Translations under genes and position numbers: made by a program
Shown here: in pieces, positions 1 through 64,000 of the stretch
Layout of the letters: every line of letters starts with the position of its first letter
Position numbering within the stretch: the stretch's first letter is position 1
The notes under the pieces: generated by a model
Seen by the model: the letters and a program-made list of their open reading frames with translations, nothing else
The model's database searches: none
Told to the model about the DNA's origin: nothing
Assembly (NCBI GenBank): GCA_031285295.1
Contig: JAITWK010000025.1
Coordinates: 2,967 to 66,966 of the forward strand
DNA length: 64,000 bases
Source of the DNA: Deltaproteobacteria bacterium
GTDB taxonomy: Bacteria; Desulfobacterota; Desulfovibrionia; Desulfovibrionales; Desulfovibrionaceae
Reading direction: 5' to 3'

Positions 1-2139
1 GATTTGCCAGTTAAACTCGCTGTTCCGGCCCGGAGTGGTAATTTCCTTGGGCGGATGCTCGTTTATGCTGACAAAAACGCTGTAACCGGCTTTTTCCAGC
101 TCGGCCCGTTTGGCTGTAAGATCCAGCGGCCAGGCCGGGTAAAGCCAGACGTTCTGGCCGTATTGCCGCGCCCAGAAGCCCTCGCGCTTGGGGCTTTGGA
201 ATATTTCGCCCGGCTTCAGCGGATCGATGCGGAAACGGCTGAGGCCCACCGGCCAGTAGCCGGAAATAACCAGGCCCAGCGGCAGAGGGCTTTGCGCTGG
301 TAAAGCCAGATAGTCTTCAGCCGAGAGTTCCGGGCTGAGTATGGCCTGGCTGAAACCCAGACCGGCCAGTACGCCGACGGAGAAAATGTTGGTGATGTTG
401 CAAAATGGCCCGGCAGTAAGCGAAAGCCCCTTTTTATCCTCAAAATAGGCGGCCTGCCAGGGCGCGTTGCAGACAAAATGCCTGGCCCCGTTGCGTAGCG
501 CCTGATGGATGTTGCGTTTCCAGTTTTCCTCTTCGTCCGGCCAGATTACCGGGGGCAGCCACCAGGAAATGCGGCTGTAAAGCGTGCGTGAAACATCGCT
601 CAGGGCTTTGGGCGAAAGCCATAGCCCCTGCACCGTGCCCGGCCTGATGCCCTCACGCCCGCCGCGTCCGCGCGGCAAACCGCCAAGCAGGGCGATATCC
701 AGGCGGCGTGCGCCCCCCGGCCCGGCATGCCCTACGGCTTTGGGCGGCCTTGGCTCAAAAGTCATGAGCTTTTTATCGTTTTTAATTTGCGGGCGGCGCT
801 CTTCAAGGAGTCCGGTCCATTCCTTGAGCAGGGACTGCAATTCCGGTTCGCGCCGGTCGATCAAAAAGACCGGGGTACCGTTTTTTGGTGTCTTGTGCTT
901 GGGAATATTCAGGGTCAGGCTGCCGCCTTTGGGCAGACGCCGGTTCAGGTTGAGCGTCTGGTGCCAGGGTTCGTCCTCGTAGCCGATGCGTAAAAAATCT
1001 TTGGGTAGCAGTTCCTGCCGGGTTTTGAGTACAAATTGATCGCCGGTATTTTTATCTTTCTCCAGCATGATCTTGCCGCAAAGAAGGCCGGAACTGGTTT
1101 GATGGCTATCCTTTTTGCCTTCTTTCGTTTCGCCGAAAGCAGTGGGGTTGCTTGCGTGCTGCGGCAAAAAGCGGGCGCGGGTGAAGGGACGGCCCAGCGC
1201 CATTTCCAGCAGGGCTTCGGCCTCGCGGCGCAGATTGGCGTCCGGTGCCACCGCATCAGCTTCGGCTCCGTTTGCTTGAGCGGAATCGTTGGCCAGTGAG
1301 CTTGCAGCCATCCCGGTTGTGCGGGCGGACAAAGCGGCTCTGTCTGCCATCGCCTGATCGCGCAGCATACGGTAGGCGGTGGTGACGTAATAGACGTAGT
1401 GCGGGCCTTTTTTGCGCCCCTCGATTTTCCAGGAGGCAATGCCGGGCATGTCCAGCAGGGTTTTGACCAGCACATCCAGCGAAAGATCGCGGCAGGAGAA
1501 GAAGCGTCCCTCTTTGCCGCCCTGCTTGTAAACGCGGCGGCAGGGCTGCACGCAGCGCCCGCGCAGGCCGCTTTTGCCGCCCAGATAGCTGGACCACCAG
1601 CAACGGCCGGAAACGCAGTAGCAAAGCGCACCGTGCACGAAAAGTTCCAGATCCAGATTGGCCGGGCGGGAGGCTTCCATCAGGCGGATTTCGTCAATGG
1701 AAAGTTCGCGCGGCAGGATCACTCTGGCCGCTCCGAGGGTGGCGGCGGTTTGCAGGGCGGTCTGATGCGTGACGTTGGCCAGGGTGGAAAAATGGATTTC
1801 GCCTGCATAACCGGCCTGACGGGCCAGATCCACAATGGCCGGGTCCTGGGCGATAATGGCGTCCGGGTGCGGCCCCAGCAGCAGGCGGCGAACCAGTCTG
1901 GCTACCGAAGCTTCTTCGCCCGGCTTGAAAAAGGTGTTCATGGCCACATAGATCTTGCGATCTTTGCTGTGTGCCAGATCCAGCAGTTTGGACAATTCCG
2001 TGGTGGAAAAGTTGTCGGCCTGCATCCGGGCGGAAAAATGCTTGAGGCCAAGATAAATTGCATCGGCCCCGGCGGCCAGGGCGGCCAGGGCGCTTTGCAT
2101 ATCTCCGGCCGGAGCGAGAATTTCGGGTTTGTTTGTCAT
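1..2139 (-). CDS. U32 family peptidase (collagenase-like), 3'-partial (runs off the left edge)
   Basis: Absent from the ORF track because no stop lies in the window. I read the minus frame codon by codon from ATG 2139 to position 1 and it is open for 713 codons. It starts MTNKPEILAPAGDMQSALAALAAGADAIYLGLKHFSARMQ. It contains ELFVHGALCYCVSGRCWWS, which fits the U32 signature E-x-F-x2-G-[SA]-[LIVM]-C-x4-G-x-C-x-[LIVM]-S. Plus-strand ORFs 4..303, 1036..1299 and 1399..2241 are antisense shadows. Confidence 0.9.
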   Translation of the reverse strand, partial: MTNKPEILAPAGDMQSALAALAAGADAIYLGLKHFSARMQADNFSTTELSKLLDLAHSKDRKIYVAMNTFFKPGEEASVARLVRRLLLGPHPDAIIAQDPAIVDLARQAGYAGEIHFSTLANVTHQTALQTAATLGAARVILPRELSIDEIRLMEASRPANLDLELFVHGALCYCVSGRCWWSSYLGGKSGLRGRCVQPCRRVYKQGGKEGRFFSCRDLSLDVLVKTLLDMPGIASWKIEGRKKGPHYVYYVTTAYRMLRDQAMADRAALSARTTGMAASSLANDSAQANGAEADAVAPDANLRREAEALLEMALGRPFTRARFLPQHASNPTAFGETKEGKKDSHQTSSGLLCGKIMLEKDKNTGDQFVLKTRQELLPKDFLRIGYEDEPWHQTLNLNRRLPKGGSLTLNIPKHKTPKNGTPVFLIDRREPELQSLLKEWTGLLEERRPQIKNDKKLMTFEPRPPKAVGHAGPGGARRLDIALLGGLPRGRGGREGIRPGTVQGLWLSPKALSDVSRTLYSRISWWLPPVIWPDEEENWKRNIHQALRNGARHFVCNAPWQAAYFEDKKGLSLTAGPFCNITNIFSVGVLAGLGFSQAILSPELSAEDYLALPAQSPLPLGLVISGYWPVGLSRFRIDPLKPGEIFQSPKREGFWARQYGQNVWLYPAWPLDLTAKRAELEKAGYSVFVSINEHPPKEITTPGRNSEFNWQI

Positions 2140-2258
2140 AATTGGGCCGAAACTGCCATGTTTGGCCGAATTGCACAAGGATTAATAAAGCAAGACAGCG
2201 CTCCGGTTTGCTCAAACCGGAGCGCTGTCTTGAAACAATAACCGCTTTTGCTTTTTGC

Positions 2259-3431
2259 CTAAGCTTTGGCGGCAGTCAGCAGATCTTTGGTCTTGTCCGT
2301 CTTTTCCCAGGTGAATTCCGGCTCTTCACGGCCAAAGTGACCGTAGCAGGAAGTCTTGAGGAAGATCGGGCGCTTGAGGTCCAGATCCCGGATGATGAAG
2401 TAGGGGCGCAGGTCAAAGACTTCGTTCACGGCCTTGGTCAGAACTTCATCGCTGACCTGACCGCTGCCCAGCGAGGAGCAGAGCAGGGAGACCGGGCGGG
2501 CCACGCCGATGCTGTAAGCAATTTGCACTTCGCAGCGCGGGGCCAGGCCGGAGGCGACCACGTTCTTGGCAATGTAACGGGCCATGTAAGCTGCCGAGCG
2601 GTCAACCTTGGAGGCGTCCTTGCCGGAGAAAGCGCCGCCGCCGTGGTGGCCATAGCCGCCGTAGGTGTCCTGAATGATCTTGCGGCCGGTCAGACCGGCA
2701 TCGCCCATGGGGCCGCCGATAACGAAACGGCCAGTGGTGTTGATGAAGATTTCGCAATCTTTGGGATCGAAAATGTTCGCGGGCAGGGTGGGGATGAGCA
2801 GCTTCTGGGTGATGTCATTCACGATCTGCGCTTGCGGAATGTGGTCGTCGTGCTGGGTGGAGACTACCACGTTATGAATGCGTACAGGCTTGCCATCCTG
2901 ATATTCAAAAGAAACCTGGGTCTTGCCGTCCGGGCGCAGGTAGGGGATGACCTTGTCCTTGCGCAGCTTGGTCAGGCCCTGCGAAAGCTGGTGTGCCCAG
3001 TACAGCGGGGCGGGCATCAGGGTGGGGGTATCATCGCAGGCAAAGCCGAACATCATGCCCTGGTCGCCCGCGCCCTGATCTTCGGGCTTGGTGCGGTCCA
3101 CGCCCTGAGCGATGTCGGGGGACTGCTTGTCGATGGAGGAAATAACGGCGCAGGTCTGCCAGTCAAAGCCCATTTCCGAGCTGTTGTAGCCGATGTTCTT
3201 GATAGTCTGGCGCACGATGCCGGGCAGATCCGCGTAACCGCGGGAAGTAACTTCCCCGGCGATAAAGGCCATGCCGGTGGTAACCAGGGTTTCACAGGCC
3301 ACGCGCGAATTCGGGTCTTCGGCCATCAGCGCATCGAGTACGGCGTCGGAAATCTGGTCGGCCACTTTGTCCGGGTGTCCTTCGGTAACGGATTCCGAAG
3401 TGAAGAAGTACTTGCCTTTGGATAAAATCAT
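2259..3431 (-). CDS. metK: S-adenosylmethionine synthase
   Basis: [34 protein letters not shown]... is a classic MetK N-terminus, and GGGAFSGKD is present. AGGAGCAAACC precedes ATG 3431, so the ORF-track start at 3467 is probably too long. Confidence 0.97.
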
Positions 3432-3545
3432 GGTTTGCTCCTGTAAATGCAGCCCGTTTGCAGGCATCAGGTTGTACGGCGACGGTTCGTGTCCGGGCCG
3501 CAGGTTGTTATTTAGCTTGGTACAATATTTTTTTCAAATAGCCGT

Positions 3546-4391
3546 TTATCCAAGAATCTGATTGTCGATGAGCCTGGCCTTGCCGAGATACACAGCCGTT
3601 ATGACCAAACTTTCAGGGGTTGCTGTTTTTTCCGCTTTCAGGGTTTCCGGATGAACCAGTTCCAGATAATCCACCCGGCCCAGCGGCAGCTTTTCCTGCC
3701 AGAATTCGCTGATGCGTTTGCGCAGGACGGAACTTCTGGTTTCACCGGCGGCAAAAAGCTGCCGGGCCAGGGTAAGCCCTTTGTGAATTTGCGGGGCCTG
3801 AGTCCGTTCGGCTTCACCCAGGTAGCTGTTACGCGAGCTCATGGCCAGGCCATCGGCCTCGCGCACTATCGGCACGCCTTCCACCTTGACGCCGAGATTG
3901 AGATCCCCGGCCATACGGCGGATAATAGCCAGTTGCTGCCAATCCTTCTGGCCAAAAAAGGCCAGATCCGGACGGGTAATATTAAAAAGCTTCAGCACCA
4001 CTGTGCAGACGCCTTTAAAGTGTGTTGGGCGGGTTTTGCCGCAAAGCAGCCGCGAAAGTCCCGGCACTTGCGTCCAGGTATCGTAACCTTGCGGGTACAT
4101 AAGCTCCGGCGTTGGAGCGAACAGAACATCAACCCCGTTACCCTCGGCGATTAGTTTGTCCCGTTCCATATCGCGCGGGTAGGCGGCCAAGTCTTCGGTG
4201 GGCGCGAACTGGGTTGGATTCACGAACAGCGAAAGCACTACTTTGGCAGCGTTTTTTCGCGCAGCCTGCATCAAACTTTCGTGCCCCTGATGAAAAAAAC
4301 CCATGGTCGGCACCAAAGCCACACTTTGTCCGGCCTGACGCCAGGCCGCGCATTGCTCGGCCATTTGCGCCGGGTCAGTAATTATCAACAT
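3546..4391 (-). CDS. panC: pantoate--beta-alanine ligase
   Basis: VPTMGFFHQGHESLM (HxGH nucleotidyltransferase motif), 281 aa, overall PanC-like. Confidence 0.95.
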   Translation of the reverse strand: MLIITDPAQMAEQCAAWRQAGQSVALVPTMGFFHQGHESLMQAARKNAAKVVLSLFVNPTQFAPTEDLAAYPRDMERDKLIAEGNGVDVLFAPTPELMYPQGYDTWTQVPGLSRLLCGKTRPTHFKGVCTVVLKLFNITRPDLAFFGQKDWQQLAIIRRMAGDLNLGVKVEGVPIVREADGLAMSSRNSYLGEAERTQAPQIHKGLTLARQLFAAGETRSSVLRKRISEFWQEKLPLGRVDYLELVHPETLKAEKTATPESLVITAVYLGKARLIDNQILG

Positions 4392-4468
4392 ATCAATACA
4401 TCCGCATATAGTGTTTTTACAGCTTCTTCATACTATGCAAATTTCGCAATGTCCAGTATAATGCATAA

Positions 4469-5293
4469 ATGAAAGCTTATCATCAGGGGCAGTTAGACTT
4501 TTTTTGCGGCATTTATGCGCTTATTAACGCCTTGCGGCTGACCAGCGGCATTGGGCTGGCCGATGCCCGGCGTATTCTCGCCGAGGCGCTGGGCGCTGTT
4601 TCCGCGTATCCGCTGCTCTGGCGGGCAACGCTGGATAACTCCACCGATTTTTACTGGCTGATGCGCTATCTGCTGGGCCGGTATAGCCGGGAGCGCGGGT
4701 TGGCTTTCAGGATCGCGCGGTTGCCGATGACTTCGCTAAAGTCGGCGGAGCGTCTGCGGCTGCGCGAAAAGGTTGGCGCTCAAGCGGCAGGCAGCCGCAG
4801 GCCACAGTTTGCGATGGGCGGTTCCTGCGGGTTGAGTGACGCGGAGCTTCGCGCCTGGCTTAACCTTTCGCCGCCGCCGCTTCTGGAACTTGCGGATTTG
4901 CGGCCGCAGGATTTGCGTTTTCGGCAACCGGACAACGGCGTGCCTACGCCGCGCGAATGTGGCTGGACTTTAAGCGAGCTTTGGCCTCTGCTGGAGGACT
5001 GGCTGCCGATTAAAACCCTGTTCAGCGGTTTCAGCCAGGGCGAGGGGAGCGGGCGCTGCCTGATTTTGCGTTTTCATCGGCATCTTTACGCGGATCAGCC
5101 GCCGGTTATCTCGCACTGGACATGCGGCCAGGAATTTAACCGGGATACCCTGCAACTTTTTGACTGCACAGCGGATAAAAGCGCGGTGCACAGCCTGCCC
5201 TTCAAGCAATGCGCCCTGCGCGAGAGCGAACTGAGCAAGGATCGCCTGCTGCGCCTGGAGCCGGATTCCATTTATTTCCTGGAAAGAATGTAG
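4469..5293 (+). CDS. hypothetical protein, possibly a papain-like/C39-like cysteine peptidase fold
   Basis: 274-aa ORF. The N-terminal QGQLDFFCGIYALINAL has a Gln-x6-Cys-Gly arrangement, and a later ISHWTCG supplies a candidate His. There is no SD. TATAAT at 4456-4461 ends 7 nt before the ATG, so the transcript may be leaderless. Confidence 0.5.
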   Translation: MKAYHQGQLDFFCGIYALINALRLTSGIGLADARRILAEALGAVSAYPLLWRATLDNSTDFYWLMRYLLGRYSRERGLAFRIARLPMTSLKSAERLRLREKVGAQAAGSRRPQFAMGGSCGLSDAELRAWLNLSPPPLLELADLRPQDLRFRQPDNGVPTPRECGWTLSELWPLLEDWLPIKTLFSGFSQGEGSGRCLILRFHRHLYADQPPVISHWTCGQEFNRDTLQLFDCTADKSAVHSLPFKQCALRESELSKDRLLRLEPDSIYFLERM

Positions 5294-5398
5294 GCAGACA
5301 GCCTCTCAATAAAACCAAAGCTTAAGCAACATGACCCGAGCCATACTTGTATACTCTGGGCCTTGTCCTCGTCCAAACGGCGCGGGACGCAATGGTTT

Positions 5399-6487
5399 TT
5401 AGGCTTCGTGCGGGAGCGGGTAGGGGAAAATTCGCCAATAATTGGGCTGATCGTTGATCGTAACCACAAATTTTATGCGAATGACATCGTTTTTGGAGAT
5501 GTTGTCCGGCAAAGTCAGCACTGATTGCATTTTTTTATAGCGCTCAATGCGAAAAGTGAGCGAACCGGACGAAAGCGGCGTAAGTTTTACTTCGGCACCC
5601 TGGCGGGTAATCACGAAAACCGAACAGTTACCGGCCAGAGTTTCCTTTTGCGGCTGGTTGCTGATATCAAAGCTGACGCGCATTTTATTGCCCGCTTCAA
5701 AAAAAACCGCTGCATTGGCTATTTTTATCGGATGGTCGTCTGATTCCGTTGCTTCGCCGAGGTCAGGGCGCACTCCGGCCACAGTTACCGGGGCGCTTGC
5801 ATCCAGCAGGTTGCGCATGTCCTCGGCAGAAGGCGTCAAGGCTGCGGAAGCGTCGGCCTGTCCATTTTGTCCGGCAGTAGCCGTGCTTTGACCGTTATGT
5901 CCGGCGGTAGCGCTTTGTCCATTTTGTCCAGCGGTTGCTACCGGGCCCGGTTCGGTGGCCGCCCCCGCGTTTTGCCCGGCGGCTGTTGCCGCGCTCTGGT
6001 TTTGCCCGGTGGTTGCACCCAGCTGTCCAGCCGCGCCGCTTGCGCTTGAGGCACCCGCAAGATTTTGCGGCGCAGCGGCGGAACTTGCGGCAGCGGCTTC
6101 CTCGGCGGGAGTTTGCCCGTGGCCTGTCTGTGTCCGGGCGGTTGTAGTGATGCTGTTGACCGAATAAGGCTGTGAGCGCCCGCCAAGCACGGCCCGGTGC
6201 CGGTCCGCTTGCCCGTGCGGCAGAATGGCCAGGTTGGCGCTGTCCTGCAATTGTACGCGCAATTCGCTTAATTCGGCTTGCAGGGTGCGGCGTTCCTGGG
6301 CGGCGATCTGGTAGCGTTCCTTGTAGTACATGGTACCGTAAACGGTAAGGGCGCAGGCGGCCATGAGCAGCAGAACCAGAACGACAATGAGCTTGAACCA
6401 GAAGGTGCGCATCCTGAAGGTCGATACCGCGCAGTCGTCGCGCATCAGCAAAATGCTGTAGGAGGGTTTTATGGGCTTTGCGTTCAT
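5399..6487 (-). CDS. membrane-anchored coiled-coil protein with a low-complexity TAGQNGQ repeat region
   Basis: 362 aa. One TM segment (FWFKLIVVLVLLLMAACALTVYG), then a coiled coil (QAELSELRVQLQ). Then an Ala/Gly/Gln-rich tract containing TAGQNGQSATAGHNGQSTATAGQNGQ, followed by a C-terminal globular domain. Confidence 0.7.
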   Translation of the reverse strand: MNAKPIKPSYSILLMRDDCAVSTFRMRTFWFKLIVVLVLLLMAACALTVYGTMYYKERYQIAAQERRTLQAELSELRVQLQDSANLAILPHGQADRHRAVLGGRSQPYSVNSITTTARTQTGHGQTPAEEAAAASSAAAPQNLAGASSASGAAGQLGATTGQNQSAATAAGQNAGAATEPGPVATAGQNGQSATAGHNGQSTATAGQNGQADASAALTPSAEDMRNLLDASAPVTVAGVRPDLGEATESDDHPIKIANAAVFFEAGNKMRVSFDISNQPQKETLAGNCSVFVITRQGAEVKLTPLSSGSLTFRIERYKKMQSVLTLPDNISKNDVIRIKFVVTINDQPNYWRIFPYPLPHEA

Positions 6488-6512
6488 ATGGACAGTGCTT
6501 CCTTACGTTGGA

Positions 6513-8165
6513 TCAATCAGGTAGGCTGACCCAGTCTTCACGGACAATCAGCAGATGCGGCCCGGTTTTTCCTTCGCGGATTTCCAGGGTCAGGCTCTTG
6601 ACACCGTTATCCGCGTAGCCGGAAACATCGCGGTAAGTCTGGATCATTTCCACGTCAAAGCCATTTTCCGTTTCGCGCACGTTCACGTTTTCCAATTCTA
6701 TCAACGCCGGCTTGGCCTTGCTCCAGATGCGCCTTTTTTGGTCGATGAACTCGTTCAGATGTTTGCCGGACTGTCTGGCCTCTGCGGCATAAAAGGCTGC
6801 ATAGGCGCGCAAATTTCCATTTTGCCAGGCTTCGCGCCATTCGCCAACCAGTTGCATGGCGTCAAAGCTGCTGAATCTGACCTTGGCTTCGGCTTTTTGG
6901 GTAGAGTTGCTGGCTGGCGGCGTCAGCAGGGCCAGCTCGGTGCTTTTTGGCTCGACTGTCTTTGTTGCTGCCGCCTTTTCCGGATCGGCAGCAGGAGTGG
7001 CCGCAGAAGTAGCTGCGGGGGCAGCCAGTTCAATATTCTTTTGTTCAGTACTTTTAGCTGCGGGCAGCGTTTCGGCTGGTGTGGCAGGGGGCAGATCCAC
7101 CGCTGTTTTGGCATTGGAAGCAAGCAGTACCGGGCTGCTGAGGCCAGGCACCCATTCCATGCCCACAATGCGCAGTTCGCCCTGGCGATCCGCCTGCCAG
7201 TACAGCCGTCTGGTACCGCTGGTACTTAGATTGGAAGCCTTGTAATCCTGGTTGAACCAGGTCACCCAGTAGCCCGGTCCCTCAAGTATCTGGATGTCGC
7301 TTACTTTGGTATCAATCCAGTCCAGACGCTTGAACAGTGATTCCTTTTGGGCGCGGAAATTTTTGAAAGACTGCCCGTGGGCCAGCGTATAAGCTTCGGC
7401 ATTGTAAAAATCGAACATGGACGCCGAACGGTCGCTCCAGGCTCTGGCCCAGGCCTGCACATTGCTTTCCAGCCTGGCGATGACGGCAGCCTTGTCGCCC
7501 GACATTTCCGGCTGGCGCTCTATGCTGGCCGCCATGGCCACCGGCTGGCCGATGTTGATTTTTTGGCCCAGCACGGCGATATCGCCGTTGTTCATGCCGA
7601 CGCAACCCTGGGTGTCGCGCGGGGAGAGCGGAACTCCCTTGCCGTGAATCCAGATACCGTAGCCGGTTTTTTTACGGATGCGATCCACCGGGTTGGGATA
7701 ATTCAGGGGATAGGCTTCGTTGCCGTACAGGGTGTAGTTGAGGCCGGAAGTAATGTGCCGCACTACAAAATACACCCCTTCCGGGGTTCTGAGGTCACCG
7801 GTGACGAACTTGTCTCCAACCGATTGCCCGGTGGTGCAGGGAAATTCGGCAGCCAGGCGCATGGGGCTTTGCCGTTCGAAAAAGAAAAGCTGCTGCGATG
7901 TCTTATCCACAGCAATCAGCTTGATCGGGGCGTTGTCGTGATCGCTAAGCCGGGCTTCCCAACCGCCAGGAGCGGTGGAAGCGGAAGTTTTTTTTGCTGT
8001 GGAGGCCCAGGCCAGTCCACTGGAGGCGTTTTTGCCGTTCAACCCCGTCCCGTTGACGATGGACAGCGGATCAATGCCCGGCGTCACCAGCCCAGGCAAC
8101 AGGGCCGGGATTAGAAACAGCAGGCTCCGCAGAACAGTCTTCAAGCAAGGCACGACATAACGCAT
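6513..8165 (-). CDS. L,D-transpeptidase (YkuD) domain protein with two C-terminal NTF2/SnoaL-like repeats
   Basis: YGIWIHGKGVPLSPRDTQGCVGMNNGDIAVL matches the YkuD H-G...G-C catalytic motif. An N-terminal signal peptide is present. Confidence 0.85.
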   Translation of the reverse strand: MRYVVPCLKTVLRSLLFLIPALLPGLVTPGIDPLSIVNGTGLNGKNASSGLAWASTAKKTSASTAPGGWEARLSDHDNAPIKLIAVDKTSQQLFFFERQSPMRLAAEFPCTTGQSVGDKFVTGDLRTPEGVYFVVRHITSGLNYTLYGNEAYPLNYPNPVDRIRKKTGYGIWIHGKGVPLSPRDTQGCVGMNNGDIAVLGQKINIGQPVAMAASIERQPEMSGDKAAVIARLESNVQAWARAWSDRSASMFDFYNAEAYTLAHGQSFKNFRAQKESLFKRLDWIDTKVSDIQILEGPGYWVTWFNQDYKASNLSTSGTRRLYWQADRQGELRIVGMEWVPGLSSPVLLASNAKTAVDLPPATPAETLPAAKSTEQKNIELAAPAATSAATPAADPEKAAATKTVEPKSTELALLTPPASNSTQKAEAKVRFSSFDAMQLVGEWREAWQNGNLRAYAAFYAAEARQSGKHLNEFIDQKRRIWSKAKPALIELENVNVRETENGFDVEMIQTYRDVSGYADNGVKSLTLEIREGKTGPHLLIVREDWVSLPD

Positions 8166-8197
8166 AGCGACCTTTGACGGTTTTAAACTTTTTAAAG

Positions 8198-8767
8198 CTA
8201 ATCTGCCTTGGACAGACGGAGCAGTTCGGCACGGGTAAAGATGGCGTGCAATTTACATCCCGCCTGCTGCAAAGCTTCACGTCCGCCCATTTCACGGTCC
8301 AGCACGCAGACCACATCACGAATAACCAGACCGGAAGCGCGTACACTTTCGCATGCTTTTAGCACGGAACCGCCGGTACTGACAACATCTTCAAGCATTC
8401 CGACACAAGCGCCGGGCTGGAAATTGGCCATTCCCTCCAGGCTTCTGCCGGTGCCATGTTTTTTGGCTTCCTTGCGGACAATCAGCCCCGGCCAGTTCAG
8501 GCCCAGTTCGCGTCCGGCCAGAGAAACAGCCGTAATCAACGGGTCGGCCCCCATGGTCATGCCGCCCACGCCGTTTATGCCGAGGGGGCGCAGCATTTCG
8601 GCCATGAGCGCACCAATCAGCCAGGCCCCTTCCGGATGCAGCGAGGTTTGGCGGCAGTCGAAGTAGTAGTCACTGCTCAGGCCGGAACTTAAAGTGAATT
8701 CACCTTCCAGATAGGATTTTTCCACCAGGAGTTTGGCCAGTTTTTGTTTGAGCCGTATTGTGTCCAT
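8198..8767 (-). CDS. pyrE: orotate phosphoribosyltransferase
   Basis: EGEFTLSSGLSSDYYFDCR and a PRPP-binding loop (GMLEDVVSTGGS). I prefer the start at MDTIRL (ATG 8767) because the 5' extension to 8797 lies inside a repeated element. Confidence 0.93.
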   Translation of the reverse strand: MDTIRLKQKLAKLLVEKSYLEGEFTLSSGLSSDYYFDCRQTSLHPEGAWLIGALMAEMLRPLGINGVGGMTMGADPLITAVSLAGRELGLNWPGLIVRKEAKKHGTGRSLEGMANFQPGACVGMLEDVVSTGGSVLKACESVRASGLVIRDVVCVLDREMGGREALQQAGCKLHAIFTRAELLRLSKAD

Positions 8768-8784
8768 CAAAAAATCCTTTTTGG

Positions 8785-8818
8785 GGTAGTGCCTCATTTT
8801 GCCGTGATACTGCGTCAG
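8785..8818. repeat. 34-nt interspersed element, copy A (GGTAGTGCCTCATTTTGCCGTGATACTGCGTCAG)
   Basis: 33/34 identical to 18828..18861 and 28/34 to 57690..57723. Lies in the pyrE 5' leader. Confidence 0.85.
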
Positions 8819-8843
8819 GCATCGTTTAAATCAATGCCTAAGT

Positions 8844-9218
8844 CTAAGCAGCGGTTTGACCTGCCGCCGGTTTGGCGCTAGGCGTCTTGTCCGCTGAAGC
8901 GGCTGCCGGGGCACTTGGCGTAGCGGCAGCGCTGGCCGAAGCTTCACCAGCCGGGGCGCTGTTGCTGCTGCCGGAACTTTCTGTTCCGCCGGTTTTGCCG
9001 CCGGAGCCGCTGGGCGCTTCTTCGTCTTTGCCCTTACGGTAGCCGTAATCGGTTACATACCAGCCGCCCCCCTTGAGGACAAAGGAGGTGTTGGAGACAA
9101 TGCGCCTAGCTTCACCGCCGCAATCCGGGCAGGGCTGTGCGTCCTTGTCGTCAATGCGGCGGGTCCACTCTTCAAAAACTTTGTGGCAATCAGCGCAGCA
9201 ATATTCGTAAATAGGCAT
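8844..9218 (-). CDS. FmdB-family zinc-ribbon protein
   Basis: MPIYEYCCADCHKVFE...CPDCGG is a CxxC...CxxC zinc ribbon, followed by a low-complexity Ser/Ala/Gly tail. Confidence 0.85.
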   Translation of the reverse strand: MPIYEYCCADCHKVFEEWTRRIDDKDAQPCPDCGGEARRIVSNTSFVLKGGGWYVTDYGYRKGKDEEAPSGSGGKTGGTESSGSSNSAPAGEASASAAATPSAPAAASADKTPSAKPAAGQTAA

Positions 9219-9370
9219 TTTTCAATTCTCTTACGGCAAAACGCCAAGACAGACCCGCGCAAACGATTAAAAAAGTCGCGTGGAACCAGCCCGGCAGTTT
9301 TTATACAAATGATATTAAGACAATATTTTCACGAGATGGGTTTTGTTAAAAAATCCATCTCGTGGTAAAT

Positions 9371-9481
9371 TTATTTCTTGGCAGCGGCCTTGGCATCGCG
9401 AATGCGGGCCTTGAGGCGCTGTTCGCGGCGATGACGTCTGCGGTCGAGTTCTTTTTTGCGTTCGATTTTTTTCTGGGCCAT
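9371..9481 (-). CDS. small highly basic protein (36 aa), below the ORF-track size cut-off
   Basis: My own translation: MAQKKIERKKELDRRRHRREQRLKARIRDAKAAAKK*. AGGAGAATTAATT lies directly upstream of the ATG at 9481. Confidence 0.55.
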   Translation of the reverse strand: MAQKKIERKKELDRRRHRREQRLKARIRDAKAAAKK

Positions 9482-9661
9482 AATTAATTCTCCTAGCCGC
9501 TTAACGGCGGGTATTTCAAGTATGTAATATTCTAACAACCTGATCGACATTAAATATCCACAAGCTGACCTTTTGTAAAGACCCGGGTTGTGCTATGCTG
9601 CAAGGATGATTATTGTATAAGACAGGGCGATTGTTTGCTGTAAGGAATGATAATTTATAAT

Positions 9662-10882
9662 ATGCGCAAGTTGTTAATAAAAATTTTGCTGGTCAGCCTT
9701 TTGTGCCTTGGTGGGTGTTCCGAGCTGAAAACCGTGCTGCCCCCGCCGCCACCTCCCCCGCCGCCGCCTGTTGTCGTCCAGCCTGCCCCCGCGCCTGAGC
9801 CGCCAAAACAGGCGGAAAAAAGCCGTACCGGGCGTTTTATCAATCTGGAAAACTTCACGCTCCGCGTTTTGCCTCGCGGTGAGGCCGCTGTGCTGGCCCG
9901 GCGCATGTCGCCGCAGCAGCAGGGTCTGGCTGGCTGGAATGATTTGCGCCCCGGTCTGGAACAGAGTCTGGACTATGTCAAAACGCGTCCTGCGGACTCC
10001 GTGGCCGTAAGGTATCCTTCAAGTCCGCAACTGTGGGTGACCTGGGGGGAGCTGCGCGCTTCGCTTACCCGCCTGCTGGAACTTCTGCCCCAACTGGATG
10101 CCAATCCGGGTCTTCTGGCCGAGCGCTTTCGCTGGCTGGCTCTGGGGCCGGAATTCGGCTTTACCGGCTATTACGAGCCGACCATTTTCGCTTCTTACCG
10201 CCCCAGCCCCATGTATGCTTATCCGTTATATGCCAAACCGCCGGATTTGCAGCCGGGCAAGCTTTTTTATGACCGCCACGCCATTGACCGGCAGCGCGTG
10301 CTGGCCGGGCGCGGCCTGGAGCTGGCCTGGGTGCGTGACGAAGTCGATGCTTTTTTCTTGCAGATTCAAGGCTCCGGACGTCTGGTTTTTCCGGATGGGG
10401 AGACCAGGCATGTGCTTTACGCAGGCAAGAACGGGCATCCTTATGTGCCGATCGGGGCAGTGTTGCGCGATCAGGGTTTTTTGGCGGAAAATGATATCAG
10501 CATGACGAGCATACGCGGCAGTCTTTTGAATCACCCGCACGAGAAAGGGGATCTGTTGGACCACAACCCTTCCTATGTGTTTTTCCGCCTGGCCGACCAG
10601 GGGCCGATAGGGAGCATGGGCAAGATCCTGACGCCGCGCGTCAGTCTGGCTGTTGACCCGGAAGTGTTGCCCTATGGTTCGGTGGTGTTTTTCAGCACCA
10701 ACCTGCCCAACTACCTTGGCGTGCATAACCGGCCTCTTTACGGCCTGGGCCTGCCGCAGGACAGCGGCGGAGCCATCAAGGGGCGGCGCGTTGATTACTT
10801 CATGGGCGCGGGCAAGGCTGCCGAACATGTGGCCGGGCACCTGCATCAGGCGGGGATGGTGTATTTGTTGTTGGTGGAGTAA
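9662..10882 (+). CDS. mltA: membrane-bound lytic murein transglycosylase A (lipoprotein)
   Basis: MRKLLIKILLVSLLCLGGCS carries a lipobox. The MltA-like core includes GYYEPTIFAS, LAWVRDEVDAFFLQIQGSGRL and YAGKNGHPYVPIG. A C-terminal 3D-like region (DSGGAIKGRRVDYFMG) is present. A run of 10 prolines follows the lipobox. Confidence 0.9.
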   Translation: MRKLLIKILLVSLLCLGGCSELKTVLPPPPPPPPPPVVVQPAPAPEPPKQAEKSRTGRFINLENFTLRVLPRGEAAVLARRMSPQQQGLAGWNDLRPGLEQSLDYVKTRPADSVAVRYPSSPQLWVTWGELRASLTRLLELLPQLDANPGLLAERFRWLALGPEFGFTGYYEPTIFASYRPSPMYAYPLYAKPPDLQPGKLFYDRHAIDRQRVLAGRGLELAWVRDEVDAFFLQIQGSGRLVFPDGETRHVLYAGKNGHPYVPIGAVLRDQGFLAENDISMTSIRGSLLNHPHEKGDLLDHNPSYVFFRLADQGPIGSMGKILTPRVSLAVDPEVLPYGSVVFFSTNLPNYLGVHNRPLYGLGLPQDSGGAIKGRRVDYFMGAGKAAEHVAGHLHQAGMVYLLLVE

Positions 10883-10939
10883 ATAATAACATTTTATCAG
10901 GTGCTTGCCTTTTGCAGTTCGGCACCCTAATTGTAATCA

Positions 10940-11629
10940 TTATAGTAATTCGTGAAGACCATGGATTATTCCGCCTTCAGCATCATAGCATTTATCGAAT
11001 ACGCTGCAAAAATGGTTGTCGTTAGCTTCGTACTTTCTGAACAAAGAGTAGGCAACCATATCGGCAAGCTGGATCAGCCTGGAGGCTCTTGAATCCAGAA
11101 ATAAGGGTACTTCGGCAAAATTTTTTAAAGTTCCCCATTTATGCCCATGTGATTTGAAATCATGAGACATTTTTTGTATTCGAGATTCTGATTTATTTTT
11201 GTCAAAAATTACAAGTCCTCGTTCCTTCTTGTTTTGACTTTGATATAATCGCCCGAGCATCATATCAAATCTACTGGCCACCTGGGTGAACATATGCTCA
11301 GAGATATCAATTCCAGAGCAGGCGCTTTTTTTGGCGATAGCGGCAAAGACACTTATTGATCGCGCGCGCTGAGGAATTATGTTTAAAACATCCAGCATGG
11401 CTTGTTCACGATCGACTTTAGGAACTTTACGCCAAAACCCTTTACCTGTACGCATCGGGTTGCCGTGAAATTCAATTTCGGGAGGGAGGTTATACTTTTG
11501 TGCGATAGCTTCCAAGTCTTGCTCAACCCAGTGCGTTTTGGTCTCAAACAAGGAAAATCCAGCAAATATACAATGTTTGCAGCTTGGATCCCCGATGGTT
11601 CCTGAGTCGTCAAGATAGAGCAGGTACAT
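10940..11629 (-). CDS. DUF3800 domain protein in an AT-rich islet
   Basis: MYLLYLDDSGTIGD... is a typical DUF3800 N-terminus. Codon and base composition is visibly AT-rich relative to the flanking mltA and tkt. Confidence 0.75.
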   Translation of the reverse strand: MYLLYLDDSGTIGDPSCKHCIFAGFSLFETKTHWVEQDLEAIAQKYNLPPEIEFHGNPMRTGKGFWRKVPKVDREQAMLDVLNIIPQRARSISVFAAIAKKSACSGIDISEHMFTQVASRFDMMLGRLYQSQNKKERGLVIFDKNKSESRIQKMSHDFKSHGHKWGTLKNFAEVPLFLDSRASRLIQLADMVAYSLFRKYEANDNHFCSVFDKCYDAEGGIIHGLHELL

Positions 11630-11638
11630 AATCACCCC

Positions 11639-11706
11639 AAAAAAAAAGAGAGTTAGGTGGAAGAAATTTCCAACGCACTGCAAAAAAAGGCAGTACTCCT
11701 AACTCT
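11639..11706 (-). terminator. putative rho-independent terminator downstream of tkt
   Basis: On the minus strand, AGAGTTAGG (11706-11698) pairs with CCTAACTCT (11657-11649) and is followed by C plus a T9 run. The 40-nt loop holds an inner ACTGC/GCAGT hairpin. Confidence 0.5.
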
Positions 11707-11751
11707 TTTTAAAAGAATATGGCTGTAAAGCGACAAAGTCAAGCCTAAACG

Positions 11752-13812
11752 CTATTCGCTTTTGCCGGCGATCAGTTTTTCCACAGTTTTCACTACGTTT
11801 TCCACGGTGAAGCCGAAATGGTTGAACAGCACCTTGCCGGGAGCGGATTTGCCGAAACCGCGCATTCCGATAACCGCGCCGTCCAGTCCCACATACTTGC
11901 GCCACCAGTCCACGGCCCCGGCCTCAATGGCCAGACGGGCGCGCACGTTGGTAGGCAACACTTTGCAGCGCCAGGCAACATCCTGCGCATCAAAAGCTTC
12001 GGCGCAGGGCATGGAAACCACGCGCACGCGCAATTTCTTTTCTTCCAGGGCTTCGGCTGCGGCTACGGCCAGAGAAACTTCCGATCCGGTGGCGATGATG
12101 ATCGCCTGCGGGTCGCCGCCCGTGGCTTCGCGCAGAATGTAGCCGCCGGTTTTGATGCTGGCCAGCATGGTTTCTGCGGGAGTGCAGGTTTCGCCTGGTC
12201 CTTCCGGTTCGCAGGGGTGGTATTTTGTGCGATCCAGCACGGGCAGATTCTGGCGGCTAAGGGCCAGACAGGTGGGAGAGTCTTTGTGACGCAGGGCGTC
12301 CAGCCAGGCCACGATCGTTTCCACGGAGTCCGCCGGACGCCAGACGCGCACACCCGGCGTCAGGCGCAACATGCCGAGCTGTTCAACCGGTTCGTGCGTT
12401 GCGCCGTCTTCGCCCACACCAATGGAGTCGTGCGTGAGCACCCAGATAACGCGTTGTTCCATCAGGCCGGACAGGCGGATGGCGCTTTTGGCGTAATCGG
12501 AAAAGATCAGGAAGGTTCCGCCGTAGGGGATGAAGCCGCCGTGCAGGGCCAGGCCGTTCATGATGGCACCCATGGCGAACTCGCGCACTCCATAATAAAG
12601 GTAGTTGCCGTCAAAATCCTGCGGGGTAACGTCTTTTGCACCGTTCCATTTGGTGCAGACCGAGCCGGTGAGGTCGGCTGAACCGCCGACCAGAGCCGGG
12701 AACAACGGGCCAAGCACATCCAGGATTTTTTTCGAAGAGTTGCGGGTGGCTTCCTGCCCGCCCGCAGCCTGTGTTTTTTCCAGCAGATCGGTCAAGGTCT
12801 GACGCCAGCCAGCCGGAAAATCGCCGTTCATGCGCTTTTCAAATTCTTCGGCCAGTTGCGGTTCAGCCTGCTCATATTTTTTGAGCAGATTGTTCCATTT
12901 TTTTTCCGCCTGCTGGCCTTCCAGCTTGGCGTCCCAGGCCGAACGGATTTCAGCCGGAATATCAAAGGGCGGATGCTTCCAGCCGAGCAGCTTGCGCGCG
13001 CCTTCGATTTCTTCTTCACCCAGCGGGGAACCGTGGCAGGAGGCGCTGCCCGCCTTGGTGGGAGCGCCATAGCCGATAGCTGTGCGGCAGGAAATCAGAC
13101 TTGGTTTGTCGGTTATCTTGCGGGCGCGGGCAATGGCTTTTTTCACAGCTTCGCCGTCCTGGCCGTCAACATCTTCCGTGTGCCAGCCGTAAGCTTCAAA
13201 GCGGGCCAGGGTGTTTTCGCTGAACCAGGGTTGCACCTGACCATCAATGGAGATGCCGTTGTTGTCCCAGAGGGCGATCAGTTTGCCCAGGCCGAGCGTA
13301 CCGGCCAGGGAACCGGCTTCGTGGGAGATGCCTTCCATCAGGCAGCCGTCACCCATAAAAACGTAGGTGTAGTGATCCACTACGGGCAGCCCTTCGCGGT
13401 TGTATTTGGCGGCCAGCATTTTTTCCGCCAAAGCCATGCCCACGGCGGTAGCCAGCCCCTGGCCGAGCGGTCCGGTGGTGGTCTCCACGCCGGGAGTCAG
13501 CCCGTGCTCAGGGTGTCCTGGGGTTTTGGAATCAAGCTGGCGGAATTTTTTCAGGTCTTCAAGGGTCAGATCGTAGCCGGTAAGGTAAAGTACGGCGTAA
13601 AGCAGCATGGAGGCGTGCCCGTTGGAGAGCACGAAGCGGTCACGGTTCCACCAGCCGGGGTTGGCCGGGTTGTGCACCATGAAATCGTTCCATAGCGTTT
13701 CAGCCATGTCGGCCATGCCTAGCGGCGCTCCAGGGTGGCCGGAGCCTGCTTTCTGGATTGCGTCCATGGCCAGAAAGCGCACGGCATTGGCCAATTCTTT
13801 ACGGGTAGACAT
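11752..13812 (-). CDS. tkt: transketolase
   Basis: 686 aa. SGHPGAPLGMAD, a ThDP-binding GDGCLMEG motif and the overall Tkt layout. Confidence 0.97.
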   Translation of the reverse strand: MSTRKELANAVRFLAMDAIQKAGSGHPGAPLGMADMAETLWNDFMVHNPANPGWWNRDRFVLSNGHASMLLYAVLYLTGYDLTLEDLKKFRQLDSKTPGHPEHGLTPGVETTTGPLGQGLATAVGMALAEKMLAAKYNREGLPVVDHYTYVFMGDGCLMEGISHEAGSLAGTLGLGKLIALWDNNGISIDGQVQPWFSENTLARFEAYGWHTEDVDGQDGEAVKKAIARARKITDKPSLISCRTAIGYGAPTKAGSASCHGSPLGEEEIEGARKLLGWKHPPFDIPAEIRSAWDAKLEGQQAEKKWNNLLKKYEQAEPQLAEEFEKRMNGDFPAGWRQTLTDLLEKTQAAGGQEATRNSSKKILDVLGPLFPALVGGSADLTGSVCTKWNGAKDVTPQDFDGNYLYYGVREFAMGAIMNGLALHGGFIPYGGTFLIFSDYAKSAIRLSGLMEQRVIWVLTHDSIGVGEDGATHEPVEQLGMLRLTPGVRVWRPADSVETIVAWLDALRHKDSPTCLALSRQNLPVLDRTKYHPCEPEGPGETCTPAETMLASIKTGGYILREATGGDPQAIIIATGSEVSLAVAAAEALEEKKLRVRVVSMPCAEAFDAQDVAWRCKVLPTNVRARLAIEAGAVDWWRKYVGLDGAVIGMRGFGKSAPGKVLFNHFGFTVENVVKTVEKLIAGKSE

Positions 13813-14462
13813 TATTCTTCCTCCATTTGGAAGGCCTTAAGCCGTTCGGCATAAGGCGGAAAATTAAAAAAGGCCGAGCCGGAGACAAGCACATCTGCTC
13901 CAGCGGCCAAGAGGCGCGGTGTATTGGTCGGGTCAACCCCGCCATCGACCTGAATCAGGGCGCTGGATCCGGCGGCTTTGAGTTTTGCCTTGAGTTCGGA
14001 AATTTTATCATAGGCCAGCGGCATGAATTTTTGCCCGCCAAAGCCGGGGTTAACGCTCATGATCAGCGCCAGATCCAGCTTATCCAGCACATAATTAAGG
14101 CTGCACAGCGGCGTGGCCGGATTGAGCGCCACACCGGCCTTCATGCCCAGACGCCGGATTTCGTCCAGCGTGCGCGGCAGGTGCGCGGCGGCCTCGACAT
14201 GTACCACCAGCAGATCCGCCCCGGCCTCGGCAAAGTCGGCCAGATAGCGTTCCGGATGTTCGATCATAAGATGCACGTCAAAAAAAAGCCGGCTGGTCTG
14301 GCGCAGTCTTTTGATGACCGGCGGCCCAAAGGTGATATTGGGTACGAAAGCGCCGTCCATGACGTCCCAGTGCGCCCAGGTCAGCCCGGCCTGTTCCAGA
14401 GCCTGAAGCTCCTCGGCCAGGCGGCCGAAATCGGAAGAAAGCAAAGAGGGGGAAAGAATCAT
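13812..14462 (-). CDS. rpe: ribulose-phosphate 3-epimerase
   Basis: MILSPSLLSSDFGRLAEE, HWDVMDGAFVPNITFG and MSVNPGFGGQKF. Confidence 0.96.
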   Translation of the reverse strand: MILSPSLLSSDFGRLAEELQALEQAGLTWAHWDVMDGAFVPNITFGPPVIKRLRQTSRLFFDVHLMIEHPERYLADFAEAGADLLVVHVEAAAHLPRTLDEIRRLGMKAGVALNPATPLCSLNYVLDKLDLALIMSVNPGFGGQKFMPLAYDKISELKAKLKAAGSSALIQVDGGVDPTNTPRLLAAGADVLVSGSAFFNFPPYAERLKAFQMEEE

Positions 14463-14506
14463 GCGGTCTCCATTATAAAATCAGGACGGGATAGCCGGGG
14501 TTGGGT

Positions 14507-15184
14507 TCAGGCTGAGCGGCTGCCGGAGAATTTGGCCAGATCGGCGTTAAGATCGGCCAGAGCGGCCAGCACCTGACGCAGCAAAGCTTCTTTTCTTTTG
14601 ATCTCGGCCTCGGATTGTTCCAGGGCGGCTTTGAGTTGCTGCAATTCGTCGCAGAGCCGGGAATTGTCGGTTACGGCATCAGAAGCGGCATTGATTGTGG
14701 CATCATGGGGAACGTCAGATGCAAGATCCGGGATGACGTCAGGAGCGGCACAGGAAGCCACGACGATCGCATCGTCAGCCCCGGTAACTGGCGCGGTAAA
14801 TTGTACGGGCACGAATTTTGGCGCGAATTCGGGCGAGGCATCCGGTACGTCGCCAGATGCCTCGCCATATGTCTCAGATGTGTCATCGGCTTCGCCGAAA
14901 TAGTCGCTGTAACCTCGGGTAAGCATGGAAGTGCTCAGTTCCTCATCCATATGCCGCATGTCCGCCAGAATTTTGCGCGCTCCTTCAATGGTCAGACCGC
15001 GCTCGTGCAGCAGATGGCGAATGCGTCCGAGCAGCACAAGGTCCTGCTCGCTGTAAAGGCGTTGGCCGGATTCCGTGCGCAACGGGTTGAGCTGCGGGAA
15101 TTCGGTTTCCCAAAAGCGCAGCACATAGCTCTTGAGGTTAAGCAGTTGTGCCGCCTCGCCAATTTTATAAGTCTTTTCGGGCAT
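14507..15184 (-). CDS. MerR family transcriptional regulator
   Basis: The N-terminal YKIGEAAQLLNLKSYVLRFWETEF...RLYSEQDLVLLGRIRHLL is a MerR HTH. An acidic linker and a C-terminal coiled coil follow. Confidence 0.88.
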   Translation of the reverse strand: MPEKTYKIGEAAQLLNLKSYVLRFWETEFPQLNPLRTESGQRLYSEQDLVLLGRIRHLLHERGLTIEGARKILADMRHMDEELSTSMLTRGYSDYFGEADDTSETYGEASGDVPDASPEFAPKFVPVQFTAPVTGADDAIVVASCAAPDVIPDLASDVPHDATINAASDAVTDNSRLCDELQQLKAALEQSEAEIKRKEALLRQVLAALADLNADLAKFSGSRSA

Positions 15185-15185
15185 C

Positions 15186-17636
15186 TTAAATTCTGACCGG
15201 TAAAGCCTTTACAAGCGCGGCAGCCATCGAATCCCGCAGTTTGTCAACTTCGGCGTCCTGCAAGGTGCGATCCGCCGCACGATAGGTAAGCCGGAAAGTC
15301 AGGTTACGCTCCTGACCGCCTGCGGGCAGGAAGAGGTCAACCAGACTCACACTTTCCAGCCCAGCCGGACTGGATTTTTTGATGACCGCAAGAACGGCCT
15401 CGGCTTCCAGGCCGAGGGGAGCGATGACTGTTATGTCGCGCCGCACCGGCGGGAATACCGGCAGCGGTTTGGAGCGCGGCTTCACACCCAGGCTCAGTTT
15501 GTAAAGCAGATCCATATCCAGTTCAGCCGCCCAGACGTTTTTACGGGCGTGATAGACATCGGCGATTTCCGGCTTTACCCGGCCTATCCAGCCAAGCTGG
15601 ACGCTTTGGCCGTTTATGACAAGGCTTACCGAAACACCGGGCAGCAGCCAGGGCAGGGCTTTGCCGCTATCCACAGCCATATTCGCGTAAACAGCGGCGG
15701 GCAGGCGCAGCTTGTCCAGCAGCGCTTCGACCACGCCTTTCACATCCAGATAATCGGCTTCGGCCTGGGTTTGCGGCCAGCCAGCGCTGAAACGGTCGCC
15801 ATAAAAGAGCAGGCCCAGGCGCAAATTTTCATGCGCCGTGGTTTCGCTGGCCGGATCAGCGGTAAAGGCGTTTGCCACCTCGAACACACGCAACCCGCCA
15901 GCCCCCTGGGCCAGGTTGTTGCGCAGCGAGTTCATCAGGCCGGGCAAAAGCGCTGTACGCAGCACGTCCATGTCGGAGGTCAGCGGATTCATGATGCTGA
16001 GGCGGCCTTCTGCGGGCAGGCCGAAGAGATCCAAATCCTTGTGGCCGACAAAGCTGTAGTTGACTACTTCGTTCAGGCCCAGTCCGGCAGCCCAGTGCTT
16101 TACCCGGCTGACGAACTGGTAGATGGATTTTGCTTCACCGGCTTTTTCCGCAGGGCGCTCAACTTCCGGCAGAGTTTGCGGCAGGTTGTCAAAGCCGTAA
16201 ACTCTGGCCAGCTCTTCGATGAGATCCACTTCCCGCTCCAGATCCGGGCGGTGGTTGGGCGGCGCAACCCGCCAGGTTTCGCGGCCAGCCTCGGTGCAAT
16301 CCTTTTCCAGCTTGCAGCCCAGCTTGCTGAGGCAGTCTTCGCAAAACTCCGGTGTAAGGCTAACACCGATGAGCAGTTCGGCTCGCTCGCGGCGCAAGGG
16401 CAGCAGGGGGGCAACCCAGGGTTTTGGTTCACTGCCCAGCGAACCCGCCGAGAGTTTGCCCTGCCCCAATTTGGCGATCATTGCCGCAGCCCGTTCCAGC
16501 GCGTAACCGCACATGGATTGATCCACGCCCCGCTCAAAACGGTAGGAGGCTTCGGAGGAAAGGTGCAGGCGCTTGGAAGTGCGGCGAATCAGCGAAGGAT
16601 TGAAAATGGCTCCTTCCAGCAGTACAGCGCTGCTTTGAGCGTCGATATCGCTGTTGGCTCCGCCCATGACGCCGCCCAGGCCGATCGGGCCTTCGGCATC
16701 ACGGATGGTGATGTCGCGAGTTACCAGCTGGCGTTCCTGCCCGTCCAGGGTAACCAGTTTTTCGCCTTCGCCAGCCAGGGCCACACGCACCTTGCCGCCG
16801 CGTACCTTGTGCAGGTCGAAGCTGTGCAGGGGCTGGCCCAGTTCAAGCATTACATAGTTGGTGACGTCAACCAGATTGGAAATGGAGCGCTGGCCCACGC
16901 CCTGCAAGCGCCAGCGCAGCCAGGCCGGACTGCGTCCGACTTTCAGGCCCTCGATTGCGCGCAGATGATAGTAAGAGGAAACATCGCCGCTCTCCACTTC
17001 CAGTTGCAAGCCTTCAAGAGCGCAGCTGCCGCGTTCCACTCCCGCATAGTCGATGGCGGGCAGAGTGAGGGGCAGGTTGAAGGCCAGGGCGGTTTCGCGG
17101 GCCAGGCCCAGCACCGAGAGGCAGTCGCCCCGGTTGGGCGTGACGGAAATATCCAGCACGGCGGTATCCAGGCCCATGGCTTCGCGGGCGTTTTGCCCCA
17201 GAGTGAAGGGGCCGGACATTTCTTCGTCCAGCACCAGGATGCCCCGGTGGTCGTCGGAAAGGCCGAGTTCGCGCTCGGAGCAGATGATCCCGTTGGATTC
17301 CTGGCCGCGCAGCTTGGCCTTTTTGACCTTGGTGCCGTCCGGCATGGTGGAACCAACCGGAGCCACCACCACATGCTGGCCGGGGGCTGTATTGGGCGCA
17401 CCGCAGATGATATCGACGATTTCGCTGCCCAGATTGACGCGGCAGAGGATCAGATGATCGGAATCCGGGTGTTTTTTACATTCCTCGATCCGGCCGACAA
17501 CCATTCCTTCAATGGCCGGGAAAGGATGGCTGACGCCATCCAGTTCAAGGCCGAGCATGGTCAGTCTGGCTCCGAGTTCTTCGGGGCTGCCGGTATAGGG
17601 CACAAATTCACGCAACCAGTTTAAGCTTAAGAGCAT
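15186..17636 (-). CDS. pheT: phenylalanine--tRNA ligase beta subunit
   Basis: 816 aa. MLLSLNWLREFVPY, B3/4 and B5 domain-like regions, positioned after pheS. Confidence 0.97.
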   Translation of the reverse strand: MLLSLNWLREFVPYTGSPEELGARLTMLGLELDGVSHPFPAIEGMVVGRIEECKKHPDSDHLILCRVNLGSEIVDIICGAPNTAPGQHVVVAPVGSTMPDGTKVKKAKLRGQESNGIICSERELGLSDDHRGILVLDEEMSGPFTLGQNAREAMGLDTAVLDISVTPNRGDCLSVLGLARETALAFNLPLTLPAIDYAGVERGSCALEGLQLEVESGDVSSYYHLRAIEGLKVGRSPAWLRWRLQGVGQRSISNLVDVTNYVMLELGQPLHSFDLHKVRGGKVRVALAGEGEKLVTLDGQERQLVTRDITIRDAEGPIGLGGVMGGANSDIDAQSSAVLLEGAIFNPSLIRRTSKRLHLSSEASYRFERGVDQSMCGYALERAAAMIAKLGQGKLSAGSLGSEPKPWVAPLLPLRRERAELLIGVSLTPEFCEDCLSKLGCKLEKDCTEAGRETWRVAPPNHRPDLEREVDLIEELARVYGFDNLPQTLPEVERPAEKAGEAKSIYQFVSRVKHWAAGLGLNEVVNYSFVGHKDLDLFGLPAEGRLSIMNPLTSDMDVLRTALLPGLMNSLRNNLAQGAGGLRVFEVANAFTADPASETTAHENLRLGLLFYGDRFSAGWPQTQAEADYLDVKGVVEALLDKLRLPAAVYANMAVDSGKALPWLLPGVSVSLVINGQSVQLGWIGRVKPEIADVYHARKNVWAAELDMDLLYKLSLGVKPRSKPLPVFPPVRRDITVIAPLGLEAEAVLAVIKKSSPAGLESVSLVDLFLPAGGQERNLTFRLTYRAADRTLQDAEVDKLRDSMAAALVKALPVRI

Positions 17637-17653
17637 GGCGGTATCCTAAAATT

Positions 17654-18700
17654 TTATGAAAATTGCTGTAGGAAGCGCAGGTCGTTTTCAAAGAAAAGGC
17701 GCAAGTCGCCGATGCCGTATTTGAGCATGGCTACGCGCTCAACGCCCAGGCCGAAGGCGAAACCGGTACATTCCCGGTCAAAGCCGGAAAAGGCGTAGAC
17801 GTTCGGGTCGGTCATGCCGCAGCCGAGAATTTCCAGCCAGCCGGTAGTTTTGCAAACACGGCAGGGCTGACCGTCTATATGGCCTTTGCCGTTGCACATG
17901 ATGCAGGAGATATCCACTTCGGCGCTGGGTTCGGTAAAGGGAAAGAAGCTGGGCCGGAAGCGCACATTGACGGTTTTTCCGAACAGGCTGCGGCACATGT
18001 AGGCCAAAGTGCCGCGCAAATCGCACAAGTTGAGGTTTTTGCCCACGATCAGGCCTTCGATCTGGTGGAACATGGGCGTGTGCGTGATGTCGGAATCGCG
18101 GCGGTAAACCTTGCCGGGAATAACCACGGCCACCGGCGGTTTTTTGCTGGCCAGCATGGTGCGCACTTCCACCGGCGAGGTGTGCGTGCGCATTACGATG
18201 CCCTCGTTGACGTACAAGGTATCCTGCATGTCGCGGGCCGGGTGGTCGTGCGGGAAGTTCAGGGCCTCGAAGTTGTAGAAATCGGTTTCCACTTCCGGGC
18301 CGCCTACCACGTCATAGCCGAGTTTTTCGTAAATGGCGCAGATTTCCTCGATTACCTGGGTAATCGGGTGCAGGCTTCCCCGCCAGGGTTGGCGGCCGGG
18401 CAGCGTGGCGTCAAAGGTAACCAGATCGGCGGCCTCTTTTTGCGCCTTCAACTCTTCCAGACGCTTTTCCAGCAAATCGGAAAGAATCTGCTTTATTTCG
18501 TTGGCTTTTTGCCCGAAAGCCGGGCGCTCCTGCGGGGCCAGATCCTTGAGCTTGTTCATCAGTCCGGCCAGCGCACCTTTACGCCCGACAAAGGAAACGC
18601 GCAGTTCTTCCAGGTCCGGCAACGAAACAGCCTGGGCAAGCTGCGTTTTGAGCTTATCGACCAGGCCTTCCAGTTCAGCTATGAGATTCATGCTAGTCAT
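17654..18700 (-). CDS. pheS: phenylalanine--tRNA ligase alpha subunit
   Basis: 348 aa. [27 protein letters not shown] and [14 protein letters not shown]. Confidence 0.97.
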
Positions 18701-18827
18701 CCCTTGGAACGAATTGGCTTTGGAGCGTTAATTGCCCTGAAGAACCGTTCCGACGTTTAAGCAAAAGTGAAAATTATCAAAAATTAATAACTGAACTAGG
18801 CCTGACTGACAAGTTAAAACCCATGGC

Positions 18828-18861
18828 GGTAGTGCCTCATTTTGCCGTGATGCTGCGTCAG
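18828..18861. repeat. 34-nt interspersed element, copy B
   Basis: GGTAGTGCCTCATTTTGCCGTGATGCTGCGTCAG. 33/34 identical to copy A. Lies in the rplT-pheS spacer. Confidence 0.85.
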
Positions 18862-18980
18862 ATTTTGTTTTTGCCTCCTGTCGAGTACGAGAAGAGTACA
18901 CTCCAGTCGGCAAAAACTTATCTTCCTTGCCTGACGACAAAAGCAGGCACTGCCAGATGCGCTCAAATTGAGAGGCAAGG

Positions 18981-19015
18981 CAAAAGAAAACGGCCCGGAT
19001 TGCAGTCCGGGCCGT
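18981..19015 (-). terminator. rho-independent terminator/attenuator after rplT
   Basis: Minus strand reads ACGGCCCGGA-CTGCAA-TCCGGGCCGT (10-bp GC-rich stem) followed by TTTCTTTTG. Confidence 0.8.
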
Positions 19016-19040
19016 CAACACATATTGTAAAAGATAGTGG

Positions 19041-19400
19041 CTAAGCCGAGGCCAGAGCAGCCTTGGCGTCTTCCACCAGCTTGGCGAAATCTTCTTTGGC
19101 ACGCACGGCCATATCGGCCAGCACGCGGCGGTCCAGAACGATACCAGCCAGGGCCAGGCCGTTCATGAACTTGCTGTAGGAAAGGCCATATTCTCTGGCC
19201 CCGGCGTTGATACGCAGGATCCAGATCTTGCGAAATTCTCTTTTTTTGGTCTTGCGGTCGCGGTAGGCATAAGCCTGAGCTCTTTCAACCGCTTCGCGGG
19301 CGGTGCGGTAAAGTACGCTTCTGCCGCCGCGAAACCCTTTGGCTTTATCCAGATATTTTTTATGGCGTCTGTGCGCCGTCATCCCTCTCTTTACACGCAT
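19041..19400 (-). CDS. rplT: 50S ribosomal protein L20
   Basis: [28 protein letters not shown]... Confidence 0.98.
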
Positions 19401-19573
19401 GGAAAATCCTCCTGTTAACTCCGTGAGGCGGAGAGTATGCCAACGGAGTTTTGTTCCGCAAAAATCCTGCCGGGTTAACCTGGCAGGGAGCGGAAAATTA
19501 AAATCAAGGCCTCAGCAATACACCGGAGCATTTCACGCCTTGGGCGTGAGCTGCCCTGAAAAACGCGCCGTTC

Positions 19574-19771
19574 CTACAAATAGGGGCACATGCGCTTTAC
19601 AGCCGGGGCGTTGGTAGCGTCAACAATGGCGCTCTGGCCCAGGCGCATTTTGCGCTTGGCGTTTTTCTTGGTGAGAATGTGGCGCAGGTTCTGTTTGCGG
19701 CGCTTGAATTTACCGGTGCCGGTAATATCAAAACGCTTGGCCGCGCCTCTTCTGGTTTTAATTTTGGGCAT
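19574..19771 (-). CDS. rpmI: 50S ribosomal protein L35
   Basis: MPKIKTRRGAAKRFDITGTGKFKRRKQNLRHILTKK. The internal Met of ORF 19574..19825 was chosen as the start. Confidence 0.95.
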   Translation of the reverse strand: MPKIKTRRGAAKRFDITGTGKFKRRKQNLRHILTKKNAKRKMRLGQSAIVDATNAPAVKRMCPYL

Positions 19772-19899
19772 CAGACTACTCCTTGGAACATGTGGGGCCA
19801 GGCCCCGATTAAGCGTGAACGACAAATATATGCCGCCGCTTCCTCTCGTTTTGAGGAAGCGGGATAATGCGCTAAATTTTTAACTAAGGCAAGAGCTAA

Positions 19900-20460
19900 T
19901 TACTTCTTCGCCAAGGGGGTCAGCATCATGTGCAGGGTGCGGCCTTCAGCCCGGGCTTCCTGCTCCACTTTGGCGATGTCCCTGGTATCCTCAATGACCC
20001 GGTCGAGCATCAACTGGCCGCGATCTTTGTGTACAATTTCGCGGCCACGAAAGAAAATCGTGACCTTGCAGCGGTCGCCTTCTTCCAGAAAGCGGCGAAT
20101 GTGGTTGACCTTGGTCAGGTAGTCATGTTCGTCGGTTTTTGGCCGGAACTTGATTTCCTTGATCTGTACCACAGTCTGGCGCTTTTTGGCCTCCTGCTTC
20201 TTTTTTTGCTCTTCATAGCGGAACTTGCCGTAGTCCATGATGCGGCAAACCGGCGGCTCGGCGGCAGCGGCCACCTCCACCAGGTCCAGTCCGGCTTCCT
20301 GGGCGATCTGCAAGGCTTCGTTGCGCGGCAGTATTCCCAACTGCTCGCCATCCGCGCCGATCACTCTGAGTTCGCGGGCGCGAATCATGTCGTTGCGGCG
20401 CACGGTATCCTGCGCTTCGCGACGCGGTCTTCCGCCCGCCGGGGTATTAGGAGAAGCTAT
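19900..20460 (-). CDS. infC: translation initiation factor IF-3, probable non-canonical ATA start
   Basis: IRARELRVIGADGEQLGI...PPVCRIMDYGKFRYE identifies IF-3. The conservative ORF-track start is GTG 20403. The frame stays open upstream to ATA 20460-20458, which has GGAGG 8 nt upstream and overlaps the thrS 3' end. IF-3 genes classically use AUU/AUA starts. Confidence 0.9.
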   Translation of the reverse strand: MASPNTPAGGRPRREAQDTVRRNDMIRARELRVIGADGEQLGILPRNEALQIAQEAGLDLVEVAAAAEPPVCRIMDYGKFRYEEQKKKQEAKKRQTVVQIKEIKFRPKTDEHDYLTKVNHIRRFLEEGDRCKVTIFFRGREIVHKDRGQLMLDRVIEDTRDIAKVEQEARAEGRTLHMMLTPLAKK

Positions 20461-22387
20461 AGCTCATGCCTCCACGTTTAAAGGGTTCTTCGGCTGCTTC
20501 CCTGACCAGAGCGGCGAATTCGTCCAGGCTCTTGAGGCCGATGGTATCACCGTTGTTCAGGCGCACGTTCACTCCGCCGGCTTCAACTTCCTTGTCGCCG
20601 ACGACCAAAATATACGGAATTTTTTCCATCTGGGCCTGACGTACCTTGTAACCCAGTTTTTCGTTACGCAAATCAGATTCAACCCGGATGCCGGCGCGCT
20701 CAAGCTTGGCTGCGGCTTCACGGACAAAATCTTCCTGACCTTCGGTCACGTTCAGCAACTTGGCCTGCACCGGGGCCAGCCAGATCGGAAATTTACCGGC
20801 GGTATGCTCGGTAAGTACGCCGATAAAGCGTTCGATGGAGCCCAGAATGGTGCGGTGCAGCATTACCGGGCGGTGTTTTTCGCCGTCGTTGCCGATATAG
20901 TTGAGGTCGAAGCGTTCGGGCAGGTTGAAGTCAACCTGGATAGTGGAGCACTGCCACATGCGGCCCAGGCTGTCCTTGACCTTGCCGTCGATTTTCGGGC
21001 CGTAGAAAGCGCCATCGCCCTCGTTGATACGATAGGGCATGTTGATGCGTTCCAGAGCCTTGATCAGCGCCGTGGTGGCCATATCCCATATTTCATCGTT
21101 GCCCAGGGATTTTTCCGGGCGGGTGCTGACATCAAAGGAATATTCGAAACCGAACAGGCCGAAAACATCCTGCACATAGCGCACGATGCCGATGATTTCA
21201 TCTTCAAGCTGTTCCGGCGTGCAGATGATGTGCGCGTCATCCTGCGTAAACTGGCGCACGCGCAAAAGCCCGTGCAGCGCGCCGCTCATTTCGTGCCGGT
21301 GTACCAGGCCGAGTTCGGCCATGCGCACCGGAAGCTCGCGGTAGCTGTGCTGGGTGCTGTTGTACATGAGCATGTGGCCCACGCAGTTCATAGGCTTAAC
21401 AGCATGCACGTCACCTTCGATTTCCGTGAAGTACATGTTTTCGCGGTAGTTATCGTAGTGACCGGACTTGACCCAGGCTTCCTTGCGCAGAATCTGCGGC
21501 CCCTGCACAAATTGATAGCCGCGCTTGAGGTGTTCCTTTTTGTGGAAGTCTTCCAGAATCATGCGCAGCATCATGCCTTTGGGCAGCCAGAAAACCATGC
21601 CGGGGGCGAATTCTTCGTGGAATTCAAACAGGCCGAGTTCAGGGCCGAGCCTGCGGTGGTCGCGCTTTTTGGCTTCTTCCAGCATGTGCAGATAGGCCTT
21701 GAGGTCGTCCTGGCTGGCAAAGGCCGTGCCGTAAATGCGCGAGAGCATGGGGCGCTTTTCATCGCCGCGACAGTAGGCTCCGGCCACGGAAAGCAGTTTG
21801 AAGGCCTTGATCTGTCCGCTACTGGGAATGTGCGGACCACGGCAAAGATCGGCGAAATCGCCGGTATCGTAAATCGAGATGCCAGCATTTTCAGGCAGGT
21901 TTTCAATCAGCTCAACCTTGTAGGTTTCGCCGAGATCGGAAAAATACCTGACAGCCTCGTTGCGCGATATTTCTCTGCGGCAGTAGGGCTGGTTCGCATC
22001 GATAATTTTTTGCATTTCCGCCTCGATGGCCGGAAAATCTTCCGGTGTGAAGGGGCGGCTGTAATCAAAATCGTAGTAGAAGCCACTTTCAATGGAAGGA
22101 CCGATGGTGACCTTTACGCCGGGGAAAAGTTTTTGCACGGCAGCGGCCAGAACGTGAGCGGCGCTGTGCCGCAGAAGTTCCAGACCGGCCGGAGTATCGG
22201 CGGTAATGGGCGCAAGTTCAGTGCAGTCGAGGGGAAGGCTGCTGGAAAGATCCAGCGTGGTTCCGTTGCATTCGGCGGCCAGAGCGCTTTTGTAGCGTTT
22301 GCCGGAAAGGGATGATTTAAGTGCCTCGCCGCAGGTTGTACCCTGGGCGAATTCCCTTTTTTCACCTTCGATGTTGATGCTTTGCAC
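20447..22387 (-). CDS. thrS: threonine--tRNA ligase
   Basis: 646 aa with TGS, editing and class II catalytic motifs (RVRQFTQDDAHIIC, HRTILGSIERFIGVL). GTG start at 22387 preceded by AAGGAG. Confidence 0.97.
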   Translation of the reverse strand: MQSINIEGEKREFAQGTTCGEALKSSLSGKRYKSALAAECNGTTLDLSSSLPLDCTELAPITADTPAGLELLRHSAAHVLAAAVQKLFPGVKVTIGPSIESGFYYDFDYSRPFTPEDFPAIEAEMQKIIDANQPYCRREISRNEAVRYFSDLGETYKVELIENLPENAGISIYDTGDFADLCRGPHIPSSGQIKAFKLLSVAGAYCRGDEKRPMLSRIYGTAFASQDDLKAYLHMLEEAKKRDHRRLGPELGLFEFHEEFAPGMVFWLPKGMMLRMILEDFHKKEHLKRGYQFVQGPQILRKEAWVKSGHYDNYRENMYFTEIEGDVHAVKPMNCVGHMLMYNSTQHSYRELPVRMAELGLVHRHEMSGALHGLLRVRQFTQDDAHIICTPEQLEDEIIGIVRYVQDVFGLFGFEYSFDVSTRPEKSLGNDEIWDMATTALIKALERINMPYRINEGDGAFYGPKIDGKVKDSLGRMWQCSTIQVDFNLPERFDLNYIGNDGEKHRPVMLHRTILGSIERFIGVLTEHTAGKFPIWLAPVQAKLLNVTEGQEDFVREAAAKLERAGIRVESDLRNEKLGYKVRQAQMEKIPYILVVGDKEVEAGGVNVRLNNGDTIGLKSLDEFAALVREAAEEPFKRGGMSYSFS

Positions 22388-22448
22388 TGTTCTTCTCCTT
22401 TATTAGCAGGCACTACTTGCTTTTTGGAAGCGCCAACGGGCACTTTTC

Positions 22449-22484
22449 TAAAATAAAGAGGGAGGCGTTAACCTCCCTCTTTTG
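22449..22484 (-). terminator. bidirectional-looking hairpin terminator downstream of tRNA-Val(GAC)
   Basis: AGAGGGAGG (22457-22465) pairs with CCTCCCTCT (22472-22480), with a 6-nt loop. T-rich runs lie on both sides. Confidence 0.7.
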
Positions 22485-22493
22485 CATTTTATG

Positions 22494-22568
22494 TGGTAGG
22501 CACGAGCAGCTTTGAACTGCTGGCCCCTTCCGTGTCAAGGAAGTGCTCTACCCCTGAGCTACGCGCCT
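22494..22568 (-). tRNA. tRNA-Val (anticodon GAC)
   Basis: Manual cloverleaf of the reverse complement: AGGCGCG TA GCTC AGGGGTA GAGC A CTTCC TTGACAC GGAAG GGGCC AGCAG TTCAAAG CTGCT CGTGCCT A CCA (75 nt, CCA encoded). Confidence 0.93.
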
Positions 22569-22720
22569 ACATAAGCCTTCACAAGTGAGGCAAGACGGAT
22601 TAATTACACCAAGCATTCCTCATGGTCAAGCGTTGGTTTGAATTTAAATGAAAAATTTTGTAAACAGTTGACGGCGCAGGCCGCTTGCTTTATTTGTTCT
22701 TCTTCAATTTCGAAAATTTC

Positions 22721-22796
22721 GGGCGGTTAGCTCAGTTGGTAGAGCATCGGCTTTACACGCCGAGGGTCGGGGGTTCGAGCCCCTCACCGCCCACCA
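22721..22796 (+). tRNA. tRNA-Val (anticodon TAC)
   Basis: Manual cloverleaf: GGGCGGT TA GCTC AGTTGGTA GAGC A TCGGC TTTACAC GCCGA GGGTC GGGGG TTCGAGC CCCTC ACCGCCC A CCA (76 nt). Confidence 0.95.
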
Positions 22797-22804
22797 ATTA
22801 AAAT

Positions 22805-22844
22805 AAGGACTTACAGAAGATGACTCTGTAAGTCCTTTTTCTTT
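22805..22844 (+). terminator. rho-independent terminator after tRNA-Val(TAC)
   Basis: AAGGACTTACAG-AAGATGACT-CTGTAAGTCCTT followed by TTTCTTT. Confidence 0.85.
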
Positions 22845-22849
22845 CCCAG

Positions 22850-22881
22850 CACCATTCCCAGCACGGAGAATGGTGTTTTTT
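22850..22881 (+). terminator. second, orphan terminator-like hairpin
   Basis: CACCATTC (22850-22857) pairs with GAATGGTG (22868-22875), followed by T6. No gene obviously ends here. Confidence 0.45.
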
Positions 22882-23184
22882 GTGACCTTTCATAGCGGTG
22901 AGGGCGGCAAGTTCCTCATAACAACGGCTAGAGAGGGCAAGCCCCATGTGGAGCGCGTTACGGAAATCAGGCCACCGGAAAACTGTTCCAGCCAGGAACT
23001 TTTCAACGAACCGGCGCGACGCAGTTTGAAGGAATAGTGGCATGACTTTTGCTAATTGTATAACAACATCAAGCATTGAATCCGCTGACAGATTCCTTGA
23101 ATTGAGACTCCACCGGGCTATGAATTTAGCGTTGTTACTATAACCACAACTCGCGCATAAGCGCGTTTCACCATAAAGAGTACC

Positions 23185-24648
23185 ATGCGGCGCACTTATT
23201 TTCTCCTTCCTGGGCTCGGTATGGGTCTGCTATATTGTTCCCTGAACATCGGATTAATCCTTCTCAATGTACGACGTGCGTCAGGAATGCCTGGAACCGG
23301 CAAGGGCGACCCTTCCGCCCTGGTGCATTTTGCCATGGTCGCCCTGGTGGCGCTTGGGCTGTCATTCATTCTTAGAAATGGAATGGGGCGGCTTCGCCCG
23401 CTGACCGTGCTTTTGGGGGTGGCGGCACTTTTTTGCGCGTTCCTGCCTGCAATGCCAACGGAATTGCTCACCGAGCTGGTCAACGGCCGCCCCCCGATAT
23501 TGGCTTTGTTCATGTCCCTGTTCATGCCCGTGGGCTTTTTTCTGTTTTTCCGGGCCGTGCCAAGCGGCAACGAAGCGTTTGCCTTTTCGATGATCCATGT
23601 AGGCAATGAACTTTTGTGGTCGCTGTTCTTTCCCCTGTTCAGCACCATTGCTTCGCAGGTGTCCCTCACGTTTGTCGTGTATGTATACTCTCTGAACTGC
23701 TGGGTGGTTGGACTTGCCGGACTTTGCCTTGCCATAGCCTTTGGCTATGCGGTGCGGGAAACTGCCGCCACATCTGTTCGTACTACGCAGCCCGTATCGA
23801 GCGAGCCTCTCCTGCGGGAAAAATGCACTGTGTTGCTTCTGGCATTCGCGGCAGGCATAGGCGTTTTTGGAATGATGGGCTTCCAAATGGGCTCATTCAT
23901 GCCCAAGGCAGCCATGAACCCGGAACTATTGAGTATTCCCTATTTTATTTTTCTGTTCCTGCTCCCTGTCGCCGGGCATTTTCTGGACACAAGGCCAGAA
24001 AAACTCATGCTGATCTGCATTCCCGGCCTTGCTGGACTATTTTGCCTGAGCCTCGCCTGGCAAAACGGCCTGATTGCCCCGATGAGCATGTATTATCCGT
24101 TCAGTATCGCGCAGCAGATTAGTTTGCTTATCTTCTACACCACAACTGCCAGAATGCTGAAAGGAAAAGCCATTTTCCCCTTCATAATTTCCTTGGGATT
24201 TTGCCTGCATATCGCGCATTTTGGCGGTATGTTCCTGCGCGGACTGGTTCAGGATCTGCCGCATGGAGTGACGGCGGCGTCTTTGCTTCTGCTCGTAGGG
24301 ACTGCGCTGTGCCTGTGGCGTTTCCGCACACAGTGTGCAAAGGAGCCGAATTTGTGGCCCGTGGCACAGCGAAGCACCAATATGGCCGCATTCATTGCGA
24401 AACCAGGAGCAGAATCATCCGCACAGTCGGATTATACAGCCTTTGCTGTGCGTTATAGCCTGAGTGAACGGGAAATCACGGTTATCACCATGCTGGCTCA
24501 GGGTCGCTCCTCTGAAGCTATAGCTGAAGATTTGAAGGTGGCGGACTCCACTATCCGCACCTATATTTCCCGCATTCTGCGGAAAACAGGAACAAAAAAC
24601 CGGGCTGCGCTCATGGAACGCGTCATCATAGAGAAGCAGACGGGCTAA
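23185..24648 (+). CDS. membrane-embedded LuxR/GerE-family transcriptional regulator (about 12 TM segments plus a C-terminal HTH)
   Basis: 487 aa. By eye there are about 12 hydrophobic helices in residues 1-390. The C-terminus LSEREITVITMLAQGRSSEAIAEDLKVADSTIRTYISRILRKTGTKNRAALM is a LuxR-type HTH. Confidence 0.85.
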   Translation: MRRTYFLLPGLGMGLLYCSLNIGLILLNVRRASGMPGTGKGDPSALVHFAMVALVALGLSFILRNGMGRLRPLTVLLGVAALFCAFLPAMPTELLTELVNGRPPILALFMSLFMPVGFFLFFRAVPSGNEAFAFSMIHVGNELLWSLFFPLFSTIASQVSLTFVVYVYSLNCWVVGLAGLCLAIAFGYAVRETAATSVRTTQPVSSEPLLREKCTVLLLAFAAGIGVFGMMGFQMGSFMPKAAMNPELLSIPYFIFLFLLPVAGHFLDTRPEKLMLICIPGLAGLFCLSLAWQNGLIAPMSMYYPFSIAQQISLLIFYTTTARMLKGKAIFPFIISLGFCLHIAHFGGMFLRGLVQDLPHGVTAASLLLLVGTALCLWRFRTQCAKEPNLWPVAQRSTNMAAFIAKPGAESSAQSDYTAFAVRYSLSEREITVITMLAQGRSSEAIAEDLKVADSTIRTYISRILRKTGTKNRAALMERVIIEKQTG

Positions 24649-24706
24649 CAGCTTTCTCCATACAAATTCTCATATATCCAATTATTTCAATAAAAAAACA
24701 GACTGC

Positions 24707-24834
24707 GTCTACAAAAAGTCTACAGACGATTTTGTCTTGTGATTACTGGGCATGCGCCACTTTTGTGGGCAGTTTCTCAAAAAATATTGCCATATATTCC
24801 AACGCTATCTGCACATGTCTACAAGTCGTCTACA
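24707..24834 (+). promoter_or_regulatory. two pairs of phased GTCTACA direct repeats (candidate operator) upstream of the EBP gene
   Basis: GTCTACA occurs at 24707, 24718, 24817 and 24828. Repeats within a pair are 11 bp apart and the pairs are 110 bp apart. The region is an AT-rich intergenic spacer. Confidence 0.6.
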
Positions 24835-24961
24835 AAGACTCCTCTTGATATTTTTCGCAAACTATCCTCTATACTAAGTAGTTTTTTTGTGCGCCGCGCG
24901 TAGCCCTCTTCATACGCAGCGGGGTTATTGGAACTAACATCTTACCATTACATGCTTCATT

Positions 24962-26290
24962 ATGAATAATGCCTTACCACAATACTCGCCGCAGGTTCTT
25001 TCATCTCTTGCAGAAACCTGCGCCGCTCTCGCCAAGGGAGACTACGGGCGGGCCAAGGAACTGTTTGCTCTGACCGCCGGGCAACAGAATTCCCCGGTTA
25101 TCGCGGAGCTGGCCGAAGCGTTCGGTTTTATGCTGGTCAAAGTGGAAGCCAGGGAGTTTCATCTGGAAAAACTCGCGGAAGATCTTGAAGTTGCATATAA
25201 GGAGCAAAGTCAGTTGCAAAAGACATTGGCCAAGGAAAATAAGCAACTCCGCGAAAATTTACGGAAAGACACGGCCCAGCAACGCATTGTGGGCACAAGC
25301 CCGGTTATGAGGGAGATCATGTCCCAAGCCGAGCGCATCGCCCAGGTGGACGCTACGGTTCTTATTACCGGGGAAACAGGCACCGGCAAAGGTATGCTTG
25401 CCAGAACCCTGCATGACGACGGCGCACGGGCGGCTGGCCCTTTTGTGGCCATCAACTGCGCGGCGATTCCCTCAACCTTGCTTGAAAGTGAACTGTTCGG
25501 CATAGAAAAAGGCGTGGCTTCCGGCGTAACAGCCCGCATGGGGCGTTTCGAGCAGGCCGACGGCGGAAGCATCTTTCTGGATGAAATCGGCGATATGCCG
25601 CTCGAAAGTCAGGCAAAAATCCTGCATGTCATTGAAAACCGCTGTGTGGAACGGATAGGAGGCCGCAAGAGCATACCTGTCAATGTGCGTATCATCGCGG
25701 CGACCCATAGAGACCTTGCCGCCATGTGCGAGGAAAAACTATTCCGTTCGGATCTGTACTATCGCCTGAACGTCATACGCCTGCATGTGCCGGCGTTACG
25801 GGAGCGTCCTGAAGATATACCCGGCCTTGTCCGCTATTTTCTTGAGCGTTGCGGGCGGCGTAACCCCGGCGCGGTATCGGGCATTACCAAAGAGGCTATG
25901 CGGCGCATGATGGCGCATACCTGGCCCGGCAATATCCGGGAACTGGAAAATGAGACGGAACGCGCTGCACTTCTGGCTCAGGGCAGTTCCATCACGCCCC
26001 AGGATCTGTCTTCCATTCTCTCATCCCTGGCACCGCAACCCATGCAGGCCGATGCTCCGGAGTTGCTGCACCCTTCCCGAAAACCCGTGAAAAAAAAGGG
26101 CACTCCCGGAAATGCATCTGCCTCCCTGGTCGCACAGGCCGCGCCTGTTCGCGCACTTGTTGATATGGAAGCGGAAATCGTGCGCCGGGCTTTGGCTCAG
26201 ACAGGCGGCAATAAAAGCCAAACCGCCCGTCTGCTTGGCATCAGCCGGGAAGGGTTACGCAAGATGCTCAAACGCCTTAATATTTCTTAA
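24962..26290 (+). CDS. sigma-54-dependent (NtrC-class AAA+) transcriptional activator without a recognisable sensor domain and with a degenerate GAFTGA loop
   Basis: Walker A GETGTGKG, Walker B GGSIFLDEIGDM, and RSDLYYRLNVIRLHVPALRERPEDI. The C-terminal Fis-type HTH is GGNKSQTARLLGISREGLRKMLKRL. The L1 loop reads ESELFGIEKGVASGVTARMGRFE. Confidence 0.9.
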   Translation: MNNALPQYSPQVLSSLAETCAALAKGDYGRAKELFALTAGQQNSPVIAELAEAFGFMLVKVEAREFHLEKLAEDLEVAYKEQSQLQKTLAKENKQLRENLRKDTAQQRIVGTSPVMREIMSQAERIAQVDATVLITGETGTGKGMLARTLHDDGARAAGPFVAINCAAIPSTLLESELFGIEKGVASGVTARMGRFEQADGGSIFLDEIGDMPLESQAKILHVIENRCVERIGGRKSIPVNVRIIAATHRDLAAMCEEKLFRSDLYYRLNVIRLHVPALRERPEDIPGLVRYFLERCGRRNPGAVSGITKEAMRRMMAHTWPGNIRELENETERAALLAQGSSITPQDLSSILSSLAPQPMQADAPELLHPSRKPVKKKGTPGNASASLVAQAAPVRALVDMEAEIVRRALAQTGGNKSQTARLLGISREGLRKMLKRLNIS

Positions 26291-26317
26291 ACTTTCGTAT
26301 TGCCTCGTTCACCCATT

Positions 26318-26779
26318 TTATACCGCATGTAACGGATCAAATCTCTCCGTTTGCACAGACGGTTCCGGGGTAATGTCGTCCATCGCCGCCTCGATAGCCC
26401 CCACAATGTACGCCATCAAATCACAGAGGAACACGGGATACACACCTTCTTCCGCGCCTGTAGCACCTGTCACGACAGGAAAATCCAGCCGGTAGCTGTA
26501 ATAGAGAATCCCATCTTCGGAATTTACACCAAAAACACCACCTGCCGTTCCTTCCCATAGATGGTTGCGTAGCATCAGAGCTTCAAGAGCGCCTTGTCCT
26601 GGTGCGCCCAGGGCGGCCTGGATGAACAGGGCACTATATTCGGCCTCGTAAAAAAAAGAGAAGCGTATGCCTTCAATTTCGGCCATCGCGCGACCGTTCT
26701 TATCCAAAATGCAAGCAGAATTTCCCGTGTATTCGCCAAGATACGCAACCTGTGCGGCGGCTTCATCGAAATAGTTCAT
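26318..26779 (-). CDS. T3SS class I (CesT/SycE-like) chaperone, second of a tandem pair
   Basis: 153 aa, small and acidic. MNYFDEAAAQVAYLGEY...FIQAALGAPG...LMLRNHLWEGTAGGVFGVNSEDGILYYSYRL follows the class I chaperone pattern. AAGAGGATGTT precedes ATG 26779. The 5' part of ORF 26318..27091 overlaps the neighbouring chaperone gene in another frame. Confidence 0.65.
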   Translation of the reverse strand: MNYFDEAAAQVAYLGEYTGNSACILDKNGRAMAEIEGIRFSFFYEAEYSALFIQAALGAPGQGALEALMLRNHLWEGTAGGVFGVNSEDGILYYSYRLDFPVVTGATGAEEGVYPVFLCDLMAYIVGAIEAAMDDITPEPSVQTERFDPLHAV

Positions 26780-26789
26780 AACATCCTCT

Positions 26790-27224
26790 TTAAACCCATA
26801 CTGCGGCGGCGGAAATGGTTTCTTTCGGGGCAAGGCGGCTCTGCCAGTACTGCGCCAGTCCGGCCTGCTGCGCGATCTTTTCAATGAATCCCTGTGCGAC
26901 TTCCCGATCCGGCGAAAATCGACGGGAAAGGCAAAGCAGACCGCTTTCCGCATCCAGTCCCAGAATGCCGCCGCCTGTCCCTGCCCAGGCATAGTTTCCC
27001 TGCATAAAATCGCACAGGATTTCCTCGCGTTTCGCATCCGCCGGCAGTGCGCCGATACAGGCGCAGGAGACCAGTTCCTCAGTTTCTTCACTGAAGTTGA
27101 AGGTGAACAGGGAACCCAGAATTTCGGCGGACACAGCGCCCTCCATGCCGAGATGGAGGGCAGGAGTCGCCATATGGTCGGATAAGGCCTTCAACAGTGT
27201 ATTGGTATGTTCTCTGGCAGTCAC
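26790..27224 (-). CDS. T3SS class I (CesT/SycE-like) chaperone
   Basis: 144 aa. LLKALSDHMATPALHL...LVSCACIGALPADAKREEILCDFMQGNYAWAGTGGGILGLDAESGLLCLSRRF follows the typical chaperone pattern (IG.LP, N..W....G..LGLD...G.L.L). Confidence 0.7.
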   Translation of the reverse strand: MTAREHTNTLLKALSDHMATPALHLGMEGAVSAEILGSLFTFNFSEETEELVSCACIGALPADAKREEILCDFMQGNYAWAGTGGGILGLDAESGLLCLSRRFSPDREVAQGFIEKIAQQAGLAQYWQSRLAPKETISAAAVWV

Positions 27225-27235
27225 AGTTGTCTCCT

Positions 27236-29296
27236 TTATTCTGCAACAGACGCTGCGGGTGCGGCACTCTGCGGCGTCAGGGTATAGCTGTAGCCTGGAG
27301 TAGAAGCAAAGGCCGGCGTCATGGAACCATTATCGTGTACGGTAAGCAGCACTTCCATTTCGCACCGTACAAGTGATTTCCCGCTGTCCAGCAGGCACGG
27401 CGTGATGTCTGCCGCAAAATTGGCATTAAGGCGTGTTATATGATCCGGTCTTTCTTCCGCAATGGCCTTGATGGAATAGACCGTTTCGCCCTTATCGTTG
27501 TGGCCATGCAATGCGATGTTGAACTCGGTCATACCGGGCTGAGGCAGGAGAATGCCGGAGAAGGCAAGTGCCTCACCCTGCGCTTTTGCGGTTATTTCAC
27601 CGGGTATGCTCTGGTTTGCCAGTGACATAAGGGCTGTCGCCACACGAGAATTTTTATCAGCCAGTTGAATAACAGCATCCATCGCCGCCAAATCCGAACT
27701 GTGATGGAATGTCGCGCCGAGGCTGCCCTCCTGAAAATTCTGGGGAATCTTCTCACCCGGCGCAAAGCTATGCCTGCCAATTTTGTATGTGGTGCGCAGA
27801 GCATCGACAATAAAGGTGTCCACTTTGTGGGCACTATCAATATTGTCGAGCCGGTATTGCAACCCGGCGAGCATGAGCTCTTGCGCTTCGTTTGAGAGCG
27901 TGCCTTCCGCTTTCAGAACACCCTGCCCGGAATACGGCGTAATCGTGGAAAGCGTGCCCAGGCCGCCCATTTCCTCACGGGTGAGAATCACTTCGTTGCC
28001 GATGCGCATCTCCGGGTGATCACCGTGGGCTTTCAGGGTATCTACCTGTTTTGCAAGCCATGCCGAGAATGTCGGCAAATCCTCAAGCTGGCTGATAACG
28101 GCTTCCATATTGGCAACCATCTGCTTAATGCCGCCGGCATCGGAAAAAGGAGAACCCTGCTCCATTGTCTGAATGGCCCGGTTCAGCATTGCCTGCGCCT
28201 GATCCTCAGTAATGGGTTTCTGGCAGAGAGTCATATATTCATCGGCAGTAGAATTGCGAATCCACCCCTGCACTCCCTGATAAAATTCCTTCACGTCTGT
28301 GGGGATGCGCTCGCGGTTGTTCTGGCCTTCAATAGCGAGCAGACCGGCGCGCTGCCTCAGGGAGGTAGTGAAGTTCATGGCGTGCTGGAAGATATCCTTG
28401 GCATTGCCGAAAAAGCGCTTAAAGCCTTTCCAGGCGGCAGAGGCCGAGCTGTCGTGATGCACCGTGCCGCTGCCCTTAAAAGAAATGCCCCGGCAGCCGT
28501 TGGGTTCCATCTTGACAAAGAGCATACGCGTATCCCCTGTTCCCTGCGGACCGCCTGCGGGGGCTTCGGAATCCCTGGGCAGCCTTGCGAACAGAACGGT
28601 TTTGCGGCTGTTGGGTGTTTCCACGTTGCGTATATCCACACCCCGCGATTTGAAGGCATCTCCAAGATGCTGGTAGTCCTTCATGTGGCTTGAGGAACGT
28701 CCGTAGGAATTGGCCTTCTCCAGAAAGGACTGAAGCAAGCCCTGGGGATCTTCCACAAACATGGCCCCTTCCCTGTACAGGGCCGGAGCATTGCCGCCAG
28801 AGGACTGCGCGGCCTTGGCGGAACCGAGAGCCTGCAAATACCACATCAGCTTGGCAACTTCCTTCTTATCAGCCCGTTCAGGATGACCGCCCTCCATGAT
28901 TGTGTCGAAAAGCTGCTTGCCCTCGGTGACGTAGTTCTGGATTTTCTGCGCGACATCAGGCCCTTTCACTCCCCTAGTGGGCATAAGCGCCACGGTGGCC
29001 TGGGAACCTTCGCCGATGCTGATCGGGATCACACCCGGTTGTGGGGGATTAGCGCGAATTTGCGTTGCCAGAGTTGTGAACTTGTCCGAGGTATCATTAT
29101 GTGCCAACTCCCCCCTGAGCACGGCTGGTGAAGCGTTTGGGAAACGCTGTTGGGCTTTCGCCAGAGTGTCCGCCGGGTTGGGGAGCAGGTGCCCGTACCT
29201 GAGTTCCTGAACCTGAGCTTCGTTTGCATTGGCAGGGTCGTTAAGCAGTCCGGCCGGAGCGTTCATAGCATTGCCGCTTATAGGTAGAGTAGACAT
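27236..29296 (-). CDS. candidate T3SS effector or secreted protein (686 aa), function unknown
   Basis: AGGAGGCATCT precedes ATG 29296 (MSTLPISGNAMNAPAG...). The N-terminus is Ser/Thr/Asn/Pro-rich with no signal peptide and no TM segment. Two class I chaperone genes follow, and a sigma-54 promoter lies upstream. Confidence 0.6.
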   Translation of the reverse strand: MSTLPISGNAMNAPAGLLNDPANANEAQVQELRYGHLLPNPADTLAKAQQRFPNASPAVLRGELAHNDTSDKFTTLATQIRANPPQPGVIPISIGEGSQATVALMPTRGVKGPDVAQKIQNYVTEGKQLFDTIMEGGHPERADKKEVAKLMWYLQALGSAKAAQSSGGNAPALYREGAMFVEDPQGLLQSFLEKANSYGRSSSHMKDYQHLGDAFKSRGVDIRNVETPNSRKTVLFARLPRDSEAPAGGPQGTGDTRMLFVKMEPNGCRGISFKGSGTVHHDSSASAAWKGFKRFFGNAKDIFQHAMNFTTSLRQRAGLLAIEGQNNRERIPTDVKEFYQGVQGWIRNSTADEYMTLCQKPITEDQAQAMLNRAIQTMEQGSPFSDAGGIKQMVANMEAVISQLEDLPTFSAWLAKQVDTLKAHGDHPEMRIGNEVILTREEMGGLGTLSTITPYSGQGVLKAEGTLSNEAQELMLAGLQYRLDNIDSAHKVDTFIVDALRTTYKIGRHSFAPGEKIPQNFQEGSLGATFHHSSDLAAMDAVIQLADKNSRVATALMSLANQSIPGEITAKAQGEALAFSGILLPQPGMTEFNIALHGHNDKGETVYSIKAIAEERPDHITRLNANFAADITPCLLDSGKSLVRCEMEVLLTVHDNGSMTPAFASTPGYSYTLTPQSAAPAASVAE

Positions 29297-29334
29297 AGAT
29301 GCCTCCTGGGTATCAGTGTTGATGCCTAAGGTAG

Positions 29335-29350
29335 AGCAAGGAATATGCCA
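29335..29350 (-). promoter_or_regulatory. sigma-54 (-24/-12) promoter
   Basis: The minus strand reads TGGCATattccTTGCT against the consensus TGGCACG-N4-TTGCW. GG and GC have the exact spacing. It lies 39 nt upstream of ATG 29296. Confidence 0.8.
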
Positions 29351-29485
29351 TAGGGGGCATCGTGTTGCCGTACAAGGGGCAGAGAGCACCCGGTATGAAC
29401 GTCAGCCTATAGGCAAGGCTTGCGTAGTCGGCAGTTAGACTGATGCGCGGATATCATCGGCAACAAAGTGGACAGGCTGTAACGC

Positions 29486-30835
29486 TCAAAACGTGAACGC
29501 CAGGCCAAGCGTCAGAAGATGTTGATCATAGGTATAGAGATCAGAGCTGGAGTTGTTGTTCGTATACTGCCAGCCCATCTCAAGCTGGACGCTCTCGGCA
29601 ATCTGTTTGATAACCATTGCGGACGCCCGCCATTGCGTATCTTTCCGCTTTGCATCGTCAAGAATTGTGGCTCCGCCTTTATAATCTTCGTTATGCCATG
29701 CGCCGCTGAGAATAAGTTCCGTTTCCCATGGCAGGTTCAGAAAGAGAAAAACGCCCGGTTCAATCCCGGAAAAGCTATACCGACGTTCATCGGTAGCACT
29801 CATATAACCCTTAACGCCGGCCATCAGGCTGTGCTTCGCCTCACCGAAAAACCAACGAGCATACGGGCCACCCCAGGCGTATGTGCCGCTGCGGTCTCTG
29901 ACCGCAATGTCCTCGCGGTGCTCAATGCCACCTTGTCCGATAAGATGCAGATTGTCCCGTGCGGCAAAGACCAATGATGCTTCGCTTCCATACAGAGCCA
30001 CGGATTTTTCCTCATTTTCCAGCAACAGTTCCGTTTTTAGGCGGACTTCAGCCATAAGAGAATTCTCAAGATAACGCAGACCAACGGCAGCTCTGCCGAA
30101 GGTCATATCCCGGCGCGGCGTAGTTTCATTGTACCAGCGCTGATATCCGGCCACATCACCCACCAGCCACCAGGGCGAATCCGCCGAGGCTCGCCAGCCC
30201 ATATCAATCACGCCATGCAGGTAGCTGCCCATTGACTCCCGCTCGGAACTCTCCCGGTCAAGATAGATAGGCAGTCTGCCAACCATAACGTCGCGCCCGG
30301 CGGGGCCGGTGGTCATATTGCTGTCGTAGATCATACCGCCCGCAAGGCGTCCTTTGACTCTGAAGCTATCGACCCGCTGTTCCATACTCGCAAGCGCCTT
30401 GCCCATATCGCCTTCGGCAATGGAAGGATCAAGCCGTTTCGCCTCGGCCAGTTCCGCTTTTGCCGCTTCATTCTGTCCCATGGTCAGCAGCAAATGGGCG
30501 AGTTCCAGGCGCAGTATGGCATTCTCCGGCAAAGTTTCGATAAGACGTTCGTAAGCCATGCGGGAATGGTTGTATTTCCCGGCGAGCTTGGCGGAACGCG
30601 CCAAAGCCAGGTTGACCTCGAAATCATCCGGGGTTTCGCGCAACAGGTTCAGATACAGCGCGAAGGCTCCGGCATGATCCCCGGACTGCATCAAAGATGC
30701 GGCGTCTGCCTTGCCGGAAGACAGGGATGCCGCTACCGCCGCGCTGGCAGAAAAAGACCAGAGCGGCGGCAGCAGGGTGATAGTCAGAAACAGAACCAGA
30801 ACGGCATGGCGGAAGAGTGGCATGGTATTCTTCAT
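29486..30835 (-). CDS. outer-membrane protein with N-terminal TPR and C-terminal beta-barrel, Slam/DUF560-like (type XI secretion candidate)
   Basis: 449 aa. Signal peptide, then TPR-like helices (GAFALYLNLLRETPDDFEVNLALARSA..., MGQNEAAKAELAEAKRLDP). About 290 aa of alternating beta-strand pattern follows (GGMIYDSNMTTGP...). It ends in the OMP-type LTLGLAFTF. Confidence 0.5.
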   Translation of the reverse strand: MKNTMPLFRHAVLVLFLTITLLPPLWSFSASAAVAASLSSGKADAASLMQSGDHAGAFALYLNLLRETPDDFEVNLALARSAKLAGKYNHSRMAYERLIETLPENAILRLELAHLLLTMGQNEAAKAELAEAKRLDPSIAEGDMGKALASMEQRVDSFRVKGRLAGGMIYDSNMTTGPAGRDVMVGRLPIYLDRESSERESMGSYLHGVIDMGWRASADSPWWLVGDVAGYQRWYNETTPRRDMTFGRAAVGLRYLENSLMAEVRLKTELLLENEEKSVALYGSEASLVFAARDNLHLIGQGGIEHREDIAVRDRSGTYAWGGPYARWFFGEAKHSLMAGVKGYMSATDERRYSFSGIEPGVFLFLNLPWETELILSGAWHNEDYKGGATILDDAKRKDTQWRASAMVIKQIAESVQLEMGWQYTNNNSSSDLYTYDQHLLTLGLAFTF

Positions 30836-30837
30836 GG

Positions 30838-32043
30838 TTATTGTTTAACACCGTGTCCGCTGCCGCTGCCGGAACTACCACCCACTGCGCCTGAATAATT
30901 GAGATTCATATCCCTGCCGTTCGTTTTTCCTGTCACGTTCAGATGATCACCAGATTGGCCCAGAGGAGCTTCCACACCCAAGTCCACCAAAGGGTCATTC
31001 GGAAGAGCCGTAAAGCTGAAGTTCCCCCCTTTGTCCAGCGTCGCGATATTGCCGCTTCCACTGACACTGAAGGCCAGGTTCGCCAGCCCCCCATCATCAA
31101 TCTGCATGTCAACAGAATTGATCGTAGGTGTATTTGCGAGATCCGCAATGCCTATGCTGAAACTGCCGGTTCCGGGGTTGCCGCCGAAATTTGCGCTCAG
31201 CGTGCCCGCATAGGTTCCGCTGAACGATGCCACCTGCTGCAAGTCGGCTCCGGGCTTTGCTATGCCCGTTCCACCGGAACCCGGATCCAGCACAACATGA
31301 TCATCCTGCGGAATAAACGGTGCTTCCGGCACTTCCACCTGCGCAAGATCCAGAGGAAGCGTTGTCGTTTCCTGTGCATCAGCAATTTCGCCCACAGAGA
31401 GAAAGCCCTGTTCCGGGCCGTCTGTTGCTCCCTTACGGAAAAGCAGCGTGGTGCCGGGTATACCCATGGGATATGCCTGACCAGTCAGCTTGTCGCGGAT
31501 GTAGAGGGAGTTGGGTGAAGAGGACTGCACCAGGATAACCTTGGTAGCGTCCGCAATCTTTTCCACAATGACCTCGGTTCCTCTGATACCTACCTGTACC
31601 TCAGAGGTTTCCACACTCATGGCGCTGGGATCACCTTCGGTTATTCTGCCGCTGATCAGACGGGTCACGCCCTTGGCAAGATCCAGATTCAGCGCATTTT
31701 TCACGCTCCCGCTCTCGGAATAGATATATTCAGTGATGGTCGCCTGGGAATCCGGGGCCAGCATCAGCACGGAATCATCCAGAAACAGAACGTTGAGCCT
31801 GCCGACCGGGCTGGTGTTCAGCGTATCGCCGGAAAACACCGGACTTTTTCCGGCCAGCGGTTCCTGCGTTGCTGCCCGGTCAGCCCAGGCTTGTTTACGG
31901 GCGGCGATAACATTACCCGCAGTTTCCACGCCAAGAGCGGGGCTGACCGCAAACACGGCGATCAAAACCGCGAAAAGCGGTGCGGTAAAAAAGGGACACT
32001 GCCATAAGGGGCGGGTTACGCATTGCATGGCATCCTCCATCAT
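30838..32043 (-). CDS. secreted FecR-domain protein with a Gly-rich beta C-terminal domain
   Basis: Signal peptide (LFAVLIAVFAVSPALG). The FecR-like part includes VFSGDTLNTSPVGRLNVLFLDDSVLMLAPDSQATI and VGIRGTEVIV. The C-terminal part reads FSGTYAGTLSANFGGNPGTGSFSIGI...LAFSVSGSG...FSFTAL...LNVTGK. The gap to the Slam-like gene is 2 nt (stop at 30838, next start at 30835). Confidence 0.6.
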   Translation of the reverse strand: MMEDAMQCVTRPLWQCPFFTAPLFAVLIAVFAVSPALGVETAGNVIAARKQAWADRAATQEPLAGKSPVFSGDTLNTSPVGRLNVLFLDDSVLMLAPDSQATITEYIYSESGSVKNALNLDLAKGVTRLISGRITEGDPSAMSVETSEVQVGIRGTEVIVEKIADATKVILVQSSSPNSLYIRDKLTGQAYPMGIPGTTLLFRKGATDGPEQGFLSVGEIADAQETTTLPLDLAQVEVPEAPFIPQDDHVVLDPGSGGTGIAKPGADLQQVASFSGTYAGTLSANFGGNPGTGSFSIGIADLANTPTINSVDMQIDDGGLANLAFSVSGSGNIATLDKGGNFSFTALPNDPLVDLGVEAPLGQSGDHLNVTGKTNGRDMNLNYSGAVGGSSGSGSGHGVKQ

Positions 32044-32062
32044 TCGTAAATTGCTCAGGTTG

Positions 32063-32878
32063 TCAGCGCGGGGGCGCGATTACATAGTGCTTTGTCAACA
32101 CCAGCAGCAGCACCGGGGGGTCAAAGCCCAATCTGGCAGCCGTAGCTGTATTCAGTGAAAACAGGGGCGGCAGATTCGGAGTGAAAGTTGCATCTTCCAT
32201 GCCAGAGCCTTCCTGCATAAGAAAAGCGGCCAGTTCCCGATTCAGGCGCTCACCGTTACCGGCCCACGGTGCTATAAGCGCACCATGTTCCGTAGCGGTA
32301 TGGTCGGTGGCACTGATGGGCATGATGCCCCGGCTGAGCAAAAGTTCCAGCAATTCCGCAGAATTCTGATTGTCCGGCGCAAAGCAAGCGGAGCCATCAA
32401 GCAACAACGCGTCTATTTCGTCGAAAAACAAGGAATCTACGGCTTCGCGGCATCCAGCGGCATCTGCCTGCTGCAAATCCGTATAAGTAAAGAGTGTAAA
32501 CCCGGAACTGCCTGCCCCGGAGGAGTATAGTTTTGATGCGGCAACTTTGTTGGCGGCATCCAGCAACAGCGTCGAAATACCTTGCTCTTCGGCAGGGGCT
32601 GATTCCGGCGCTTTGATGCTGCCAAGGCGCGAGAACTGCGTGACCTCGTGCAAGGTTAGCACGAGGTTGATCCAGACTTCCTTGTTTTCCCGCAAGGCAC
32701 CGGGGATGCCGTTGAAGGAGGCAGACGGGCTTTGCCCGTCGCGGGCACAGGGGGGCGCCGGGGGGGGAGTCCCCCCGATATGATCCGAAGGCGCGGCTAA
32801 ACAAGAATGCCGTGCGTCCAGAAGGAGGAAGACGACGCATGACAGGCATATGAAAATGACAGCAAAGAGGGTTCGCAT
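32063..32878 (-). CDS. periplasmic protein, ABC_sub_bind/YfiR-like C-terminus (weak)
   Basis: Signal peptide MRTLFAVIFICLSCVVFLLL. The C-terminal FSLNTATAARLGFDPPVLLLVLTKHYVI resembles the end of uncharacterised ABC-type substrate-binding proteins. Confidence 0.4.
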   Translation of the reverse strand: MRTLFAVIFICLSCVVFLLLDARHSCLAAPSDHIGGTPPPAPPCARDGQSPSASFNGIPGALRENKEVWINLVLTLHEVTQFSRLGSIKAPESAPAEEQGISTLLLDAANKVAASKLYSSGAGSSGFTLFTYTDLQQADAAGCREAVDSLFFDEIDALLLDGSACFAPDNQNSAELLELLLSRGIMPISATDHTATEHGALIAPWAGNGERLNRELAAFLMQEGSGMEDATFTPNLPPLFSLNTATAARLGFDPPVLLLVLTKHYVIAPPR

Positions 32879-32884
32879 AAAAGC

Positions 32885-32905
32885 GGGTATGCAATTTGCA
32901 TTCCC
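32885..32905. promoter_or_regulatory. 21-bp near-perfect palindrome giving sigma-54-like GG-N10-GC on both strands
   Basis: GGGTATGCAATTTGCATTCCC, with 9 of 10 arm positions pairing. The plus strand gives GG(32886-7)...TTTGCA(32895-32900). The minus strand gives GGAATGCAAATTGCA. It lies in the 56-bp divergent spacer. Confidence 0.45.
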
Positions 32906-32934
32906 GGAAAAGATATAAACGAGGGGAAAAACAT

Positions 32935-33264
32935 ATGGATATAACTGTCTCGCAAGATGGCCGCTTCACGCTTGTTGCCTTACGCGGCGTTCTCGATGCC
33001 CTTACCGCGCCAGAGCTTGAGGAAAAAAATCAGCAAATTGTTGATAACGGCGCAACCATTGTCATTCTTGATCTTTCAGCCATGGAGTTCATCAGTTCAG
33101 CGGGTCTGCGTGTGTTTCTATCGCTGGCCAAAGCGCTGCGAAAAACGGGAGGAGAAATTCGTTTTGCAGGCTTGCAGGAGGCCATACGCGAAGTGTTCGC
33201 CATTTCCGGCTTTACAAAAATGTTCGCCGTTTTTCCTGATGCTGCTACAGCGGCCAAGGATTAG
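32935..33264 (+). CDS. STAS-domain anti-sigma-factor antagonist (SpoIIAA/RsbV/BtrV-like)
   Basis: MDITVSQDGRFTLVALRGVLDALTAPELEE...LDLSAMEFISSAGLRVFL carries the conserved phosphorylatable Ser context. Confidence 0.88.
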   Translation: MDITVSQDGRFTLVALRGVLDALTAPELEEKNQQIVDNGATIVILDLSAMEFISSAGLRVFLSLAKALRKTGGEIRFAGLQEAIREVFAISGFTKMFAVFPDAATAAKD

Positions 33265-33282
33265 CCTCATAAGGGGGAGCGA

Positions 33283-33771
33283 GTGCAAACGCTTTCATGC
33301 ATAACCACAGCGGAAGACATCCGCCTGGTGGAAAACTCAATCCTTGCCATTGCCGATGAGCGGGCGGTCGATTCGCTTTCCCGTGCCCGGATGCAACTGG
33401 TTCTTGATGAGATGCTTACCAATATCCGTTTCCACAGTTACCCGGAAGGTCCGGGCTCTATTCATATCATTATCTATCCGCAGGTCGGTGACGGAGACTT
33501 CATTCTCCATTGTGTCATCCAGGATTGGGGGCCTGAGTTCAATCCCCTGGTCGATAGCCCAAAGCCAGAATTGTGGGAAAATATTGAAGAAAGGCCCATC
33601 GGTGGTCTGGGACTACATCTGGTTCACAATATGCGCTGCGGTCTCAGATATGAGCGGGTACGGGAAGGTGCGCCATCTGCGGGCCGGAACGAGCTTACAC
33701 TCAGCTTTCCCCTGCGCTGCGGGCCGGGGGGATTACCGGAGAAATTCACTCCGCCGGGTAGCTCCTCCTGA
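33283..33771 (+). CDS. anti-sigma-factor-type Ser/Thr kinase (RsbW/SpoIIAB/BtrW-like, HATPase_c)
   Basis: N-box LVLDEMLTNIRFHSY, G1 IQDWGPEFNP and G2 RPIGGLGLHLV. GTG start preceded by GGGGGAG. Confidence 0.85.
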   Translation: MQTLSCITTAEDIRLVENSILAIADERAVDSLSRARMQLVLDEMLTNIRFHSYPEGPGSIHIIIYPQVGDGDFILHCVIQDWGPEFNPLVDSPKPELWENIEERPIGGLGLHLVHNMRCGLRYERVREGAPSAGRNELTLSFPLRCGPGGLPEKFTPPGSSS

Positions 33772-35747
33772 TGCTGCGCTCCATAAGAACCCGATCTATC
33801 AGAACCAGACTGGCCTTTGCTGGCGCTATTCTGGTTCTTTTGACTGCCGGAAGTCTTATGTGGTTCGCGCACAAGGACACCGTTACCGCCTTGCGTACCC
33901 TAGAGCGCCAAGGGCTCAACAATGTGATCTATCTTCTGGAACGCGAGCTGACCGCCGCGCATAGTGACGCCCTGAAGGCCAAAATCACGGCTGTGGAAAA
34001 TATAAAAACCATGCTCCGCCAGACGGGGGAGGCGGCATGCGCCATTCTGGGCGAAACCGCCGACATGGAAGAATCTCAAAGACGTGAGTTACTCTCCCTC
34101 TGGGCGGATACTCCGGCTGTTCCGGATCTTCATATCCGTTTTTTTCAGATCGATGAGGACGCAGAGGGGTTACACCCATCGTGGCCTCGGGGGGCTACGG
34201 GGGGTGCAGCCCCTCGGCATGAATACAAGGCTCTGCCCGAACCAGCACAAAAAGCCATACCATCCCTTCTGGCAGGCAGCGCCGGTGAATTCATTCCTGA
34301 TGGTGAAGCTCTGGCCTGGATAACCAAACATGACAACATGGTTGTGCTGTGTTCCTACTCTCTCAAAGATGCGGTTGACGCGGCGAAAGCAAATCTTGCG
34401 GTTGTGGCGGAGCGTTTCAAAGAATTATTGCGGCAGGTTGACATACAGGAAACCGGGTTCGCCGCCGTACTGGATGCTTCCGGCCGTATTGTGGCAGGGC
34501 CTGAGCATGCGGTCATTCCGGACAAACTGTGTGAAACACTTCTCGCTGGAACATTTTCCGGCGCAGCGCGGCGCGTCATGGTTCTCCGGGAGGAAGGTGA
34601 AAGCGATCAGGCCAAAAGTGCATCACCTAGCGAAACCCTTTATCTTCTCGGCTATTTTCGTCCGCTGCAATGGCATATCGTGCTGTCCGCCCCTTTGGAT
34701 GAATTGGAAGCTCCCGCCTACGCGCTTGTGGACGGGCAACTGCGAATAACCTTTGCCGTGCTAGCGGCCGGACTCCTGCTGGGCTTTATCATCGCAGCCC
34801 GCATCGCAAAGCCGATCCGCCGTTTGGCAAACCTTGCCAGAGAGTTGCCGGAGCAGGACATTTTAAGTCTTGATACTGCCGCTTTGACCAGGAAACTGCC
34901 CTTACGGCGCAAGGATGAGATCGGCGAACTGGCTCAGGCGTTTGGGCACATGGCTAAAGAATTGCAAACAAACGTCACACGTTTGGTCGAATCCACAGCC
35001 GTGCGCCAACGCATGGAAAAAGAGCTGCAAGTTGCCCGCGACATACAGTATGGCATTCTGCCAACGGTTTTTCCTGTAGGTACAGCGGTTGATCTGTATG
35101 CCGCCATGCGAACCGCCAGAGAAGTTGGCGGGGATCTCTATGACTTTTTCTTCCTCGATGAGCGCCGTCTCTGCTTCGCCATCGGCGATGTGTCGGACAA
35201 GAGTATTCCGGCGGCACTCTTTATGAGCATGACCGTGACCCTGCTCCGGGTCGCCATGCGTGACGAAGGCCTGTCGCCGGAAGCGGCTATGGCCCGCGTG
35301 AATGACGCCTTGGCGGCTGACAACCCCCGCATCATGTTTGTCACTCTGTGCATCGGCGTGCTTGATATGGTTTCAGGCGAGGTAGTGTACAGCAGTGCCG
35401 GGCATATGCCCCCTGTGCTGATAGGCGAGAGCGGCGCATGTTCCCTTCCGCGCTCCGGTGATATGGTGGCCGGTGTTTTTGAGGGAGACAGCTTTGTCAG
35501 CATACGGCACGTTATGCAGCCCGGCGAGACTCTTTTTCTCTATACCGACGGCGTTTCCGAGGCCATGAATGCCGCGAGGGAACAATATGGAGAGAAACGC
35601 CTTTTAGCGCATCTGACGGATTGCTACGGCATACCCTCTACCGAAACGGTCGGTTCCGTCTTCCGAACCGTGGATGAACACGCGGGCGACGAAGAGCAGT
35701 CCGATGATATAGCCATCCTGACAATACGCTACCTTGGTAAACGCTGA
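33771..35747 (+). CDS. membrane sensor PP2C (SpoIIE/RsbU/BtrU-like) phosphatase with a periplasmic domain and HAMP
   Basis: TM1 (LAFAGAILVLLTAGSLMWFA), about 290 aa extracytoplasmic, then TM2. HAMP region (RRKDEIGELAQAFGHMAKEL). The PP2C part includes ARDIQYGILP, REVGGDLYDFFFLDERRLCFAIGDVSDKSIPAALFMS, YSSAGHMPP, LYTDGVSEA and DDIAILTIR. Confidence 0.9.
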   Translation: MLRSIRTRSIRTRLAFAGAILVLLTAGSLMWFAHKDTVTALRTLERQGLNNVIYLLERELTAAHSDALKAKITAVENIKTMLRQTGEAACAILGETADMEESQRRELLSLWADTPAVPDLHIRFFQIDEDAEGLHPSWPRGATGGAAPRHEYKALPEPAQKAIPSLLAGSAGEFIPDGEALAWITKHDNMVVLCSYSLKDAVDAAKANLAVVAERFKELLRQVDIQETGFAAVLDASGRIVAGPEHAVIPDKLCETLLAGTFSGAARRVMVLREEGESDQAKSASPSETLYLLGYFRPLQWHIVLSAPLDELEAPAYALVDGQLRITFAVLAAGLLLGFIIAARIAKPIRRLANLARELPEQDILSLDTAALTRKLPLRRKDEIGELAQAFGHMAKELQTNVTRLVESTAVRQRMEKELQVARDIQYGILPTVFPVGTAVDLYAAMRTAREVGGDLYDFFFLDERRLCFAIGDVSDKSIPAALFMSMTVTLLRVAMRDEGLSPEAAMARVNDALAADNPRIMFVTLCIGVLDMVSGEVVYSSAGHMPPVLIGESGACSLPRSGDMVAGVFEGDSFVSIRHVMQPGETLFLYTDGVSEAMNAAREQYGEKRLLAHLTDCYGIPSTETVGSVFRTVDEHAGDEEQSDDIAILTIRYLGKR

Positions 35748-35815
35748 TTTGTTTCGTTTGGGCTGAGTCAGGCTTGTTTTTCCTTCGGGTAATGGACGGA
35801 AGAGCCCACTCCCCT

Positions 35816-35865
35816 ACGGAAAAAGCTACGCCTTCCTTGCCAAACAAAATAACTCAGCGTTTCCC
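35816..35865 (+). repeat. about 45-nt intergenic element, copy R1 (core GCCAAACAAAATAACTCAGCGTTTCC)
   Basis: The 26-nt core at 35839-35864 is 24/26 identical to 39774-39799. It includes CTACGCCTTCCTTGCC (35826-35841), which is related to 29412-29427. Confidence 0.8.
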
Positions 35866-36002
35866 TGTAAATATAGTTGCCGGGTGTGCAAAGCGGCATG
35901 CCTACTAAGTGTGCATAATCCCCCGACCTCTTTCCCGTCCATTTTTCTCCTCAAGTTCGCCTGAATCGCTGTTTTTCTTTATGTGGCAACGAAAAATTCG
36001 GG

Positions 36003-36018
36003 TGGCACAGTAAGTGCT
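36003..36018 (+). promoter_or_regulatory. sigma-54 (-24/-12) promoter of the main T3SS gene train
   Basis: TGGCACagtaaGTGCT with exact GG/GC spacing, 45 nt upstream of ATG 36064. Confidence 0.75.
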
Positions 36019-36063
36019 ATTCGTCACTGTAAACGACACCGAAACCATTCGGGGAGGCAGACA

Positions 36064-36351
36064 ATGACAGAATCTTCCGGGTTTGAAAAAACACTGGCGC
36101 GGCACAAAGAAGACCTCGCACGCATCAAGACGGTTCTTGATACACAGCGTGCCACGCTGGAAAGCATTAAAGCGGAGTTCGACAAACTCGGCATCAATAC
36201 AGCACAGCTCCCCCCCATCGAGCAACTGCCCAAGGAATATCAGGAACAGTTTCTGGGTTTCACACGGGAACTGAGAGAGATTGATGAAATTCTGACTCCC
36301 CCCAGACCCGCAAGCAAACCGATGAAACTCCGCCGCCGGGCGATGATTTAA
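36064..36351 (+). CDS. LcrG/PcrG-like small coiled-coil protein (95 aa)
   Basis: GGGGAGGCAGACA precedes ATG 36064. It has the same length as my recollection of Yersinia LcrG (95 aa) and a similar basic tail (ours ...PRPASKPMKLRRRAMI, LcrG ...KRPRKPTMMRGQII). It sits directly upstream of the LcrH-like chaperone gene. Confidence 0.55.
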   Translation: MTESSGFEKTLARHKEDLARIKTVLDTQRATLESIKAEFDKLGINTAQLPPIEQLPKEYQEQFLGFTRELREIDEILTPPRPASKPMKLRRRAMI

Positions 36352-36361
36352 GGAGAATGGC

Positions 36362-36829
36362 ATGGTTGATACAACATCCGAAGAACGCCTTGCCGCTATC
36401 GTTGCCAAAGTTCTGCGCGGAGAAACCGTTCTGCGTGCCGAACTGGGCATGGATAATAACGATATGGAAGCACTCTATTCCGTTACCTACAACGTCTATA
36501 TGGCCGGAAAATACGATGAGGCCATGCGTTTGTTCGGTGTGCTCAGTCTGCTGGATCCCACCGACTACCGCTTTGTGTTCGGGGGAGCCTCCTGTTTGCA
36601 GATGCTCGGCGAGTACATGATGGCAAGCATGTATTTTCAGCTCGCGGGCGGACTGGATGAAGAAGCACCCGCACCCATGCTGCATACGGCTGAATGCCTG
36701 CTGGCCCTGAAGGACAGGGACGGGGCGAAAACAGCCTTGGCTCTGGTATTGGAACGCGCGGGAGACAAAGCCGAATACGCTCCATTACGCAAAAAAGCCG
36801 AAGTAATGCTGGAGAATGTATCCGCATAG
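36362..36829 (+). CDS. T3SS class II (TPR) translocator chaperone, LcrH/SycD/IpgC family
   Basis: 155 aa. DMEALYSVTYNVYMAGKYDEAMRLFGVLSLLDPTDYRFVFGGASCLQMLGEYMMASMYF is the hallmark TPR chaperone sequence. Confidence 0.88.
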   Translation: MVDTTSEERLAAIVAKVLRGETVLRAELGMDNNDMEALYSVTYNVYMAGKYDEAMRLFGVLSLLDPTDYRFVFGGASCLQMLGEYMMASMYFQLAGGLDEEAPAPMLHTAECLLALKDRDGAKTALALVLERAGDKAEYAPLRKKAEVMLENVSA

Positions 36830-36853
36830 AGCAAATTACGAATGAGGTATGCC

Positions 36854-37888
36854 ATGTCCACTATGAATGTACATTCGAATACTCCCGTGACCGGCACTCA
36901 GGCCGCATTGGCTGAGCAGATAGCTGCCACGACTAAAAATATTCTTGCAAACGATATGGGCGGTGTCGGCGGAACAGGCAGCAGGCCTTTCCTCGGCAAA
37001 CCCTCGCTGCCAGCCCCCACCCTGTCCGCCACATCCATGATGGTTGCCCTGACGGCACTGAATTCCAGGATTGCCGGGGAGAGCATCACTTTCGGCGAGA
37101 GCGCCATTGAAGGTATGCGCAATGACATCAGAGAGCAGGCGGCCAAACGGACGGAGCAGCTCCAGCAGTATTTCGACAACATGAATAAGGTCAACAACAC
37201 CCAAAAATGCGGTCTTTTCGGCGCTATCGGGCTGTTTTTCTCCAACCTCTTCAAAGGCGACCCGATGGCCGGTTTGGAGATCATCAAAAACAACATCGGC
37301 AATATCGTGAAGGATGTTGTCATGATGGGGGCGCTCGCGCTCTCCGCCACCGTCGCCATCGCGGCAACCGTTGCCACGGTGGGGGCAGCTGCACCCAGTA
37401 TCGCCCTTGTAGCCGGAGGAGCCACAATAGTTCTGGCGGCCATGGTTTTTTCCGATCCTGCAATCACAGGTGCCATTACCAACATGATGCCGGAAAACAT
37501 TCGTATGGGTGTTTCCATCGCCATGGCCGTTATCACGGTCATCGCCTCCATAGTGGGCGGCGTCATGATGGCTGTGGGCAGCGGCGGTACCTCCGCTCTC
37601 ACAAATATCAGCGCCGTTGTCAGCTCGATTTCTACCCTTGTCGGCGCGGCCTCGACCCTTGAACAGGGAGTAAAAGGATTCATCCAAAGCGGGTATCAGA
37701 CAGAAAGCATGCTCCAGCAGGCGGAGATGGACAAGACTGACGCCCTGATGGCGGATATCAAATCCGCTCTTGAGCGCAACCAGACAGATCTCAGGGTCAT
37801 CTTCGATGCCTTTGCAAAAATGGTCGAAAGCACGCACGGTCTGATCCAGACTTATGGTCAGAACCTGACCCGCGCGGCAAGCGTTTGA
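36854..37888 (+). CDS. major hydrophobic translocator (YopB/IpaB/EspD-like, SctE class)
   Basis: 344 aa. An N-terminal coiled coil is followed by hydrophobic hairpin segments (CGLFGAIGLFFSNLF, VVMMGALALSATVAIAATVATVGAAAPSIALVAGGATIVLAAMVF, GVSIAMAVITVIASIVGGVMMAV). It follows the class II chaperone gene. Confidence 0.75.
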   Translation: MSTMNVHSNTPVTGTQAALAEQIAATTKNILANDMGGVGGTGSRPFLGKPSLPAPTLSATSMMVALTALNSRIAGESITFGESAIEGMRNDIREQAAKRTEQLQQYFDNMNKVNNTQKCGLFGAIGLFFSNLFKGDPMAGLEIIKNNIGNIVKDVVMMGALALSATVAIAATVATVGAAAPSIALVAGGATIVLAAMVFSDPAITGAITNMMPENIRMGVSIAMAVITVIASIVGGVMMAVGSGGTSALTNISAVVSSISTLVGAASTLEQGVKGFIQSGYQTESMLQQAEMDKTDALMADIKSALERNQTDLRVIFDAFAKMVESTHGLIQTYGQNLTRAASV

Positions 37889-37899
37889 GGAGAATGATC

Positions 37900-38946
37900 A
37901 TGAGCGAAATGCGCATCAACTCCCCCATACCTACCGCCGCCGAATCCATAGCCAGTGATTCCGAGAAGGCTAACGTCCAGAAAAACACGGCAATGGCTGC
38001 CGATCTTGCTGGCGTGAAAGAATCCGTTGTTCCTCTGGCAACACCCAATCTGAGCACCCCCGCAACCAACGCGGAAGTACAGGCCGCGTTGGCTAAACTG
38101 GAAGGCACAGCGCCGGAAATCCAGCAAGCCGTTTCCCAGTGCATCCAGAATATGCAGATACTCTCCCAGAACCAGGCCGGGAATGTATTGAACGCGAAGA
38201 CCCTGGATGGTCTTGTGAATTCCGTAATCACAGCGGCCAAAGAGAACCGTACCGCGCCCTTTTACGAATTGCACGCCTACCTCTCGGACGGGGTGGACGA
38301 TATGATCCGCGCCACGCCGGAAAACGCGCAACTGAAAATCATAGGCGAATCTGCCCATGCTTTGCTGGATCTTTTGCAAAAGCCGGAAGACAGCCGGGAC
38401 ATGGCAAAGACTATCGCCGGACATCTGGAAAAGCTGGCAGATGCCTCCCTGTGCGCAGCAAATGCGTCCGCAGAAGAGAAGTTCGCCGCAGCCTTTGCTG
38501 CCACGCTCCACAATGTGCTCAGTGTGGCTGCTGAGGCAAACCTTCTGGGCGATGCTCAGAAACAGATACTGGCGGATCTGGCCGCAAAACTCCCGCAGCT
38601 TGCAAAATTACAGGATGCCGCTGCCTTCTCCGCCAACGCGTTAGCCATCGCGAACACAGGGCTTTTGATGATTATGGCGAACCAGGTTCAGGCGGAACTC
38701 AATAATCGTATTGAACTTGTTGAAGCGGAAGCGGAACTCGCCGAAACCCTGAAGAAGAAAGAAGCGGCGAGTCGCCGGACAAAAGAAGAAATAACCGAAG
38801 GGCAGATTGAAACCAACAGGGTTCCCACGGAGTCCTCCTCGGTCTTTGTCAGTGCCCTTGGGAAGAGCGGGGATGAAGGATTCAGAATGATTAACGATCT
38901 TATCCTCAAGCATCAGGCGAACAGCGCAAGTCGCGGCCCGGTGTAA
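37900..38946 (+). CDS. secreted-protein candidate (348 aa, helical) inserted between the two translocator genes
   Basis: GAGGAG lies 8 nt upstream of ATG 37900. No signal peptide. Long helical Ala/Leu/Gln-rich sequence with one weakly hydrophobic stretch (ALAIANTGLLMIMANQV) and a charged coiled coil (ELVEAEAELAETLKKKEAASRR). Confidence 0.5.
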   Translation: MSEMRINSPIPTAAESIASDSEKANVQKNTAMAADLAGVKESVVPLATPNLSTPATNAEVQAALAKLEGTAPEIQQAVSQCIQNMQILSQNQAGNVLNAKTLDGLVNSVITAAKENRTAPFYELHAYLSDGVDDMIRATPENAQLKIIGESAHALLDLLQKPEDSRDMAKTIAGHLEKLADASLCAANASAEEKFAAAFAATLHNVLSVAAEANLLGDAQKQILADLAAKLPQLAKLQDAAAFSANALAIANTGLLMIMANQVQAELNNRIELVEAEAELAETLKKKEAASRRTKEEITEGQIETNRVPTESSSVFVSALGKSGDEGFRMINDLILKHQANSASRGPV

Positions 38947-38975
38947 TGATATCATTTTCTCTCAAGGAGATAAGT

Positions 38976-39710
38976 ATGACGACAATAGACGGCATCCAGG
39001 CATCGGCCCAAGTCAATTTTACGGAAGTTACTCCTCTTAACAAAACCAATCTTTTCGCCCACGACGATGCGCTTGGCGTGGGCACAACCAGCGCAGGACT
39101 TACTTCCGGGATGCCAGCGCCCCTGCTGACCTCCAAGCCAGACATGATGAAGGTTATGGCCGCCTTTGAGGATCTGATCATCCTCATGAGCAAACTGGCG
39201 AAAGAAACCCAGTCGGCGGAGCGGGAAAACGAAGTGGCCCTGCTTGCCCAAAAGGTCAACAGCCTGCTGGGATCGGCCAAGGAAAAAGCCGAAGGCGCGC
39301 AGACCATGCGAAACATGGCCATTGTTTCTCTGGCAATCTCCATCATCAACGCCGGAATCACCATTGGGCTCAGCGGCCTTTCCATTGGCGGAATCATGAA
39401 GGGAGAGGTCGGTAAACTGGCAGGGGACAAACTGATGGAAGCCATCAGGGTTTTCAACACTTCTGTAAGCTCGGCCAGTCAGGCGGGTTCTTCCGTTTCC
39501 AGCTTCGTCAACACACTTGGTCAGACGGAAAGCCAGTTCGCTCAGGCCAAGGCCGACGAAATGCAGGCTCAGGCCGAGGAAGCCGGTATGCGGGCACAGA
39601 AGTCCCAGACCATGCAGCAGGATATGCGCGACCTTCTGAACAAGATGGTCGAACTGCTCAACTCTTTTTATGCGGCGCAGGACAAGATCGCCGGAGCCGC
39701 TTCCCATTAG
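38976..39710 (+). CDS. minor hydrophobic translocator (YopD/IpaC/EspB-like, SctB class)
   Basis: 244 aa. AAGGAGATAAGT precedes ATG 38976. A single central TM (MAIVSLAISIINAGITIGLSGLSIGGI) and a C-terminal amphipathic coiled coil. Confidence 0.65.
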   Translation: MTTIDGIQASAQVNFTEVTPLNKTNLFAHDDALGVGTTSAGLTSGMPAPLLTSKPDMMKVMAAFEDLIILMSKLAKETQSAERENEVALLAQKVNSLLGSAKEKAEGAQTMRNMAIVSLAISIINAGITIGLSGLSIGGIMKGEVGKLAGDKLMEAIRVFNTSVSSASQAGSSVSSFVNTLGQTESQFAQAKADEMQAQAEEAGMRAQKSQTMQQDMRDLLNKMVELLNSFYAAQDKIAGAASH

Positions 39711-39754
39711 GAAACGCTGTCTTTTTCCGTTTGGCGGCGTTGCTTGCTTTTTCC

Positions 39755-39800
39755 CTAAAAAACTTCGCGCCTTGCCAAACGAAAAAACTCAGCGTTTCCG
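39755..39800 (+). repeat. about 45-nt intergenic element, copy R2 (core GCCAAACGAAAAAACTCAGCGTTTCC)
   Basis: See R1. In addition, GGAAACGCTG (39710-39719) and CAGCGTTTCC (39790-39799) form a 10-bp inverted repeat bracketing the spacer. Confidence 0.8.
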
Positions 39801-39821
39801 AAAAGAAATAGGAGATAGACC

Positions 39822-40391
39822 ATGACAACCATAGCAGCGCAAACAAGTTATACGCCCCTGTTCAATGCCGATGGAAACGTCACCGGCATCCAGCTTACCG
39901 ATGCTTCAGGGGCGGTACTGGAAACCCGTGAAATTATCGCGCTGAATACCTTAAGCGCGGGTATTGCCGCCGTCAAAGCCCAGGATAATACCCTGGCCAT
40001 GCTCTGGGGCCAGATGGAAGAGCAGACCACAGCTTTGAACGATATCAACGATATTCTGCAAACTCTGGGCAACGAGAAAAAATCCCTTCAGGACGACGCG
40101 GGTAAAACAGGTGCCAGCCTGGATGCTGATACTGTCGCCAAGCTGAAGGAACTTGCCGGGAAGCACGGTCTGCAACTTGGTGACATTGATCTTGGCAAGG
40201 AACTCAGCATCAGCGATCTCGAATCTCTGCAAAGCAATCTGGCCACCACTCAGTCTTCGGTGGGGGCGCTGAACGAGGATATGTCCCTGAAGCTGAACCA
40301 GGCCGCGAGCCAGCGTTCCGCCGTATTCACCCAGTTGCAGACCCTCTTGCAGACCATGATGCAGACGTTACAGCAGCTTTCCAGAGCATAG
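39822..40391 (+). CDS. secreted coiled-coil protein (189 aa), tip/filament candidate (EspA/Bsp22-like role)
   Basis: No signal peptide. Its C-terminal 57 aa are about 42% identical (24/57 by hand alignment) to the C-terminus of the next gene product. The Q/S/N/L-rich heptad termini are typical of polymerising T3SS substrates. Confidence 0.5.
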   Translation: MTTIAAQTSYTPLFNADGNVTGIQLTDASGAVLETREIIALNTLSAGIAAVKAQDNTLAMLWGQMEEQTTALNDINDILQTLGNEKKSLQDDAGKTGASLDADTVAKLKELAGKHGLQLGDIDLGKELSISDLESLQSNLATTQSSVGALNEDMSLKLNQAASQRSAVFTQLQTLLQTMMQTLQQLSRA

Positions 40392-40403
40392 GGAGGATAT
40401 TCC

Positions 40404-41477
40404 ATGTCAATGCAAGTACCCCCGTACACGTCGGCGGACAAGACTATCGCGGCGGACGGCTTTTTCTACGTCTACCAGGGCGAAGGCAAGCCGGAAGTAA
40501 AAATGACCTTCATGTCCCTGATGATAGAACTGGGCCTCTATTCCCTGCAAAACAGCCGGGCCGCCTTCAACAGCCAGTTCCAGCGGGCGCAGGAAAAGGT
40601 TGCATGCATGGAGGAGCTGAACGAACTGCTCCAGCAGGCCAATGCCATCAAGTCCACCTACGATGCCGAAGCCAAGGGGGACGCAACAACGGAAGCCGGG
40701 GATTTTTTTACGAAGCTCGCGGAGTTCAACCGTAAGTATCCCGGTCAGGCCGTGGCGTACAACTTGGATGAGATCGCGGTCGGAACAGTGGATACCACCG
40801 CTCTGGGGGAACAAATAGGCGCGCATGGCAAGGCAAAAAACGAGTACGAGGCTCTGCGGGAAGAGTATCAGACCTATATTTATAATGACTGGCTTGCTGA
40901 TGGAGATCATGGCGCAGCACGGACAAAAGACTTTAAGCAGAGGCTTGCCGAAATAAACGCCAAGTTGGAGGCCGGGGGGCTTAGCGGTCCAGAGACGAGT
41001 CATCTCAATCTTTTGAAACGAGTTCTGGAACTGCGGCTGGATGGCAAGGATTTGCCGGGACATGATCTGACAGCGATGGAAGCCTTGCGGGATGGGGCGG
41101 AGAAAAGCCGCGATGCCGAGGAAACTGCCCAGAACAATCTCACCAACCATCTGGCAGATTACGAAAAAGAGTATGCTCTGTTCAAGGAAGAAGGCAAAAC
41201 GCTGGAAGAATGGAAAGATTTTCTGAGCAACTCCGCAGGCAAGAATGCCTACAAAACCTTTGGCAGCGGTGAATATTTCATCAGCAATCAGGGCCTTCAG
41301 AGCCTGCTAAGCAACATGCAGACCGCCCAGTCCACCCTGAGTAGTGAAAATGAACAACAGAGTATGCGCACCAACCAGGCCATGAACCGTTCCTCAGGCT
41401 TTTTGCAACAGTTGCAGAACATGGTGCAGGCGGCCAAGGAATCGCTCCAGGCGGCGAGCAGGGCAGGGGGTGCCTGA
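40404..41477 (+). CDS. secreted coiled-coil protein (357 aa), needle-tip candidate (LcrV/IpaD-like role), paralogous termini with the 39822 gene
   Basis: GGGAGGATATTCC precedes the ATG. The C-terminus LQSLLSNMQTAQSTLSSENEQQSMRTNQAMNRSSGFLQQLQNMVQAAKESLQAASRA aligns with LESLQSNLATTQSSVGALNEDMSLKLNQAASQRSAVFTQLQTLLQTMMQTLQQLSRA. Confidence 0.5.
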   Translation: MSMQVPPYTSADKTIAADGFFYVYQGEGKPEVKMTFMSLMIELGLYSLQNSRAAFNSQFQRAQEKVACMEELNELLQQANAIKSTYDAEAKGDATTEAGDFFTKLAEFNRKYPGQAVAYNLDEIAVGTVDTTALGEQIGAHGKAKNEYEALREEYQTYIYNDWLADGDHGAARTKDFKQRLAEINAKLEAGGLSGPETSHLNLLKRVLELRLDGKDLPGHDLTAMEALRDGAEKSRDAEETAQNNLTNHLADYEKEYALFKEEGKTLEEWKDFLSNSAGKNAYKTFGSGEYFISNQGLQSLLSNMQTAQSTLSSENEQQSMRTNQAMNRSSGFLQQLQNMVQAAKESLQAASRAGGA

Positions 41478-41926
41478 TGACGGAAACCATGCTTGCCGAA
41501 CTGTGCCGCCGTATGGGGGGACGGTCAGTTCCATCCCCCGACTCCTTTGGCGGCTATGCTTTGCCCTTGTCCGATGGTTTTACCCCGGTCATTACACCGG
41601 GCCGTGATGGCGTGGGTTTTGCAGGAGAGATTCTGGAACTGCCAACTGCTGAACAGGATCGTGAAGCCCTGTGTCGGGAACTCCTGACTCTGTCGCTCGG
41701 CAGGACAGGTCAGGAATGCGAAGGATACCTTCCCCATATCACGGCGGAAGGAAACAAGCTCATCCTGCGGCAGATGTGCGGAGCATTTCTCGCAGTGGAC
41801 GATCTGGAAGCGGCCCTTGAGCGTTTCGTCAACCTGATGGAGAAATGGCGTTCCTTGGCCTTGCGGGAAAAAGGCCGGCAATCCTTCCGCTCAGGCGGGA
41901 GCCTACAGGGGATTATTATACCCTAA
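41477..41926 (+). CDS. T3SS class I chaperone at the yscB position (directly upstream of sctC)
   Basis: 149 aa. LAELCRRMGG...GYALPLSDGFTPVITPGRDGVGFAGEILELP...LCRELLTLSLGR...NKLILRQM...LEAALERFVNLMEKW follows the CesT/YscB-like pattern. Confidence 0.65.
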   Translation: MTETMLAELCRRMGGRSVPSPDSFGGYALPLSDGFTPVITPGRDGVGFAGEILELPTAEQDREALCRELLTLSLGRTGQECEGYLPHITAEGNKLILRQMCGAFLAVDDLEAALERFVNLMEKWRSLALREKGRQSFRSGGSLQGIIIP

Positions 41927-41935
41927 AGGAACTCT

Positions 41936-43777
41936 ATGGTTTTTACATTCTTACGCGCCGTACTCTTTTCGGCGCTACTCGTTTTGTTCATGGCGGCCGC
42001 ACCCGTGCAGGCCGCCCCTTTCGCGTTCACAGCCCAGAACGAACCCATGCCGGATTTCCTGTGTGCCTATGCGAACGCACAACAGAAAATCTGCTCTGTC
42101 AGTTCCGAGATCGGCGGCTCTGTTACTGGCAACCTGGAGTTCCGCACAGAAGACGCCTTTTTTGCCTTTCTTGAGCGCAGCCACGACATTGTGACCTATG
42201 TAGATGCGGAAACAATCTATTATTACGGCCGGTCGCAAATGGAGTCCGCAACGCTTCCTCTCTACCGCGTCAGTGTTTCCCAAATCAGCACGGCCTTGCG
42301 AGAAATGGAAGCCTATGACAGGCGTTATCCCCTGCGGCCAATCAGTAACGGGAAAATGTTGCGGATTACCGCGCCGCCAGCCTACATCGCTATCGTCACC
42401 CAGACCGTCGGCGACCTTGAAGCCAGCTTTACAGCCGCCAAAGGCACCCGTGTTTTTCGCCTGAAACACGCCTGGGCCGATGATATTGAGCTTAACTTCA
42501 TGAACCAGACAGTGAATATTCCCGGAGTGGCAACGCTTATCCGCCGTATCACAGCCGATGGGGGCGATGCCCCCGCTCCGGTCAGCGGCGGAGAGACAGG
42601 CGGTGCTGTAGAACGACTCAAGGGCACTGGCCTTGCGAGCAGAACCGGCACCCAGGAAGCTCCCCAAAGAGCTTCCCCGGCAACCTCCAGAACAGCCGGG
42701 CCGGGGAGCGGTTCACGCAATAATGTAGTCAGCGGCGCACGCATTGTCGCGGATCCGCGCCTCAACGCCGTTATCGTCTGGGATGATGAAGAGCTGATGC
42801 CGCTTTATGAAACTCTCGTGACAGAGCTGGATCAGCCCGTATCTCTCGTGGAGATCCGGGCGGCCATCGTGGATATATCCGTTGAGCGAATGCAGGAACT
42901 CGGTATCGCCTGGGATGTCGCGCGGCCCGTTGCCGGGAGTTCCGGCTTTGGTGCCACGGGCGGAGCCAACGTGGGCGTGGACGATACCGCCGTGGATTTT
43001 GCGAGTAATATGGGCTACGGCCTCAACCTCACCACTTTGTATAGAAACGGACTTGATACTTTTATGGCCAGAGTGCGTGCCCTGGAACAGGACGGAGACG
43101 CCTCCGTGCTCTCCCGTCCGGCTGTGCTGACTCTGGACAATATCCAGGCATCGCTTGAGGTCACCAACACATATTACATTGAGGTTGCCGGGCAGGAAGA
43201 AGTCGATCTTTTTGACGTTACCTATGGAACCATTCTGCGCGTAACGCCACACGTTATCAAAGACGAGGATTCCGGCGCGGTCTCCATCAAGCTTACCGTG
43301 CATGTGGAAGACGGCGGCAGCCAGGCGGCGGCGTCCGGCACTGGCATCAGTTACCCCATTGTCTCCAAAACTCAGGTCAACACTCAGGCACTGGTGGGAG
43401 ACGGTCAGGCGCTAATCGTGGGCGGGCACTACTATGAAACTTCCACAAGCGGCGATAACGGCATTCCCGTTCTCAAAAGCATCCCGCTGCTGGGCGGCCT
43501 GTTCAAAACACAGAGCGATCAATACCGCAAACAGGAACGGCTGTTTATCATCGCTCCCCGGCTGGTGGATCCGGCTAAACTACAGCAGGAGGCGCAGCAG
43601 TACGATGAGTTGTTCGCGCGTACCATGACCACGCAGCCGGTGGTTCGCATCGAGCGCAGCACCGGCGGATGCGCAAGGCAGCGCCGGGTGGCTGTAGAGC
43701 CAGTACCCGTTCCGGCACCAGTATCTGCCCCTTCCGCCGGGCCGCTATCCGGGCCGGGATCCGAGGATATCCAATGA
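41936..43777 (+). CDS. sctC: T3SS outer-membrane secretin
   Basis: 613 aa with a signal peptide. The secretin domain includes ADPRLNAVIVWDDEELMP, SLVEIRAAIVDI, VLSRPAVLTLDNIQASLEV, ILRVTPHVI, VNTQALVGDGQALIVGG and GIPVLKSIPLLGGLFK. Confidence 0.95.
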   Translation: MVFTFLRAVLFSALLVLFMAAAPVQAAPFAFTAQNEPMPDFLCAYANAQQKICSVSSEIGGSVTGNLEFRTEDAFFAFLERSHDIVTYVDAETIYYYGRSQMESATLPLYRVSVSQISTALREMEAYDRRYPLRPISNGKMLRITAPPAYIAIVTQTVGDLEASFTAAKGTRVFRLKHAWADDIELNFMNQTVNIPGVATLIRRITADGGDAPAPVSGGETGGAVERLKGTGLASRTGTQEAPQRASPATSRTAGPGSGSRNNVVSGARIVADPRLNAVIVWDDEELMPLYETLVTELDQPVSLVEIRAAIVDISVERMQELGIAWDVARPVAGSSGFGATGGANVGVDDTAVDFASNMGYGLNLTTLYRNGLDTFMARVRALEQDGDASVLSRPAVLTLDNIQASLEVTNTYYIEVAGQEEVDLFDVTYGTILRVTPHVIKDEDSGAVSIKLTVHVEDGGSQAAASGTGISYPIVSKTQVNTQALVGDGQALIVGGHYYETSTSGDNGIPVLKSIPLLGGLFKTQSDQYRKQERLFIIAPRLVDPAKLQQEAQQYDELFARTMTTQPVVRIERSTGGCARQRRVAVEPVPVPAPVSAPSAGPLSGPGSEDIQ

Positions 43778-45342
43778 GCAAAGATTCCGCGCGGATCCTG
43801 CTGAAATTGCTTTCCGGCCCCAATACAGGTGCGGAAATGGAACTCTTGCCCGGCGACTGGGTGCTCGGCAGTGATGACGATGCGCAGATTCTTTTGCTGG
43901 ATGCAGGTATACGCCCGCGCCACCTGATTCTCAGGGTAGATGATTTCGGTAGCCTGACTCTGATTCCTCAGGATGGTTCCGTTGTGGCCGACGGGGTTTT
44001 GCTGCCGCCGGAAGGTGCTGCCGTTCAGCCCTTTGTTGTATTTACGGCAGGCGGAACACACGCTGTCTACGGCCCTGTAGATGAATCATGGCCTTCCCTC
44101 AGTTTGCCGCGACTTACGGAAAGCATGGCAGGAGTTTTGGCTGGATCAATGACGGCAGCGATGCCTGCAAGCGGCTTACAACCGGAAACGGGCATTCAGC
44201 CCATCGCCGATGACCACAAAGTGGGCAGCCCACTGACAACCCCGGAAACAACTGGCAACAAAGTGAGCAGATCGCGCTTGCGGCGCTTTCTTCTTCCGCT
44301 GGTCGTGATCCTGCTCCTGCTTGGCCTGATGGTTGACTACACGCATTTGAGATTTTTCTTTTCCGATGTGAGCCGTGAGGCGGAGTCACTTGCCAGAAGT
44401 CTGCACAGTCGAGGATTTCCCGACCTGAACGTCACAGTACGGCAGGACAATACCCTGCTGATCCATGGTGCCGTTCCCGGCAACGCCTATATGGACTCGC
44501 TGATGCGCTATGTGGAGAGCCTGGATACACAGCCGGCCCTGGCGGTGATCTCTCTGGAGGATCTTGTCGGTGCTTTGCGCGCAAAGGCACAGAGAGCCGA
44601 TGCCCCAATCCGGATAACACGGACGGGAAGTCTGCTCCGCATCAGCGGATATGCGTACGACATGCGGGCTCTGGAAGATTTACTCGCTGAAGAACGTGAA
44701 AGTCTTGCCGCCGTTTCGGTGCGCGTTGATATCGTATCATGGGAAAGAGCGGAAAAGGAACTTCGCGCACAGCTTTCGGCCAGAGGGCTGGATGCTAAAA
44801 CCCGCCTGATCCCTGATCTGTACCGCATCGCCTTGCAGACACGCCCGCTCTCTGCAACAGAACAGCAGACTCTGCGCGGTTTTCTTCTGGAAACTGAAGA
44901 TTTTTTCGGCGTGGAAGGCGTGATCGGCGTGGAACGTTGGCGAGATGTGGAAAAAGTCGTTCCCCGGCCTCCTTCCCGGGAAACAGCCCTGTTTGCAGGG
45001 CCATCGGTTGCGGAAAAGCCGGATGTTCCAACGGCCCAGGCACCGGCTGCTGCAAAAACAGAGGTGGCGGCACAGTCTGATACCACCCAGGAGGTACTTA
45101 ACCTCTTTCCCGAAGCATTGAATGAGCTCATTACGCCGCAGGAATTTTCCTGTGGCCATTTGCGCATTGTGGGCGAGGGGCACGATATGGGGGTATTGAT
45201 GGGGGGAGTCCTGTACAAAACAGGCGCCAAGATGCCGGACGGTATGCAGGTGAAACTGGTCAGCTCCGGCTATGTCGTGCTGCAACGGGGCAAGGTGCAT
45301 ACACGTATCTGCACGGCCACAGAAACGCAAAACATACCATGA
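43774..45342 (+). CDS. sctD: T3SS inner-membrane ring protein (YscD/PrgH class) with an FHA-like N-domain
   Basis: ATGA overlap with sctC. MSKDSARILLKLLSGPNTGAEMELLPGDWVLGSDDDAQILLLDAGIRPRHLILRV is FHA-like. A single TM (FLLPLVVILLLLGLMV) and a periplasmic domain follow. Confidence 0.85.
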   Translation: MSKDSARILLKLLSGPNTGAEMELLPGDWVLGSDDDAQILLLDAGIRPRHLILRVDDFGSLTLIPQDGSVVADGVLLPPEGAAVQPFVVFTAGGTHAVYGPVDESWPSLSLPRLTESMAGVLAGSMTAAMPASGLQPETGIQPIADDHKVGSPLTTPETTGNKVSRSRLRRFLLPLVVILLLLGLMVDYTHLRFFFSDVSREAESLARSLHSRGFPDLNVTVRQDNTLLIHGAVPGNAYMDSLMRYVESLDTQPALAVISLEDLVGALRAKAQRADAPIRITRTGSLLRISGYAYDMRALEDLLAEERESLAAVSVRVDIVSWERAEKELRAQLSARGLDAKTRLIPDLYRIALQTRPLSATEQQTLRGFLLETEDFFGVEGVIGVERWRDVEKVVPRPPSRETALFAGPSVAEKPDVPTAQAPAAAKTEVAAQSDTTQEVLNLFPEALNELITPQEFSCGHLRIVGEGHDMGVLMGGVLYKTGAKMPDGMQVKLVSSGYVVLQRGKVHTRICTATETQNIP

Positions 45343-45360
45343 CCACAAAGGAGGCATACG

Positions 45361-45594
45361 ATGTTGGATGTAAACGCTCAGGATTTTGATGTCAGCGCAG
45401 CTTTGGCGCGCGATCCCGATGGCTACGCTCTGCGCACTATCAAGGACAGGCTTGAAACCATGAAATCCGGCTTGAAACGAACCATGGACAAGGGACTGCC
45501 CGCCGATCAGTTTTCCGTGGCAAACAATTTGCATAAGTCATGTCAGACGGCGCAGGATCTGGTGGAGCAGTTCTGGTCCCAGCCGCGAAAATAA
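45361..45594 (+). CDS. YscE-like needle co-chaperone candidate
   Basis: 77 aa and helical. LKRTMDKGLPADQFSVANNLHKSCQTA resembles my recollection of YscE (LKKDMMRGGDAKQYQVWQRESKALESA). It sits between sctD and sctF, as in ysc. Confidence 0.55.
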   Translation: MLDVNAQDFDVSAALARDPDGYALRTIKDRLETMKSGLKRTMDKGLPADQFSVANNLHKSCQTAQDLVEQFWSQPRK

Positions 45595-45613
45595 CTGTCA
45601 ACAAGGGAGAAGG

Positions 45614-45841
45614 ATGATGTCACAGGTAACCTATTCCACAACAGGTATGGAAACCACGGCGAATGCCATCAAGACGGCCAAGACAAACCTTGATGCGTTT
45701 ACCAATTTGCCGGAAATGGATGAACTCACCATGATTGAATACAATTTGGCGGCCAGCAAGTATTCCACCATGGTCAGCCTTTCCAGCGGCTTGGTCAAAA
45801 ACCTTTCGGATACCGAAAAACAAGTCGCCAACAAGATGTGA
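45614..45841 (+). CDS. sctF: T3SS needle filament protein
   Basis: 75 aa helix-turn-helix. ...NLPEMDELTMIEYNLAASKYSTMVSLSSGLVKNLSDTEKQVANKM follows the YscF/PrgI/MxiH pattern. Confidence 0.85.
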   Translation: MMSQVTYSTTGMETTANAIKTAKTNLDAFTNLPEMDELTMIEYNLAASKYSTMVSLSSGLVKNLSDTEKQVANKM

Positions 45842-45869
45842 TGCTTCCTCTCATAACGGGAGATCCTAC

Positions 45870-46259
45870 ATGCTTATATCGCAAGACGATGCCCGCCTTT
45901 TGGGCAAGGTGGCCTTCATGGGCCTCTGGCAGGGACGTTTCGTGGAAAGCGAAACTATTTTTACCGCACTCAAGGATGCCGCCCCGGAGCGTATTGGCCC
46001 CCTGCTCGGGTTAGGCATGGTGCGTGCGCATAAGGGCGAATACGCGGCAGCCATTAAAATTTTGGAAGAGCAGGCTCTCGCTCTTGCACCGGAAGATGAA
46101 CACGCCAAGGCTTGGCTTGGGCTGGCCCTTTTTCGGGACGGGCAGACAAAACGGGCGAAGGAAATTCTTGAGCCCCTGGCGGGCGTGGCAGCAGGTGCTG
46201 ATGTGAAAACACTCGCCGCCGGGCTTCTTGAAGAAATGCGGGGAAGTCATGAACGTTGA
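45870..46259 (+). CDS. YscG-like TPR needle co-chaperone candidate
   Basis: 129 aa. TPR-like helices (GLGMVRAHKGEYAAAIKILEEQALALAPEDEHAKAWLGLALFRDGQ). Located immediately after sctF. GGGAG precedes ATG 45870. Confidence 0.6.
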   Translation: MLISQDDARLLGKVAFMGLWQGRFVESETIFTALKDAAPERIGPLLGLGMVRAHKGEYAAAIKILEEQALALAPEDEHAKAWLGLALFRDGQTKRAKEILEPLAGVAAGADVKTLAAGLLEEMRGSHER

Positions 46260-46530
46260 CAGAGCAGGAACTGTGGGCGGAGGCGCTGCCATATCGAACG
46301 GGCCTGATCAGCTCACCCGCGTCGTCCCGTTGAAGGAGGCACAGGGGTTCTCCGCCGCAGTCGGCGGCGGAAAAGAACAGGGGCTGTCCGCCAGTGCCTC
46401 CGGCTTGGAGGAGACGGATATGGGCGCACTCCTGCGTGACTCTATACGCGGTTCACTCGCTGCCACGGCTCGGCAGATTCAACAGAACGCGAAAGATATA
46501 GAACGCGACAATATTGATAAAGGGTTTTAG
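46249..46530 (+). CDS. hypothetical T3SS-associated protein (yscH position)
   Basis: 93 aa. The start overlaps the previous stop. Gly/Ala/Ser-rich with no recognisable motif. Confidence 0.4.
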   Translation: MNVDRAGTVGGGAAISNGPDQLTRVVPLKEAQGFSAAVGGGKEQGLSASASGLEETDMGALLRDSIRGSLAATARQIQQNAKDIERDNIDKGF

Positions 46531-46555
46531 CCGCAAAGCGGCTCAGGAGGATACC

Positions 46556-46954
46556 ATGGTTGATCCTATCAGTAGCGGAGCAGCTGCATCCTTGACCGGC
46601 AACGGCATTGCCGCGCCAAGCGCTTCGGGACCCGGCCCCGCCAGTATGGCGGATACGGCCCAGTTCCAGGAAGCATTGCATCAGCCAAACGTCCATTCCG
46701 CAGCGGAAATGACTTCAGGGCAAATTCCCGGAACGGAAAGTAGCCGTTCGGTGCTGGAAGGCATTGACAAGATGAGCGCCGACATGCGTGCCATGCAGGG
46801 CGATCTGCAAAATGCCACCTCTTCCATGGGCGAAGTTGGCGATCTTTTGCGGATGCAGTTTCAGGCGGCGCAACTGACTATGACCCAAACCATGGTCGGC
46901 CAGGTCGGGCAGAAGACCAGCCAGGGGACGCAACAGCTCCTCAAGGGTCAATAG
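46556..46954 (+). CDS. sctI: T3SS inner rod protein
   Basis: 132 aa. CAGGAGGATACC precedes the ATG. The C-terminus LLRMQFQAAQLTMTQTMVGQVGQKTSQGTQQLLKGQ is typical of YscI/PrgJ/EscI. Confidence 0.8.
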   Translation: MVDPISSGAAASLTGNGIAAPSASGPGPASMADTAQFQEALHQPNVHSAAEMTSGQIPGTESSRSVLEGIDKMSADMRAMQGDLQNATSSMGEVGDLLRMQFQAAQLTMTQTMVGQVGQKTSQGTQQLLKGQ

Positions 46955-46960
46955 GATTTT

Positions 46961-47743
46961 ATGTCTGCCGTCACGCATACTTTCAAAGCGCGGACATTGC
47001 GCCTTTTGGCTTTATTGCTTCTGGCCTGTCTGTGCAGTGCCTGTCAGGTCACGCTCTATTCCGATCTTACGGAGCAGGAAGCCAATGAGATGATCGCCGT
47101 ACTCAGCAACAATGGGGTGGCGGCACAGAAAGTGACAGGTGCGGATAAAGGATTATGGAACCTCTCCGTAGAAGAACACCTTCTGCCGCGCTGTGTTGAA
47201 ATTTTGTCCGCGAACGGACTGCCGCGCAGCCAATATCAGAGCATGGGGGGCGTCTTCAAAAAAGAGGGCATGGTTTCCTCTCCCACAGAAGAAAAAGCGC
47301 GTCTCGTCTTTGCCATATCTCAGGAACTGGCTGGAACCATCGCCGCCATCGACGGAGTTCTCAACGCACGGGTACATCTGGTATTGCCGGAACTGGATAG
47401 CTTCGGCAACAAGATTTCTCCGTCCACAGCTTCGGTCTTCATAAAGCACCGGGCCGACGTGGATCTTGCAAGTCAGGTTTCTCCGATTAAGCGTCTGGTG
47501 GAAAACAGTGTCCGTGACCTCAAATATGAATCCATCTCGGTCTTTCTCTTTCCTTCCGCGGCAGGGCCGCTCATGCCGTTGCCGCCGGAGACAAGCGTGT
47601 TATTCTTTTCCGTTGACTCGGAAAATGCAGTCATTGCCTGGGCTACTGTCATTATTTGCGCCTTCGCCAGCTTCGGTTTGATTAGCTATGGCGCATACGC
47701 CATGCGGCGCAGGAGAAAAAGTATCCTTCCGGAACAGTCATGA
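46961..47743 (+). CDS. sctJ: T3SS inner-membrane ring lipoprotein
   Basis: Lipobox LLLACLCSAC, then QVTLYSDLTEQEANEMIAVLSNNGVAAQKV as in the YscJ/PrgK family. A C-terminal TM is present. Confidence 0.95.
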   Translation: MSAVTHTFKARTLRLLALLLLACLCSACQVTLYSDLTEQEANEMIAVLSNNGVAAQKVTGADKGLWNLSVEEHLLPRCVEILSANGLPRSQYQSMGGVFKKEGMVSSPTEEKARLVFAISQELAGTIAAIDGVLNARVHLVLPELDSFGNKISPSTASVFIKHRADVDLASQVSPIKRLVENSVRDLKYESISVFLFPSAAGPLMPLPPETSVLFFSVDSENAVIAWATVIICAFASFGLISYGAYAMRRRRKSILPEQS

Positions 47744-48510
47744 ACCCCCGGCAGAGCTTTGCCCGGCATATTCTGCGTGAAAACCGTCCGCTTCTGGATG
47801 CTATCGTCAGTTGCAACAGGCTGTTTCCGTCCAGAATCAGAACGGACGCGATTGTGCCGGAATATGCCCCTCTGTTGCCCCTTCTGAAAAAGGACGCCGT
47901 GGAAAGTTCCCGGTTCACCAAACGGATGCACTCTCTTTTCCCAAGCGTTCCACAAGGTATTTTCGGTTCTGACAATGCCTGGAGCGTCTGTAACACATGG
48001 GCTCTTGATTTTCGGCTTCCCAGGCACAGGCTTGCCTTGCTGCCGCCGGACATACTCGTAAAATTGGCCCGCTATTTCGGCCTTGTCCGGCATAGAGCAC
48101 AGATACGCCGCCTCATTGACCGCGATGCTGTACTCGCCCTGCGCGAAGAAGTGGGAGAGGAAGGGCGTCGCTTCGTCCTGCGCCGCTCCATCTTACTTCC
48201 TGGCGCACGGCCTGAAGTACGGGAAGAAGCGGATGAAGGCACACTCTCCCTTCCTGAACGAATCCGGCACAGCGGCTTTTCCGCAGTGGCTTCCTGCCTC
48301 GCGGACGCTCCGTTTCCTTTGACCGAACGGCTCAGCCTGACAGTGCCCGGTGACTTTGCCGCACACCTCGCAGAGGCGGGAAGGGCGCAGATGGGTTCTG
48401 CCCTCCGTGATTCAAATGCCAACCACGATACAGCCACAGAGCATTGGGCACTGCTGCGCACCTTGCTGTTCAAGGAGATAGCACCGGAATGGGAACCCTG
48501 CTTTTTATGA
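47740..48510 (+). CDS. sctK: T3SS sorting-platform protein (YscK class), assigned by position
   Basis: 256 aa. ATGA overlaps with both sctJ and sctL. No strong motif, so the call rests on synteny in the order J-K-L-N. Confidence 0.6.
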   Translation: MNPRQSFARHILRENRPLLDAIVSCNRLFPSRIRTDAIVPEYAPLLPLLKKDAVESSRFTKRMHSLFPSVPQGIFGSDNAWSVCNTWALDFRLPRHRLALLPPDILVKLARYFGLVRHRAQIRRLIDRDAVLALREEVGEEGRRFVLRRSILLPGARPEVREEADEGTLSLPERIRHSGFSAVASCLADAPFPLTERLSLTVPGDFAAHLAEAGRAQMGSALRDSNANHDTATEHWALLRTLLFKEIAPEWEPCFL

Positions 48511-49118
48511 AAAAGGGGCATTTTGCGCCCAAGCCCGGAACGGCTGTTTTGAAACAGGCCGACTACACGCTTTTGCTGGAAGCAGAAGCCGTGCTTACAA
48601 CTGCGCTTGCCGAAGCCGAGGCCATTCGGGAAGAAGCCCGAAACTTGTATGTGGCGGAAAAAGAGCGCGGGTATGCGGACGGCATTGCGGAAGGCAAAAT
48701 GGAAATGGCCGAACGTATGATGGATACCGTGGCCGCCGGTGTGGATTACCTGGAAGGGCTGGAAAATTCCATTGTGGATCTGGTGATGCAGGCCATGCGT
48801 AAGGTCATTGAAGGTTTTGACGATAAAGAGCGTGTTATCGGTGTCGTTCGCAAAGGTCTTAGCTACGCGCGTTCACAAAAGCGTGTGGTGCTTCGCGTGT
48901 GCCCTGAGGATGCGGAAACTGTGCAGAAGGAGATGCAGACCCTGCTTCGGGATTTTCCCGGCATAGGCATTCTTGATGTTGCCTCTGACCCGCGTCTCGG
49001 CAAAGGAGCCTGTATTCTTGAAAGTGAACTCGGCCTTATTGATGCGGATCTCAATGTGCAACTTGAAGGCATCCGCAAGTCATTCCTGAACCGTCTGCAA
49101 CAATCCGAGAGCAAGTAA
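48507..49118 (+). CDS. sctL: T3SS stator protein (FliH/YscL family)
   Basis: 203 aa. [42 protein letters not shown]... and ...[27 protein letters not shown]. Confidence 0.88.
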
Positions 49119-49120
49119 GT

Positions 49121-50437
49121 ATGTCCAAGGGCTCTATCTCCGATCTTCTCGAATCCGCCTTGCGGACCAACATTCCCGTGGATATACGGGGCCGGGTCGT
49201 GCAGGTGGTCGGCACCATTATCAAGGCCGTGGTGCCGGGGGTGAAAATCGGGGAAATATGTACCCTGAAAAACCCATGGGACAGTTGGGAAATGACGGCG
49301 GAAGTCGTGGGTTTTGCGGAAGAAGCAGCGCTCTTAACGCCGCTCGGCGATATCCAGGGTGTGTCCTCGGCAACAGAGGTTATTCCCTCCGGCTCCGTGC
49401 ATATGGTGCCTGTGGGTCCGGATCTGCTTGGTCGTGTGCTTGACGGACTGGGTAACCCCATAGACGGCGGCCCCCCTTTGAGACCGGCGGCGGCGTATCC
49501 TGTGTATGCCGATCCCCCCAACCCCATGACCCGGCGCATCATCGACAAACCGCTTCCCCTTGGACTTCGGGTTCTGGATGGCCTGCTCACCTGCGGAGAA
49601 GGCCAGCGCATGGGTATTTTCGCAGCCGCCGGCGGCGGAAAAAGCACGCTGCTTTCCTGTCTGGTCAAAGGCGCAGAGGTTGATGTGACCGTTCTCGCCC
49701 TTATCGGAGAACGCGGCCGTGAAGTGCGTGAATTTATTGAGCATGATCTCGGCAAGGAAGGCATGAAAAAAGCCGTGCTTGTGGTTTCCACATCGGATCG
49801 TTCGTCCATGGAACGCCTCAAAGCATCGTATGTGGCGACGGCTATCGCCGAATATTTTCGGGATCAGGGCAAACGGGTTCTTCTGCTCATGGATTCCGTT
49901 ACCCGCTTTGGACGGGCCTTGCGTGAAATCGGCCTGGCCGCAGGGGAACCGCCCACCCGTCGTGGCTTTCCGCCTTCCGTTTTTTCCAGTCTGCCCCGGC
50001 TCATGGAACGGGCCGGTAACTCGGACAAGGGTTCCATCACCGCGCTCTACACTGTGTTGGTGGAAGGCGACGACATGACCGAACCCATCGCGGACGAAAC
50101 ACGATCCATATTGGACGGCCATATCATTCTTTCCCGCAAGCTGGCCTCTGCCAACCATTATCCGGCCATAGACGTACTCGCGTCCGTCAGTCGGGTCATG
50201 AACTCCATCGTGGACAAGGAACACAAGGCGGCGGCCAACCGCTTCCGCGCACTGCTCGCAAAATATGCCGAAGTGGAACTGCTTTTGCAAATAGGTGAGT
50301 ACAAGCAGGGAGCGGATGCACTTGCGGACGAAGCCATCGCCAAAATCGACCGGCTTAACGGCTTTTGTAAGCAGGGCCTGAATGAACCCTCAGCCTTCGA
50401 TGCGGCGACACGTGCTCTGCTGGATCTCGTTAAGTGA
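49121..50437 (+). CDS. sctN: T3SS ATPase
   Basis: 438 aa. Walker [15 protein letters not shown], Walker [27 protein letters not shown] and [21 protein letters not shown]. Confidence 0.98.
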
Positions 50438-50919
50438 AAGGTTACCCGCTGGCACGTTTGCTCTCTTTACGGATACGCCGGGTGGAAACAGCCAGGGCCG
50501 AAGTGGCGAAGATGCGGCGTCTCGCCCATGAGGCCCGGGAAAAAGCGGAAGAGGGCGAAAAGTCAGCACGGGATTTCGCAGCACAGCGTCCGACGGAAGA
50601 AGCCGCCCTGTTTGAAACGATACGCAATCGGACTTTAGAGCGCAAACGGCTGGACGCCTACCATGATGCCCTCGCTGCTCTGTCCGCACAGGAATTGGAA
50701 CTGTTCGATATCGCGGAAACGATGCGCGCATCGGCGGTGCAGGCGGAGAAGAATCTGGATGCCGCCGTCCACGCGTACAAGGATGCGGTACGCGAAGTGA
50801 ACAAATTTGAAGAACACCGCGCTGTCTGGTCGAAGGCGGAACAAAAACGCCTTGAGGACATCCAGGAATTGGAAGCCGAAGAAACGGCGGGTATCGCCGC
50901 CATGCGGCGCGGCAGGTAA
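50434..50919 (+). CDS. sctO: T3SS stalk protein (YscO/FliJ-like coiled coil)
   Basis: 161 aa. GTG start overlapping the sctN stop (GTGA). An uninterrupted charged coiled coil. Located after sctN. Confidence 0.8.
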
Positions 50920-50931
50920 CGGAGGAATCGT

Positions 50932-51786
50932 ATGAGCAGCATCAACAGAGTCGAACAACAGGCAGGGCAGCAACGGCTAAGCACGTCTCAGGAAGCCCCC
51001 AAAGCCAGTGACGATGCGGTGAAAGATTTTACTAAAGCCATGAAAGGCATGTCCGTTCAAGAAGCCCCCAAAGCCAGCGAGGGTGCGGTAAATAATTTTA
51101 CAAAGGCTATGAAAGGCTTGTCCGTTCAAGGTCAGATGGGCGAAGGAGCGGCTGCGCAGAGTGCGCTTGACGGATCGCCCTTCGGCATTTTGCCCCAGCG
51201 CGGACGTAAGGATGGAGAATCGGGCGGCCAGGAAAATAGCCAGGATAAAGGACAGGAAACAATCTTCCTCACAGGGGACGCTGTGCTCGCCAATATGGGC
51301 GGGACCAAAGAAATACCATCCCCTGGAACAGTTGCGGGAGCGGATACTGCAAGCAGGATCGATGCCGATATCACAGCCAAACTTGTTGACCGCATCCTGG
51401 TCTCCGCCCCGGACGCCACAGGAGGGGCCGAGGTTCGCATATCCTTACGCGAGGATATTCTTCCCGGCACGGAAATTCGCATACAGCGGCAGGCGGACGG
51501 CGGTATTTCCGTCCAGTTCGTAACCGGAGACATCAGGGGTGAGCAAATGCTCGGCGCGCGCCAGATCGGCGATTTACAAAACGTGCTGGCCGGGAGCCTG
51601 GGTGTGGAAGTGCGCGTAAGCACGGTCAGACCTGATGGTTCCATGAGCGCGGATGCCGGAGCTGGCGGGGAACAAGGCCACGGTGGCAAAGAAGGCCAGG
51701 GAGGCTCAGGAGGAAATGGAGGCCAATCCCGCGATGGGCGTTCCCGGCAGCATGATATCTTTGATGCTATGCAGGATACCGTCTGA
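50932..51786 (+). CDS. sctP: T3SS needle-length regulator (YscP/FliK-like T3S4 domain)
   Basis: 284 aa. A tandem 23-aa repeat lies in the N-half. The C-terminal part is RILVSAPDATGGAEVRISLREDILPGTEIRIQRQADGGISVQFVTGD (T3S4-like), followed by a Gly-rich tail. Confidence 0.8.
   Translation: MSSINRVEQQAGQQRLSTSQEAPKASDDAVKDFTKAMKGMSVQEAPKASEGAVNNFTKAMKGLSVQGQMGEGAAAQSALDGSPFGILPQRGRKDGESGGQENSQDKGQETIFLTGDAVLANMGGTKEIPSPGTVAGADTASRIDADITAKLVDRILVSAPDATGGAEVRISLREDILPGTEIRIQRQADGGISVQFVTGDIRGEQMLGARQIGDLQNVLAGSLGVEVRVSTVRPDGSMSADAGAGGEQGHGGKEGQGGSGGNGGQSRDGRSRQHDIFDAMQDTV
50989..51126 (+). repeat. 2 x 69-bp tandem repeat inside sctP
   Basis: 50989-51057 and 51058-51126 encode QEAPKASDDAVKDFTKAMKGMSV and QEAPKASEGAVNNFTKAMKGLSV. 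Confidence 0.9.
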
Positions 51787-52877
51787 TGAAGACCACCATA
51801 CCATATGCGGAATTGACGCTGCCTCGTGTTGCCGCCGATATGGCGGCAATATTGAATCGCTTATATGTCGGTTCGCGTTCCTTCGTTTTCCGGTTCGGGA
51901 ACCGGGAATGGCGCTTTACGCCCGATGCTTCCATCAGGCCACGAGTATGGCGTGCCCGCGTTTACGCCCGTCTTGGTGACCATGACCTTGCGCTGTTTAT
52001 GGACAGTCTTCTTGCGGTTAATTGGGAGAATTCGGATCTTCCCCTGCCGCTTTTGTTGGCACTGCCCCCGGAATTGGCAGGGGCGGCTCTGGAACTTGCC
52101 TGCCAGAGCCTTGCGGAGGATCTGGAACAGGTGAGCGGCCTGCCCGTTGTCGTTTCCGAAATCAATTTGGATGAAGAGGAAGCATATATCGGGAGTGATG
52201 CTTTTTTGTTTACCTTGACCCGCGATGACGGACAAACTGCGCACCTCGCTCTGGTGGCGGGAAAAGAAGCTTTCCTGCTTGTGGCGGATATGCTTGCCGC
52301 CGTGCCTTCCGGACGCGGATTGTTCCAGCTTCCCCTGCGCTGCCGCATAGTATGCTCCGGGCCGGAAGTGACACTGCCTGAACTGGCGGATCTTGCTTCC
52401 GGTGATGTGCTTTGTTCCTCCCATAACTTTTCTGACCTTAATGAGCCCGGCCTGACCGTGCGGCTTGCCCTGTCGTCCGTCTGTGGCGCTCCCGCGCGAC
52501 TTGTCGGAACTGAACTTTATCTGGAGGGATCCATGACCGATGTGCCTACCGTCATGCCGGACAATTCGGCAGGAGACGAAAAAAATGTTCTTGAGCGTAC
52601 TGTGGACAATGCGGGTACTCTTTCTCCTGCGCCGGGTAATGATACCGCCTCCTCCTCTATGGACATGCTGCCGGTTCGGGTGGATTTCGATCTGGGGAGC
52701 GTTGAACTGACCGTGGCTGAAGTATCTTCACTGGCGGCGGGTCAGGTTCTACAGGCAGGCCGTGATGTTGCAACTCCTGTACGGATAAGCATCGCAGGCC
52801 GGGTTATGGGAACGGGAAGCCTTGTGGATGTTGCGGGGCATATCGGTGTGCGCGTTGAGACACTATCCTTGAAATAG
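51786..52877 (+). CDS. sctQ: T3SS cytoplasmic-ring / sorting-platform protein (SpoA C-domain)
   Basis: 363 aa. The C-terminal VRVDFDLGSVELTVAEVSSLAAGQVLQAGRDVATPVRISIAGRVMGTGSLVDVAGHIGVRVETL belongs to the FliN/YscQ family. Confidence 0.92.
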   Translation: MKTTIPYAELTLPRVAADMAAILNRLYVGSRSFVFRFGNREWRFTPDASIRPRVWRARVYARLGDHDLALFMDSLLAVNWENSDLPLPLLLALPPELAGAALELACQSLAEDLEQVSGLPVVVSEINLDEEEAYIGSDAFLFTLTRDDGQTAHLALVAGKEAFLLVADMLAAVPSGRGLFQLPLRCRIVCSGPEVTLPELADLASGDVLCSSHNFSDLNEPGLTVRLALSSVCGAPARLVGTELYLEGSMTDVPTVMPDNSAGDEKNVLERTVDNAGTLSPAPGNDTASSSMDMLPVRVDFDLGSVELTVAEVSSLAAGQVLQAGRDVATPVRISIAGRVMGTGSLVDVAGHIGVRVETLSLK

Positions 52878-52896
52878 CGGATATTCGGGAACAGTA

Positions 52897-53547
52897 ATGC
52901 AAAGTTTTGATCCGGTAATCGTTGTAGGCGTTCTGCTCCTTCTGACGCTTGCGCCCTTCGTCATAATGGTCACCACCTCCTATCTCAAGCTGGTTGTGGT
53001 CATGTCGCTGGTGCGCAACGCTCTGGGCGTGCAACAGGTTCCGCCCACCATGGTGCTTAACGGTCTGGCCATCATTTTTTCGGTCTTCATCATGACTCCG
53101 GTTGCTCTTCAAACCAGCAAGCTGATTGACCCCGCCATGTTCAGCCGATCCGCAACTCCAAGCGAAATGGTACTTACCCTGGACGGAGCCAAAGGCCCCA
53201 TGCAGGAATTTCTGCAAAAACGCGCCCACCAGAAAACAGTCCATTTTTTCCTGGAAACAGCCAAACGGCTGTGGCCCAAAGAAGAGGCAATGACCCTATC
53301 CGCAACCGATCTTTCCATTCTTGTTCCGGCCTTTGCGGTGAGCGAGCTGACAAGAGCCTTTGAGATAGGTTTTTTGCTCTATCTGCCCTTTGTGACCATC
53401 GACATCATCATCTCCAACATTTTGCTGGCCATGGGCATGATGATGGTATCTCCAATGACTATTTCCCTGCCTTTCAAACTTCTGCTGTTCGTACTTCTGG
53501 ACGGCTGGAGCAAGCTGATACAGGGGCTTGTTTTAAGCTACGCATAG
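52897..53547 (+). CDS. sctR: T3SS export apparatus protein (FliP/YscR family)
   Basis: 216 aa. TSYLKLVVVMSLVRNALGVQQVPP, FAVSELTRAFEIGFLLYLPFVTIDIIISNILLAMGMMMVSP. Confidence 0.97.
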   Translation: MQSFDPVIVVGVLLLLTLAPFVIMVTTSYLKLVVVMSLVRNALGVQQVPPTMVLNGLAIIFSVFIMTPVALQTSKLIDPAMFSRSATPSEMVLTLDGAKGPMQEFLQKRAHQKTVHFFLETAKRLWPKEEAMTLSATDLSILVPAFAVSELTRAFEIGFLLYLPFVTIDIIISNILLAMGMMMVSPMTISLPFKLLLFVLLDGWSKLIQGLVLSYA

Positions 53548-53557
53548 GAGCGCCTCC

Positions 53558-53827
53558 GTGACGGAATCAAGCGTATTGGAATTTGCCATGCAGTCGCTCA
53601 TCCTCATGCTGCAACTGTCCCTGCCGCCAATTTTGGTGGCATCGCTCGCCGGACTTCTGGTCAGCCTGATTCAGGCCATCACACAATTGCAGGAGCAGAC
53701 CCTCGCTTTCGGGGTCAAGCTCGTGGCCGTTGGCGTTACCATCATGCTTATGATGGGCTGGCTCGGCGGTGAAATATACCGTTTTTCCGATACCTTATTT
53801 TCCAGTTTTGGATTTTTGGTGAAGTGA
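53558..53827 (+). CDS. sctS: T3SS export apparatus protein (FliQ/YscS family)
   Basis: 89 aa with a GTG start. LMLQLSLPPILVASLAGLLVSLIQAITQLQEQTLAFGVKL. Confidence 0.95.
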   Translation: MTESSVLEFAMQSLILMLQLSLPPILVASLAGLLVSLIQAITQLQEQTLAFGVKLVAVGVTIMLMMGWLGGEIYRFSDTLFSSFGFLVK

Positions 53828-53838
53828 ATACCGGAAGG

Positions 53839-53854
53839 TGGCACGCTTCCTGCT
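53839..53854 (+). promoter_or_regulatory. sigma-54 (-24/-12) promoter in the sctS-chaperone spacer
   Basis: TGGCACGcttcCTGCT with exact spacing and a 7/7 match to the -24 box TGGCACG. It lies 65 nt upstream of ATG 53920. Confidence 0.8.

Positions 53855-64000: not shown

What the first reader, a model, noticed from the sequence alone, without database searches (positions are those of the whole stretch)
25511..25528. The island's enhancer-binding protein has GVASGV instead of the GAFTGA sigma-54 contact loop and no sensor domain
The DNA ggc gtg gct tcc ggc gta (residues 184-189) gives ESELFGIEKGVASGVTARMGRFE. Canonical EBPs read ESELFGHEKGAFTGA-x5-GRFE. The Phe and Thr that contact sigma-54 region I are replaced by Ala and Ser, and the loop is one residue shorter. 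Known EBPs lacking GAFTGA (TyrR, Rhodobacter NtrC/HupR) do not activate sigma-54. Yet three strong -24/-12 promoters surround this gene. So either a variant loop still engages sigma-54, or another EBP drives those promoters and this protein acts differently. The N-terminal ~105 aa has no REC, PAS or GAF features. As with HrpR/S or PspF, that predicts control by a protein partner rather than by phosphorylation.
Basis: partly seen in the sequence, partly recalled or inferred. Interest (0 to 1): 0.7.

Follow-up and report, generated by a model that had tools for sequence, protein, structure and literature searches.

The report
T3SS sigma-54 activator with variant contact loop
The type III secretion island's only sigma-54 activator carries GVASGV in place of the supposedly essential GAFTGA loop; this is the conserved signature of a large, little-noticed activator clade, first noted in Desulfovibrio vulgaris in 2015, that still sits next to sigma-54 promoters and is often linked to partner-switching genes.

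Summary
ORF 24962-26290 (+, 442 aa) is a bacterial enhancer-binding protein (bEBP). It has a Sigma54_activat AAA+ domain, an AAA lid and a Fis-type HTH. Nucleotides 25511-25528 encode GVASGV at the GAFTGA position, and the descending arm of the loop is one residue shorter.

It is not an error. 118 of the 120 best homologs (45-72% identity) carry GVA[ST]G[VI] with the same deletion.

It is not new in kind. Kazakov et al. 2015 reported GVATGV in DVUA0100 of D. vulgaris pDV1 and predicted it to activate the sigma-54 promoters of type III secretion system (T3SS) genes. The window protein is 46% identical to DVUA0100 and lies in a syntenic T3SS island.

I add three points:
- The loop marks a cross-phylum clade. 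All 125 variant EBPs in hand have the short spacer.
- Variant EBP genes lie next to -24/-12 promoters about as often as canonical ones do. The window has 5 sites at 15 bits or more against 0.9 expected.
- A partner-switching module (STAS, RsbW-like kinase, PP2C phosphatase) lies within 5 kb of 35/125 variant EBPs and 0/73 canonical ones. The window's own module is about 6.6 kb away.

Best reading: a working sigma-54 activator with an aliphatic pore loop. No experiment has tested this.

The parts
24962..26290 (+). Gene for the 442-aa enhancer-binding protein (DVUA0100-type, variant L1 loop)
   Evidence: ORF. Pfam Sigma54_activat E=7e-65, AAA_lid_14 and HTH_8. 46% identical to DVUA0100 over the coiled coil plus AAA+ domain, and 49% over the HTH. 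100% match to a protein of a Deltaproteobacteria MAG.
25511..25528 (+). L1 (sigma-54 contact / pore) loop tip GVASGV, residues 184-189, replacing GAFTGA
   Evidence: G184, V185, A186 and G188 are invariant and V189 is at least 90% conserved in the family. 118/120 homologs carry GVA[ST]G[VI].
24962..25285 (+). N-terminal module, residues 1-108: helical hairpin plus 60-residue helix (coiled-coil linker). No known domain.
   Evidence: No Pfam hit. AF2 helices at 10-24, 28-39 and 45-104 with pLDDT about 86-98. Conserved positions C20, Y28, F35, LAE50-52, M57 and EARE62-65.
25286..26041 (+). AAA+ core and lid, residues 109-360: Walker A GETGTGK 137-143, Walker B D207-E208, N165, conserved arginines R262 and R268
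   Evidence: Invariant columns. The AF2 model superposes on FleQ, ZraR, NtrC1 and FlrC AAA+ domains at 1.5-1.9 A with TM 0.93-0.96.
26159..26275 (+). C-terminal Fis-type helix-turn-helix, residues 400-438
   Evidence: Pfam HTH_8 E=8e-11. 49% identical to the DVUA0100 HTH region.
24707..24834 (+). Two pairs of GTCTACA direct repeats (11-bp spacing) upstream of the EBP gene. Candidate operator that controls EBP expression.
   Evidence: These are the only four GTCTACA copies in the window on either strand.
23036..23054 (+). Sigma-54 promoter-like site (18.0 bits), 131 nt upstream of the multi-TM LuxR/GerE regulator gene 23185-24648
29334..29352 (-). Sigma-54 promoter-like site (19.6 bits) upstream of the putative effector (about 27236-29299) and two CesT chaperone genes (26790-27224 and about 26318-26779)
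36001..36019 (+). Sigma-54 promoter-like site (15.1 bits) upstream of the small ORF (ATG 36064), SycD-like chaperone, translocon, sctC and sctD operon. Positional counterpart of the DVUA203 promoter of pDV1.
45516..45534 (+). Weaker sigma-54 promoter-like site (12.8 bits) after sctD. The sequence is conserved in relative L209.
   Evidence: L209 position 1818 reads GGTGGCAAACAATTTGCAA against CGTGGCAAACAATTTGCAT in the window.
53837..53855 (+). Sigma-54 promoter-like site (19.7 bits) upstream of CesT 53920-54393 and the 468-aa protein 54415-55821
57583..57601 (+). Sigma-54 promoter-like site (13.9 bits), 156 nt upstream of the sctW (HrpJ/TyeA) gene 57757-58869. It resembles the DVUA0106 promoter (TCTGGCCCG...).
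32935..33264 (+). STAS-domain protein (anti-sigma-factor-antagonist type) of the island's partner-switching module
   Evidence: Pfam STAS E=3e-21.
33283..33771 (+). RsbW/SpoIIAB-like HATPase_c_2 protein (serine kinase / anti-factor). Candidate anti-activator.
   Evidence: Pfam HATPase_c_2 E=6e-15.
33771..35747 (+). Membrane Cache-HAMP-SpoIIE (PP2C) phosphatase. Candidate sensor input and counterpart of DVUA0099.
   Evidence: Pfam. 35% identical to the pDV1 SpoIIE gene that lies just downstream of DVUA0100.

Best explanation
The protein is a member of the DVUA0100-type branch of bacterial enhancer-binding proteins (bEBPs) and is the dedicated transcriptional activator of this Desulfovibrionaceae T3SS island.

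Shown here:
- It has a complete bEBP AAA+ core, lid and Fis-type HTH.
- The L1 loop GVA[ST]GV, with a one-residue deletion, is a strictly conserved signature of a whole clade. So is an Ile in place of the usual His/Tyr three residues before the loop.
- The island carries several strong -24/-12 promoters in front of effector/chaperone, translocon, gatekeeper and regulator genes. Two of them are at positions that match the predicted D. vulgaris T3SS promoters.

Inferred mechanism: the protein binds upstream sites through its HTH, forms an ATP-hydrolysing hexamer and engages sigma-54 region I with its L1 loops. The aromatic pocket formed in NtrC1 by the GAFTGA Phe and a nearby Tyr would be rebuilt from aliphatic side chains. 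In effect this is a volume swap from A-F-T-G-A to V-A-S-G-V, plus I181.

Inferred control, with lower confidence: the protein has no ligand-binding domain. Its activity would be set through the conserved N-terminal helical hairpin and long coiled coil, together with the island's partner-switching module. In that module the Cache-HAMP-PP2C sensor dephosphorylates STAS. STAS then titrates the RsbW-like protein, which would otherwise hold the EBP inactive. This is functionally like PspA-PspF, HrpV/HrpG-HrpS or NifL-NifA. EBP expression itself is probably controlled from the GTCTACA repeats upstream of the gene.
For: Domain content and intact ATPase motifs. The AAA+ model superposes on solved bEBPs at about 1.5 A.

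Loop conservation: 118/120 homologs, invariant G184, V185, A186, G188 and I181, and 125/125 variant EBPs with the 4-residue spacer.

Precedent and orthology: DVUA0100 has GVATGV and is the predicted T3SS regulator with sigma-54 promoters (PMC4641369). It is 46% identical to the window protein, and the pDV1 T3SS cluster is syntenic. The closest relatives with genomic context (71% and 57% identity) also lie inside T3SS clusters.

Promoters in the window: 5 sites at 15 bits or more against 0.91 expected, and 3 at 18 bits or more against 0.08. The fifth site at 15 bits or more, 55886, lies inside sctT and is probably coincidental. The 45516 site is conserved in L209. There is no other EBP in the window.

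Clade-wide link to sigma-54: within 3 kb of variant EBP genes there are 34 sites at 14 bits or more against 8.0 expected. Canonical EBP loci show 17 against 6.4. The sites lie 80-450 nt downstream on the same strand or 100-500 nt upstream and divergent. About 23 of 29 EBP-to-rsbW gaps carry a GG-N10-GC element by my reading of the listed best sites. There is a 20-bit promoter beside a Myxococcota variant EBP.

Partner switching: the module is confirmed in the window. It lies adjacent to the EBP in Halodesulfovibrio, in two Desulfovibrio genomes and in an Acidobacteriota MAG. A SpoIIE phosphatase lies just downstream of DVUA0100, separated only by a 124-aa hypothetical ORF. Counts within 5 kb are 35/125 for variant EBPs against 0/73 for canonical ones, p=2.4e-8. 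With 3-kb flanks on both sides they are 10/20 against 0/44, p=1.2e-6.
Against: There is no experimental evidence anywhere that a GVA[ST]GV loop binds or remodels sigma-54. The only paper that mentions DVUA0100 is computational.

In PspF, replacing any one of A84, F85, T86, G87 or A88 with the bulky cross-linker residue pBpa abolishes sigma-54 binding and open-complex formation while ATPase activity is kept (PMC3467059 Table 1). In NtrC1, F216 and T217 form the pockets that grip region I (PMC12322047). Judged one substitution at a time, this loop should therefore be dead.

I could not find the D. vulgaris upstream-site motif GCCAAC-N3-GTTGGC enriched in the window (7 sites against 5.07 expected), nor any shared palindrome upstream of the promoters. 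Direct binding near these promoters is therefore unsupported here.

Desulfovibrionaceae encode dozens of canonical EBPs, 37 in D. vulgaris, and the two closest relatives with context each have a canonical EBP gene 3-4 kb away.

In the window the partner-switching genes are about 6.6-7.5 kb from the EBP gene. In the common metagenomic cassette the module lies downstream of a sigma-54 promoter, so it could be an output of the EBP rather than its input. Four variant-EBP loci with 10-kb flanks (L003, L086, L087 from the protein search; L009 from the genome scan) have no module nearby.
Confidence: 0.68

Rival explanations
1. The variant loop has lost sigma-54 contact. The protein would act like TyrR or Rhodobacter NtrC, as a sigma-70-type activator, a repressor, or a DNA-bound scaffold. 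The island's -24/-12 promoters would be fired by a canonical EBP encoded elsewhere in the genome.
For: F to A and the flanking A to V changes hit positions where substitutions abolish sigma-54 binding in PspF. Phe and Thr form the region I pockets in NtrC1. No upstream-site motif was found near the promoters. Canonical EBP genes lie 3-4 kb from the variant gene in L208 and L209. D. vulgaris has 37 EBPs.
Against: The loop is invariant across a deep clade instead of decaying. There is no other EBP in 64 kb. Variant EBP genes from several phyla lie immediately next to -24/-12 promoters in the geometry typical of an EBP and its target, at a density like that of canonical EBP loci. Kazakov et al. 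found conserved candidate binding sites for DVUA0100 upstream of the T3SS sigma-54 promoters in three Desulfovibrio genomes.
Confidence: 0.14
2. The protein works only in a mixed hexamer with a canonical GAFTGA EBP, as in HrpR/HrpS or FleQ/FleT. The partner would supply the sigma-54-contacting loops.
For: Mixed-ring activators are known (HrpR/HrpS; my own knowledge). PspF heterohexamers tolerate some defective L1 loops. L208 and L209 have canonical EBP genes nearby.
Against: There is no paired EBP gene in the window, beside DVUA0100, or in Halodesulfovibrio or the Desulfovibrio loci. By regex, 0 of 125 variant EBP loci screened held a second EBP. L087 has one 7.5 kb away by Pfam annotation. 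The neighbouring EBP in L209 faces its own divergent metabolic genes.
Confidence: 0.07
3. The partner-switching module does not regulate the EBP. It would control T3SS secretion activity post-transcriptionally, as reported for Bordetella BtrU/BtrW/BtrV, or an unrelated sigma factor. The EBP would be regulated only at the level of its own expression, through the GTCTACA repeats.
For: T3SS-linked partner switching that acts on secretion is known in Bordetella (my own knowledge). In the window the module is about 6.6-7.5 kb from the EBP gene. In the common cassette the module lies downstream of a sigma-54 promoter and so looks like a target. The GTCTACA repeats show a separate transcriptional input.
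Against: The module tracks the EBP clade even where no T3SS genes lie within 10 kb (L002, L085, and L006 in Acidobacteriota). The STAS, rsbW-like and EBP genes are co-oriented with 19-nt and 46-nt gaps in Halodesulfovibrio. Enrichment is 35/125 against 0/73. No sigma-70-family sigma factor gene was seen in the annotated neighbourhoods.
Confidence: 0.35
4. Sequencing or assembly error, or a decaying pseudogene.
For: None beyond the unusual motif.
Against: The reading frame is intact and full-length. The same hexapeptide and the same deletion occur in 118/120 homologs and in at least 120 metagenomic stretches.
Confidence: 0.01

Closest known systems
DVUA0100 of Desulfovibrio (Nitratidesulfovibrio) vulgaris Hildenborough plasmid pDV1, the predicted T3SS regulator (Kazakov et al. 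2015, PMC4641369)
   Same: Variant L1 loop (GVATGV there, GVASGV here) with the same one-residue deletion and the same FGI context. Shared LAEAFGxMLVKVEAREF coiled-coil segment. 46% identity over the coiled coil plus AAA+ domain and 49% over the HTH. Both are encoded in a syntenic T3SS cluster with -24/-12 promoters in front of the translocon (DVUA203) and gatekeeper (DVUA0106) operons. A Cache-HAMP-SpoIIE phosphatase gene is present in both clusters.
   Different: DVUA0100 is 575 aa with a longer, low-complexity N-terminus, and it sits at the end of the sctU operon. The window gene stands alone behind its own GTCTACA-repeat region. Ser replaces Thr in the loop. The published DVUA0100 site motif GCCAAC-N3-GTTGGC is not enriched in the window. 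Neither protein has been tested experimentally.
Canonical bEBPs with solved structures (PspF, NtrC1, ZraR, FleQ, FlrC, NifA)
   Same: Same AAA+ fold (1.5-2 A, 42-48% identity). Same Walker A, Walker B, Asn-switch and arginine motifs, L2 region, lid and Fis-type HTH.
   Different: The L1 tip is GVASGV, not GAFTGA, and is one residue shorter. The residue equivalent to NtrC1 Y211 (His in most EBPs) is an invariant Ile. The N-terminus is a helical hairpin plus coiled coil rather than REC, PAS, GAF or V4R.
Sensor-less EBPs held in check by protein partners: PspF-PspA, HrpS-HrpV-HrpG, NifA-NifL, FleQ-FleN
   Same: No ligand-binding or receiver domain, and candidate protein regulators encoded in the regulated gene cluster. 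HrpS-HrpV-HrpG is also a T3SS circuit with an anti-activator and an anti-anti-activator. NifL is a GHKL (HATPase_c)-containing anti-activator.
   Different: The candidate partners here are a classical RsbW/STAS/PP2C partner-switching set. I found no report of such a set regulating an EBP. The interaction is inferred from gene neighbourhood only.
EBP-like proteins that do not use sigma-54 (TyrR, Rhodobacter capsulatus NtrC, HupR)
   Same: They depart from GAFTGA.
   Different: Those proteins act at sigma-70 promoters (my own knowledge; I did not examine their loops here). The variant here is invariant over a deep clade and its genes lie beside -24/-12 promoters.
T3SS-associated partner-switching systems (Bordetella BtrU/BtrV/BtrW; Chlamydia RsbU/RsbV/RsbW)
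   Same: A PP2C phosphatase, a STAS protein and an RsbW-like kinase are encoded with, or act on, T3SS-related programmes. In Chlamydia, perturbing RsbV2 lowers sigma-54/sigma-28-regulated late proteins (PMC11619594).
   Different: Their proposed targets are secretion activity or sigma-66, not an EBP. No variant-loop EBP is involved.

Membership tests
Bacterial enhancer-binding proteins (sigma-54 activators, Pfam PF00158 clade) | Sigma54_activat AAA+ domain with Walker A, Walker B, arginine fingers and lid | tested here: met
   PF00158 E=7e-65 over 109-274 and AAA_lid_14. GETGTGK, D207-E208, N165, R262 and R268 are invariant. 1.5 A superposition on FleQ, ZraR and FlrC.
Bacterial enhancer-binding proteins (sigma-54 activators, Pfam PF00158 clade) | GAFTGA (or a tolerated near-variant) at the tip of loop L1 | tested here: not met
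   GVASGV with a one-residue deletion. Three of six positions are changed, including the Phe. A 2025 survey treats GAFTGA as invariant and filters on it (PMC12316311).
Bacterial enhancer-binding proteins (sigma-54 activators, Pfam PF00158 clade) | C-terminal Fis-type HTH DNA-binding domain | tested here: met
   HTH_8 E=8e-11 at residues 400-438.
Bacterial enhancer-binding proteins (sigma-54 activators, Pfam PF00158 clade) | Gene lies next to -24/-12 (sigma-54) promoters | tested here: met
   The window has 5 sites at 15 bits or more against 0.91 expected. Clade-wide enrichment and typical geometry.
Bacterial enhancer-binding proteins (sigma-54 activators, Pfam PF00158 clade) | ATP-dependent remodelling of the sigma-54 holoenzyme closed complex | not testable with these tools
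   Needs biochemistry or genetics. No published test for any member of the variant clade.
DVUA0100-type T3SS regulators (variant-loop clade) | FGI-x2-GVA[ST]G[VI] loop with a 4-residue spacer to G.[FLIVM][EQ] | tested here: met
DVUA0100-type T3SS regulators (variant-loop clade) | Conserved N-terminal coiled-coil segment LAEAFGxMLVKVEAREF ahead of the AAA+ domain | tested here: met
   Aligned with DVUA0100 residues 108-124. At least 90% conserved in the family.
DVUA0100-type T3SS regulators (variant-loop clade) | Encoded within a non-flagellar T3SS gene cluster that has sigma-54 promoters | tested here: met
   sctC, sctD, sctJ, sctN, sctQ, sctR, sctT, sctU, sctW, sctV and CesT chaperones in the window. 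The same holds in pDV1, Halodesulfovibrio, L208 and L209.
DVUA0100-type T3SS regulators (variant-loop clade) | Upstream activating sites GCCAAC-N3-GTTGGC near the target promoters | tested here: inconclusive
   7 matches at 2 mismatches or fewer against 5.07 expected. One 2-mismatch site lies 211 nt upstream of the 53837 promoter. No shared palindrome above the null.
Sensor-less, partner-regulated EBPs (PspF / HrpS type) | No N-terminal regulatory domain | tested here: inconclusive
   No REC, PAS, GAF or other Pfam domain, but a conserved 108-residue helical module is present.
Sensor-less, partner-regulated EBPs (PspF / HrpS type) | A dedicated anti-activator protein binds the EBP | not testable with these tools
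   Only gene-neighbourhood evidence for the RsbW-like / STAS / PP2C genes.
Non-sigma-54 EBP-like regulators (TyrR / R. capsulatus NtrC type) | L1 motif lost or degenerate, and targets are sigma-70 promoters | tested here: not met
   The loop is invariant rather than degenerate. The neighbouring promoters are of the -24/-12 type.

The most novel reading that the evidence does not exclude
A deep, cross-phylum clade of enhancer-binding proteins (Desulfovibrionales, Acidobacteriota, Myxococcota and many metagenomic lineages) has replaced the aromatic GAFTGA pore loop with a shorter, all-aliphatic GVA[ST]GV loop and still fires sigma-54 promoters. This would show that the 'essential' Phe is dispensable in a re-engineered pore. 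In addition, this clade would be wired to RsbW/STAS/PP2C partner-switching modules that directly gate the activator. That would be the first case of partner switching controlling sigma-54-dependent transcription, here deciding when a T3SS is expressed.
Probability: 0.27. Interest if true: 0.78.

Novelty: new member of a known kind. Interest (0 to 1): 0.5.

Why it matters
GAFTGA is treated as the defining and invariant feature of sigma-54 activators, and a 2025 survey discards proteins that lack it. A large clade with a different, conserved loop is therefore dropped from such sigma-54 regulon surveys.

If the clade does activate sigma-54, it is a natural experiment on how the AAA+ pore grips sigma-54 region I. 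The test is simple: swap the loops between this protein and PspF or NtrC1.

The protein is also the likely master switch of T3SS islands in Desulfovibrionaceae, a family that includes gut-associated Desulfovibrio and Lawsonia. The enrichment of partner-switching genes next to this clade points to an undescribed route from an extracytoplasmic Cache sensor to sigma-54 transcription.

Tried and rejected
1. The published DVUA0100 site motif GCCAAC-N3-GTTGGC is not enriched in the window. Only weak matches lie upstream of the promoters.

2. De novo search for a shared palindrome upstream of seven promoter sites: the best motif occurred in 3 regions, no better than random regions.

3. My impression that the N-terminus is HAMP-like ('AELAEAFGFM' resembles HAMP helix AS2, the second amphipathic helix) is not supported. 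Pfam gives no HAMP hit even at E<=5 on six family N-termini. AF2 shows a three-helix arrangement.

4. The genome-contig scan with the family alignment chose generic peptide patterns and returned mostly canonical EBPs. I reused them as controls, and the scan did yield two cross-phylum variants, L006 and L009.

5. A 112-aa ORF 'X' between the EBP and rsbW genes in L006, and the 124-aa DORF807 after DVUA0100, have no Pfam hit, have biased composition and are conserved only among close relatives. They are probably the promoter/leader region rather than genes.

6. Monophyly of the variant loop: a neighbour-joining tree with the loop masked gave 6 state changes, with the largest pure variant clade holding 94 of 136 sequences. 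This is inconclusive, because the alignment is short and the method crude.

7. A survey of neighbouring ORFs in the cassette loci was abandoned. High-GC spurious ORFs dominated the set.

8. The tblastn search against plasmids did not rank pDV1 among the top 15 listed records, so I fetched it by accession instead.

9. GTCTACA repeats were not found upstream of EBP genes in eight related loci.
Full report
**1. What is there**

ORF 24962-26290 (+) encodes a 442-aa protein. Nucleotides 25511-25528 read GGC GTG GCT TCC GGC GTA, which is G184-V-A-S-G-V189 within ESELFGIEKGVASGVTARMGRFE.

Pfam finds Sigma54_activat (109-274, E=7e-65), AAA_lid_14 (280-360) and HTH_8 (400-438), and nothing in residues 1-108. 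NCBIfam gives only sub-threshold matches to NifA, NtrC, PspF and similar models, so the protein fits no curated equivalog.

HMMER alignments to ZraR, NifA and NtrC1 place GVASGV on GAFTGA and need a one-residue gap at the start of the descending arm. The AlphaFold2 model was built on 84 family sequences and has mean pLDDT 91. It shows helices at 10-24 and 28-39, a 60-residue helix at 45-104, then a standard AAA+ core, lid and HTH. The core superposes on FleQ, ZraR, NtrC1 and FlrC at 1.5-1.9 A.

**2. Surroundings**

The window is a non-flagellar T3SS island. It encodes:
- sctC 41936-43777, sctD and sctJ;
- sctN, sctQ, sctR, sctT, sctU, sctW and sctV;
- four CesT-type chaperones and SycD-type TPR chaperones.

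Two tRNA-Val genes lie at its left edge. A phmmer search of all window ORFs finds no second EBP.

I built a weight matrix from the 88 D. vulgaris sigma-54 promoters listed by Kazakov et al.. It gives these sites:

| Site | Strand | Bits | Downstream gene(s) |
|---|---|---|---|
| 23036 | + | 18.0 | LuxR-type membrane regulator |
| 29334-29352 | - | 19.6 | effector plus two CesT genes |
| 36001 | + | 15.1 | small ORF, SycD, translocon, sctC, sctD |
| 53837 | + | 19.7 | CesT plus 468-aa protein |
| 55886 | + | 16.0 | inside sctT; probably coincidental |
| 57583 | + | 13.9 | sctW |
| 45516 | + | 12.8 | genes after sctD |

Sites at 15 bits or more number 5 against 0.91 expected. Sites at 18 bits or more number 3 against 0.08 expected.

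**3. The loop is a family signature and is already in the literature**

The 120 best homologs are 45-72% identical, align over their full length, and where named come mostly from Desulfovibrionales. Of these, 118 have GVA[ST]G[VI] with a 4-residue spacer. In an 84-sequence alignment I181, G184, V185, A186 and G188 are invariant, as are the Walker A, Walker B, Asn-switch and arginine residues.

A full-text search for the hexapeptides found Kazakov et al. 2015 (PMC4641369). That paper reports the following:
- DVUA0100 of D. vulgaris Hildenborough pDV1 'possesses three substitutions (GVATGV)'.
- The authors' regulon reconstruction suggests that it still activates sigma-54 promoters.
- DVUA0100 is assigned as the T3SS regulator.
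- It is noted to have a long conserved N-terminal region of unknown function.

I fetched pDV1. DVUA0100 is 46% identical to the window protein from the LAEAFGxMLVKVEAREF segment through the AAA+ domain, and 49% identical over the HTH. The T3SS cluster is syntenic.

Two window promoters match the predicted D. vulgaris promoters in position:
- 36001 corresponds to DVUA203.
- 57583 (TCTGGCCCG...) corresponds to DVUA0106 (TCTGGCCCGCTTTTCGCAA).

No other paper in the library mentions DVUA0100, so the function remains a prediction.

**4. How far the variant extends**

A genome scan aimed at the family returned mostly canonical EBPs. It also returned a GAF-EBP from an Acidobacteriota MAG (L006) and one from a Myxococcota MAG (L009), both with FGI-x2-GVATGV and the short spacer.

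All 125 variant EBPs in hand have the 4-residue spacer, against 5 residues in 73 canonical ones. About three quarters have a longer N-terminus, consistent with a GAF domain as in L006 and L009.

A crude neighbour-joining tree with the loop masked groups 94 of 136 variants in one pure clade but needs 6 state changes. Single origin is therefore unresolved.

**5. Do variant-loop EBPs work with sigma-54?**

I can only test this comparatively.
- Within 3 kb of variant EBP genes there are 34 sites at 14 bits or more against 8.0 expected, and 16 sites at 16 bits or more against 3.8 expected.
- The 73 canonical EBP loci give 17 against 6.4, and 12 against 3.0.
- The sites are not scattered. They lie 80-450 nt downstream on the same strand, or 100-500 nt upstream and divergent.
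- In 29 EBP-to-rsbW gaps, the best site is usually a TGGCA-N7-TTGC element at a constant offset. By my reading of the listed sites, about 23 of 29 have the GG-N10-GC frame. Eleven of 29 score 10 bits or more with the D. vulgaris matrix.
- A 20-bit promoter follows the Myxococcota gene.
- The 45516 site of the window is conserved almost base for base in relative L209.

Together with the strict conservation of the loop and of the ATPase machinery, this favours a functional sigma-54 activator.

Single-substitution data argue against it. In PspF, replacing any one of A84, F85, T86, G87 or A88 with the cross-linker residue pBpa abolishes sigma-54 binding while ATPase activity is kept (PMC3467059). 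In NtrC1, F216, T217 and Y211 form the pockets that grip sigma-54 region I (PMC12322047).

In the variant clade the Tyr/His position is an invariant Ile, Phe is replaced by Ala, and both flanking Ala residues are replaced by Val. I read this as a coordinated volume swap that rebuilds a hydrophobic pocket without an aromatic residue. That is inference, not a result.

**6. Regulation**

The window encodes three adjacent co-oriented genes (at most 18 nt apart; the last two overlap by 1 nt), about 6.6-7.5 kb from the EBP gene:
- a STAS protein at 32935-33264 (E=3e-21);
- an RsbW-like HATPase_c_2 protein at 33283-33771 (E=6e-15);
- a membrane Cache-HAMP-SpoIIE phosphatase at 33771-35747.

The same kinds of genes accompany the EBP elsewhere:
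- On pDV1, a Cache-HAMP-SpoIIE gene lies just downstream of DVUA0100, separated only by the 124-aa hypothetical ORF.
- In Halodesulfovibrio the STAS, RsbW-like and EBP genes form a co-oriented row with 19-nt and 46-nt gaps, beside a divergent SpoIIE gene and the T3SS cluster.
- Two Desulfovibrio genomes have an RsbW-HAMP-SpoIIE fusion divergent from the EBP gene, plus SpoIIE and STAS downstream, with no T3SS genes in 10 kb.
- The Acidobacteriota locus has EBP, then RsbW-like, STAS and GAF-SpoIIE.

I seeded jackhmmer profiles with the window proteins and searched all loci. STAS or PP2C genes lie within 5 kb of 35/125 variant EBPs and 0/73 canonical EBPs (p=2.4e-8). With at least 3 kb on both sides the counts are 10/20 and 0/44 (p=1.2e-6). 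I found no paper that links partner switching to an EBP.

The direction of the link is open. In the common cassette the module lies behind a sigma-54 promoter, so it is at least a target. It may also feed back on the EBP, as pspA does on PspF. Four variant-EBP loci with 10-kb flanks (L003, L086, L087, L009) have no module nearby.

Separately, all four GTCTACA heptamers of the window lie upstream of the EBP gene, as two pairs with 11-bp spacing. This points to a transcriptional input to the gene itself.

**7. Verdict**

The protein is a new member (Ser variant, 46% identical) of the DVUA0100-type T3SS activators described computationally in 2015.

My best explanation is a functional sigma-54 activator with a re-engineered aliphatic pore loop (confidence about 0.68). 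Partner-switching control is a plausible but unproven regulatory layer.

The rivals are loss of sigma-54 contact with trans-activation by another EBP, an obligate mixed hexamer, and a partner-switching module unrelated to the EBP. None of these can be excluded without biochemistry or genetics.

The broader points appear not to have been described, and they are the part worth following up. They are the size and spread of the variant-loop clade, its constant one-residue deletion, its normal association with -24/-12 promoters, and its specific association with partner-switching genes.

Noticed in passing
window 24707-24834: All four GTCTACA heptamers of the 64-kb window (both strands) lie in the 314-bp region upstream of the EBP gene. 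They form two pairs 11 bp apart (24707/24718 and 24817/24828), and the pairs are 110 bp apart. This looks like an operator for a regulator of the EBP gene. The repeats are absent upstream of EBP genes in eight related loci.
   Followed up: partly
window 22494-22568 (-) and 22721-22796 (+): Two divergent tRNA-Val genes (anticodons GAC and TAC) lie just left of the first T3SS-associated gene. This may be the integration boundary of the island.
   Followed up: no
window 23036-24648: A 487-aa multi-pass membrane protein with a C-terminal LuxR/GerE HTH (23185-24648) lies directly upstream of the EBP gene and has an 18-bit sigma-54 promoter at 23036. It may be a second-tier regulator, or the protein that binds the GTCTACA repeats.
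   Followed up: no
window 53837-55860: A CesT chaperone gene (53920-54393) and a 468-aa protein with no Pfam hit (54415-55821) are inserted between the sctR/sctS genes and sctT. They have their own 19.7-bit sigma-54 promoter and a GC-rich hairpin after the stop codon. In relative L209 the variant EBP gene occupies this same slot after sctS.
   Followed up: partly
window 55886-55904: A perfect TGGCAC-N5-TTGC (16.0 bits) lies in codons 5-10 of sctT. It is probably coincidental or an internal promoter, and I did not count it as a target.
   Followed up: partly
window 26318-29352 (-): A roughly 687-aa protein with no Pfam hit (about 27236-29299) is followed by two CesT-family chaperone genes and preceded by the strongest nearby sigma-54 site (19.6 bits). 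It is a likely effector operon. The maximal ORF start (29389) overlaps the promoter, so the real start is probably the ATG at 29299.
   Followed up: partly
window 29486-32907: A minus-strand row of genes for a TPR protein (449 aa), a FecR-domain protein (401 aa) and a 271-aa protein with no Pfam hit lies divergent to the STAS gene. The 57-bp gap between them holds overlapping weak -24/-12-like elements on both strands (32883-32901 at 9.5 bits; 32889-32907 at 9.2 bits).
   Followed up: no
L089, L094, L149, L156, L206 and about 20 further metagenomic loci: There is a recurrent cassette: variant-loop (GAF-)EBP, then a gap of about 200 nt with a TGGCA-N7-TTGC element, then rsbW-like, STAS and PP2C genes. 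Many of these elements read TGGCAG rather than TGGCAC, which the D. vulgaris-trained matrix penalises.
   Followed up: partly
L208 159-230 and L209 14352-15749: The two closest relatives with genomic context each have a canonical GAFTGA EBP gene 3-4 kb from the variant EBP gene. In L209 it faces enoyl-CoA hydratase and acetyl-CoA hydrolase genes, so it is probably an unrelated regulator.
   Followed up: partly
L003 and L086 (Desulfonatronum), about 2000-11350: The GVATGV EBPs of Desulfonatronum lie divergent to genes for a cupin, an FAD-binding protein and an Ech/Coo-like membrane hydrogenase. There are no T3SS or partner-switching genes nearby, and no site at 12.5 bits or more in the intergenic region. 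So the clade has targets other than T3SS.
   Followed up: no
L009 9790-9808: A 20-bit sigma-54 promoter lies between a Myxococcota GAF-EBP with GVATGV and a DnaJ-like gene.
   Followed up: no

What the first reader, a model, noticed from the sequence alone, without database searches (positions are those of the whole stretch)
29486..32878. Possible type XI (Slam/DUF560-like) secretion operon with a FecR-domain cargo candidate, divergent from the T3SS regulators
The last gene encodes a signal peptide, N-terminal TPR helices and a ~290-aa beta-barrel-like C-terminus ending in ...LGLAFTF. That is the architecture of Slam/DUF560 outer-membrane translocators. Slam substrates are typically encoded next to the translocator and carry a C-terminal small beta-barrel targeting domain. 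The gene immediately upstream (2-nt gap) encodes a secreted, non-lipoprotein FecR-domain protein. Its C-terminal ~130 aa is Gly-rich with alternating beta strands (FSGTYAGTLSANFGG...FSIGI...LAFSVSGSG...FSFTAL...LNVTGK). A FecR-domain T11SS cargo has not, to my knowledge, been described. Its location inside a T3SS island suggests a surface-exposed factor co-regulated with host contact.
Basis: inference. Interest (0 to 1): 0.6.

Follow-up and report, generated by a model that had tools for sequence, protein, structure and literature searches.

The report
Slam-type secretion pair with FecR cargo
A Desulfovibrio-like gut bacterium encodes a divergent Slam/type 11 outer-membrane pore beside a new kind of partner protein (a FecR signalling domain on a TbpB/fHbp-like barrel tail), and this pair is always encoded next to a phosphatase-based switch, often inside type III secretion islands, so it may carry outer-membrane signals to that switch.

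Summary
The 449-aa protein is a divergent DUF560/Slam (T11SS) outer-membrane protein. AlphaFold (pLDDT 93.5) gives a TPR domain plus a 14-strand barrel, and 37 of 43 relatives hit Pfam SlipAM, although the window's own copy scores just below the cut-off. The 401-aa protein has a Sec signal peptide without a lipobox, a FecR β-sandwich, a disordered linker and an eight-strand C-terminal domain. The best PDB fold matches of that domain are known or proposed Slam substrates: fHbp, TbpB, NHBA, hemophilin and PmSLP-1. This tail has no Pfam model. It forms a small family of 225 clusters, nearly always at the extreme C-terminus. It also occurs on non-FecR proteins, and 9 of 9 of those are encoded beside a Slam-like gene. 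It was found only in genomes that carry the Slam-like gene (27/27 against 0/167). The sister clade sits beside CHASE2 cyclases. The window's clade is always (6 of 6) divergent from a STAS/RsbW/sensor-PP2C switch and has a conserved third gene of 271 aa; T3SS genes are adjacent in 4 of 6. I read it as a T11SS-type pair (~0.8) that probably acts as an envelope input to the switch (~0.5). It is a new variant of a known kind.

The parts
32063..32878 (-). First gene of the operon: a 271-aa exported protein of unknown fold ('p271'). It is a conserved member of the module in the window's clade.
   Evidence: ORF. No Pfam, NCBIfam or PDB sequence hit. Homologs occupy the same position in 6 of 6 loci of the clade, E 1e-17 to 1e-38, with the shared motif CREAxDSLFFDxxDALLLDGSxCFAP.
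30838..32043 (-). FecR-tail protein (401 aa): unlipidated Sec signal peptide, FecR domain, disordered linker and C-terminal 8-strand barrel. Candidate T11SS cargo or partner.
31402..31923 (-). FecR beta-sandwich domain (aa 41-214).
   Evidence: Pfam PF04773 E 4e-9. AF2 pLDDT above 90. Foldseek matches PupR cell-surface-signalling domain 6ovk (E 2e-5) and anti-sigma factor 4m0h.
31219..31401 (-). Linker (aa 215-275). It is largely disordered, and in relatives it is often a long Pro/Ser/Thr-rich stalk.
   Evidence: AF2 pLDDT below 50 for aa 233-269. Linkers in relatives, e.g.
30841..31218 (-). C-terminal 'tail' domain (aa 276-401): eight beta strands. A new sequence family with a TbpB/fHbp/NHBA-like small-barrel fold. 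Proposed Slam-recognition or targeting domain.
   Evidence: AF2 strands 276-286, 289-302, 305-316, 325-335, 341-346, 367-374, 378-387, 390-400. Foldseek fHbp 2w81 E 1.5e-4, TbpB 4o49 E 2e-4, NHBA 6cuj (21% identity, rmsd 4.0 A over 140 columns), hemophilin 7rea, PmSLP-1 9b3h. No Pfam or PDB sequence hit. 225 representative clusters in the exhaustive search.
29486..30835 (-). Slam/DUF560-like outer-membrane protein (449 aa). Candidate T11SS translocator.
30371..30757 (-). Periplasmic TPR domain of the Slam-like protein (aa 27-155).
   Evidence: TPR_19 E 2e-9 and TPR_Slam 35.1 bits against cut-off 35.2. AF2 helices 27-155.
29489..30364 (-). 14-strand beta barrel of the Slam-like protein (aa 158-449).
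   Evidence: AF2 shows 14 long strands at pLDDT about 95. The best barrel matches are the 14-stranded OmpG (TM-score normalised by target length 0.65-0.69) and CymA. SlipAM matches aa 334-447 at E 0.0025.
32879..32934 (.). 56-bp divergent intergenic region between the operon and the partner-switch operon. It contains the palindrome TGCAA-T-TTGCA at 32890-32900.
   Evidence: Sequence. No sigma-54 consensus there.
32935..33264 (+). STAS-domain protein (anti-anti-sigma type). First gene of the divergent partner-switch operon.
   Evidence: Pfam STAS E 5e-21. Conserved divergent position in 6 of 6 loci.
33283..33771 (+). RsbW-like serine kinase (HATPase_c_2).
   Evidence: Pfam E 6e-15. Conserved in 6 of 6 loci.
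33771..35747 (+). Membrane sensor phosphatase: periplasmic (weakly Cache-like) domain, HAMP, then SpoIIE/PP2C. Proposed receiver of the envelope signal.
   Evidence: Pfam SpoIIE E 2e-46, HAMP E 3e-11, weak dCache and Cache_3 hits. Conserved in 6 of 6 loci.

Best explanation
Genes 2 and 3 of this operon are a type 11 (Slam/DUF560-family) outer-membrane translocator and its dedicated, unlipidated partner protein. The partner is exported to the periplasm by Sec. Its C-terminal eight-strand barrel, a new sequence family with the TbpB/fHbp/NHBA-like fold, is the element recognised by the Slam-like 14-strand barrel, and the N-terminal FecR domain is the functional head. Up to this point the account rests on shown structure and linkage. 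The next step is inferred. The pair works as the outer-envelope arm of a signalling pathway, not as a simple secretion system for a surface factor. The FecR head, held at or passed through the outer membrane by the tail-Slam interaction, would control the periplasmic sensor domain of the neighbouring inner-membrane enzyme. Here that enzyme is the HAMP-PP2C phosphatase, which drives the STAS/RsbW partner switch of the T3SS island. In the sister clade it is a CHASE2 adenylate/guanylate cyclase. Either tethering of the FecR head or its removal from the periplasm by export (as with the secreted regulators ExsE and FlgM) could be the signal. The conserved 271-aa exported protein is a third component of unknown role.
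For: The OMP belongs to the Slam family. SlipAM and TPR_Slam hits are just below cut-off for this copy. SlipAM hits 37 of 43 relatives (best E 1e-12) and TPR_Slam 39 of 43. The paralog on contig 12 is above the cut-off. AF2 gives a TPR domain plus 14 strands at pLDDT 93.5, with 14-strand OmpG and CymA as the best barrel matches. The partner has cargo architecture: signal peptide, FecR domain, disordered linker and 8 strands. After the FecR-type hits, Foldseek lists fHbp, TbpB, NHBA, hemophilin and PmSLP-1. The tail is a modular domain tied to the Slam clade. It sits at the extreme C-terminus in nearly all of 225 clusters and is repeated up to about 10 times in one protein. It is found on at least 9 non-FecR proteins, all 9 encoded directly beside a Slam-like gene. 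It is present in 27 of 34 Slam-positive and 0 of 167 Slam-negative genomes, p = 2e-27. For the signalling link: 13 loci have a CHASE2 cyclase adjacent, often with a GAF-HD protein. In the window's clade 6 of 6 loci have STAS/RsbW/HAMP-PP2C divergent from the operon, including two with no T3SS gene nearby. The tree separates the two context types. The literature documents FecR-domain proteins partnered with CHASE2 sensors (PMC5192318, PMC9239204) and an OM barrel protein, NsrA, that relays an external signal to CHASE2 cyclases (PMC7529298, PMC13001267).
Against: No experiment bears on any step, and everything about translocation is by analogy. The window's own OMP scores below both Pfam cut-offs. 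The tail has no sequence-level similarity to TbpB_B_D or lipoprotein C. Most Foldseek hits to Slam substrates are whole-chain alignments with high rmsd and E only 1e-4 to 1e-2, and lipocalins and nitrobindins also match, so the fold evidence says 'small 8-strand barrel' more firmly than 'T11SS cargo barrel'. About half of the FecR-Slam loci have no sensor gene adjacent. One clade member lacks the FecR gene and one has a FecR protein with no barrel. The PP2C periplasmic domain shows no similarity to CHASE2, so a common docking mode is not shown. Known unlipidated T11SS cargo is released from the cell, which fits poorly with signalling to a periplasmic domain unless export itself is the signal. 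Adjacency to regulators could equally mean that the operon is their target.
Confidence: 0.6

Rival explanations
1. This is an ordinary T11SS secretion operon whose FecR-domain cargo is a surface or secreted factor such as an adhesin or a ligand binder. The neighbouring partner switch or cyclase only regulates its expression, so the pair is an output of the regulators and not their input.
For: All characterised T11SS cargo ends up outside the cell (PMC12282271). Divergent transcription from regulators is typical of regulated target operons. There are weak NCBIfam similarities to the Leptospira FecR-domain surface proteins Lsa33 and LipL45. About half of the FecR-Slam loci have no sensor next to them. 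T3SS genes are adjacent in 4 of 6 loci of the clade.
Against: The conserved neighbours are membrane sensors with periplasmic domains and enzymatic outputs (PP2C, cyclase), not DNA-binding regulators. The same pair is linked to two unrelated sensor classes in two clades. FecR-domain proteins partner with CHASE2 sensors in other phyla without any secretion system (PMC5192318). The six-gene module persists where no T3SS gene is nearby.
Confidence: 0.25
2. The Slam-like protein does not translocate anything. It is an outer-membrane anchor or receptor, and the tail barrel docks on its periplasmic TPR domain or plugs the barrel. The whole FecR protein therefore stays periplasmic, like FecR under FecA, as a static trans-envelope bridge.
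For: The FecR fold is periplasmic in all characterised systems (PupR 6ovk is the top hit). Long Pro-rich linkers resemble periplasm-spanning stalks. NsrA is an OM barrel with a large periplasmic part that signals to CHASE2 cyclases (PMC7529298). One relative fuses a peptidoglycan-binding OmpA domain to the Slam-like protein.
Against: The family is homologous to proven translocators. The tail has the fold of translocated substrates. Proteins with about 10 tandem tails, or with unrelated N-domains, look like exported surface proteins more than periplasmic bridges.
Confidence: 0.12
3. The TPR-barrel protein is an exopolysaccharide export porin of the PgaA/BcsC kind, and the FecR gene is an unrelated neighbour.
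For: BcsC is the top Foldseek hit, and there are weak NCBIfam hits to BcsC and PgaA through the TPR region.
Against: The barrel has 14 strands, not 16. The hits to BcsC and PgaA cover only the TPR part. SlipAM is the barrel family detected. No polysaccharide synthase genes are adjacent. The tail-domain gene is linked to the OMP in 9 of 9 non-FecR cases and in the phyletic pattern.
Confidence: 0.03

Closest known systems
Type 11 secretion systems, soluble-cargo branch (HrpB-HrpC, HsmA/HphA hemophilin secretors, TepS-Pls) and Slam1/Slam2 with TbpB, LbpB, fHbp and HpuA
   Same: An outer-membrane protein with periplasmic TPR repeats plus a 14-strand DUF560 barrel. The partner gene is directly adjacent. 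The partner has a Sec signal, a variable N-terminal head, often a disordered or Pro-rich stalk, and a C-terminal 8-strand barrel with the TbpB/fHbp-like fold. An unlipidated partner also occurs in the hemophilins.
   Different: The barrel tail belongs to no known cargo sequence family (no TbpB_B_D or lipoprotein C hit). The head is a FecR signalling domain, not a nutrient- or host-factor-binding handle. No TonB-dependent receptor or metal or haem genes are nearby. The conserved neighbours are signalling enzymes. The host lineage is Desulfovibrionaceae, outside the groups treated in the T11SS papers I could read.
CHASE2 cyclase / phosphodiesterase / 'FecR-domain outer membrane protein' / TPR-protein gene cluster noted in Campylobacterota (PMC9239204), and LysM-FecR + CHASE2 histidine kinase operons (COG4254; PMC5192318)
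   Same: A FecR-domain exported protein is encoded with a membrane sensor. The paralogous locus in this very genome (contig 12) has exactly CHASE2 cyclase + GAF-HD + FecR-tail + TPR-barrel.
   Different: Those reports do not identify the TPR protein as a Slam/T11SS member or the FecR protein's tail as a cargo-type barrel. In the window's locus the sensor is a HAMP-PP2C phosphatase with STAS and RsbW-like partners, not a CHASE2 enzyme, and there is an extra conserved 271-aa gene.
[quoted passage not shown]
   Same: This is the only experimentally supported case I found in which an outer-membrane beta-barrel protein is required to pass an external (protein) signal to inner-membrane sensors of the class linked to the sister clade.
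   Different: NsrA is one large protein of about 1,200 aa. I could not obtain its sequence or the primary paper, so homology to either gene here is untested. Its output is cAMP, not a partner switch.
FecA-FecR-FecI / PupB-PupR cell-surface signalling
   Same: The same FecR fold (Foldseek top hit PupR, 6ovk) and the same logic of an outer-membrane barrel communicating with a FecR domain in the periplasm.
   Different: There is no cytoplasmic anti-sigma domain or transmembrane helix (only a cleavable signal peptide), no ECF sigma factor and no TonB-dependent transducer. The OM partner is a Slam-type barrel.
RsbU-RsbV-RsbW-type partner switching in T3SS loci (Bordetella BtrU/V/W; Chlamydia RsbU/V/W; recalled from my own knowledge)
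   Same: A STAS protein, an RsbW-like kinase and a PP2C phosphatase are encoded in a T3SS island. The Chlamydia RsbU also has a periplasmic sensor domain.
   Different: None of those systems is described with an adjacent Slam-like/FecR pair. The input signal of such switches is generally unknown.

Membership tests
T11SS / Slam outer-membrane protein (Pfam SlipAM/DUF560, PF04575) | Match to the PF04575 barrel model at or above the curated cut-off | tested here: inconclusive
   The window protein scores 17.9 bits against a cut-off of 22, E 0.0025, covering only the last third of the model. The paralog on contig 12 scores 25.4 bits, above the cut-off. 37 of 43 aligned relatives hit at E <= 0.01, best 1e-12. 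One relative aligns to model positions 9-278 of 288.
T11SS / Slam outer-membrane protein (Pfam SlipAM/DUF560, PF04575) | N-terminal periplasmic TPR domain | tested here: met
   TPR_19 E 2e-9. TPR_Slam scores 35.1 bits against cut-off 35.2 and hits 39 of 43 relatives. AF2 helices span 27-155.
T11SS / Slam outer-membrane protein (Pfam SlipAM/DUF560, PF04575) | 14-stranded beta barrel (16 in PgaA-like outliers; PMC8406197) | tested here: met
   The AF2 model (pLDDT 93.5) has 14 long strands between aa 158 and 448. The best barrel matches are OmpG and CymA, both 14-stranded.
T11SS / Slam outer-membrane protein (Pfam SlipAM/DUF560, PF04575) | Translocates a partner protein across the outer membrane | not testable with these tools
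   Needs co-expression and surface-exposure or secretion assays.
T11SS cargo | Sec (or lipoprotein) signal peptide | tested here: met
   The N-terminus is hydrophobic and followed by ...SPALG/VE, with no lipobox cysteine. All relatives have similar signal peptides.
T11SS cargo | [quoted passage not shown] | tested here: inconclusive
   Fold: 8 strands at aa 276-400, and Foldseek hits to fHbp, TbpB, NHBA C-domain, hemophilin and PmSLP-1 at E 1.5e-4 to 4e-2. Sequence: no Pfam hit for 10 tails at E <= 10, and no PDB sequence hit with the tail profile.
T11SS cargo | Encoded next to its T11SS outer-membrane protein | tested here: met
   The gap is 2 nt in the window. A FecR-tail gene is adjacent in about 22 of 31 loci. 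Non-FecR tail proteins are adjacent in 9 of 9 cases. The phyletic pattern is 27/27 against 0/167.
T11SS cargo | Beta-strand 'handle/pedestal' region in front of the barrel | tested here: not met
   In the model a disordered linker (aa 233-269), not a handle, precedes the barrel. The head is a FecR beta-sandwich.
FecR-type anti-sigma regulators (FecIRA cell-surface signalling) | Pfam FecR domain / PupR-like fold | tested here: met
   PF04773 E 4e-9. Foldseek PupR 6ovk E 2e-5.
FecR-type anti-sigma regulators (FecIRA cell-surface signalling) | Cytoplasmic anti-sigma domain plus a transmembrane helix, with an adjacent ECF sigma factor and a TonB-dependent transducer | tested here: not met
   The protein starts with a signal peptide directly followed by the FecR domain. 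The neighbours are STAS, RsbW, PP2C, a CesT chaperone and an effector-like gene; none is an ECF sigma factor or a TonB-dependent receptor.
CHASE2-sensor / FecR-protein modules | CHASE2-domain sensor encoded beside the FecR protein | tested here: not met
   It is absent from the window's locus and from all 6 loci of its clade. It is present at the paralogous locus of the same genome (CHASE2 E 1e-60) and at 13 loci of the sister clade.
Exopolysaccharide export porins (PgaA/BcsC) | 16-strand barrel and a linked polysaccharide synthase operon | tested here: not met
   The barrel has 14 strands. NCBIfam hits to BcsC and PgaA are far below cut-off and limited to the TPR region. There are no synthase genes nearby.

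The most novel reading that the evidence does not exclude
A Slam/type 11 secretion pair has been recruited as the sensory front end of a partner-switching pathway. The state of the FecR-tail protein at the outer membrane (tethered, plugged or exported through the Slam-like barrel, possibly gated by surface or host contact) is read by the periplasmic domain of the HAMP-PP2C phosphatase. That in turn sets the STAS/RsbW switch and the expression of the adjacent type III secretion genes. This would supply the long-missing input for this class of T3SS-linked partner switches and would show a secretion system reused for trans-envelope signalling.
Probability: 0.35. Interest if true: 0.85.

Novelty: new variant of a known kind. 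Interest (0 to 1): 0.68.

Why it matters
Only a handful of T11SS cargo types are known, all tied to nutrient capture or host-factor binding in Proteobacteria. This finding adds a cargo-type barrel that current models do not detect, a FecR signalling head as passenger, and a new host lineage. The strict linkage of the pair to two kinds of membrane sensors gives a concrete, testable hypothesis for two open problems: what CHASE2 domains and T3SS-associated RsbU-like phosphatases actually sense, and whether an outer-membrane translocator can serve as a signalling device. The tail-domain profile also offers a way to find further cargo of this Slam clade.

Tried and rejected
1. Sequence-level membership of the tail in known cargo families. 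Pfam on 10 tails at E <= 10 and the tail profile against PDB sequences found nothing, so the claim rests on fold only.
2. PDB sequence search with the Slam-like profile gave TPR hits only. No Slam structure is in the PDB copy.
3. The search for related loci in named genomes failed. The alignments were too divergent, and the single-protein scan returned only a TPR match in a Bryobacteraceae MAG. I therefore have no named-taxon distribution beyond the source labels 'Desulfovibrio sp.' and one 'Betaproteobacteria bacterium'.
4. The idea that the PP2C sensor's periplasmic domain is CHASE2-like: BLASTP shows no similarity.
5. The idea that the operon has a sigma-54 promoter like the T3SS operons: there is no match in the 56-bp upstream region. 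The sigma-70 scan gave nothing above background.
6. My guess that the 271-aa protein is a periplasmic-binding-protein fold: no Pfam or PDB support.
7. The PgaA/BcsC porin reading is rejected on strand count and context.
8. The NsrA primary paper (PMC5952392) is not held, so homology of NsrA to these genes is untested.
9. Neighbours of FecR-Slam pairs that lack a sensor turned out to be housekeeping genes, so sensor linkage is frequent but not universal.

Full report
**What is in the sequence**

The last two are separated by 2 nt.

Pfam finds a FecR domain in the 401-aa protein (E 4e-9). In the 449-aa protein it finds TPR repeats plus two Slam-specific models, both just below their curated cut-offs: TPR_Slam at 35.1 against 35.2 bits, and SlipAM/DUF560 at 17.9 against 22 bits, E 0.0025.

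Across a 56-bp intergenic region lie a STAS protein, an RsbW-like kinase and a membrane HAMP-SpoIIE(PP2C) phosphatase with a weakly Cache-like periplasmic domain.

The surrounding island is a genuine T3SS. It has a CesT chaperone, a sigma-54 activator, and SctC, D, J, N, Q, T, W and V. Source labels on homologs say 'Desulfovibrio sp.'. The genome is 2.6 Mb.

**The outer-membrane protein is a divergent Slam/DUF560 member**

- The same genome has a paralog on contig 12 that passes the SlipAM cut-off.
- In an alignment of 43 relatives, 37 match SlipAM (best E 1e-12) and 39 match TPR_Slam when scanned one by one.
- One relative aligns to nearly the whole SlipAM model.
- AlphaFold2 on this alignment gives pLDDT 93.5. 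The model has a helical TPR domain (aa 27-155) followed by 14 long strands. The T11SS literature uses this strand count to tell the family from 16-strand PgaA-like proteins (PMC8406197).
- The PDB holds no Slam structure. The best barrel matches are the 14-strand OmpG and CymA. BcsC ranks first only because it also combines TPR with a barrel.

**The FecR protein is built like T11SS cargo, with a barrel of a new sequence family**

The AF2 model (pLDDT 82.5) shows four parts:

- a signal-peptide helix;
- a confident FecR β-sandwich (aa 41-214);
- a disordered linker (aa 233-269);
- a C-terminal domain of exactly eight strands (aa 276-400).

Foldseek first finds FecR-type cell-surface-signalling domains (PupR 6ovk, 4m0h). 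After those it finds fHbp, several TbpB structures, the NHBA C-domain (21% identity, rmsd 4.0 Å over 140 columns), hemophilin and PmSLP-1, alongside generic small barrels such as lipocalins.

At sequence level the tail matches nothing in Pfam or the PDB. The fold evidence is therefore suggestive and not conclusive on its own.

**Genomic linkage makes the case**

A profile of the tail (132 positions) finds only 225 representative clusters among 1.84 billion proteins. In almost all of them it lies at the extreme C-terminus.

- Most hits are FecR + tail proteins.
- Some proteins carry 2 to about 10 tandem tails.
- At least 15 full-length, signal-peptide-bearing proteins have unrelated N-terminal regions.
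- I examined nine of those non-FecR proteins. All nine are encoded directly beside a Slam-like gene on the same strand.

In a sample of 201 genomes of the same family, the tail occurs in 27. All 27 are among the 34 genomes that have a full-length Slam-like gene, and none of the 167 without one has the tail (Fisher p = 2e-27).

A variable head on a constant C-terminal barrel, always beside the DUF560 gene, is how T11SS cargo is recognised in the literature (PMC12282271). That literature does not mention FecR cargo, CHASE2 or Desulfovibrio.

**Context points to signalling**

Gene maps of about 31 loci show a FecR-tail gene immediately next to the Slam-like gene in about 22. In 13 of them a CHASE2 adenylate/guanylate cyclase is adjacent, often with a GAF-HD protein. 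This includes the paralogous locus of this genome.

A maximum-likelihood tree separates these from the window's clade (18 sequences, support 100/99). In the window's clade, all six loci whose context I could see have the same six-gene layout:

- HAMP-PP2C, RsbW-like and STAS on one strand;
- a homolog of the 271-aa protein, the FecR gene and the Slam-like gene on the other.

T3SS genes are adjacent in four of the six. Two have none within reach, so the conserved partner is the switch and not the T3SS.

Independent literature links FecR-domain proteins to CHASE2 sensors (PMC5192318). It notes a CHASE2 cyclase / phosphodiesterase / FecR / TPR-protein cluster in Campylobacterota without recognising the T11SS connection (PMC9239204). 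It also shows that an outer-membrane barrel protein, NsrA, relays an external protein signal to CHASE2 cyclases in S. meliloti (PMC7529298, PMC13001267).

**Interpretation**

*Shown:* family membership of the OMP at clade level, the 14- and 8-strand predictions, the modularity of the tail, and its strict linkage to the Slam clade.

*Inferred by analogy:* the tail is what the Slam-like protein recognises, and the partner is translocated or held at the outer membrane.

The signal could be tethering, or depletion from the periplasm by export (the logic of ExsE and FlgM; my own knowledge). The data cannot tell which.

**Caveats**

- About half the loci have no adjacent sensor.
- One clade member lacks the FecR gene and another has a FecR protein with a Pro-rich repeat but no barrel. 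Two have split FecR genes.
- The PP2C periplasmic domain is unlike CHASE2.
- No sigma-54 site precedes the operon.
- The 271-aa protein remains unassigned.

**Relation to earlier notes of this scan**

Other agents flagged Slam-like + FecR + CHASE2 trios in at least 31 other genomes. I treated these as leads. I verified the trio independently at this genome's contig-12 locus and in 13 related loci.

The window's locus is a distinct variant. It has the same pair, a different sensor class, an extra conserved gene and frequent T3SS association.

**Verdict**

It is a new variant of a known kind: a T11SS with a new cargo barrel family, a FecR passenger and conserved coupling to a partner switch. Interest 0.68.

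Noticed in passing
G000 contig 11, 29294-32853 (outside the window): A third FecR-tail gene (C11:31648-32853) has no Slam-like neighbour. It lies directly behind an autotransporter-like gene (repeat-rich passenger plus C-terminal barrel ending ...LQLKFEF). That gene's reading frame is interrupted by one in-frame stop at C11:30335-30337.
   Followed up: partly
L042 566-5218 (G106:C149): A giant 1,551-aa protein with one FecR domain followed by about 10 tandem copies of the tail domain, directly upstream of a Slam-like gene. Similar multi-repeat proteins of about 1,000-1,100 aa (P0030, P0033, P0037, P0039) appear in the exhaustive search.
   Followed up: partly
L065 3490-9632 (NCBI GCA_965328695.1 contig): A Slam-like gene and a non-FecR tail protein (P0110, 497 aa) are followed by an 834-aa eukaryote-type protein kinase gene and a CesT-family chaperone gene. 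This is another juxtaposition of this Slam clade with T3SS-effector-like genes.
   Followed up: no
L078 6701-7852 (NCBI GCA_025996925.1, labelled Betaproteobacteria bacterium): The FecR protein of this clade member has many EPQPPVV(V) repeats and a Gly/Asn/Pro-rich end instead of the barrel tail, yet it still sits between the p271-like and Slam-like genes.
   Followed up: no
L059 5716-7794 (G021:C57): A 693-aa Slam-like protein with an N-terminal OmpA-type peptidoglycan-binding domain fused in front of the TPR and barrel. The FecR-tail gene lies downstream instead of upstream.
   Followed up: no
window 32890-32900: Palindrome TGCAA-T-TTGCA in the middle of the 56-bp divergent intergenic region between the 271-aa gene and the STAS gene. 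It is a possible operator shared by both operons.
   Followed up: no
L072 3048-4235 (G071:C36) and L077 6806-7987: In two relatives the FecR-tail gene is split into two ORFs, with the FecR part and the tail part in different frames. This is either a frameshift pseudogene or an assembly error.
   Followed up: no
L050 6411-7271 and L029 (G199, G163): Some FecR proteins near Slam-like genes end in a strongly acidic Asp-rich tail (...DDDDLDDDDD) instead of the barrel domain.
   Followed up: no

Follow-up and report, generated by a model that had tools for sequence, protein, structure and literature searches.

The 64-kb window, by which we mean the whole stretch of DNA analysed, carries a Ysc-type, non-flagellar T3SS island of a Desulfovibrio-like bacterium. 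The island spans 20-62 kb and encodes SctC, D, J, K, L, N, O, P, Q, R, S, T, U, V, and W, together with chaperones and translocators. Within it, three ORFs of the same orientation occupy positions 32935-35747 of the plus strand, with the same boundaries as in an earlier sequence-only reading, which had proposed an operon for a STAS protein, an RsbW-like kinase, and a sensor PP2C inside a T3SS island. The ORFs and their Pfam matches bear out both the operon and its setting. The genes are tightly packed, with an 18-bp gap between STAS and kinase and a 1-nt overlap (TGATG) between kinase and PP2C. The module and two further genes discussed below are as follows:

32935..33264, plus strand: single-domain STAS protein of the anti-sigma-factor-antagonist type, 109 aa (Pfam STAS, 3.3e-21; TIGR00377, 5.9e-22)
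33283..33771, plus strand: RsbW/SpoIIAB-type GHKL serine kinase, candidate anti-activator, 162 aa (HATPase_c_2, 6e-15)
33771..35747, plus strand: membrane sensor PP2C, 658 aa (SpoIIE, 1.9e-46; HAMP, 2.8e-11; weak Cache matches)
32063..32878, minus strand: secreted protein, 271 aa, divergent from the STAS operon and related to the C-terminal half of ABC_sub_bind periplasmic binding proteins
24962..26290, plus strand: sigma-54 EBP with a GVASGV L1 loop (Sigma54_activat, 7e-65; HTH_8)

The phosphorylatable serine context (ISSAGL) noticed earlier in the STAS protein is supported by the alignment of its FISSAGL motif to FMDSSGL of SpoIIAA (1TH8_B), where S55 falls on the phospho-serine and is the predicted phosphorylation site. 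The serine is retained in the 11 STAS orthologs aligned; (Y/F)(I/V)SSAGLR is kept in 9 of these 11, and the remaining two (L083 and L085) have YVSSFGLR, with both serines retained. The assignment of the second protein as a HATPase_c anti-sigma-type kinase likewise holds, given its HATPase_c_2 match and intact N, G1, and G2 boxes. The match to SpoIIAB is weak, with the N-box E/N/H residues aligned; these residues, D-W-G of the G1 box, and G-G-L-G of the G2 box are kept across orthologs, and the kinase is predicted to be catalytically intact. A homolog search returned five close proteins, none of them from Bordetella or Chlamydia.

The earlier description of the phosphatase, as a membrane PP2C carrying HAMP and some 290 periplasmic residues, agrees with two TM segments and the Pfam SpoIIE and HAMP matches. 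Its layout is TM1, a periplasmic Cache-like domain, TM2, HAMP, a coiled coil, and the SpoIIE/PP2C domain, the hydrophobic segments at residues 14-33 and 324-347 leaving about 290 residues in the periplasm. Orthologs match dCache_2 at 1.6e-8, and the solved chlamydial RsbU periplasmic domain gave no sequence match to the protein. The catalytic motifs GGDLYD, GDVSDKS, LYTDG, and QSDD, including the metal-binding Asp, are kept. The best curated-family match is SiaA (NF038263), with 64.5 bits against a cutoff of 700, which places the protein outside the SiaA equivalog family, and PDB 6K4E is among its matches. The divergent 271-aa secreted protein shows 26% identity (E 8e-15) to an L004 protein matching PF04392, and a homolog adjoins the module in L001, L002, L003, L004, and L168. 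It is possibly a co-sensor for the PP2C periplasmic domain.

With a single-domain STAS protein carrying the serine, a GHKL kinase, and a PP2C with its metal-binding Asp, the module is of the RsbV/RsbW/RsbU type. A Pfam scan of every non-overlapping window ORF of at least 110 aa found no sigma-factor domain, confirming for these ORFs the earlier statement that the window has no sigma gene; the sole sigma-like match is the HTH of a LuxR/GerE regulator. The same scan found no pair of a BtrS-like ECF sigma and a BtrA-like secreted anti-sigma in the window, and there is no GGDEF gene within the T3SS island.

Sigma-54-type sites in the island

Using a scoring matrix built for this analysis as an approximation of the sigma-54 consensus, we observed 8 high-scoring sites, compared with 1.56 +/- 1.25 in 200 shuffles. 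All 8 lie at 23-58 kb and are co-oriented with genes. The sites discussed here are as follows:

36003..36018, plus strand: sigma-54-type promoter TGGCACAGTAAGTGCT, 45 nt upstream of the ATG at 36064
23038..23053, plus strand: sigma-54-like site TGGCATGACTTTTGCT, second-highest score in the window, 132 nt upstream of the LuxR/GerE regulator gene (23185-24648)
29335..29350, minus strand: sigma-54-like site upstream of the gene for a 717-aa candidate effector and its CesT-type chaperone gene
45518..45533, plus strand: sigma-54-like site in the gap between sctD and the TPR/sctI-J-K-L-N operon
53839..53854, plus strand: sigma-54-like site between sctS and a CesT chaperone/468-aa protein pair
32885..32900, plus strand: weak sigma-54-like site GGGTATGCAATTTGCA, 35 nt upstream of the STAS ATG, score 26 of 29.5

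The chaperone/translocator operon, which directly follows the PP2C gene, starts with the gene at 36064, and counterparts of the promoter at 36003 occupy the same position in L001 (5803) and L003 (6057). On the Desulfovibrio vulgaris Hildenborough plasmid pDV1, the homolog of the 717-aa candidate effector also adjoins a chaperone. The weak site at 32885 is the sole promoter-like element in the 56-bp intergenic gap before STAS, where no sigma-70 match was found, and is not kept in L002 or L003; it hints at a possible autoregulation of the switch operon. Scanning the surroundings of the operon for sigma-70 promoters and terminators returned nothing informative.

The EBP and its N-terminal domain

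The window EBP shares 46% identity and the same N-terminal domain with DVUA0100 of pDV1 (GVASGV versus GVATGV in the loop), and sequence comparison identifies the two as orthologs. A computational study (Kazakov et al. 2015, PMC4641369) had independently predicted that DVUA0100 regulates the T3SS operons of pDV1 with sigma-54. The regulon tables of that study list DVUA0123, DVUA0124, and DVUA0099, the STAS antagonist, kinase, and Cache-HAMP-PP2C genes of pDV1, among the regulated operons, and the study draws no link from these switch genes to control of the EBP. The three genes are annotated, and we found no paper discussing them. The published DVUA0100 motif GCCAAC-N3-GTTGGC and the palindrome derived from it, CMACWWWGTKG, gave 6 exact matches in the window against 0.41 expected, of uncertain value as binding sites: two encode the SctV GNFVVG repeat, and another falls within coding sequence that L002 shares.

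In the window EBP, which has a Fis-type HTH and sits in a T3SS island with sigma-54-type promoters, GVASGV, of the GVA(S/T)GV type, replaces GAFTGA, and 113 of the best 120 EBP homologs have the family motif. The sequence-only reading had called this EBP sensor-less, which is not strictly correct, as residues 1-105 form a conserved helical domain without a Pfam model. In the AF2 model (pLDDT 90.7), the helices are H10-24, H28-39, and a long helix, H45-104. This domain of about 100 aa is previously undescribed. It is found in 359 clusters, its further carriers being adenylate/guanylate cyclases, histidine kinases, a PP2C, and a stand-alone protein. A fold search with the EBP model returned only standard AAA+ activators, including the NifL-NifA complex 9QQ6, and is uninformative for the N-terminal domain. 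Profile-profile comparison of the domain with the phosphatase HAMP gave 8.6% probability, which we regard as a resemblance and not as an assignment.

A word-indexed protein search for the EBP N-terminus by itself yielded two matches, one of which (L174) is a 137-aa stand-alone homolog of the domain, encoded divergently to a kinase-STAS pair and a REC-PP2C gene. The domain HMM had no matches in 76 loci from other phyla chosen by PP2C similarity, and the link to the switch is therefore specific to this EBP clade and not general for partner switches.

Gene neighbourhoods of related switches

In L001-L003, module and T3SS are syntenic, and L004 (Halodesulfovibrio), L168 (a Desulfovibrionales MAG), and pDV1 of D. 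vulgaris Hildenborough have the same parts in their T3SS islands. The module is thus not peculiar to the window but recurs in T3SS islands of other Desulfovibrionaceae. L004 and L168 have the order STAS-kinase-EBP with gaps of at most 27 bp, the EBP taking the place that sigB or sigF has in the classical operons. The pDV1 gene order differs, with sctU-EBP-PP2C in one place and sctR-STAS-kinase elsewhere in the island. A 124-aa "hypothetical protein" between DVUA0100 and DVUA0099 was rejected as a likely spurious ORF.

Adjoining switch genes also accompany EBP orthologs in L083, L085, L167, L170, L172, and L173, six loci where no T3SS gene lies within about 10 kb. These include EBP-STAS-kinase and EBP-STAS-PP2C operons away from any T3SS (L167 and L173) and a kinase-EBP pair with a 17-bp gap and neither STAS nor PP2C within +/-10 kb (L172). 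Kinase-HAMP-PP2C fusions occur in L083, L085, L170, and L173; the EBP N-terminal domain is absent from them, which rules them out as Rosetta-stone evidence. Gene lists of the related loci show no cognate sigma with the module either: among more than 12 loci, none has a sigma gene beside it, and the conserved neighbour is the EBP.

Switch genes accompany 12 of the 16 GVA(S/T)GV-type EBP loci and none of 22 canonical-EBP controls (Fisher p = 6.7e-7), where the controls come from other taxa and the EBP-family loci are not phylogenetically independent. The control loci, each of at least 10 kb and 348 kb in all, derive from a single metagenome scan with the N-terminal EBP alignment, which was dominated by the generic Walker-A pattern and returned mostly canonical EBPs. 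The four GVA(S/T)GV-type loci without switch genes in the DNA seen are L084, L171, L166, and L124.

Proposed wiring and alternative outputs

The sequence-only reading had named the EBP as a plausible non-sigma output. Comparative gene order supports this through the STAS-kinase-EBP operons of L004 and L168, the L167 and L173 operons, the L172 pair, the stand-alone domain of L174, and the lack of switch genes around canonical EBPs. We slightly favour, as one joint claim from sequence, that the trio is a functional partner-switching module with reversible STAS phosphorylation and that it gates the T3SS island through the island's own sigma-54 activator, with no sigma factor involved. This wiring was read from gene order alone, and adjacency fits both an EBP regulated by the switch and a switch regulated by the EBP. 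Against it counts that in the window the EBP lies about 7 kb from the module in a separate operon. We found no prior report in the literature of a partner switch wired to a sigma-54 activator.

In the proposed mechanism, the kinase would keep STAS phosphorylated on S55 when there is no signal and, left free, would bind to the EBP and block it, probably via the conserved N-terminal helical/coiled-coil domain. It would thus act as an anti-activator, by analogy to RsbW on sigma-B and NifL on NifA. The Cache domain, perhaps together with the neighbouring binding-protein-like product, would sense a periplasmic signal that switches on the PP2C; the dephosphorylated STAS protein would capture the kinase, and the freed EBP would assemble and turn on the translocator, apparatus, effector, and LuxR-regulator operons from their sigma-54 promoters. 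The least certain steps are which small protein touches the EBP and the sign of the regulation. The helical domain is made less certain as the contact surface by L100, where the switch is tied to a GVATGV EBP bearing a GAF N-terminus in its place.

The protein touching the EBP, or another target, might instead be the unphosphorylated STAS protein, binding and activating it, while kinase and PP2C only set the phosphorylation state. SiaC acts in this way on SiaD, the same has been proposed for SypA and RbaV, and non-canonical STAS-only proteins are the outputs in several Gram-negative systems (PMC8256260). The SiaA and 6K4E matches of the PP2C and the presence of a STAS gene in most EBP-linked loci fit this as well. 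We nevertheless judge it rather unlikely, since L172 has the kinase next to the EBP without STAS or PP2C, and since the kinase adjoins the EBP in the STAS-kinase-EBP order as rsbW adjoins sigB. That same domain set, RsbV/RsbW/RsbU, would suit an anti-sigma kinase for a sigma-70-family sigma encoded outside the window, the island position being incidental or a matter of co-regulation only. The visible genome is only the 64 kb, and chlamydial RsbW has been reported to bind sigma-66, which is encoded elsewhere (PMC11619594). The conserved EBP neighbour and the lack of an adjoining sigma gene across the related loci make this very doubtful.

A switch acting after transcription, as in Bordetella, would work on secretion activity or on translation of T3SS substrates via an injectisome partner, with the EBP merely co-located and transcribing the switch genes. 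BtrU, BtrV, and BtrW are required for secretion, and their genes adjoin a Ysc-type T3SS locus (PMC7498569, PMC8256260). The pDV1 STAS and kinase genes, which follow sctR within a structural operon predicted to be EBP-dependent, fit such a secretion role too. We consider this improbable, as the EBP family retains adjoining switch genes in the six loci without T3SS genes nearby, the stand-alone EBP N-terminal domain adjoins a STAS-kinase pair, and the window lacks the BtrS/BtrA-like pair.

Several known systems share features with the proposed switch. The Bacillus RsbV-RsbW-RsbU and SpoIIAA-SpoIIAB-SpoIIE systems share the STAS protein with its phospho-serine, the GHKL kinase, and the SpoIIE-family PP2C, and rsbV-rsbW-sigB has the same antagonist-kinase-output order as L004 and L168. 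However, here a sigma-54 AAA+ activator and not a sigma gene holds the output position, and the phosphatase, a membrane sensor, has HAMP as well as a periplasmic Cache-like domain. As in Bordetella, the trio is encoded with a Ysc-type T3SS locus, a neighbourhood conserved in L001-L004, L168, and pDV1, and its output is not a known sigma factor; the shared phospho-site number S55 is a coincidence. The Bordetella locus differs in having the ECF sigma BtrS and the secreted anti-sigma BtrA and in being transcribed without sigma-54, and the Btr proteins act on secretion or translation. Like the window PP2C, chlamydial RsbU is a sensor phosphatase whose ligand-binding domain lies in the periplasm and precedes a cytoplasmic PP2C, in an organism that carries a T3SS, and a Chlamydiota MAG homolog (L023), which fuses PP2C and kinase domains, is 43% identical over the PP2C domain. 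However, the reported chlamydial target is the housekeeping sigma-66, and the genes are not part of a T3SS island.

The proposed logic resembles HrpG-HrpV-HrpS of P. syringae, where T3SS genes are under a sigma-54 EBP that lacks a sensor domain, but neither HrpV nor HrpG is related to GHKL kinases or STAS, no phosphorylation is involved, and that T3SS belongs to the Hrp1 family with a cascade via the ECF sigma HrpL. NifL, a GHKL-containing anti-activator, binds and inhibits the sigma-54 EBP NifA; it is, however, a large PAS-H-GHKL protein responding to redox and GlnK, with neither a STAS antagonist nor a PP2C. SiaABCD of P. aeruginosa and SypA/SypE of V. fischeri are partner switches with non-sigma outputs. 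SiaA is, like the window PP2C, a membrane HAMP-PP2C, whereas the Sia output is a diguanylate cyclase. The syp locus includes a sigma-54 EBP, SypG, which unlike the window EBP is a receiver-domain response regulator, and SypE is resembled by the kinase-HAMP-PP2C fusions. Closest in content is the DVUA0100 regulon, where sigma-54 promoters precede T3SS operons and the same STAS, kinase, and Cache-HAMP-PP2C genes are present in a different order.

Partner switching is textbook anti-sigma control, with a few systems having other or unknown outputs. A partner switch gating a sigma-54 EBP would, if true, be a new output class, and would explain the control of an EBP family that is widespread, lacks any known sensor domain, and contacts sigma-54 through a non-canonical loop. 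In Chlamydia, perturbation of the switch lowers sigma-54-dependent late proteins, and sigma-54 activators might merit a fresh look as targets of the T3SS-linked switches of Bordetella and Chlamydia. More tentatively, the GVA(S/T)GV EBPs may be a whole class under partner switching, with an RsbW-like GHKL anti-activator, a STAS antagonist, and the N-terminal helical domain for docking. One adaptor domain could then plug switches into transcription, cyclic-nucleotide, and two-component outputs, and the Desulfovibrionaceae T3SS islands would be one case. For this family, which includes gut-associated species, EBP gating would provide the first regulatory model of the T3SS.

The partner-switching trio and its island

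Housekeeping genes (including metK, panC, tkt, rpe, pheST, rplT, and infC) occupy 1-20.4 kb of the window, followed at ~20-62 kb by a non-flagellar type III secretion system (T3SS) island, in which Pfam recognizes a secretin, SctD, J, K, L, N, O, P, Q, R, S, T, U, and V, as well as a gatekeeper, SycN/YscX, a class II TPR chaperone, translocators, and CesT chaperones. Island genes lie on both sides of the STAS-kinase-phosphatase module, in agreement with the sequence-only reading that it is embedded in the island. That reading also reported no sigma factor gene in the window, and none was found among the Pfam-scanned ORFs, which comprised all non-overlapping window ORFs of at least 110 aa. The transcription factors of the island are two, a LuxR/GerE protein and a sigma-54 enhancer-binding protein (EBP). 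The best relatives of these genes come from Desulfovibrionaceae.

Switch genes and neighboring features in the window
23185-24648, +: regulator, 487 aa; LuxR/GerE HTH at the C-terminus, preceded by ~420 uncharacterised residues
24962-26290, +: sigma-54 EBP
26318-29389, -: 717-aa protein with no Pfam match and a sigma-54-like site upstream, then a CesT-type chaperone gene
29486-32878, -: operon divergent from the STAS gene, encoding a secreted binding-protein-like product of 271 aa, a protein of 401 aa with a FecR domain, and an outer-membrane protein of 449 aa (TPR plus Slam/DUF560-like)
32935-33264, +: STAS protein, 109 aa; Pfam STAS (3.3e-21), TIGR00377, anti-sigma-factor-antagonist superfamily (5.9e-22)
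33283-33771, +: kinase, 162 aa; HATPase_c_2 (6e-15)
33771-35747, +: PP2C phosphatase, 658 aa; SpoIIE/PP2C (1.9e-46), HAMP (2.8e-11), weak Cache matches

The three ORFs claimed at 32935-35747 are present and closely packed, with an 18-bp gap between the STAS and kinase genes, a TGATG overlap between the kinase and PP2C genes, and a good Shine-Dalgarno sequence before each. The closest solved relatives of the STAS protein are SpoIIAA proteins, and its FISSAGL motif aligns on FMDSSGL of 1TH8_B, placing S55 at the phosphorylated position and confirming the proposed phosphorylatable serine context. The kinase shows weak similarity to SpoIIAB with the N-box E/N/H aligned, and its G1 (D-W-G) and G2 (G-G-L-G) boxes are kept in orthologs, as expected of the HATPase_c anti-sigma-type kinase that had been described. 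The PP2C protein has conserved catalytic motifs and two hydrophobic segments (residues 14-33 and 324-347) enclosing ~290 residues, which together with the HAMP match bears out a membrane phosphatase with a periplasmic domain of that size.

The products of the divergent operon could act as an envelope signal relay to the PP2C periplasmic domain; this operon is partly kept beside the switch in two of the related MAG loci, L001 and L002. The 717-aa protein is probably a conserved effector, and the pDV1 protein DVU_RS16555, which adjoins a T3SS chaperone, is 29% identical to it. The longest sctD ORF overlaps the sctC end by ~110 nt (43669-43777), and the true sctD start is probably further downstream.

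The EBP and candidate sigma-54 promoters

The EBP is 46% identical to its ortholog DVUA0100 of Desulfovibrio vulgaris Hildenborough pDV1, with which it has the N-terminal motif LAEAFGxMLVKVEAREF in common. Its sigma-54 contact loop (residues ~184-189) reads GVASGV, not GAFTGA, so that the phenylalanine is missing, and GVA(S/T)G(V/I) is found in 113 of the 120 best homologs. DVUA0100 is predicted to be the sigma-54 regulator of the pDV1 T3SS operons, and its odd GVATGV loop has been remarked on (Kazakov et al. 2015, PMC4641369).

The EBP had been called sensor-less, and its first 108 residues indeed carry no Pfam domain, but the AlphaFold2 model (68-sequence alignment, pLDDT 90.7) has a helical N-terminal domain, with short helices at 10-24 and 28-39 and then a long one of 60 residues (45-104) that runs into a standard AAA+ fold. 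This domain (residues 1-105, 24962-25276) is modular and without a Pfam model. Its profile matches 359 clusters (50% identity) among 1.84 billion representatives, and elsewhere it stands before class III (adenylate/guanylate) cyclases, before histidine kinases, after a PP2C, or alone in proteins of ~140 aa (listed proteins are P0128, P0184, P0190, P0201, P0182, P0257, and P0166). The resemblance of the domain to HAMP is only suggestive. It has no invariant Ser or Thr, making it an unlikely substrate of the kinase.

Sigma-54-like sites were scored by a simple consensus, with 200 dinucleotide shuffles as the control. At a score of at least 27.5, the window contains 8 sites versus 1.56 +/- 1.25 in the shuffles, none of which (0/200) reached 8. 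All nine sites scoring at least 27 lie at 23-58 kb and are co-oriented with the downstream genes, and five of them are intergenic. These five precede the genes for LuxR and the 717-aa effector candidate, the translocator and sctI-N operons, and a chaperone/effector pair. The site before the LuxR/GerE gene (23038-23053) scores 29.0 of 29.5, one of the two top scores in the window, and this regulator may form the second tier of a cascade. A similar GerE protein is found near the EBP in locus L167. The site 45 nt 5' of the first gene past the PP2C gene is kept in L001 and L003, and a weaker one lies 35 nt 5' of the STAS ATG. As a possible EBP binding site, C(A/C)AC-WWW-GT(G/T)G, a palindrome resembling the published DVUA0100 motif, is present in 6 copies versus 0.41 expected, always inside the island (27820, 29461, 32542, 44214, 60307, and 60325). 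However, two copies in sctV encode a GNFVVG repeat, and others are in coding sequence.

Switch genes in related loci

The switch recurs in other T3SS islands of Desulfovibrionaceae. In three MAGs (L001-L003), the order is that of the window, with a binding-protein-like gene divergent to STAS-kinase-PP2C, followed by a small-protein/chaperone/translocator operon. Halodesulfovibrio (L004) and a Desulfovibrionales MAG (L168) have one tight STAS-kinase-EBP operon adjoining sctV, and a divergent PP2C gene with a PF04392 binding-protein gene at its side. On pDV1, one operon ends in sctU-EBP (DVUA0100)-PP2C (DVUA0099), while another contains sctR-STAS (DVUA0123)-kinase (DVUA0124). The annotated 124-aa hypothetical protein DVU_RS16385 between DVUA0100 and DVUA0099 (L081, the pDV1 locus, 35742-36116) is low-complexity, rich in Arg/Pro/Thr, and without a family match, and looks like a spurious call.

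Switch genes at the 16 surveyed loci with an EBP carrying a GVA(S/T)GV-type loop
Adjoining the EBP, T3SS present: L004, L168, pDV1
Adjoining the EBP, with the 4-10 kb seen on each side free of T3SS genes: L083, L085, L167, L170, L173, L100
Kinase-EBP pair alone, T3SS genes absent within ~10 kb: L172
At most 10 kb from the EBP: window, L169
DNA seen without switch genes: L084, L171, L166, L124

HMMs for STAS, kinase, and PP2C gave no match in the 592 kb of 78 canonical-EBP control loci. Switch genes are present at 12/16 GVA-type loci versus 0/22 controls of at least 10 kb, where the Fisher value (p = 6.7e-7) is indicative only, because the controls represent other taxa and the GVA-type loci cannot count as independent. 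At L174, the N-terminal domain exists as a separate 137-aa homolog, whose gene diverges from a kinase-STAS pair and a REC-PP2C gene. Together, these neighborhoods argue that the association goes with the EBP clade rather than with the T3SS. Judging by gene order, the EBP in two lineages holds the place of the sigma gene in the rsbV-rsbW-sigB arrangement.

Several loci encode ~880-aa proteins in which an RsbW-like kinase at the N-terminus and a PP2C at the C-terminus flank a HAMP domain (L083 7270-9909; L085 7205-9820; L170 7228-9954 and 13621-16281; L173 5104-7764). They are always beside a GVASGV EBP and a second PP2C, usually also a STAS gene, and their layout is like that of SypE, but with HAMP instead of the SypE receiver domain. 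A Chlamydiota MAG (L023, ~9330-11710) has a single 793-aa ORF composed of a periplasmic sensor, HAMP, PP2C, and RsbW-like kinase, an RsbU-RsbW fusion. At L172 (11301-14034), seven tandem paralogous small-protein genes (115-130 aa, no Pfam match) lie directly 3' of the kinase-EBP pair, followed by genes for a MacB-type ABC exporter, for an outer-membrane factor, and for a membrane-fusion protein that contains PAS; these downstream genes may be the regulon of the L172 EBP.

Proposed output of the switch and relation to known systems

The leading model is a partner switch with the EBP as its output, the non-sigma output that the sequence-only reading had considered plausible. It is the best-supported model given the gene neighborhoods across loci; the sequence shows the switch proteins, the EBP, and its promoters, while we infer which proteins touch and whether the effect is positive or negative. 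A periplasmic signal would switch on the PP2C, which would remove the phosphate from STAS-P; dephosphorylated STAS would capture the kinase, and the EBP, thus freed, would activate sigma-54 promoters. As a precedent, the GHKL-containing NifL inhibits NifA. The T3SS activator HrpS is likewise under the control of HrpV and HrpG, and non-sigma outputs are known for several partner switches (PMC8256260).

By sequence, the trio qualifies as a partner-switching module, except that the window encodes no cognate sigma factor; a distal sigma factor as the target is an alternative to the EBP. A post-transcriptional role as in Bordetella is a second alternative, and the STAS protein itself as the direct effector a third. 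The switch has the T3SS setting in common with BtrUVW, but the BtrS/BtrA pair of Bordetella is absent here. With chlamydial RsbU, the PP2C shares the phosphatase architecture. The PP2C is not a member of the family of SiaA, from the Pseudomonas aeruginosa switch.

The pDV1 switch genes appear only in the supplementary regulon tables of Kazakov et al. 2015 (PMC4641369), and we found no paper discussing them or tying partner switching to a sigma-54 activator. The switch components themselves are ordinary; their coupling with a distinct clade of EBPs, conserved across these gene neighborhoods, appears to be undescribed.

Follow-up and report, generated by a model that had tools for sequence, protein, structure and literature searches.

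Candidate sigma-54 promoters directly in front of type III secretion operons in a Desulfovibrio-like bacterium

In the DNA analysed here, a 64-kb stretch (the window) from an uncultured Desulfovibrio-like bacterium, three candidate sigma-54 promoters stand directly in front of type III secretion system (T3SS) operons, where they are statistically exceptional, and an enhancer-binding protein (EBP) homologous to DVUA0100 is encoded in the same block. Judging from the sequence, we consider it likely that the three sites are genuine sigma-54 promoters, opened by this local DVUA0100-family EBP without any sigma factor in between; the additional site at 23038 is probably a genuine sigma-54-dependent promoter as well. 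Direct action of sigma-54 on the T3SS operons, which the earlier note had proposed, is supported by the composition, position and orientation of the sites, by conservation across species and by the presence of an EBP of the cognate type. We infer dependence on sigma-54 in vivo, the pairing of the EBP with these promoters, the identity of its binding sites and the extents of the operons. The design itself was predicted computationally in 2015 for T3SS of the Desulfovibrionaceae, namely D. vulgaris pDV1, D. vulgaris Miyazaki, D. piger and Lawsonia (Kazakov et al., 2015; BMC Genomics 16:919, PMC4641369), and the window is therefore a further example and not a new architecture. It is an independent example, in which the T3SS operons are apparently read directly by sigma-54 polymerase, and together with loci from genera beyond those of the 2015 study (Bilophila, Mailhella, Avidesulfovibrio and several MAG lineages) it strengthens that prediction.

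Results

The T3SS block and its candidate promoters

The contig comes from a metagenome assembly and has Desulfovibrio spp. of the OttesenSCG series as its nearest named relatives. The genes of the window are arranged as follows:

1-19400: housekeeping genes, including panC, transketolase, pheST and rplT
22494-22796: two divergent tRNA-Val genes
23185-24648, + strand: LuxR/GerE-type regulator
24962-26290, + strand: sigma-54 EBP
26318-27091 and 27236-29296, - strand: CesT chaperone and 686-aa protein
29486-30835, 30838-32043 and 32063-32878, - strand: TPR/SlipAM-like gene, FecR-like gene and orfX
32896-33264, 33283-33771 and 33771-35747, + strand: STAS protein, RsbW-like kinase and Cache/HAMP/PP2C protein (Pfam)
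36064-53827, + strand: 95-aa gene, then LcrH-type chaperone, translocator-sized proteins and sctC through to sctS (Pfam)
53920-55821, + strand: CesT chaperone and 468-aa protein
following the 468-aa gene, to 62083: sctT, sctU, sctW, sycN, yscX, a TPR gene and sctV

The earlier note had singled out three strings, TGGCACAGTAAGTGCT at 36003-36018 (+), TGGCATATTCCTTGCT at 29350-29335 (-) and TGGCACGCTTCCTGCT at 53839-53854 (+), and all three are found in the window at these coordinates and on these strands. Their GG and GC dinucleotides have the consensus spacing (TGGCAC-N5-TTGCW), as do those of the site at 23038; in the 36003 site the -12 element reads GTGCT instead of TTGCT. The proximity to start codons also holds, with 45, 38 and 65 nt from the end of the site to the ATG (at 36064, 29296 and 53920, respectively), and so does the claim of good Shine-Dalgarno sequences, since GGGGAGG (36003), AGGAGG (29335) and AAGGAG (53839) precede the starts. 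As a list of sites, however, the note was incomplete: the three stand, and a strong intergenic site at 23038 had been missed. The four candidates, with their scores and ranks in the weight-matrix scan described below, are:

36003..36018, + strand: sigma-54 promoter candidate in a non-coding gap of 316 nt (matrix match at 36001, upstream of the 95-aa first gene; 15.3 bits, rank 5), serving the 95-aa first gene, LcrH-type chaperone, translocators and sctC,D,E,F,J,K,L,N,O,P,Q,R,S (36064-53827)
29335..29350, - strand: sigma-54 promoter candidate, non-coding and co-oriented (matrix match at 29334, upstream of the 686-aa gene; 19.7 bits, rank 2), serving a module of a putative effector (686 aa, 27236-29296) and a CesT chaperone (26318-27091)
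53839..53854, + strand: sigma-54 promoter candidate starting 11 nt past the sctS stop (matrix match at 53837; 19.8 bits, rank 1), heading a cassette of CesT (53920-54393) and a 468-aa protein (54415-55821) between sctS and sctT
23038..23053, + strand: fourth sigma-54 promoter candidate, intergenic (matrix match at 23036; 17.8 bits, rank 3), with the ATG of the LuxR/GerE-type regulator gene (23185-24648) 131 nt away

The genes between 36064 and 53827 do form a train of 17.8 kb in which no gap exceeds 111 nt, as claimed, and terminator-like sites are not in excess within it. The promoter gaps contain no RNA element found by an Rfam search, and no sigma-70-like match was found by an E. coli-type scan on the + strand of 36000-55990 or in the relevant gaps. 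Sigma-70 promoters of this lineage may escape a scan of that type. The first gene of the train (36064-36351) loses the label "LcrG-like" given to it before: it has no LcrG match in Pfam even at E <= 1 and resembles LcrG by position alone, and its pDV1 equivalent is annotated as hypothetical. The statement that no sigma gene is visible holds, in that Pfam finds no gene of the sigma-70 family in the 64-kb window; a weak Sigma70_r4_2 match overlaps the GerE helix-turn-helix of the LuxR-type protein. Pfam likewise finds no ECF sigma gene in the cluster that could be the target of sigma-54 in a HrpL-type cascade, and rpoN was not found within the 64-kb window.

Enrichment of sigma-54 sites in upstream DNA

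Counted with a loose consensus (TGGCACN6TGCW with at most one mismatch), sigma-54-like sites are not enriched in the window (13 matches, 11.6 expected), and a weight matrix was therefore built. It derives from 83 published sigma-54 promoters of D. vulgaris Hildenborough (Kazakov et al., 2015, Additional file 6), which, like all published sites used here for comparison, are themselves computational predictions; four T3SS promoters were excluded from training because scoring would otherwise have been circular. This matrix replaced a first one made from the Barrios consensus, and both lead to the same conclusions. The training promoters score a median of 17.5 bits with a 10th percentile of 12.2 bits (n = 83), and all four candidates of the window (36003, 29335, 53839 and 23038) score inside the range of these promoters.

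Scanned over the whole 64-kb window, the three sites of the earlier note rank 1, 2 and 5 among about 128,000 positions. The window holds five matches of at least 15 bits where 0.96 are expected, and four of the five fall in non-coding DNA upstream of co-oriented genes; for these 4212 nt (4.2 kb) the expectation is 0.02-0.03 matches (Poisson P ~5e-8), and shuffling the regions 3000 times never produced four. The distribution is bimodal: among the 28 upstream regions, the top matches of four score 15.3-19.8 bits, no other region exceeds 10.2, and all four high-scoring sites belong to the T3SS block.

Several matches inside genes were considered and set aside. The one remaining match of at least 15 bits (55888..55903, +; matrix match at 55886, 16.1 bits, rank 4) lies in codons 5-10 of sctT (DELARPLL); the SctT N-terminus is conserved in two relatives (L092 and L094), so that this is coding sequence, and the match is missing from relatives. 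A match at 57585..57600 (+) falls on codons for VPLARxLL, a conserved motif of SctU, and these codons give the match again in L087, L091, L092 and L093; another at 50274 codes for VELLLQIG of SctN. As internal promoters, 45518 and 41608 were rejected because the matches are not conserved in relatives. At 32189, a Gly-x3-Ala recurs at the same place in L082, L084 and L086, so coding may explain that match.

Conservation of the 36003 site in related loci

Orthologous loci were recovered by protein searches and exact look-up of the encoding contigs, and pDV1 by accession; a tblastn comparison of the EBP with plasmids did not have pDV1 among its top matches. A SctU scan of metagenomes added one distant locus, and a search of genome contigs with the PP2C alignment gave distant relatives only, among the matches listed. 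Wherever a locus has the small gene that heads the translocator operon, a sigma-54 site lies upstream of it, that is in eight of eight loci (the window, L081, L082, L084, L086, L087, L093 and pDV1). This site ranks first to third among the positions of each of the seven relatives and fifth in the window, and its distance to the start codon is 25-44 nt in six relatives and 197 nt in L093. The gap before the small gene ranges from about 60 to more than 700 nt across loci, its non-coding sequence differs too, and the PP2C proteins of these loci are 35-66% identical to that of the window; since the site keeps its place despite such varied gaps and divergent PP2C proteins, the 36003 site is a conserved feature of these homologous loci. 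In pDV1, whose SctU is 47% identical to that of the window, the counterpart lies at 45293 and is the published DVUA203 promoter, CATGGCATACTTGCTGCTA, an exact match.

This evidence covers the 36003 site, the effector modules behind 29335 and 53839 having no strict orthologues in the other loci. Comparable sites nevertheless precede effector/CesT modules in L086 (at 4177; 15.9 bits with the first matrix) and, more weakly, in L095 and L092. The cassette of CesT and the 468-aa protein is itself an insertion, given that sctS adjoins sctT in both L092 and L094.

The enhancer-binding protein and its candidate binding sites

The EBP gene that the earlier note had placed in the same block is confirmed by Pfam, with a Sigma54_activat domain (E = 7e-65) followed by AAA_lid_14 and HTH_8. 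Over the AAA+ core the protein shares 46% identity with DVUA0100, and the two have in common an N-terminal LAEAFGxMLVKVEAREF segment and a nearly identical helix-turn-helix. Canonical EBPs have the loop GAFTGA, the Phe of which contacts sigma-54 (PspF, NtrC); some EBP-like proteins that lack this motif work with sigma-70. The window EBP reads GVASGV at this place, with no Phe, and this Phe-less loop is the main doubt about a direct reading by sigma-54. The variant is not a peculiarity of one protein: GVASGV or GVATGV is found in 114 of the 120 closest homologues, and the loop is therefore under selection and not decaying, in a Sigma54_activat domain that is otherwise intact. Kazakov et al. had already remarked that DVUA0100 carries GVATGV instead of GAFTGA, possibly interfering with the binding of sigma-54 (PMC4641369).

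The published DVUA0100 sites are 15-bp palindromes, roughly GCCAAC-N3-GTTGGC, and a matrix was built from them. In pDV1 and L082 the promoter is preceded, at a distance of 106-138 nt, by strong palindromes of this type (15-21 bits), and others are found near sigma-54 sites in L013 and L009 (strong in both) and in L008. The window contains three candidates:

35867..35881: candidate EBP site GTAAATATAGTTGCC, a partial palindrome centred 130 nt upstream of the 36003 GG (8.4 bits; P = 0.03 within the 100-145 nt interval)
29459..29473: candidate EBP site GGCAACAAAGTGGAC, intergenic, centred 117 nt upstream of the 29350 GG (9.0 bits; P = 0.024)
53714..53728: weak candidate EBP site GTCAAGCTCGTGGCC, inside sctS, centred 119 nt upstream of the 53839 GG (6.4 bits; P = 0.057)

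Jointly, the three reach P ~2e-4 to 9e-4, for a test interval that was picked after viewing pDV1 and L082. No palindrome of the DVUA0100 type lies upstream of the 23038 promoter, and none lies at the expected distance from the promoter in L081, L084, L087 and L093. Because the window copies are weak, and lacking at 23038 and in four relatives, the pairing of the window EBP with these predicted sites is no more than plausible. Elsewhere the three elements do come together: the EBP type, the palindrome and the sigma-54 site are found in L008 (an Avidesulfovibrio T3SS), in L009 (a Bilophila T3SS) and in L096, a Desulfovibrio chromosome locus without T3SS. In L013 (Mailhella), palindrome and sigma-54 sites are present, and no EBP lies in the stretch examined. 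The conservation of the loop across the clade and the recurrent co-occurrence of sigma-54 sites and palindromes argue that the loop is functional.

Discussion

How the block would be switched on can be outlined from these elements. Sigma-54 RNA polymerase would form a closed complex on the GG/GC elements; the EBP (24962-26290) would bind GCCAAC-N3-GTTGGC-like palindromes about 120 nt upstream and open the promoters through ATP hydrolysis. Three units would thus be turned on: (i), from the 36003 promoter, the 17.8-kb gene train that begins with the small first gene and ends with sctS; (ii), the effector and CesT module on the opposite strand; (iii), the CesT and effector cassette, the transcript of which probably runs on into sctT, sctU, sctW and sctV.

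The promoters could be real and the local EBP nevertheless not their activator, its loop being unable to engage sigma-54, so that an EBP encoded elsewhere drives them; the local protein would then be a sigma-70-type activator, a repressor or an ATPase with some other role. We regard this as unlikely. The replacement of GAFTGA by GVASGV, which Kazakov et al. flagged in its GVATGV form for DVUA0100, is what recommends it, together with the weak palindromes of the window, the lack of one at 23038 and the four relatives that have none at the expected distance. It has to contend, however, with a loop that nearly the entire clade retains in an intact activator domain, and with the repeated encounter of this EBP type with sigma-54 sites and palindromes, in pDV1, L082, L008, L009, L096 and the window; a seventh locus, L095, has the EBP with a weak 11.6-bit site only and lacks a palindrome, which leaves six clear cases. 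That sigma-54 promoters are opened by the local EBP is the reading that we keep, and in it the way in which an EBP without the Phe-containing loop engages sigma-54 is one of the less explored questions.

Two further explanations do without a direct role of sigma-54 in part or altogether. The matches might be fortuitous, with the T3SS read from promoters of the sigma-70 type or others (for example LuxR-regulated ones) or by read-through from the STAS-RsbW-PP2C genes, which we find quite improbable: the strong, bimodal enrichment in upstream DNA, the persistence of the 36003 site in eight loci with gaps of very different lengths and the gaps free of sigma-70-like matches all weigh against chance, even if the loose count shows no enrichment, if equally good matches (55888, 57585 and 50274) are coding artefacts and if sigma-70 promoters of this lineage may evade an E. 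coli-type scan. Read-through is plausible in L081 and L084, where only about 60-70 nt separate the end of the PP2C gene from the small gene. It is very improbable, in turn, that the EBP and sigma-54 mainly activate the LuxR-type regulator (23185-24648), which would then activate some T3SS operons, a logic similar to that of HrpL with the LuxR protein in the role of the ECF sigma factor. Such a cascade would account for the 17.8-bit site before the LuxR gene and for the position of this gene directly upstream of the EBP gene; yet the machinery and effector operons have sigma-54 sites of their own that score comparably or better, and the LuxR promoter lacks a palindrome. Nor does the system conserve the LuxR gene, which is missing beside the EBP in L095, the closest relative, and from the part of pDV1 examined.

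The direct sigma-54 design preferred here is closest to that of pDV1, which has the same T3SS gene content, a homologous EBP with a GVA(S/T)GV loop, an EBP-linked PP2C phosphatase, sigma-54 promoters before the small gene heading the translocator operon and before effector/CesT genes, and strong GCCAAC-N3-GTTGGC palindromes upstream, where the window has much weaker, partial matches. The layouts differ: pDV1 has two divergent operons around one control region and carries the EBP inside the sctW-to-sctU operon, whereas in the window the EBP gene stands apart, 8.8 kb from the PP2C gene, the effector cassette separates sctR-S from sctT-U, and there is a complete STAS-RsbW-PP2C module along with orfX-FecR-SlipAM genes and a LuxR-type regulator. 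The literature searched contains no mention of DVUA0100 beyond Kazakov et al. and no experimental test of a T3SS regulon of the DVUA0100 type.

Sigma-54 is tied to T3SS in other bacteria in different ways. The HrpR/HrpS-HrpL system of Pseudomonas syringae and the HrpS-HrpL systems of Erwinia, Dickeya and Pantoea resemble the window in combining sigma-54 with receiver-less EBPs encoded in the cluster. In P. syringae, however, the EBPs act on a single promoter, that of hrpL, and the ECF sigma factor HrpL reads the T3SS hrp boxes (PMC5263251), whereas the block described here is without a sigma gene and its -24/-12 elements front the machinery and effector genes. The contrast that the earlier note drew with HrpR/S-HrpL is thus valid, with the qualification that the direct architecture had already been predicted in 2015 (Kazakov et al., 2015). 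In Chlamydia trachomatis, sigma-54 and CtcC act at promoters before T3SS effector and related genes, as supported by RNA-seq and reporters (Soules et al., 2020, PMC7482065), and the structural operons have sigma-70-like promoters according to Hefty and Stephens (2007), as cited in the same article (PMC7482065). CtcC is moreover a two-component response regulator without a DNA-binding domain, from an EBP clade unrelated to that of the window.

The STAS, RsbW-like and PP2C genes upstream of the 36003 promoter point to a further level of control. The same EBP clade is linked to a partner-switching module in pDV1, L082 and L096: the EBP adjoins a PP2C gene in pDV1 and L082, and in L096 it is flanked by a fused RsbW-HAMP-PP2C gene on one side and by a pair of PP2C and STAS genes on the other. 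This linkage suggests that the partner-switching module may gate the GVA(S/T)GV clade of EBPs. Going further, we raise, tentatively and from gene neighbourhoods, the possibility that the clade still drives sigma-54 promoters while being gated by the linked STAS/RsbW-like/PP2C proteins and not by a receiver, GAF or PAS domain. If so, the switch would act on the EBP and not on a sigma factor, the linkage occurring with or without a T3SS, and an extracytoplasmic signal perceived through Cache/HAMP would be coupled to direct sigma-54 transcription of a whole injectisome. Whether the linked module controls the EBP is, like the engagement of sigma-54 by its loop, little explored, and a description of EBP control by partner switching was not found in the literature searched. 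Since Desulfovibrionaceae such as Bilophila and Lawsonia are host-associated, the signal that activates the injectisome is biologically relevant.

There are precedents for the parts of this arrangement. HrpS is controlled by the partner pair HrpV and HrpG, which is conceptually akin to a partner switch. In the Bsc T3SS of Bordetella and Achromobacter (BtrU/BtrV/BtrW), STAS and RsbW-like genes accompany the T3SS as they do here, and the Cache/HAMP/PP2C protein of the window is 32-33% identical to Achromobacter BtrU-like proteins over nearly the full length. The Bordetella system uses the ECF sigma factor BtrS, whereas the window has no sigma gene, and no EBP with a GVA(S/T)GV loop is encoded within 10 kb of the Achromobacter btrU loci examined.

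Two palindromes inside genes were rejected as EBP sites on account of the peptides that they encode: a perfect one at 32540, which encodes the conserved ANKV(G/A) peptide of orfX, and a recurrent one in the PP2C gene, GCCAAAGAAGTTGGC, which encodes the conserved peptide AKEVGG. In the PP2C palindrome, the rare Val codon GTT is kept in exactly six loci, those in which the small-gene promoter follows the PP2C gene, and it is not kept in the ten other PP2C genes with the motif, a pattern that hints at a constraint on the DNA itself.

The EBP clade and its link to partner-switching genes

In the predicted enhancer-binding protein (EBP) of the window (24962-26290), the GAFTGA loop that contacts sigma-54 is replaced by GVASGV. 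The same GVASGV, or GVATGV, is found in 114 of its 120 closest homologues (P0241-P0360), and a loop lacking the phenylalanine is therefore a conserved trait of the clade. An EBP of this clade also occurs on the chromosome of Desulfovibrio sp. JY (locus L096):

CP082962, 7270-13571: EBP neighbourhood of L096

Here, a fused HATPase_c_2-HAMP-SpoIIE gene lies on one side of the EBP, and SpoIIE and STAS genes lie on the opposite side. T3SS genes are absent within 10 kb. The link of the clade to partner-switching genes is thus independent of a T3SS. Sigma-54 sites of 18.7 and 14.0 bits are present near this EBP, together with palindromes.

In the window, the partner-switching genes form one arm of a divergent unit: the orfX, FecR-like and TPR/SlipAM-like genes (29486-32878, - strand) face the STAS, RsbW-like and PP2C phosphatase genes (32896-35747, + strand). 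This arrangement is kept in six of the comparison loci (L081, L082, L084, L087, L088 and L093), including L088, where T3SS genes are absent from the stretch examined. The unit encodes a FecR-like protein, yet no ECF sigma gene was seen with it.

Candidate control regions with strong sigma-54 sites

In a Mailhella metagenome-assembled genome (L013, 1916-2135), the palindrome GCCAACTTTTTTGGC separates a divergent pair of very strong sigma-54 sites, which score 23.2 and 20.2 bits; this layout resembles the divergent control region of the D. vulgaris plasmid pDV1. The site on the + strand is followed, 29 nt downstream, by a 372-aa ORF. In the window, a fourth strong site precedes a regulator gene:

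23038-23053, + strand: sigma-54 site, 17.8 bits (matrix built from 83 computationally predicted D. vulgaris promoters), third in rank in the window, non-coding
23185-24648: LuxR/GerE-type regulator gene, 487 aa, with the EBP gene directly downstream

The site lies 131 nt from the start of the regulator gene and has no palindrome of the DVUA0100 type, the family of the EBP. The LuxR-type gene is not beside the EBP in locus L095 and is missing from the examined stretch of pDV1.

Palindromes and sigma-54-like matches within genes

Several matches fall inside coding sequence:

35115-35129: palindrome-like GCCA(A/G)AGAAGTTGGC, in the PP2C gene
32540-32554: perfect palindrome GGCAACTTTGTTGGC, inside orfX (32063-32878)
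32189-32204, - strand: sigma-54-like match inside orfX, ahead of the FecR-like gene

The PP2C sequence, also present in the PP2C genes of L081, L084, L086, L087 and L093, codes for the conserved motif A(K/R)EVG. Its rare Val codon GTT is retained exactly in the six loci with the PP2C gene upstream of the small-gene promoter, while the ten other PP2C genes carrying the motif use GTG, GTC or GTA instead. The palindrome could be an activator site within coding sequence, or it could reflect shared ancestry. In orfX, the palindrome lies 336 nt upstream of the sigma-54-like match, a pairing found again in L082, L084 and L086. Because the palindrome falls on the conserved residues ANKV and the match on G-x3-A, coding constraint may account for both.

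A sigma-54-like match at the 3' end of sctU (57585-57600) falls on the VPLARxLL codons, at the same positions in L087, L091, L092 and L093. It occurs in five of the six loci having sctW after sctU. In pDV1 and L082 the EBP gene comes after sctU, and the match is missing. We treated this match as a by-product of coding rather than as a promoter; a dual role, coding and sigma-54 site, is possible. Within sctV, the palindrome-like GGCAACTTTGTGGTC occurs twice, 18 nt apart (60305-60319 and 60323-60337).

Insertion, block edge and RNA features

In L092 and L094, sctS adjoins sctT; in the window the two are separated by an insertion (53828-55874) made up of the CesT gene and the 468-aa gene. The insertion opens with the window's best sigma-54 site and closes with a GC-rich 12-pair hairpin (55832-55860) lacking a T-tract on the + strand. 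The remaining features are RNA genes and motifs:

22494-22568, - strand: tRNA-Val, anticodon GAC
22721-22796, + strand: tRNA-Val, anticodon TAC
11650-11705, - strand: DUF3800-VI RNA motif (Rfam, 45.5 bits)

The T3SS block is bordered on its left by the two divergent tRNA-Val genes, which may mark an island boundary; GC content shows no sharp change at the pair. The DUF3800-VI motif overlaps the 5' end of a DUF3800 protein gene (10940-11683).
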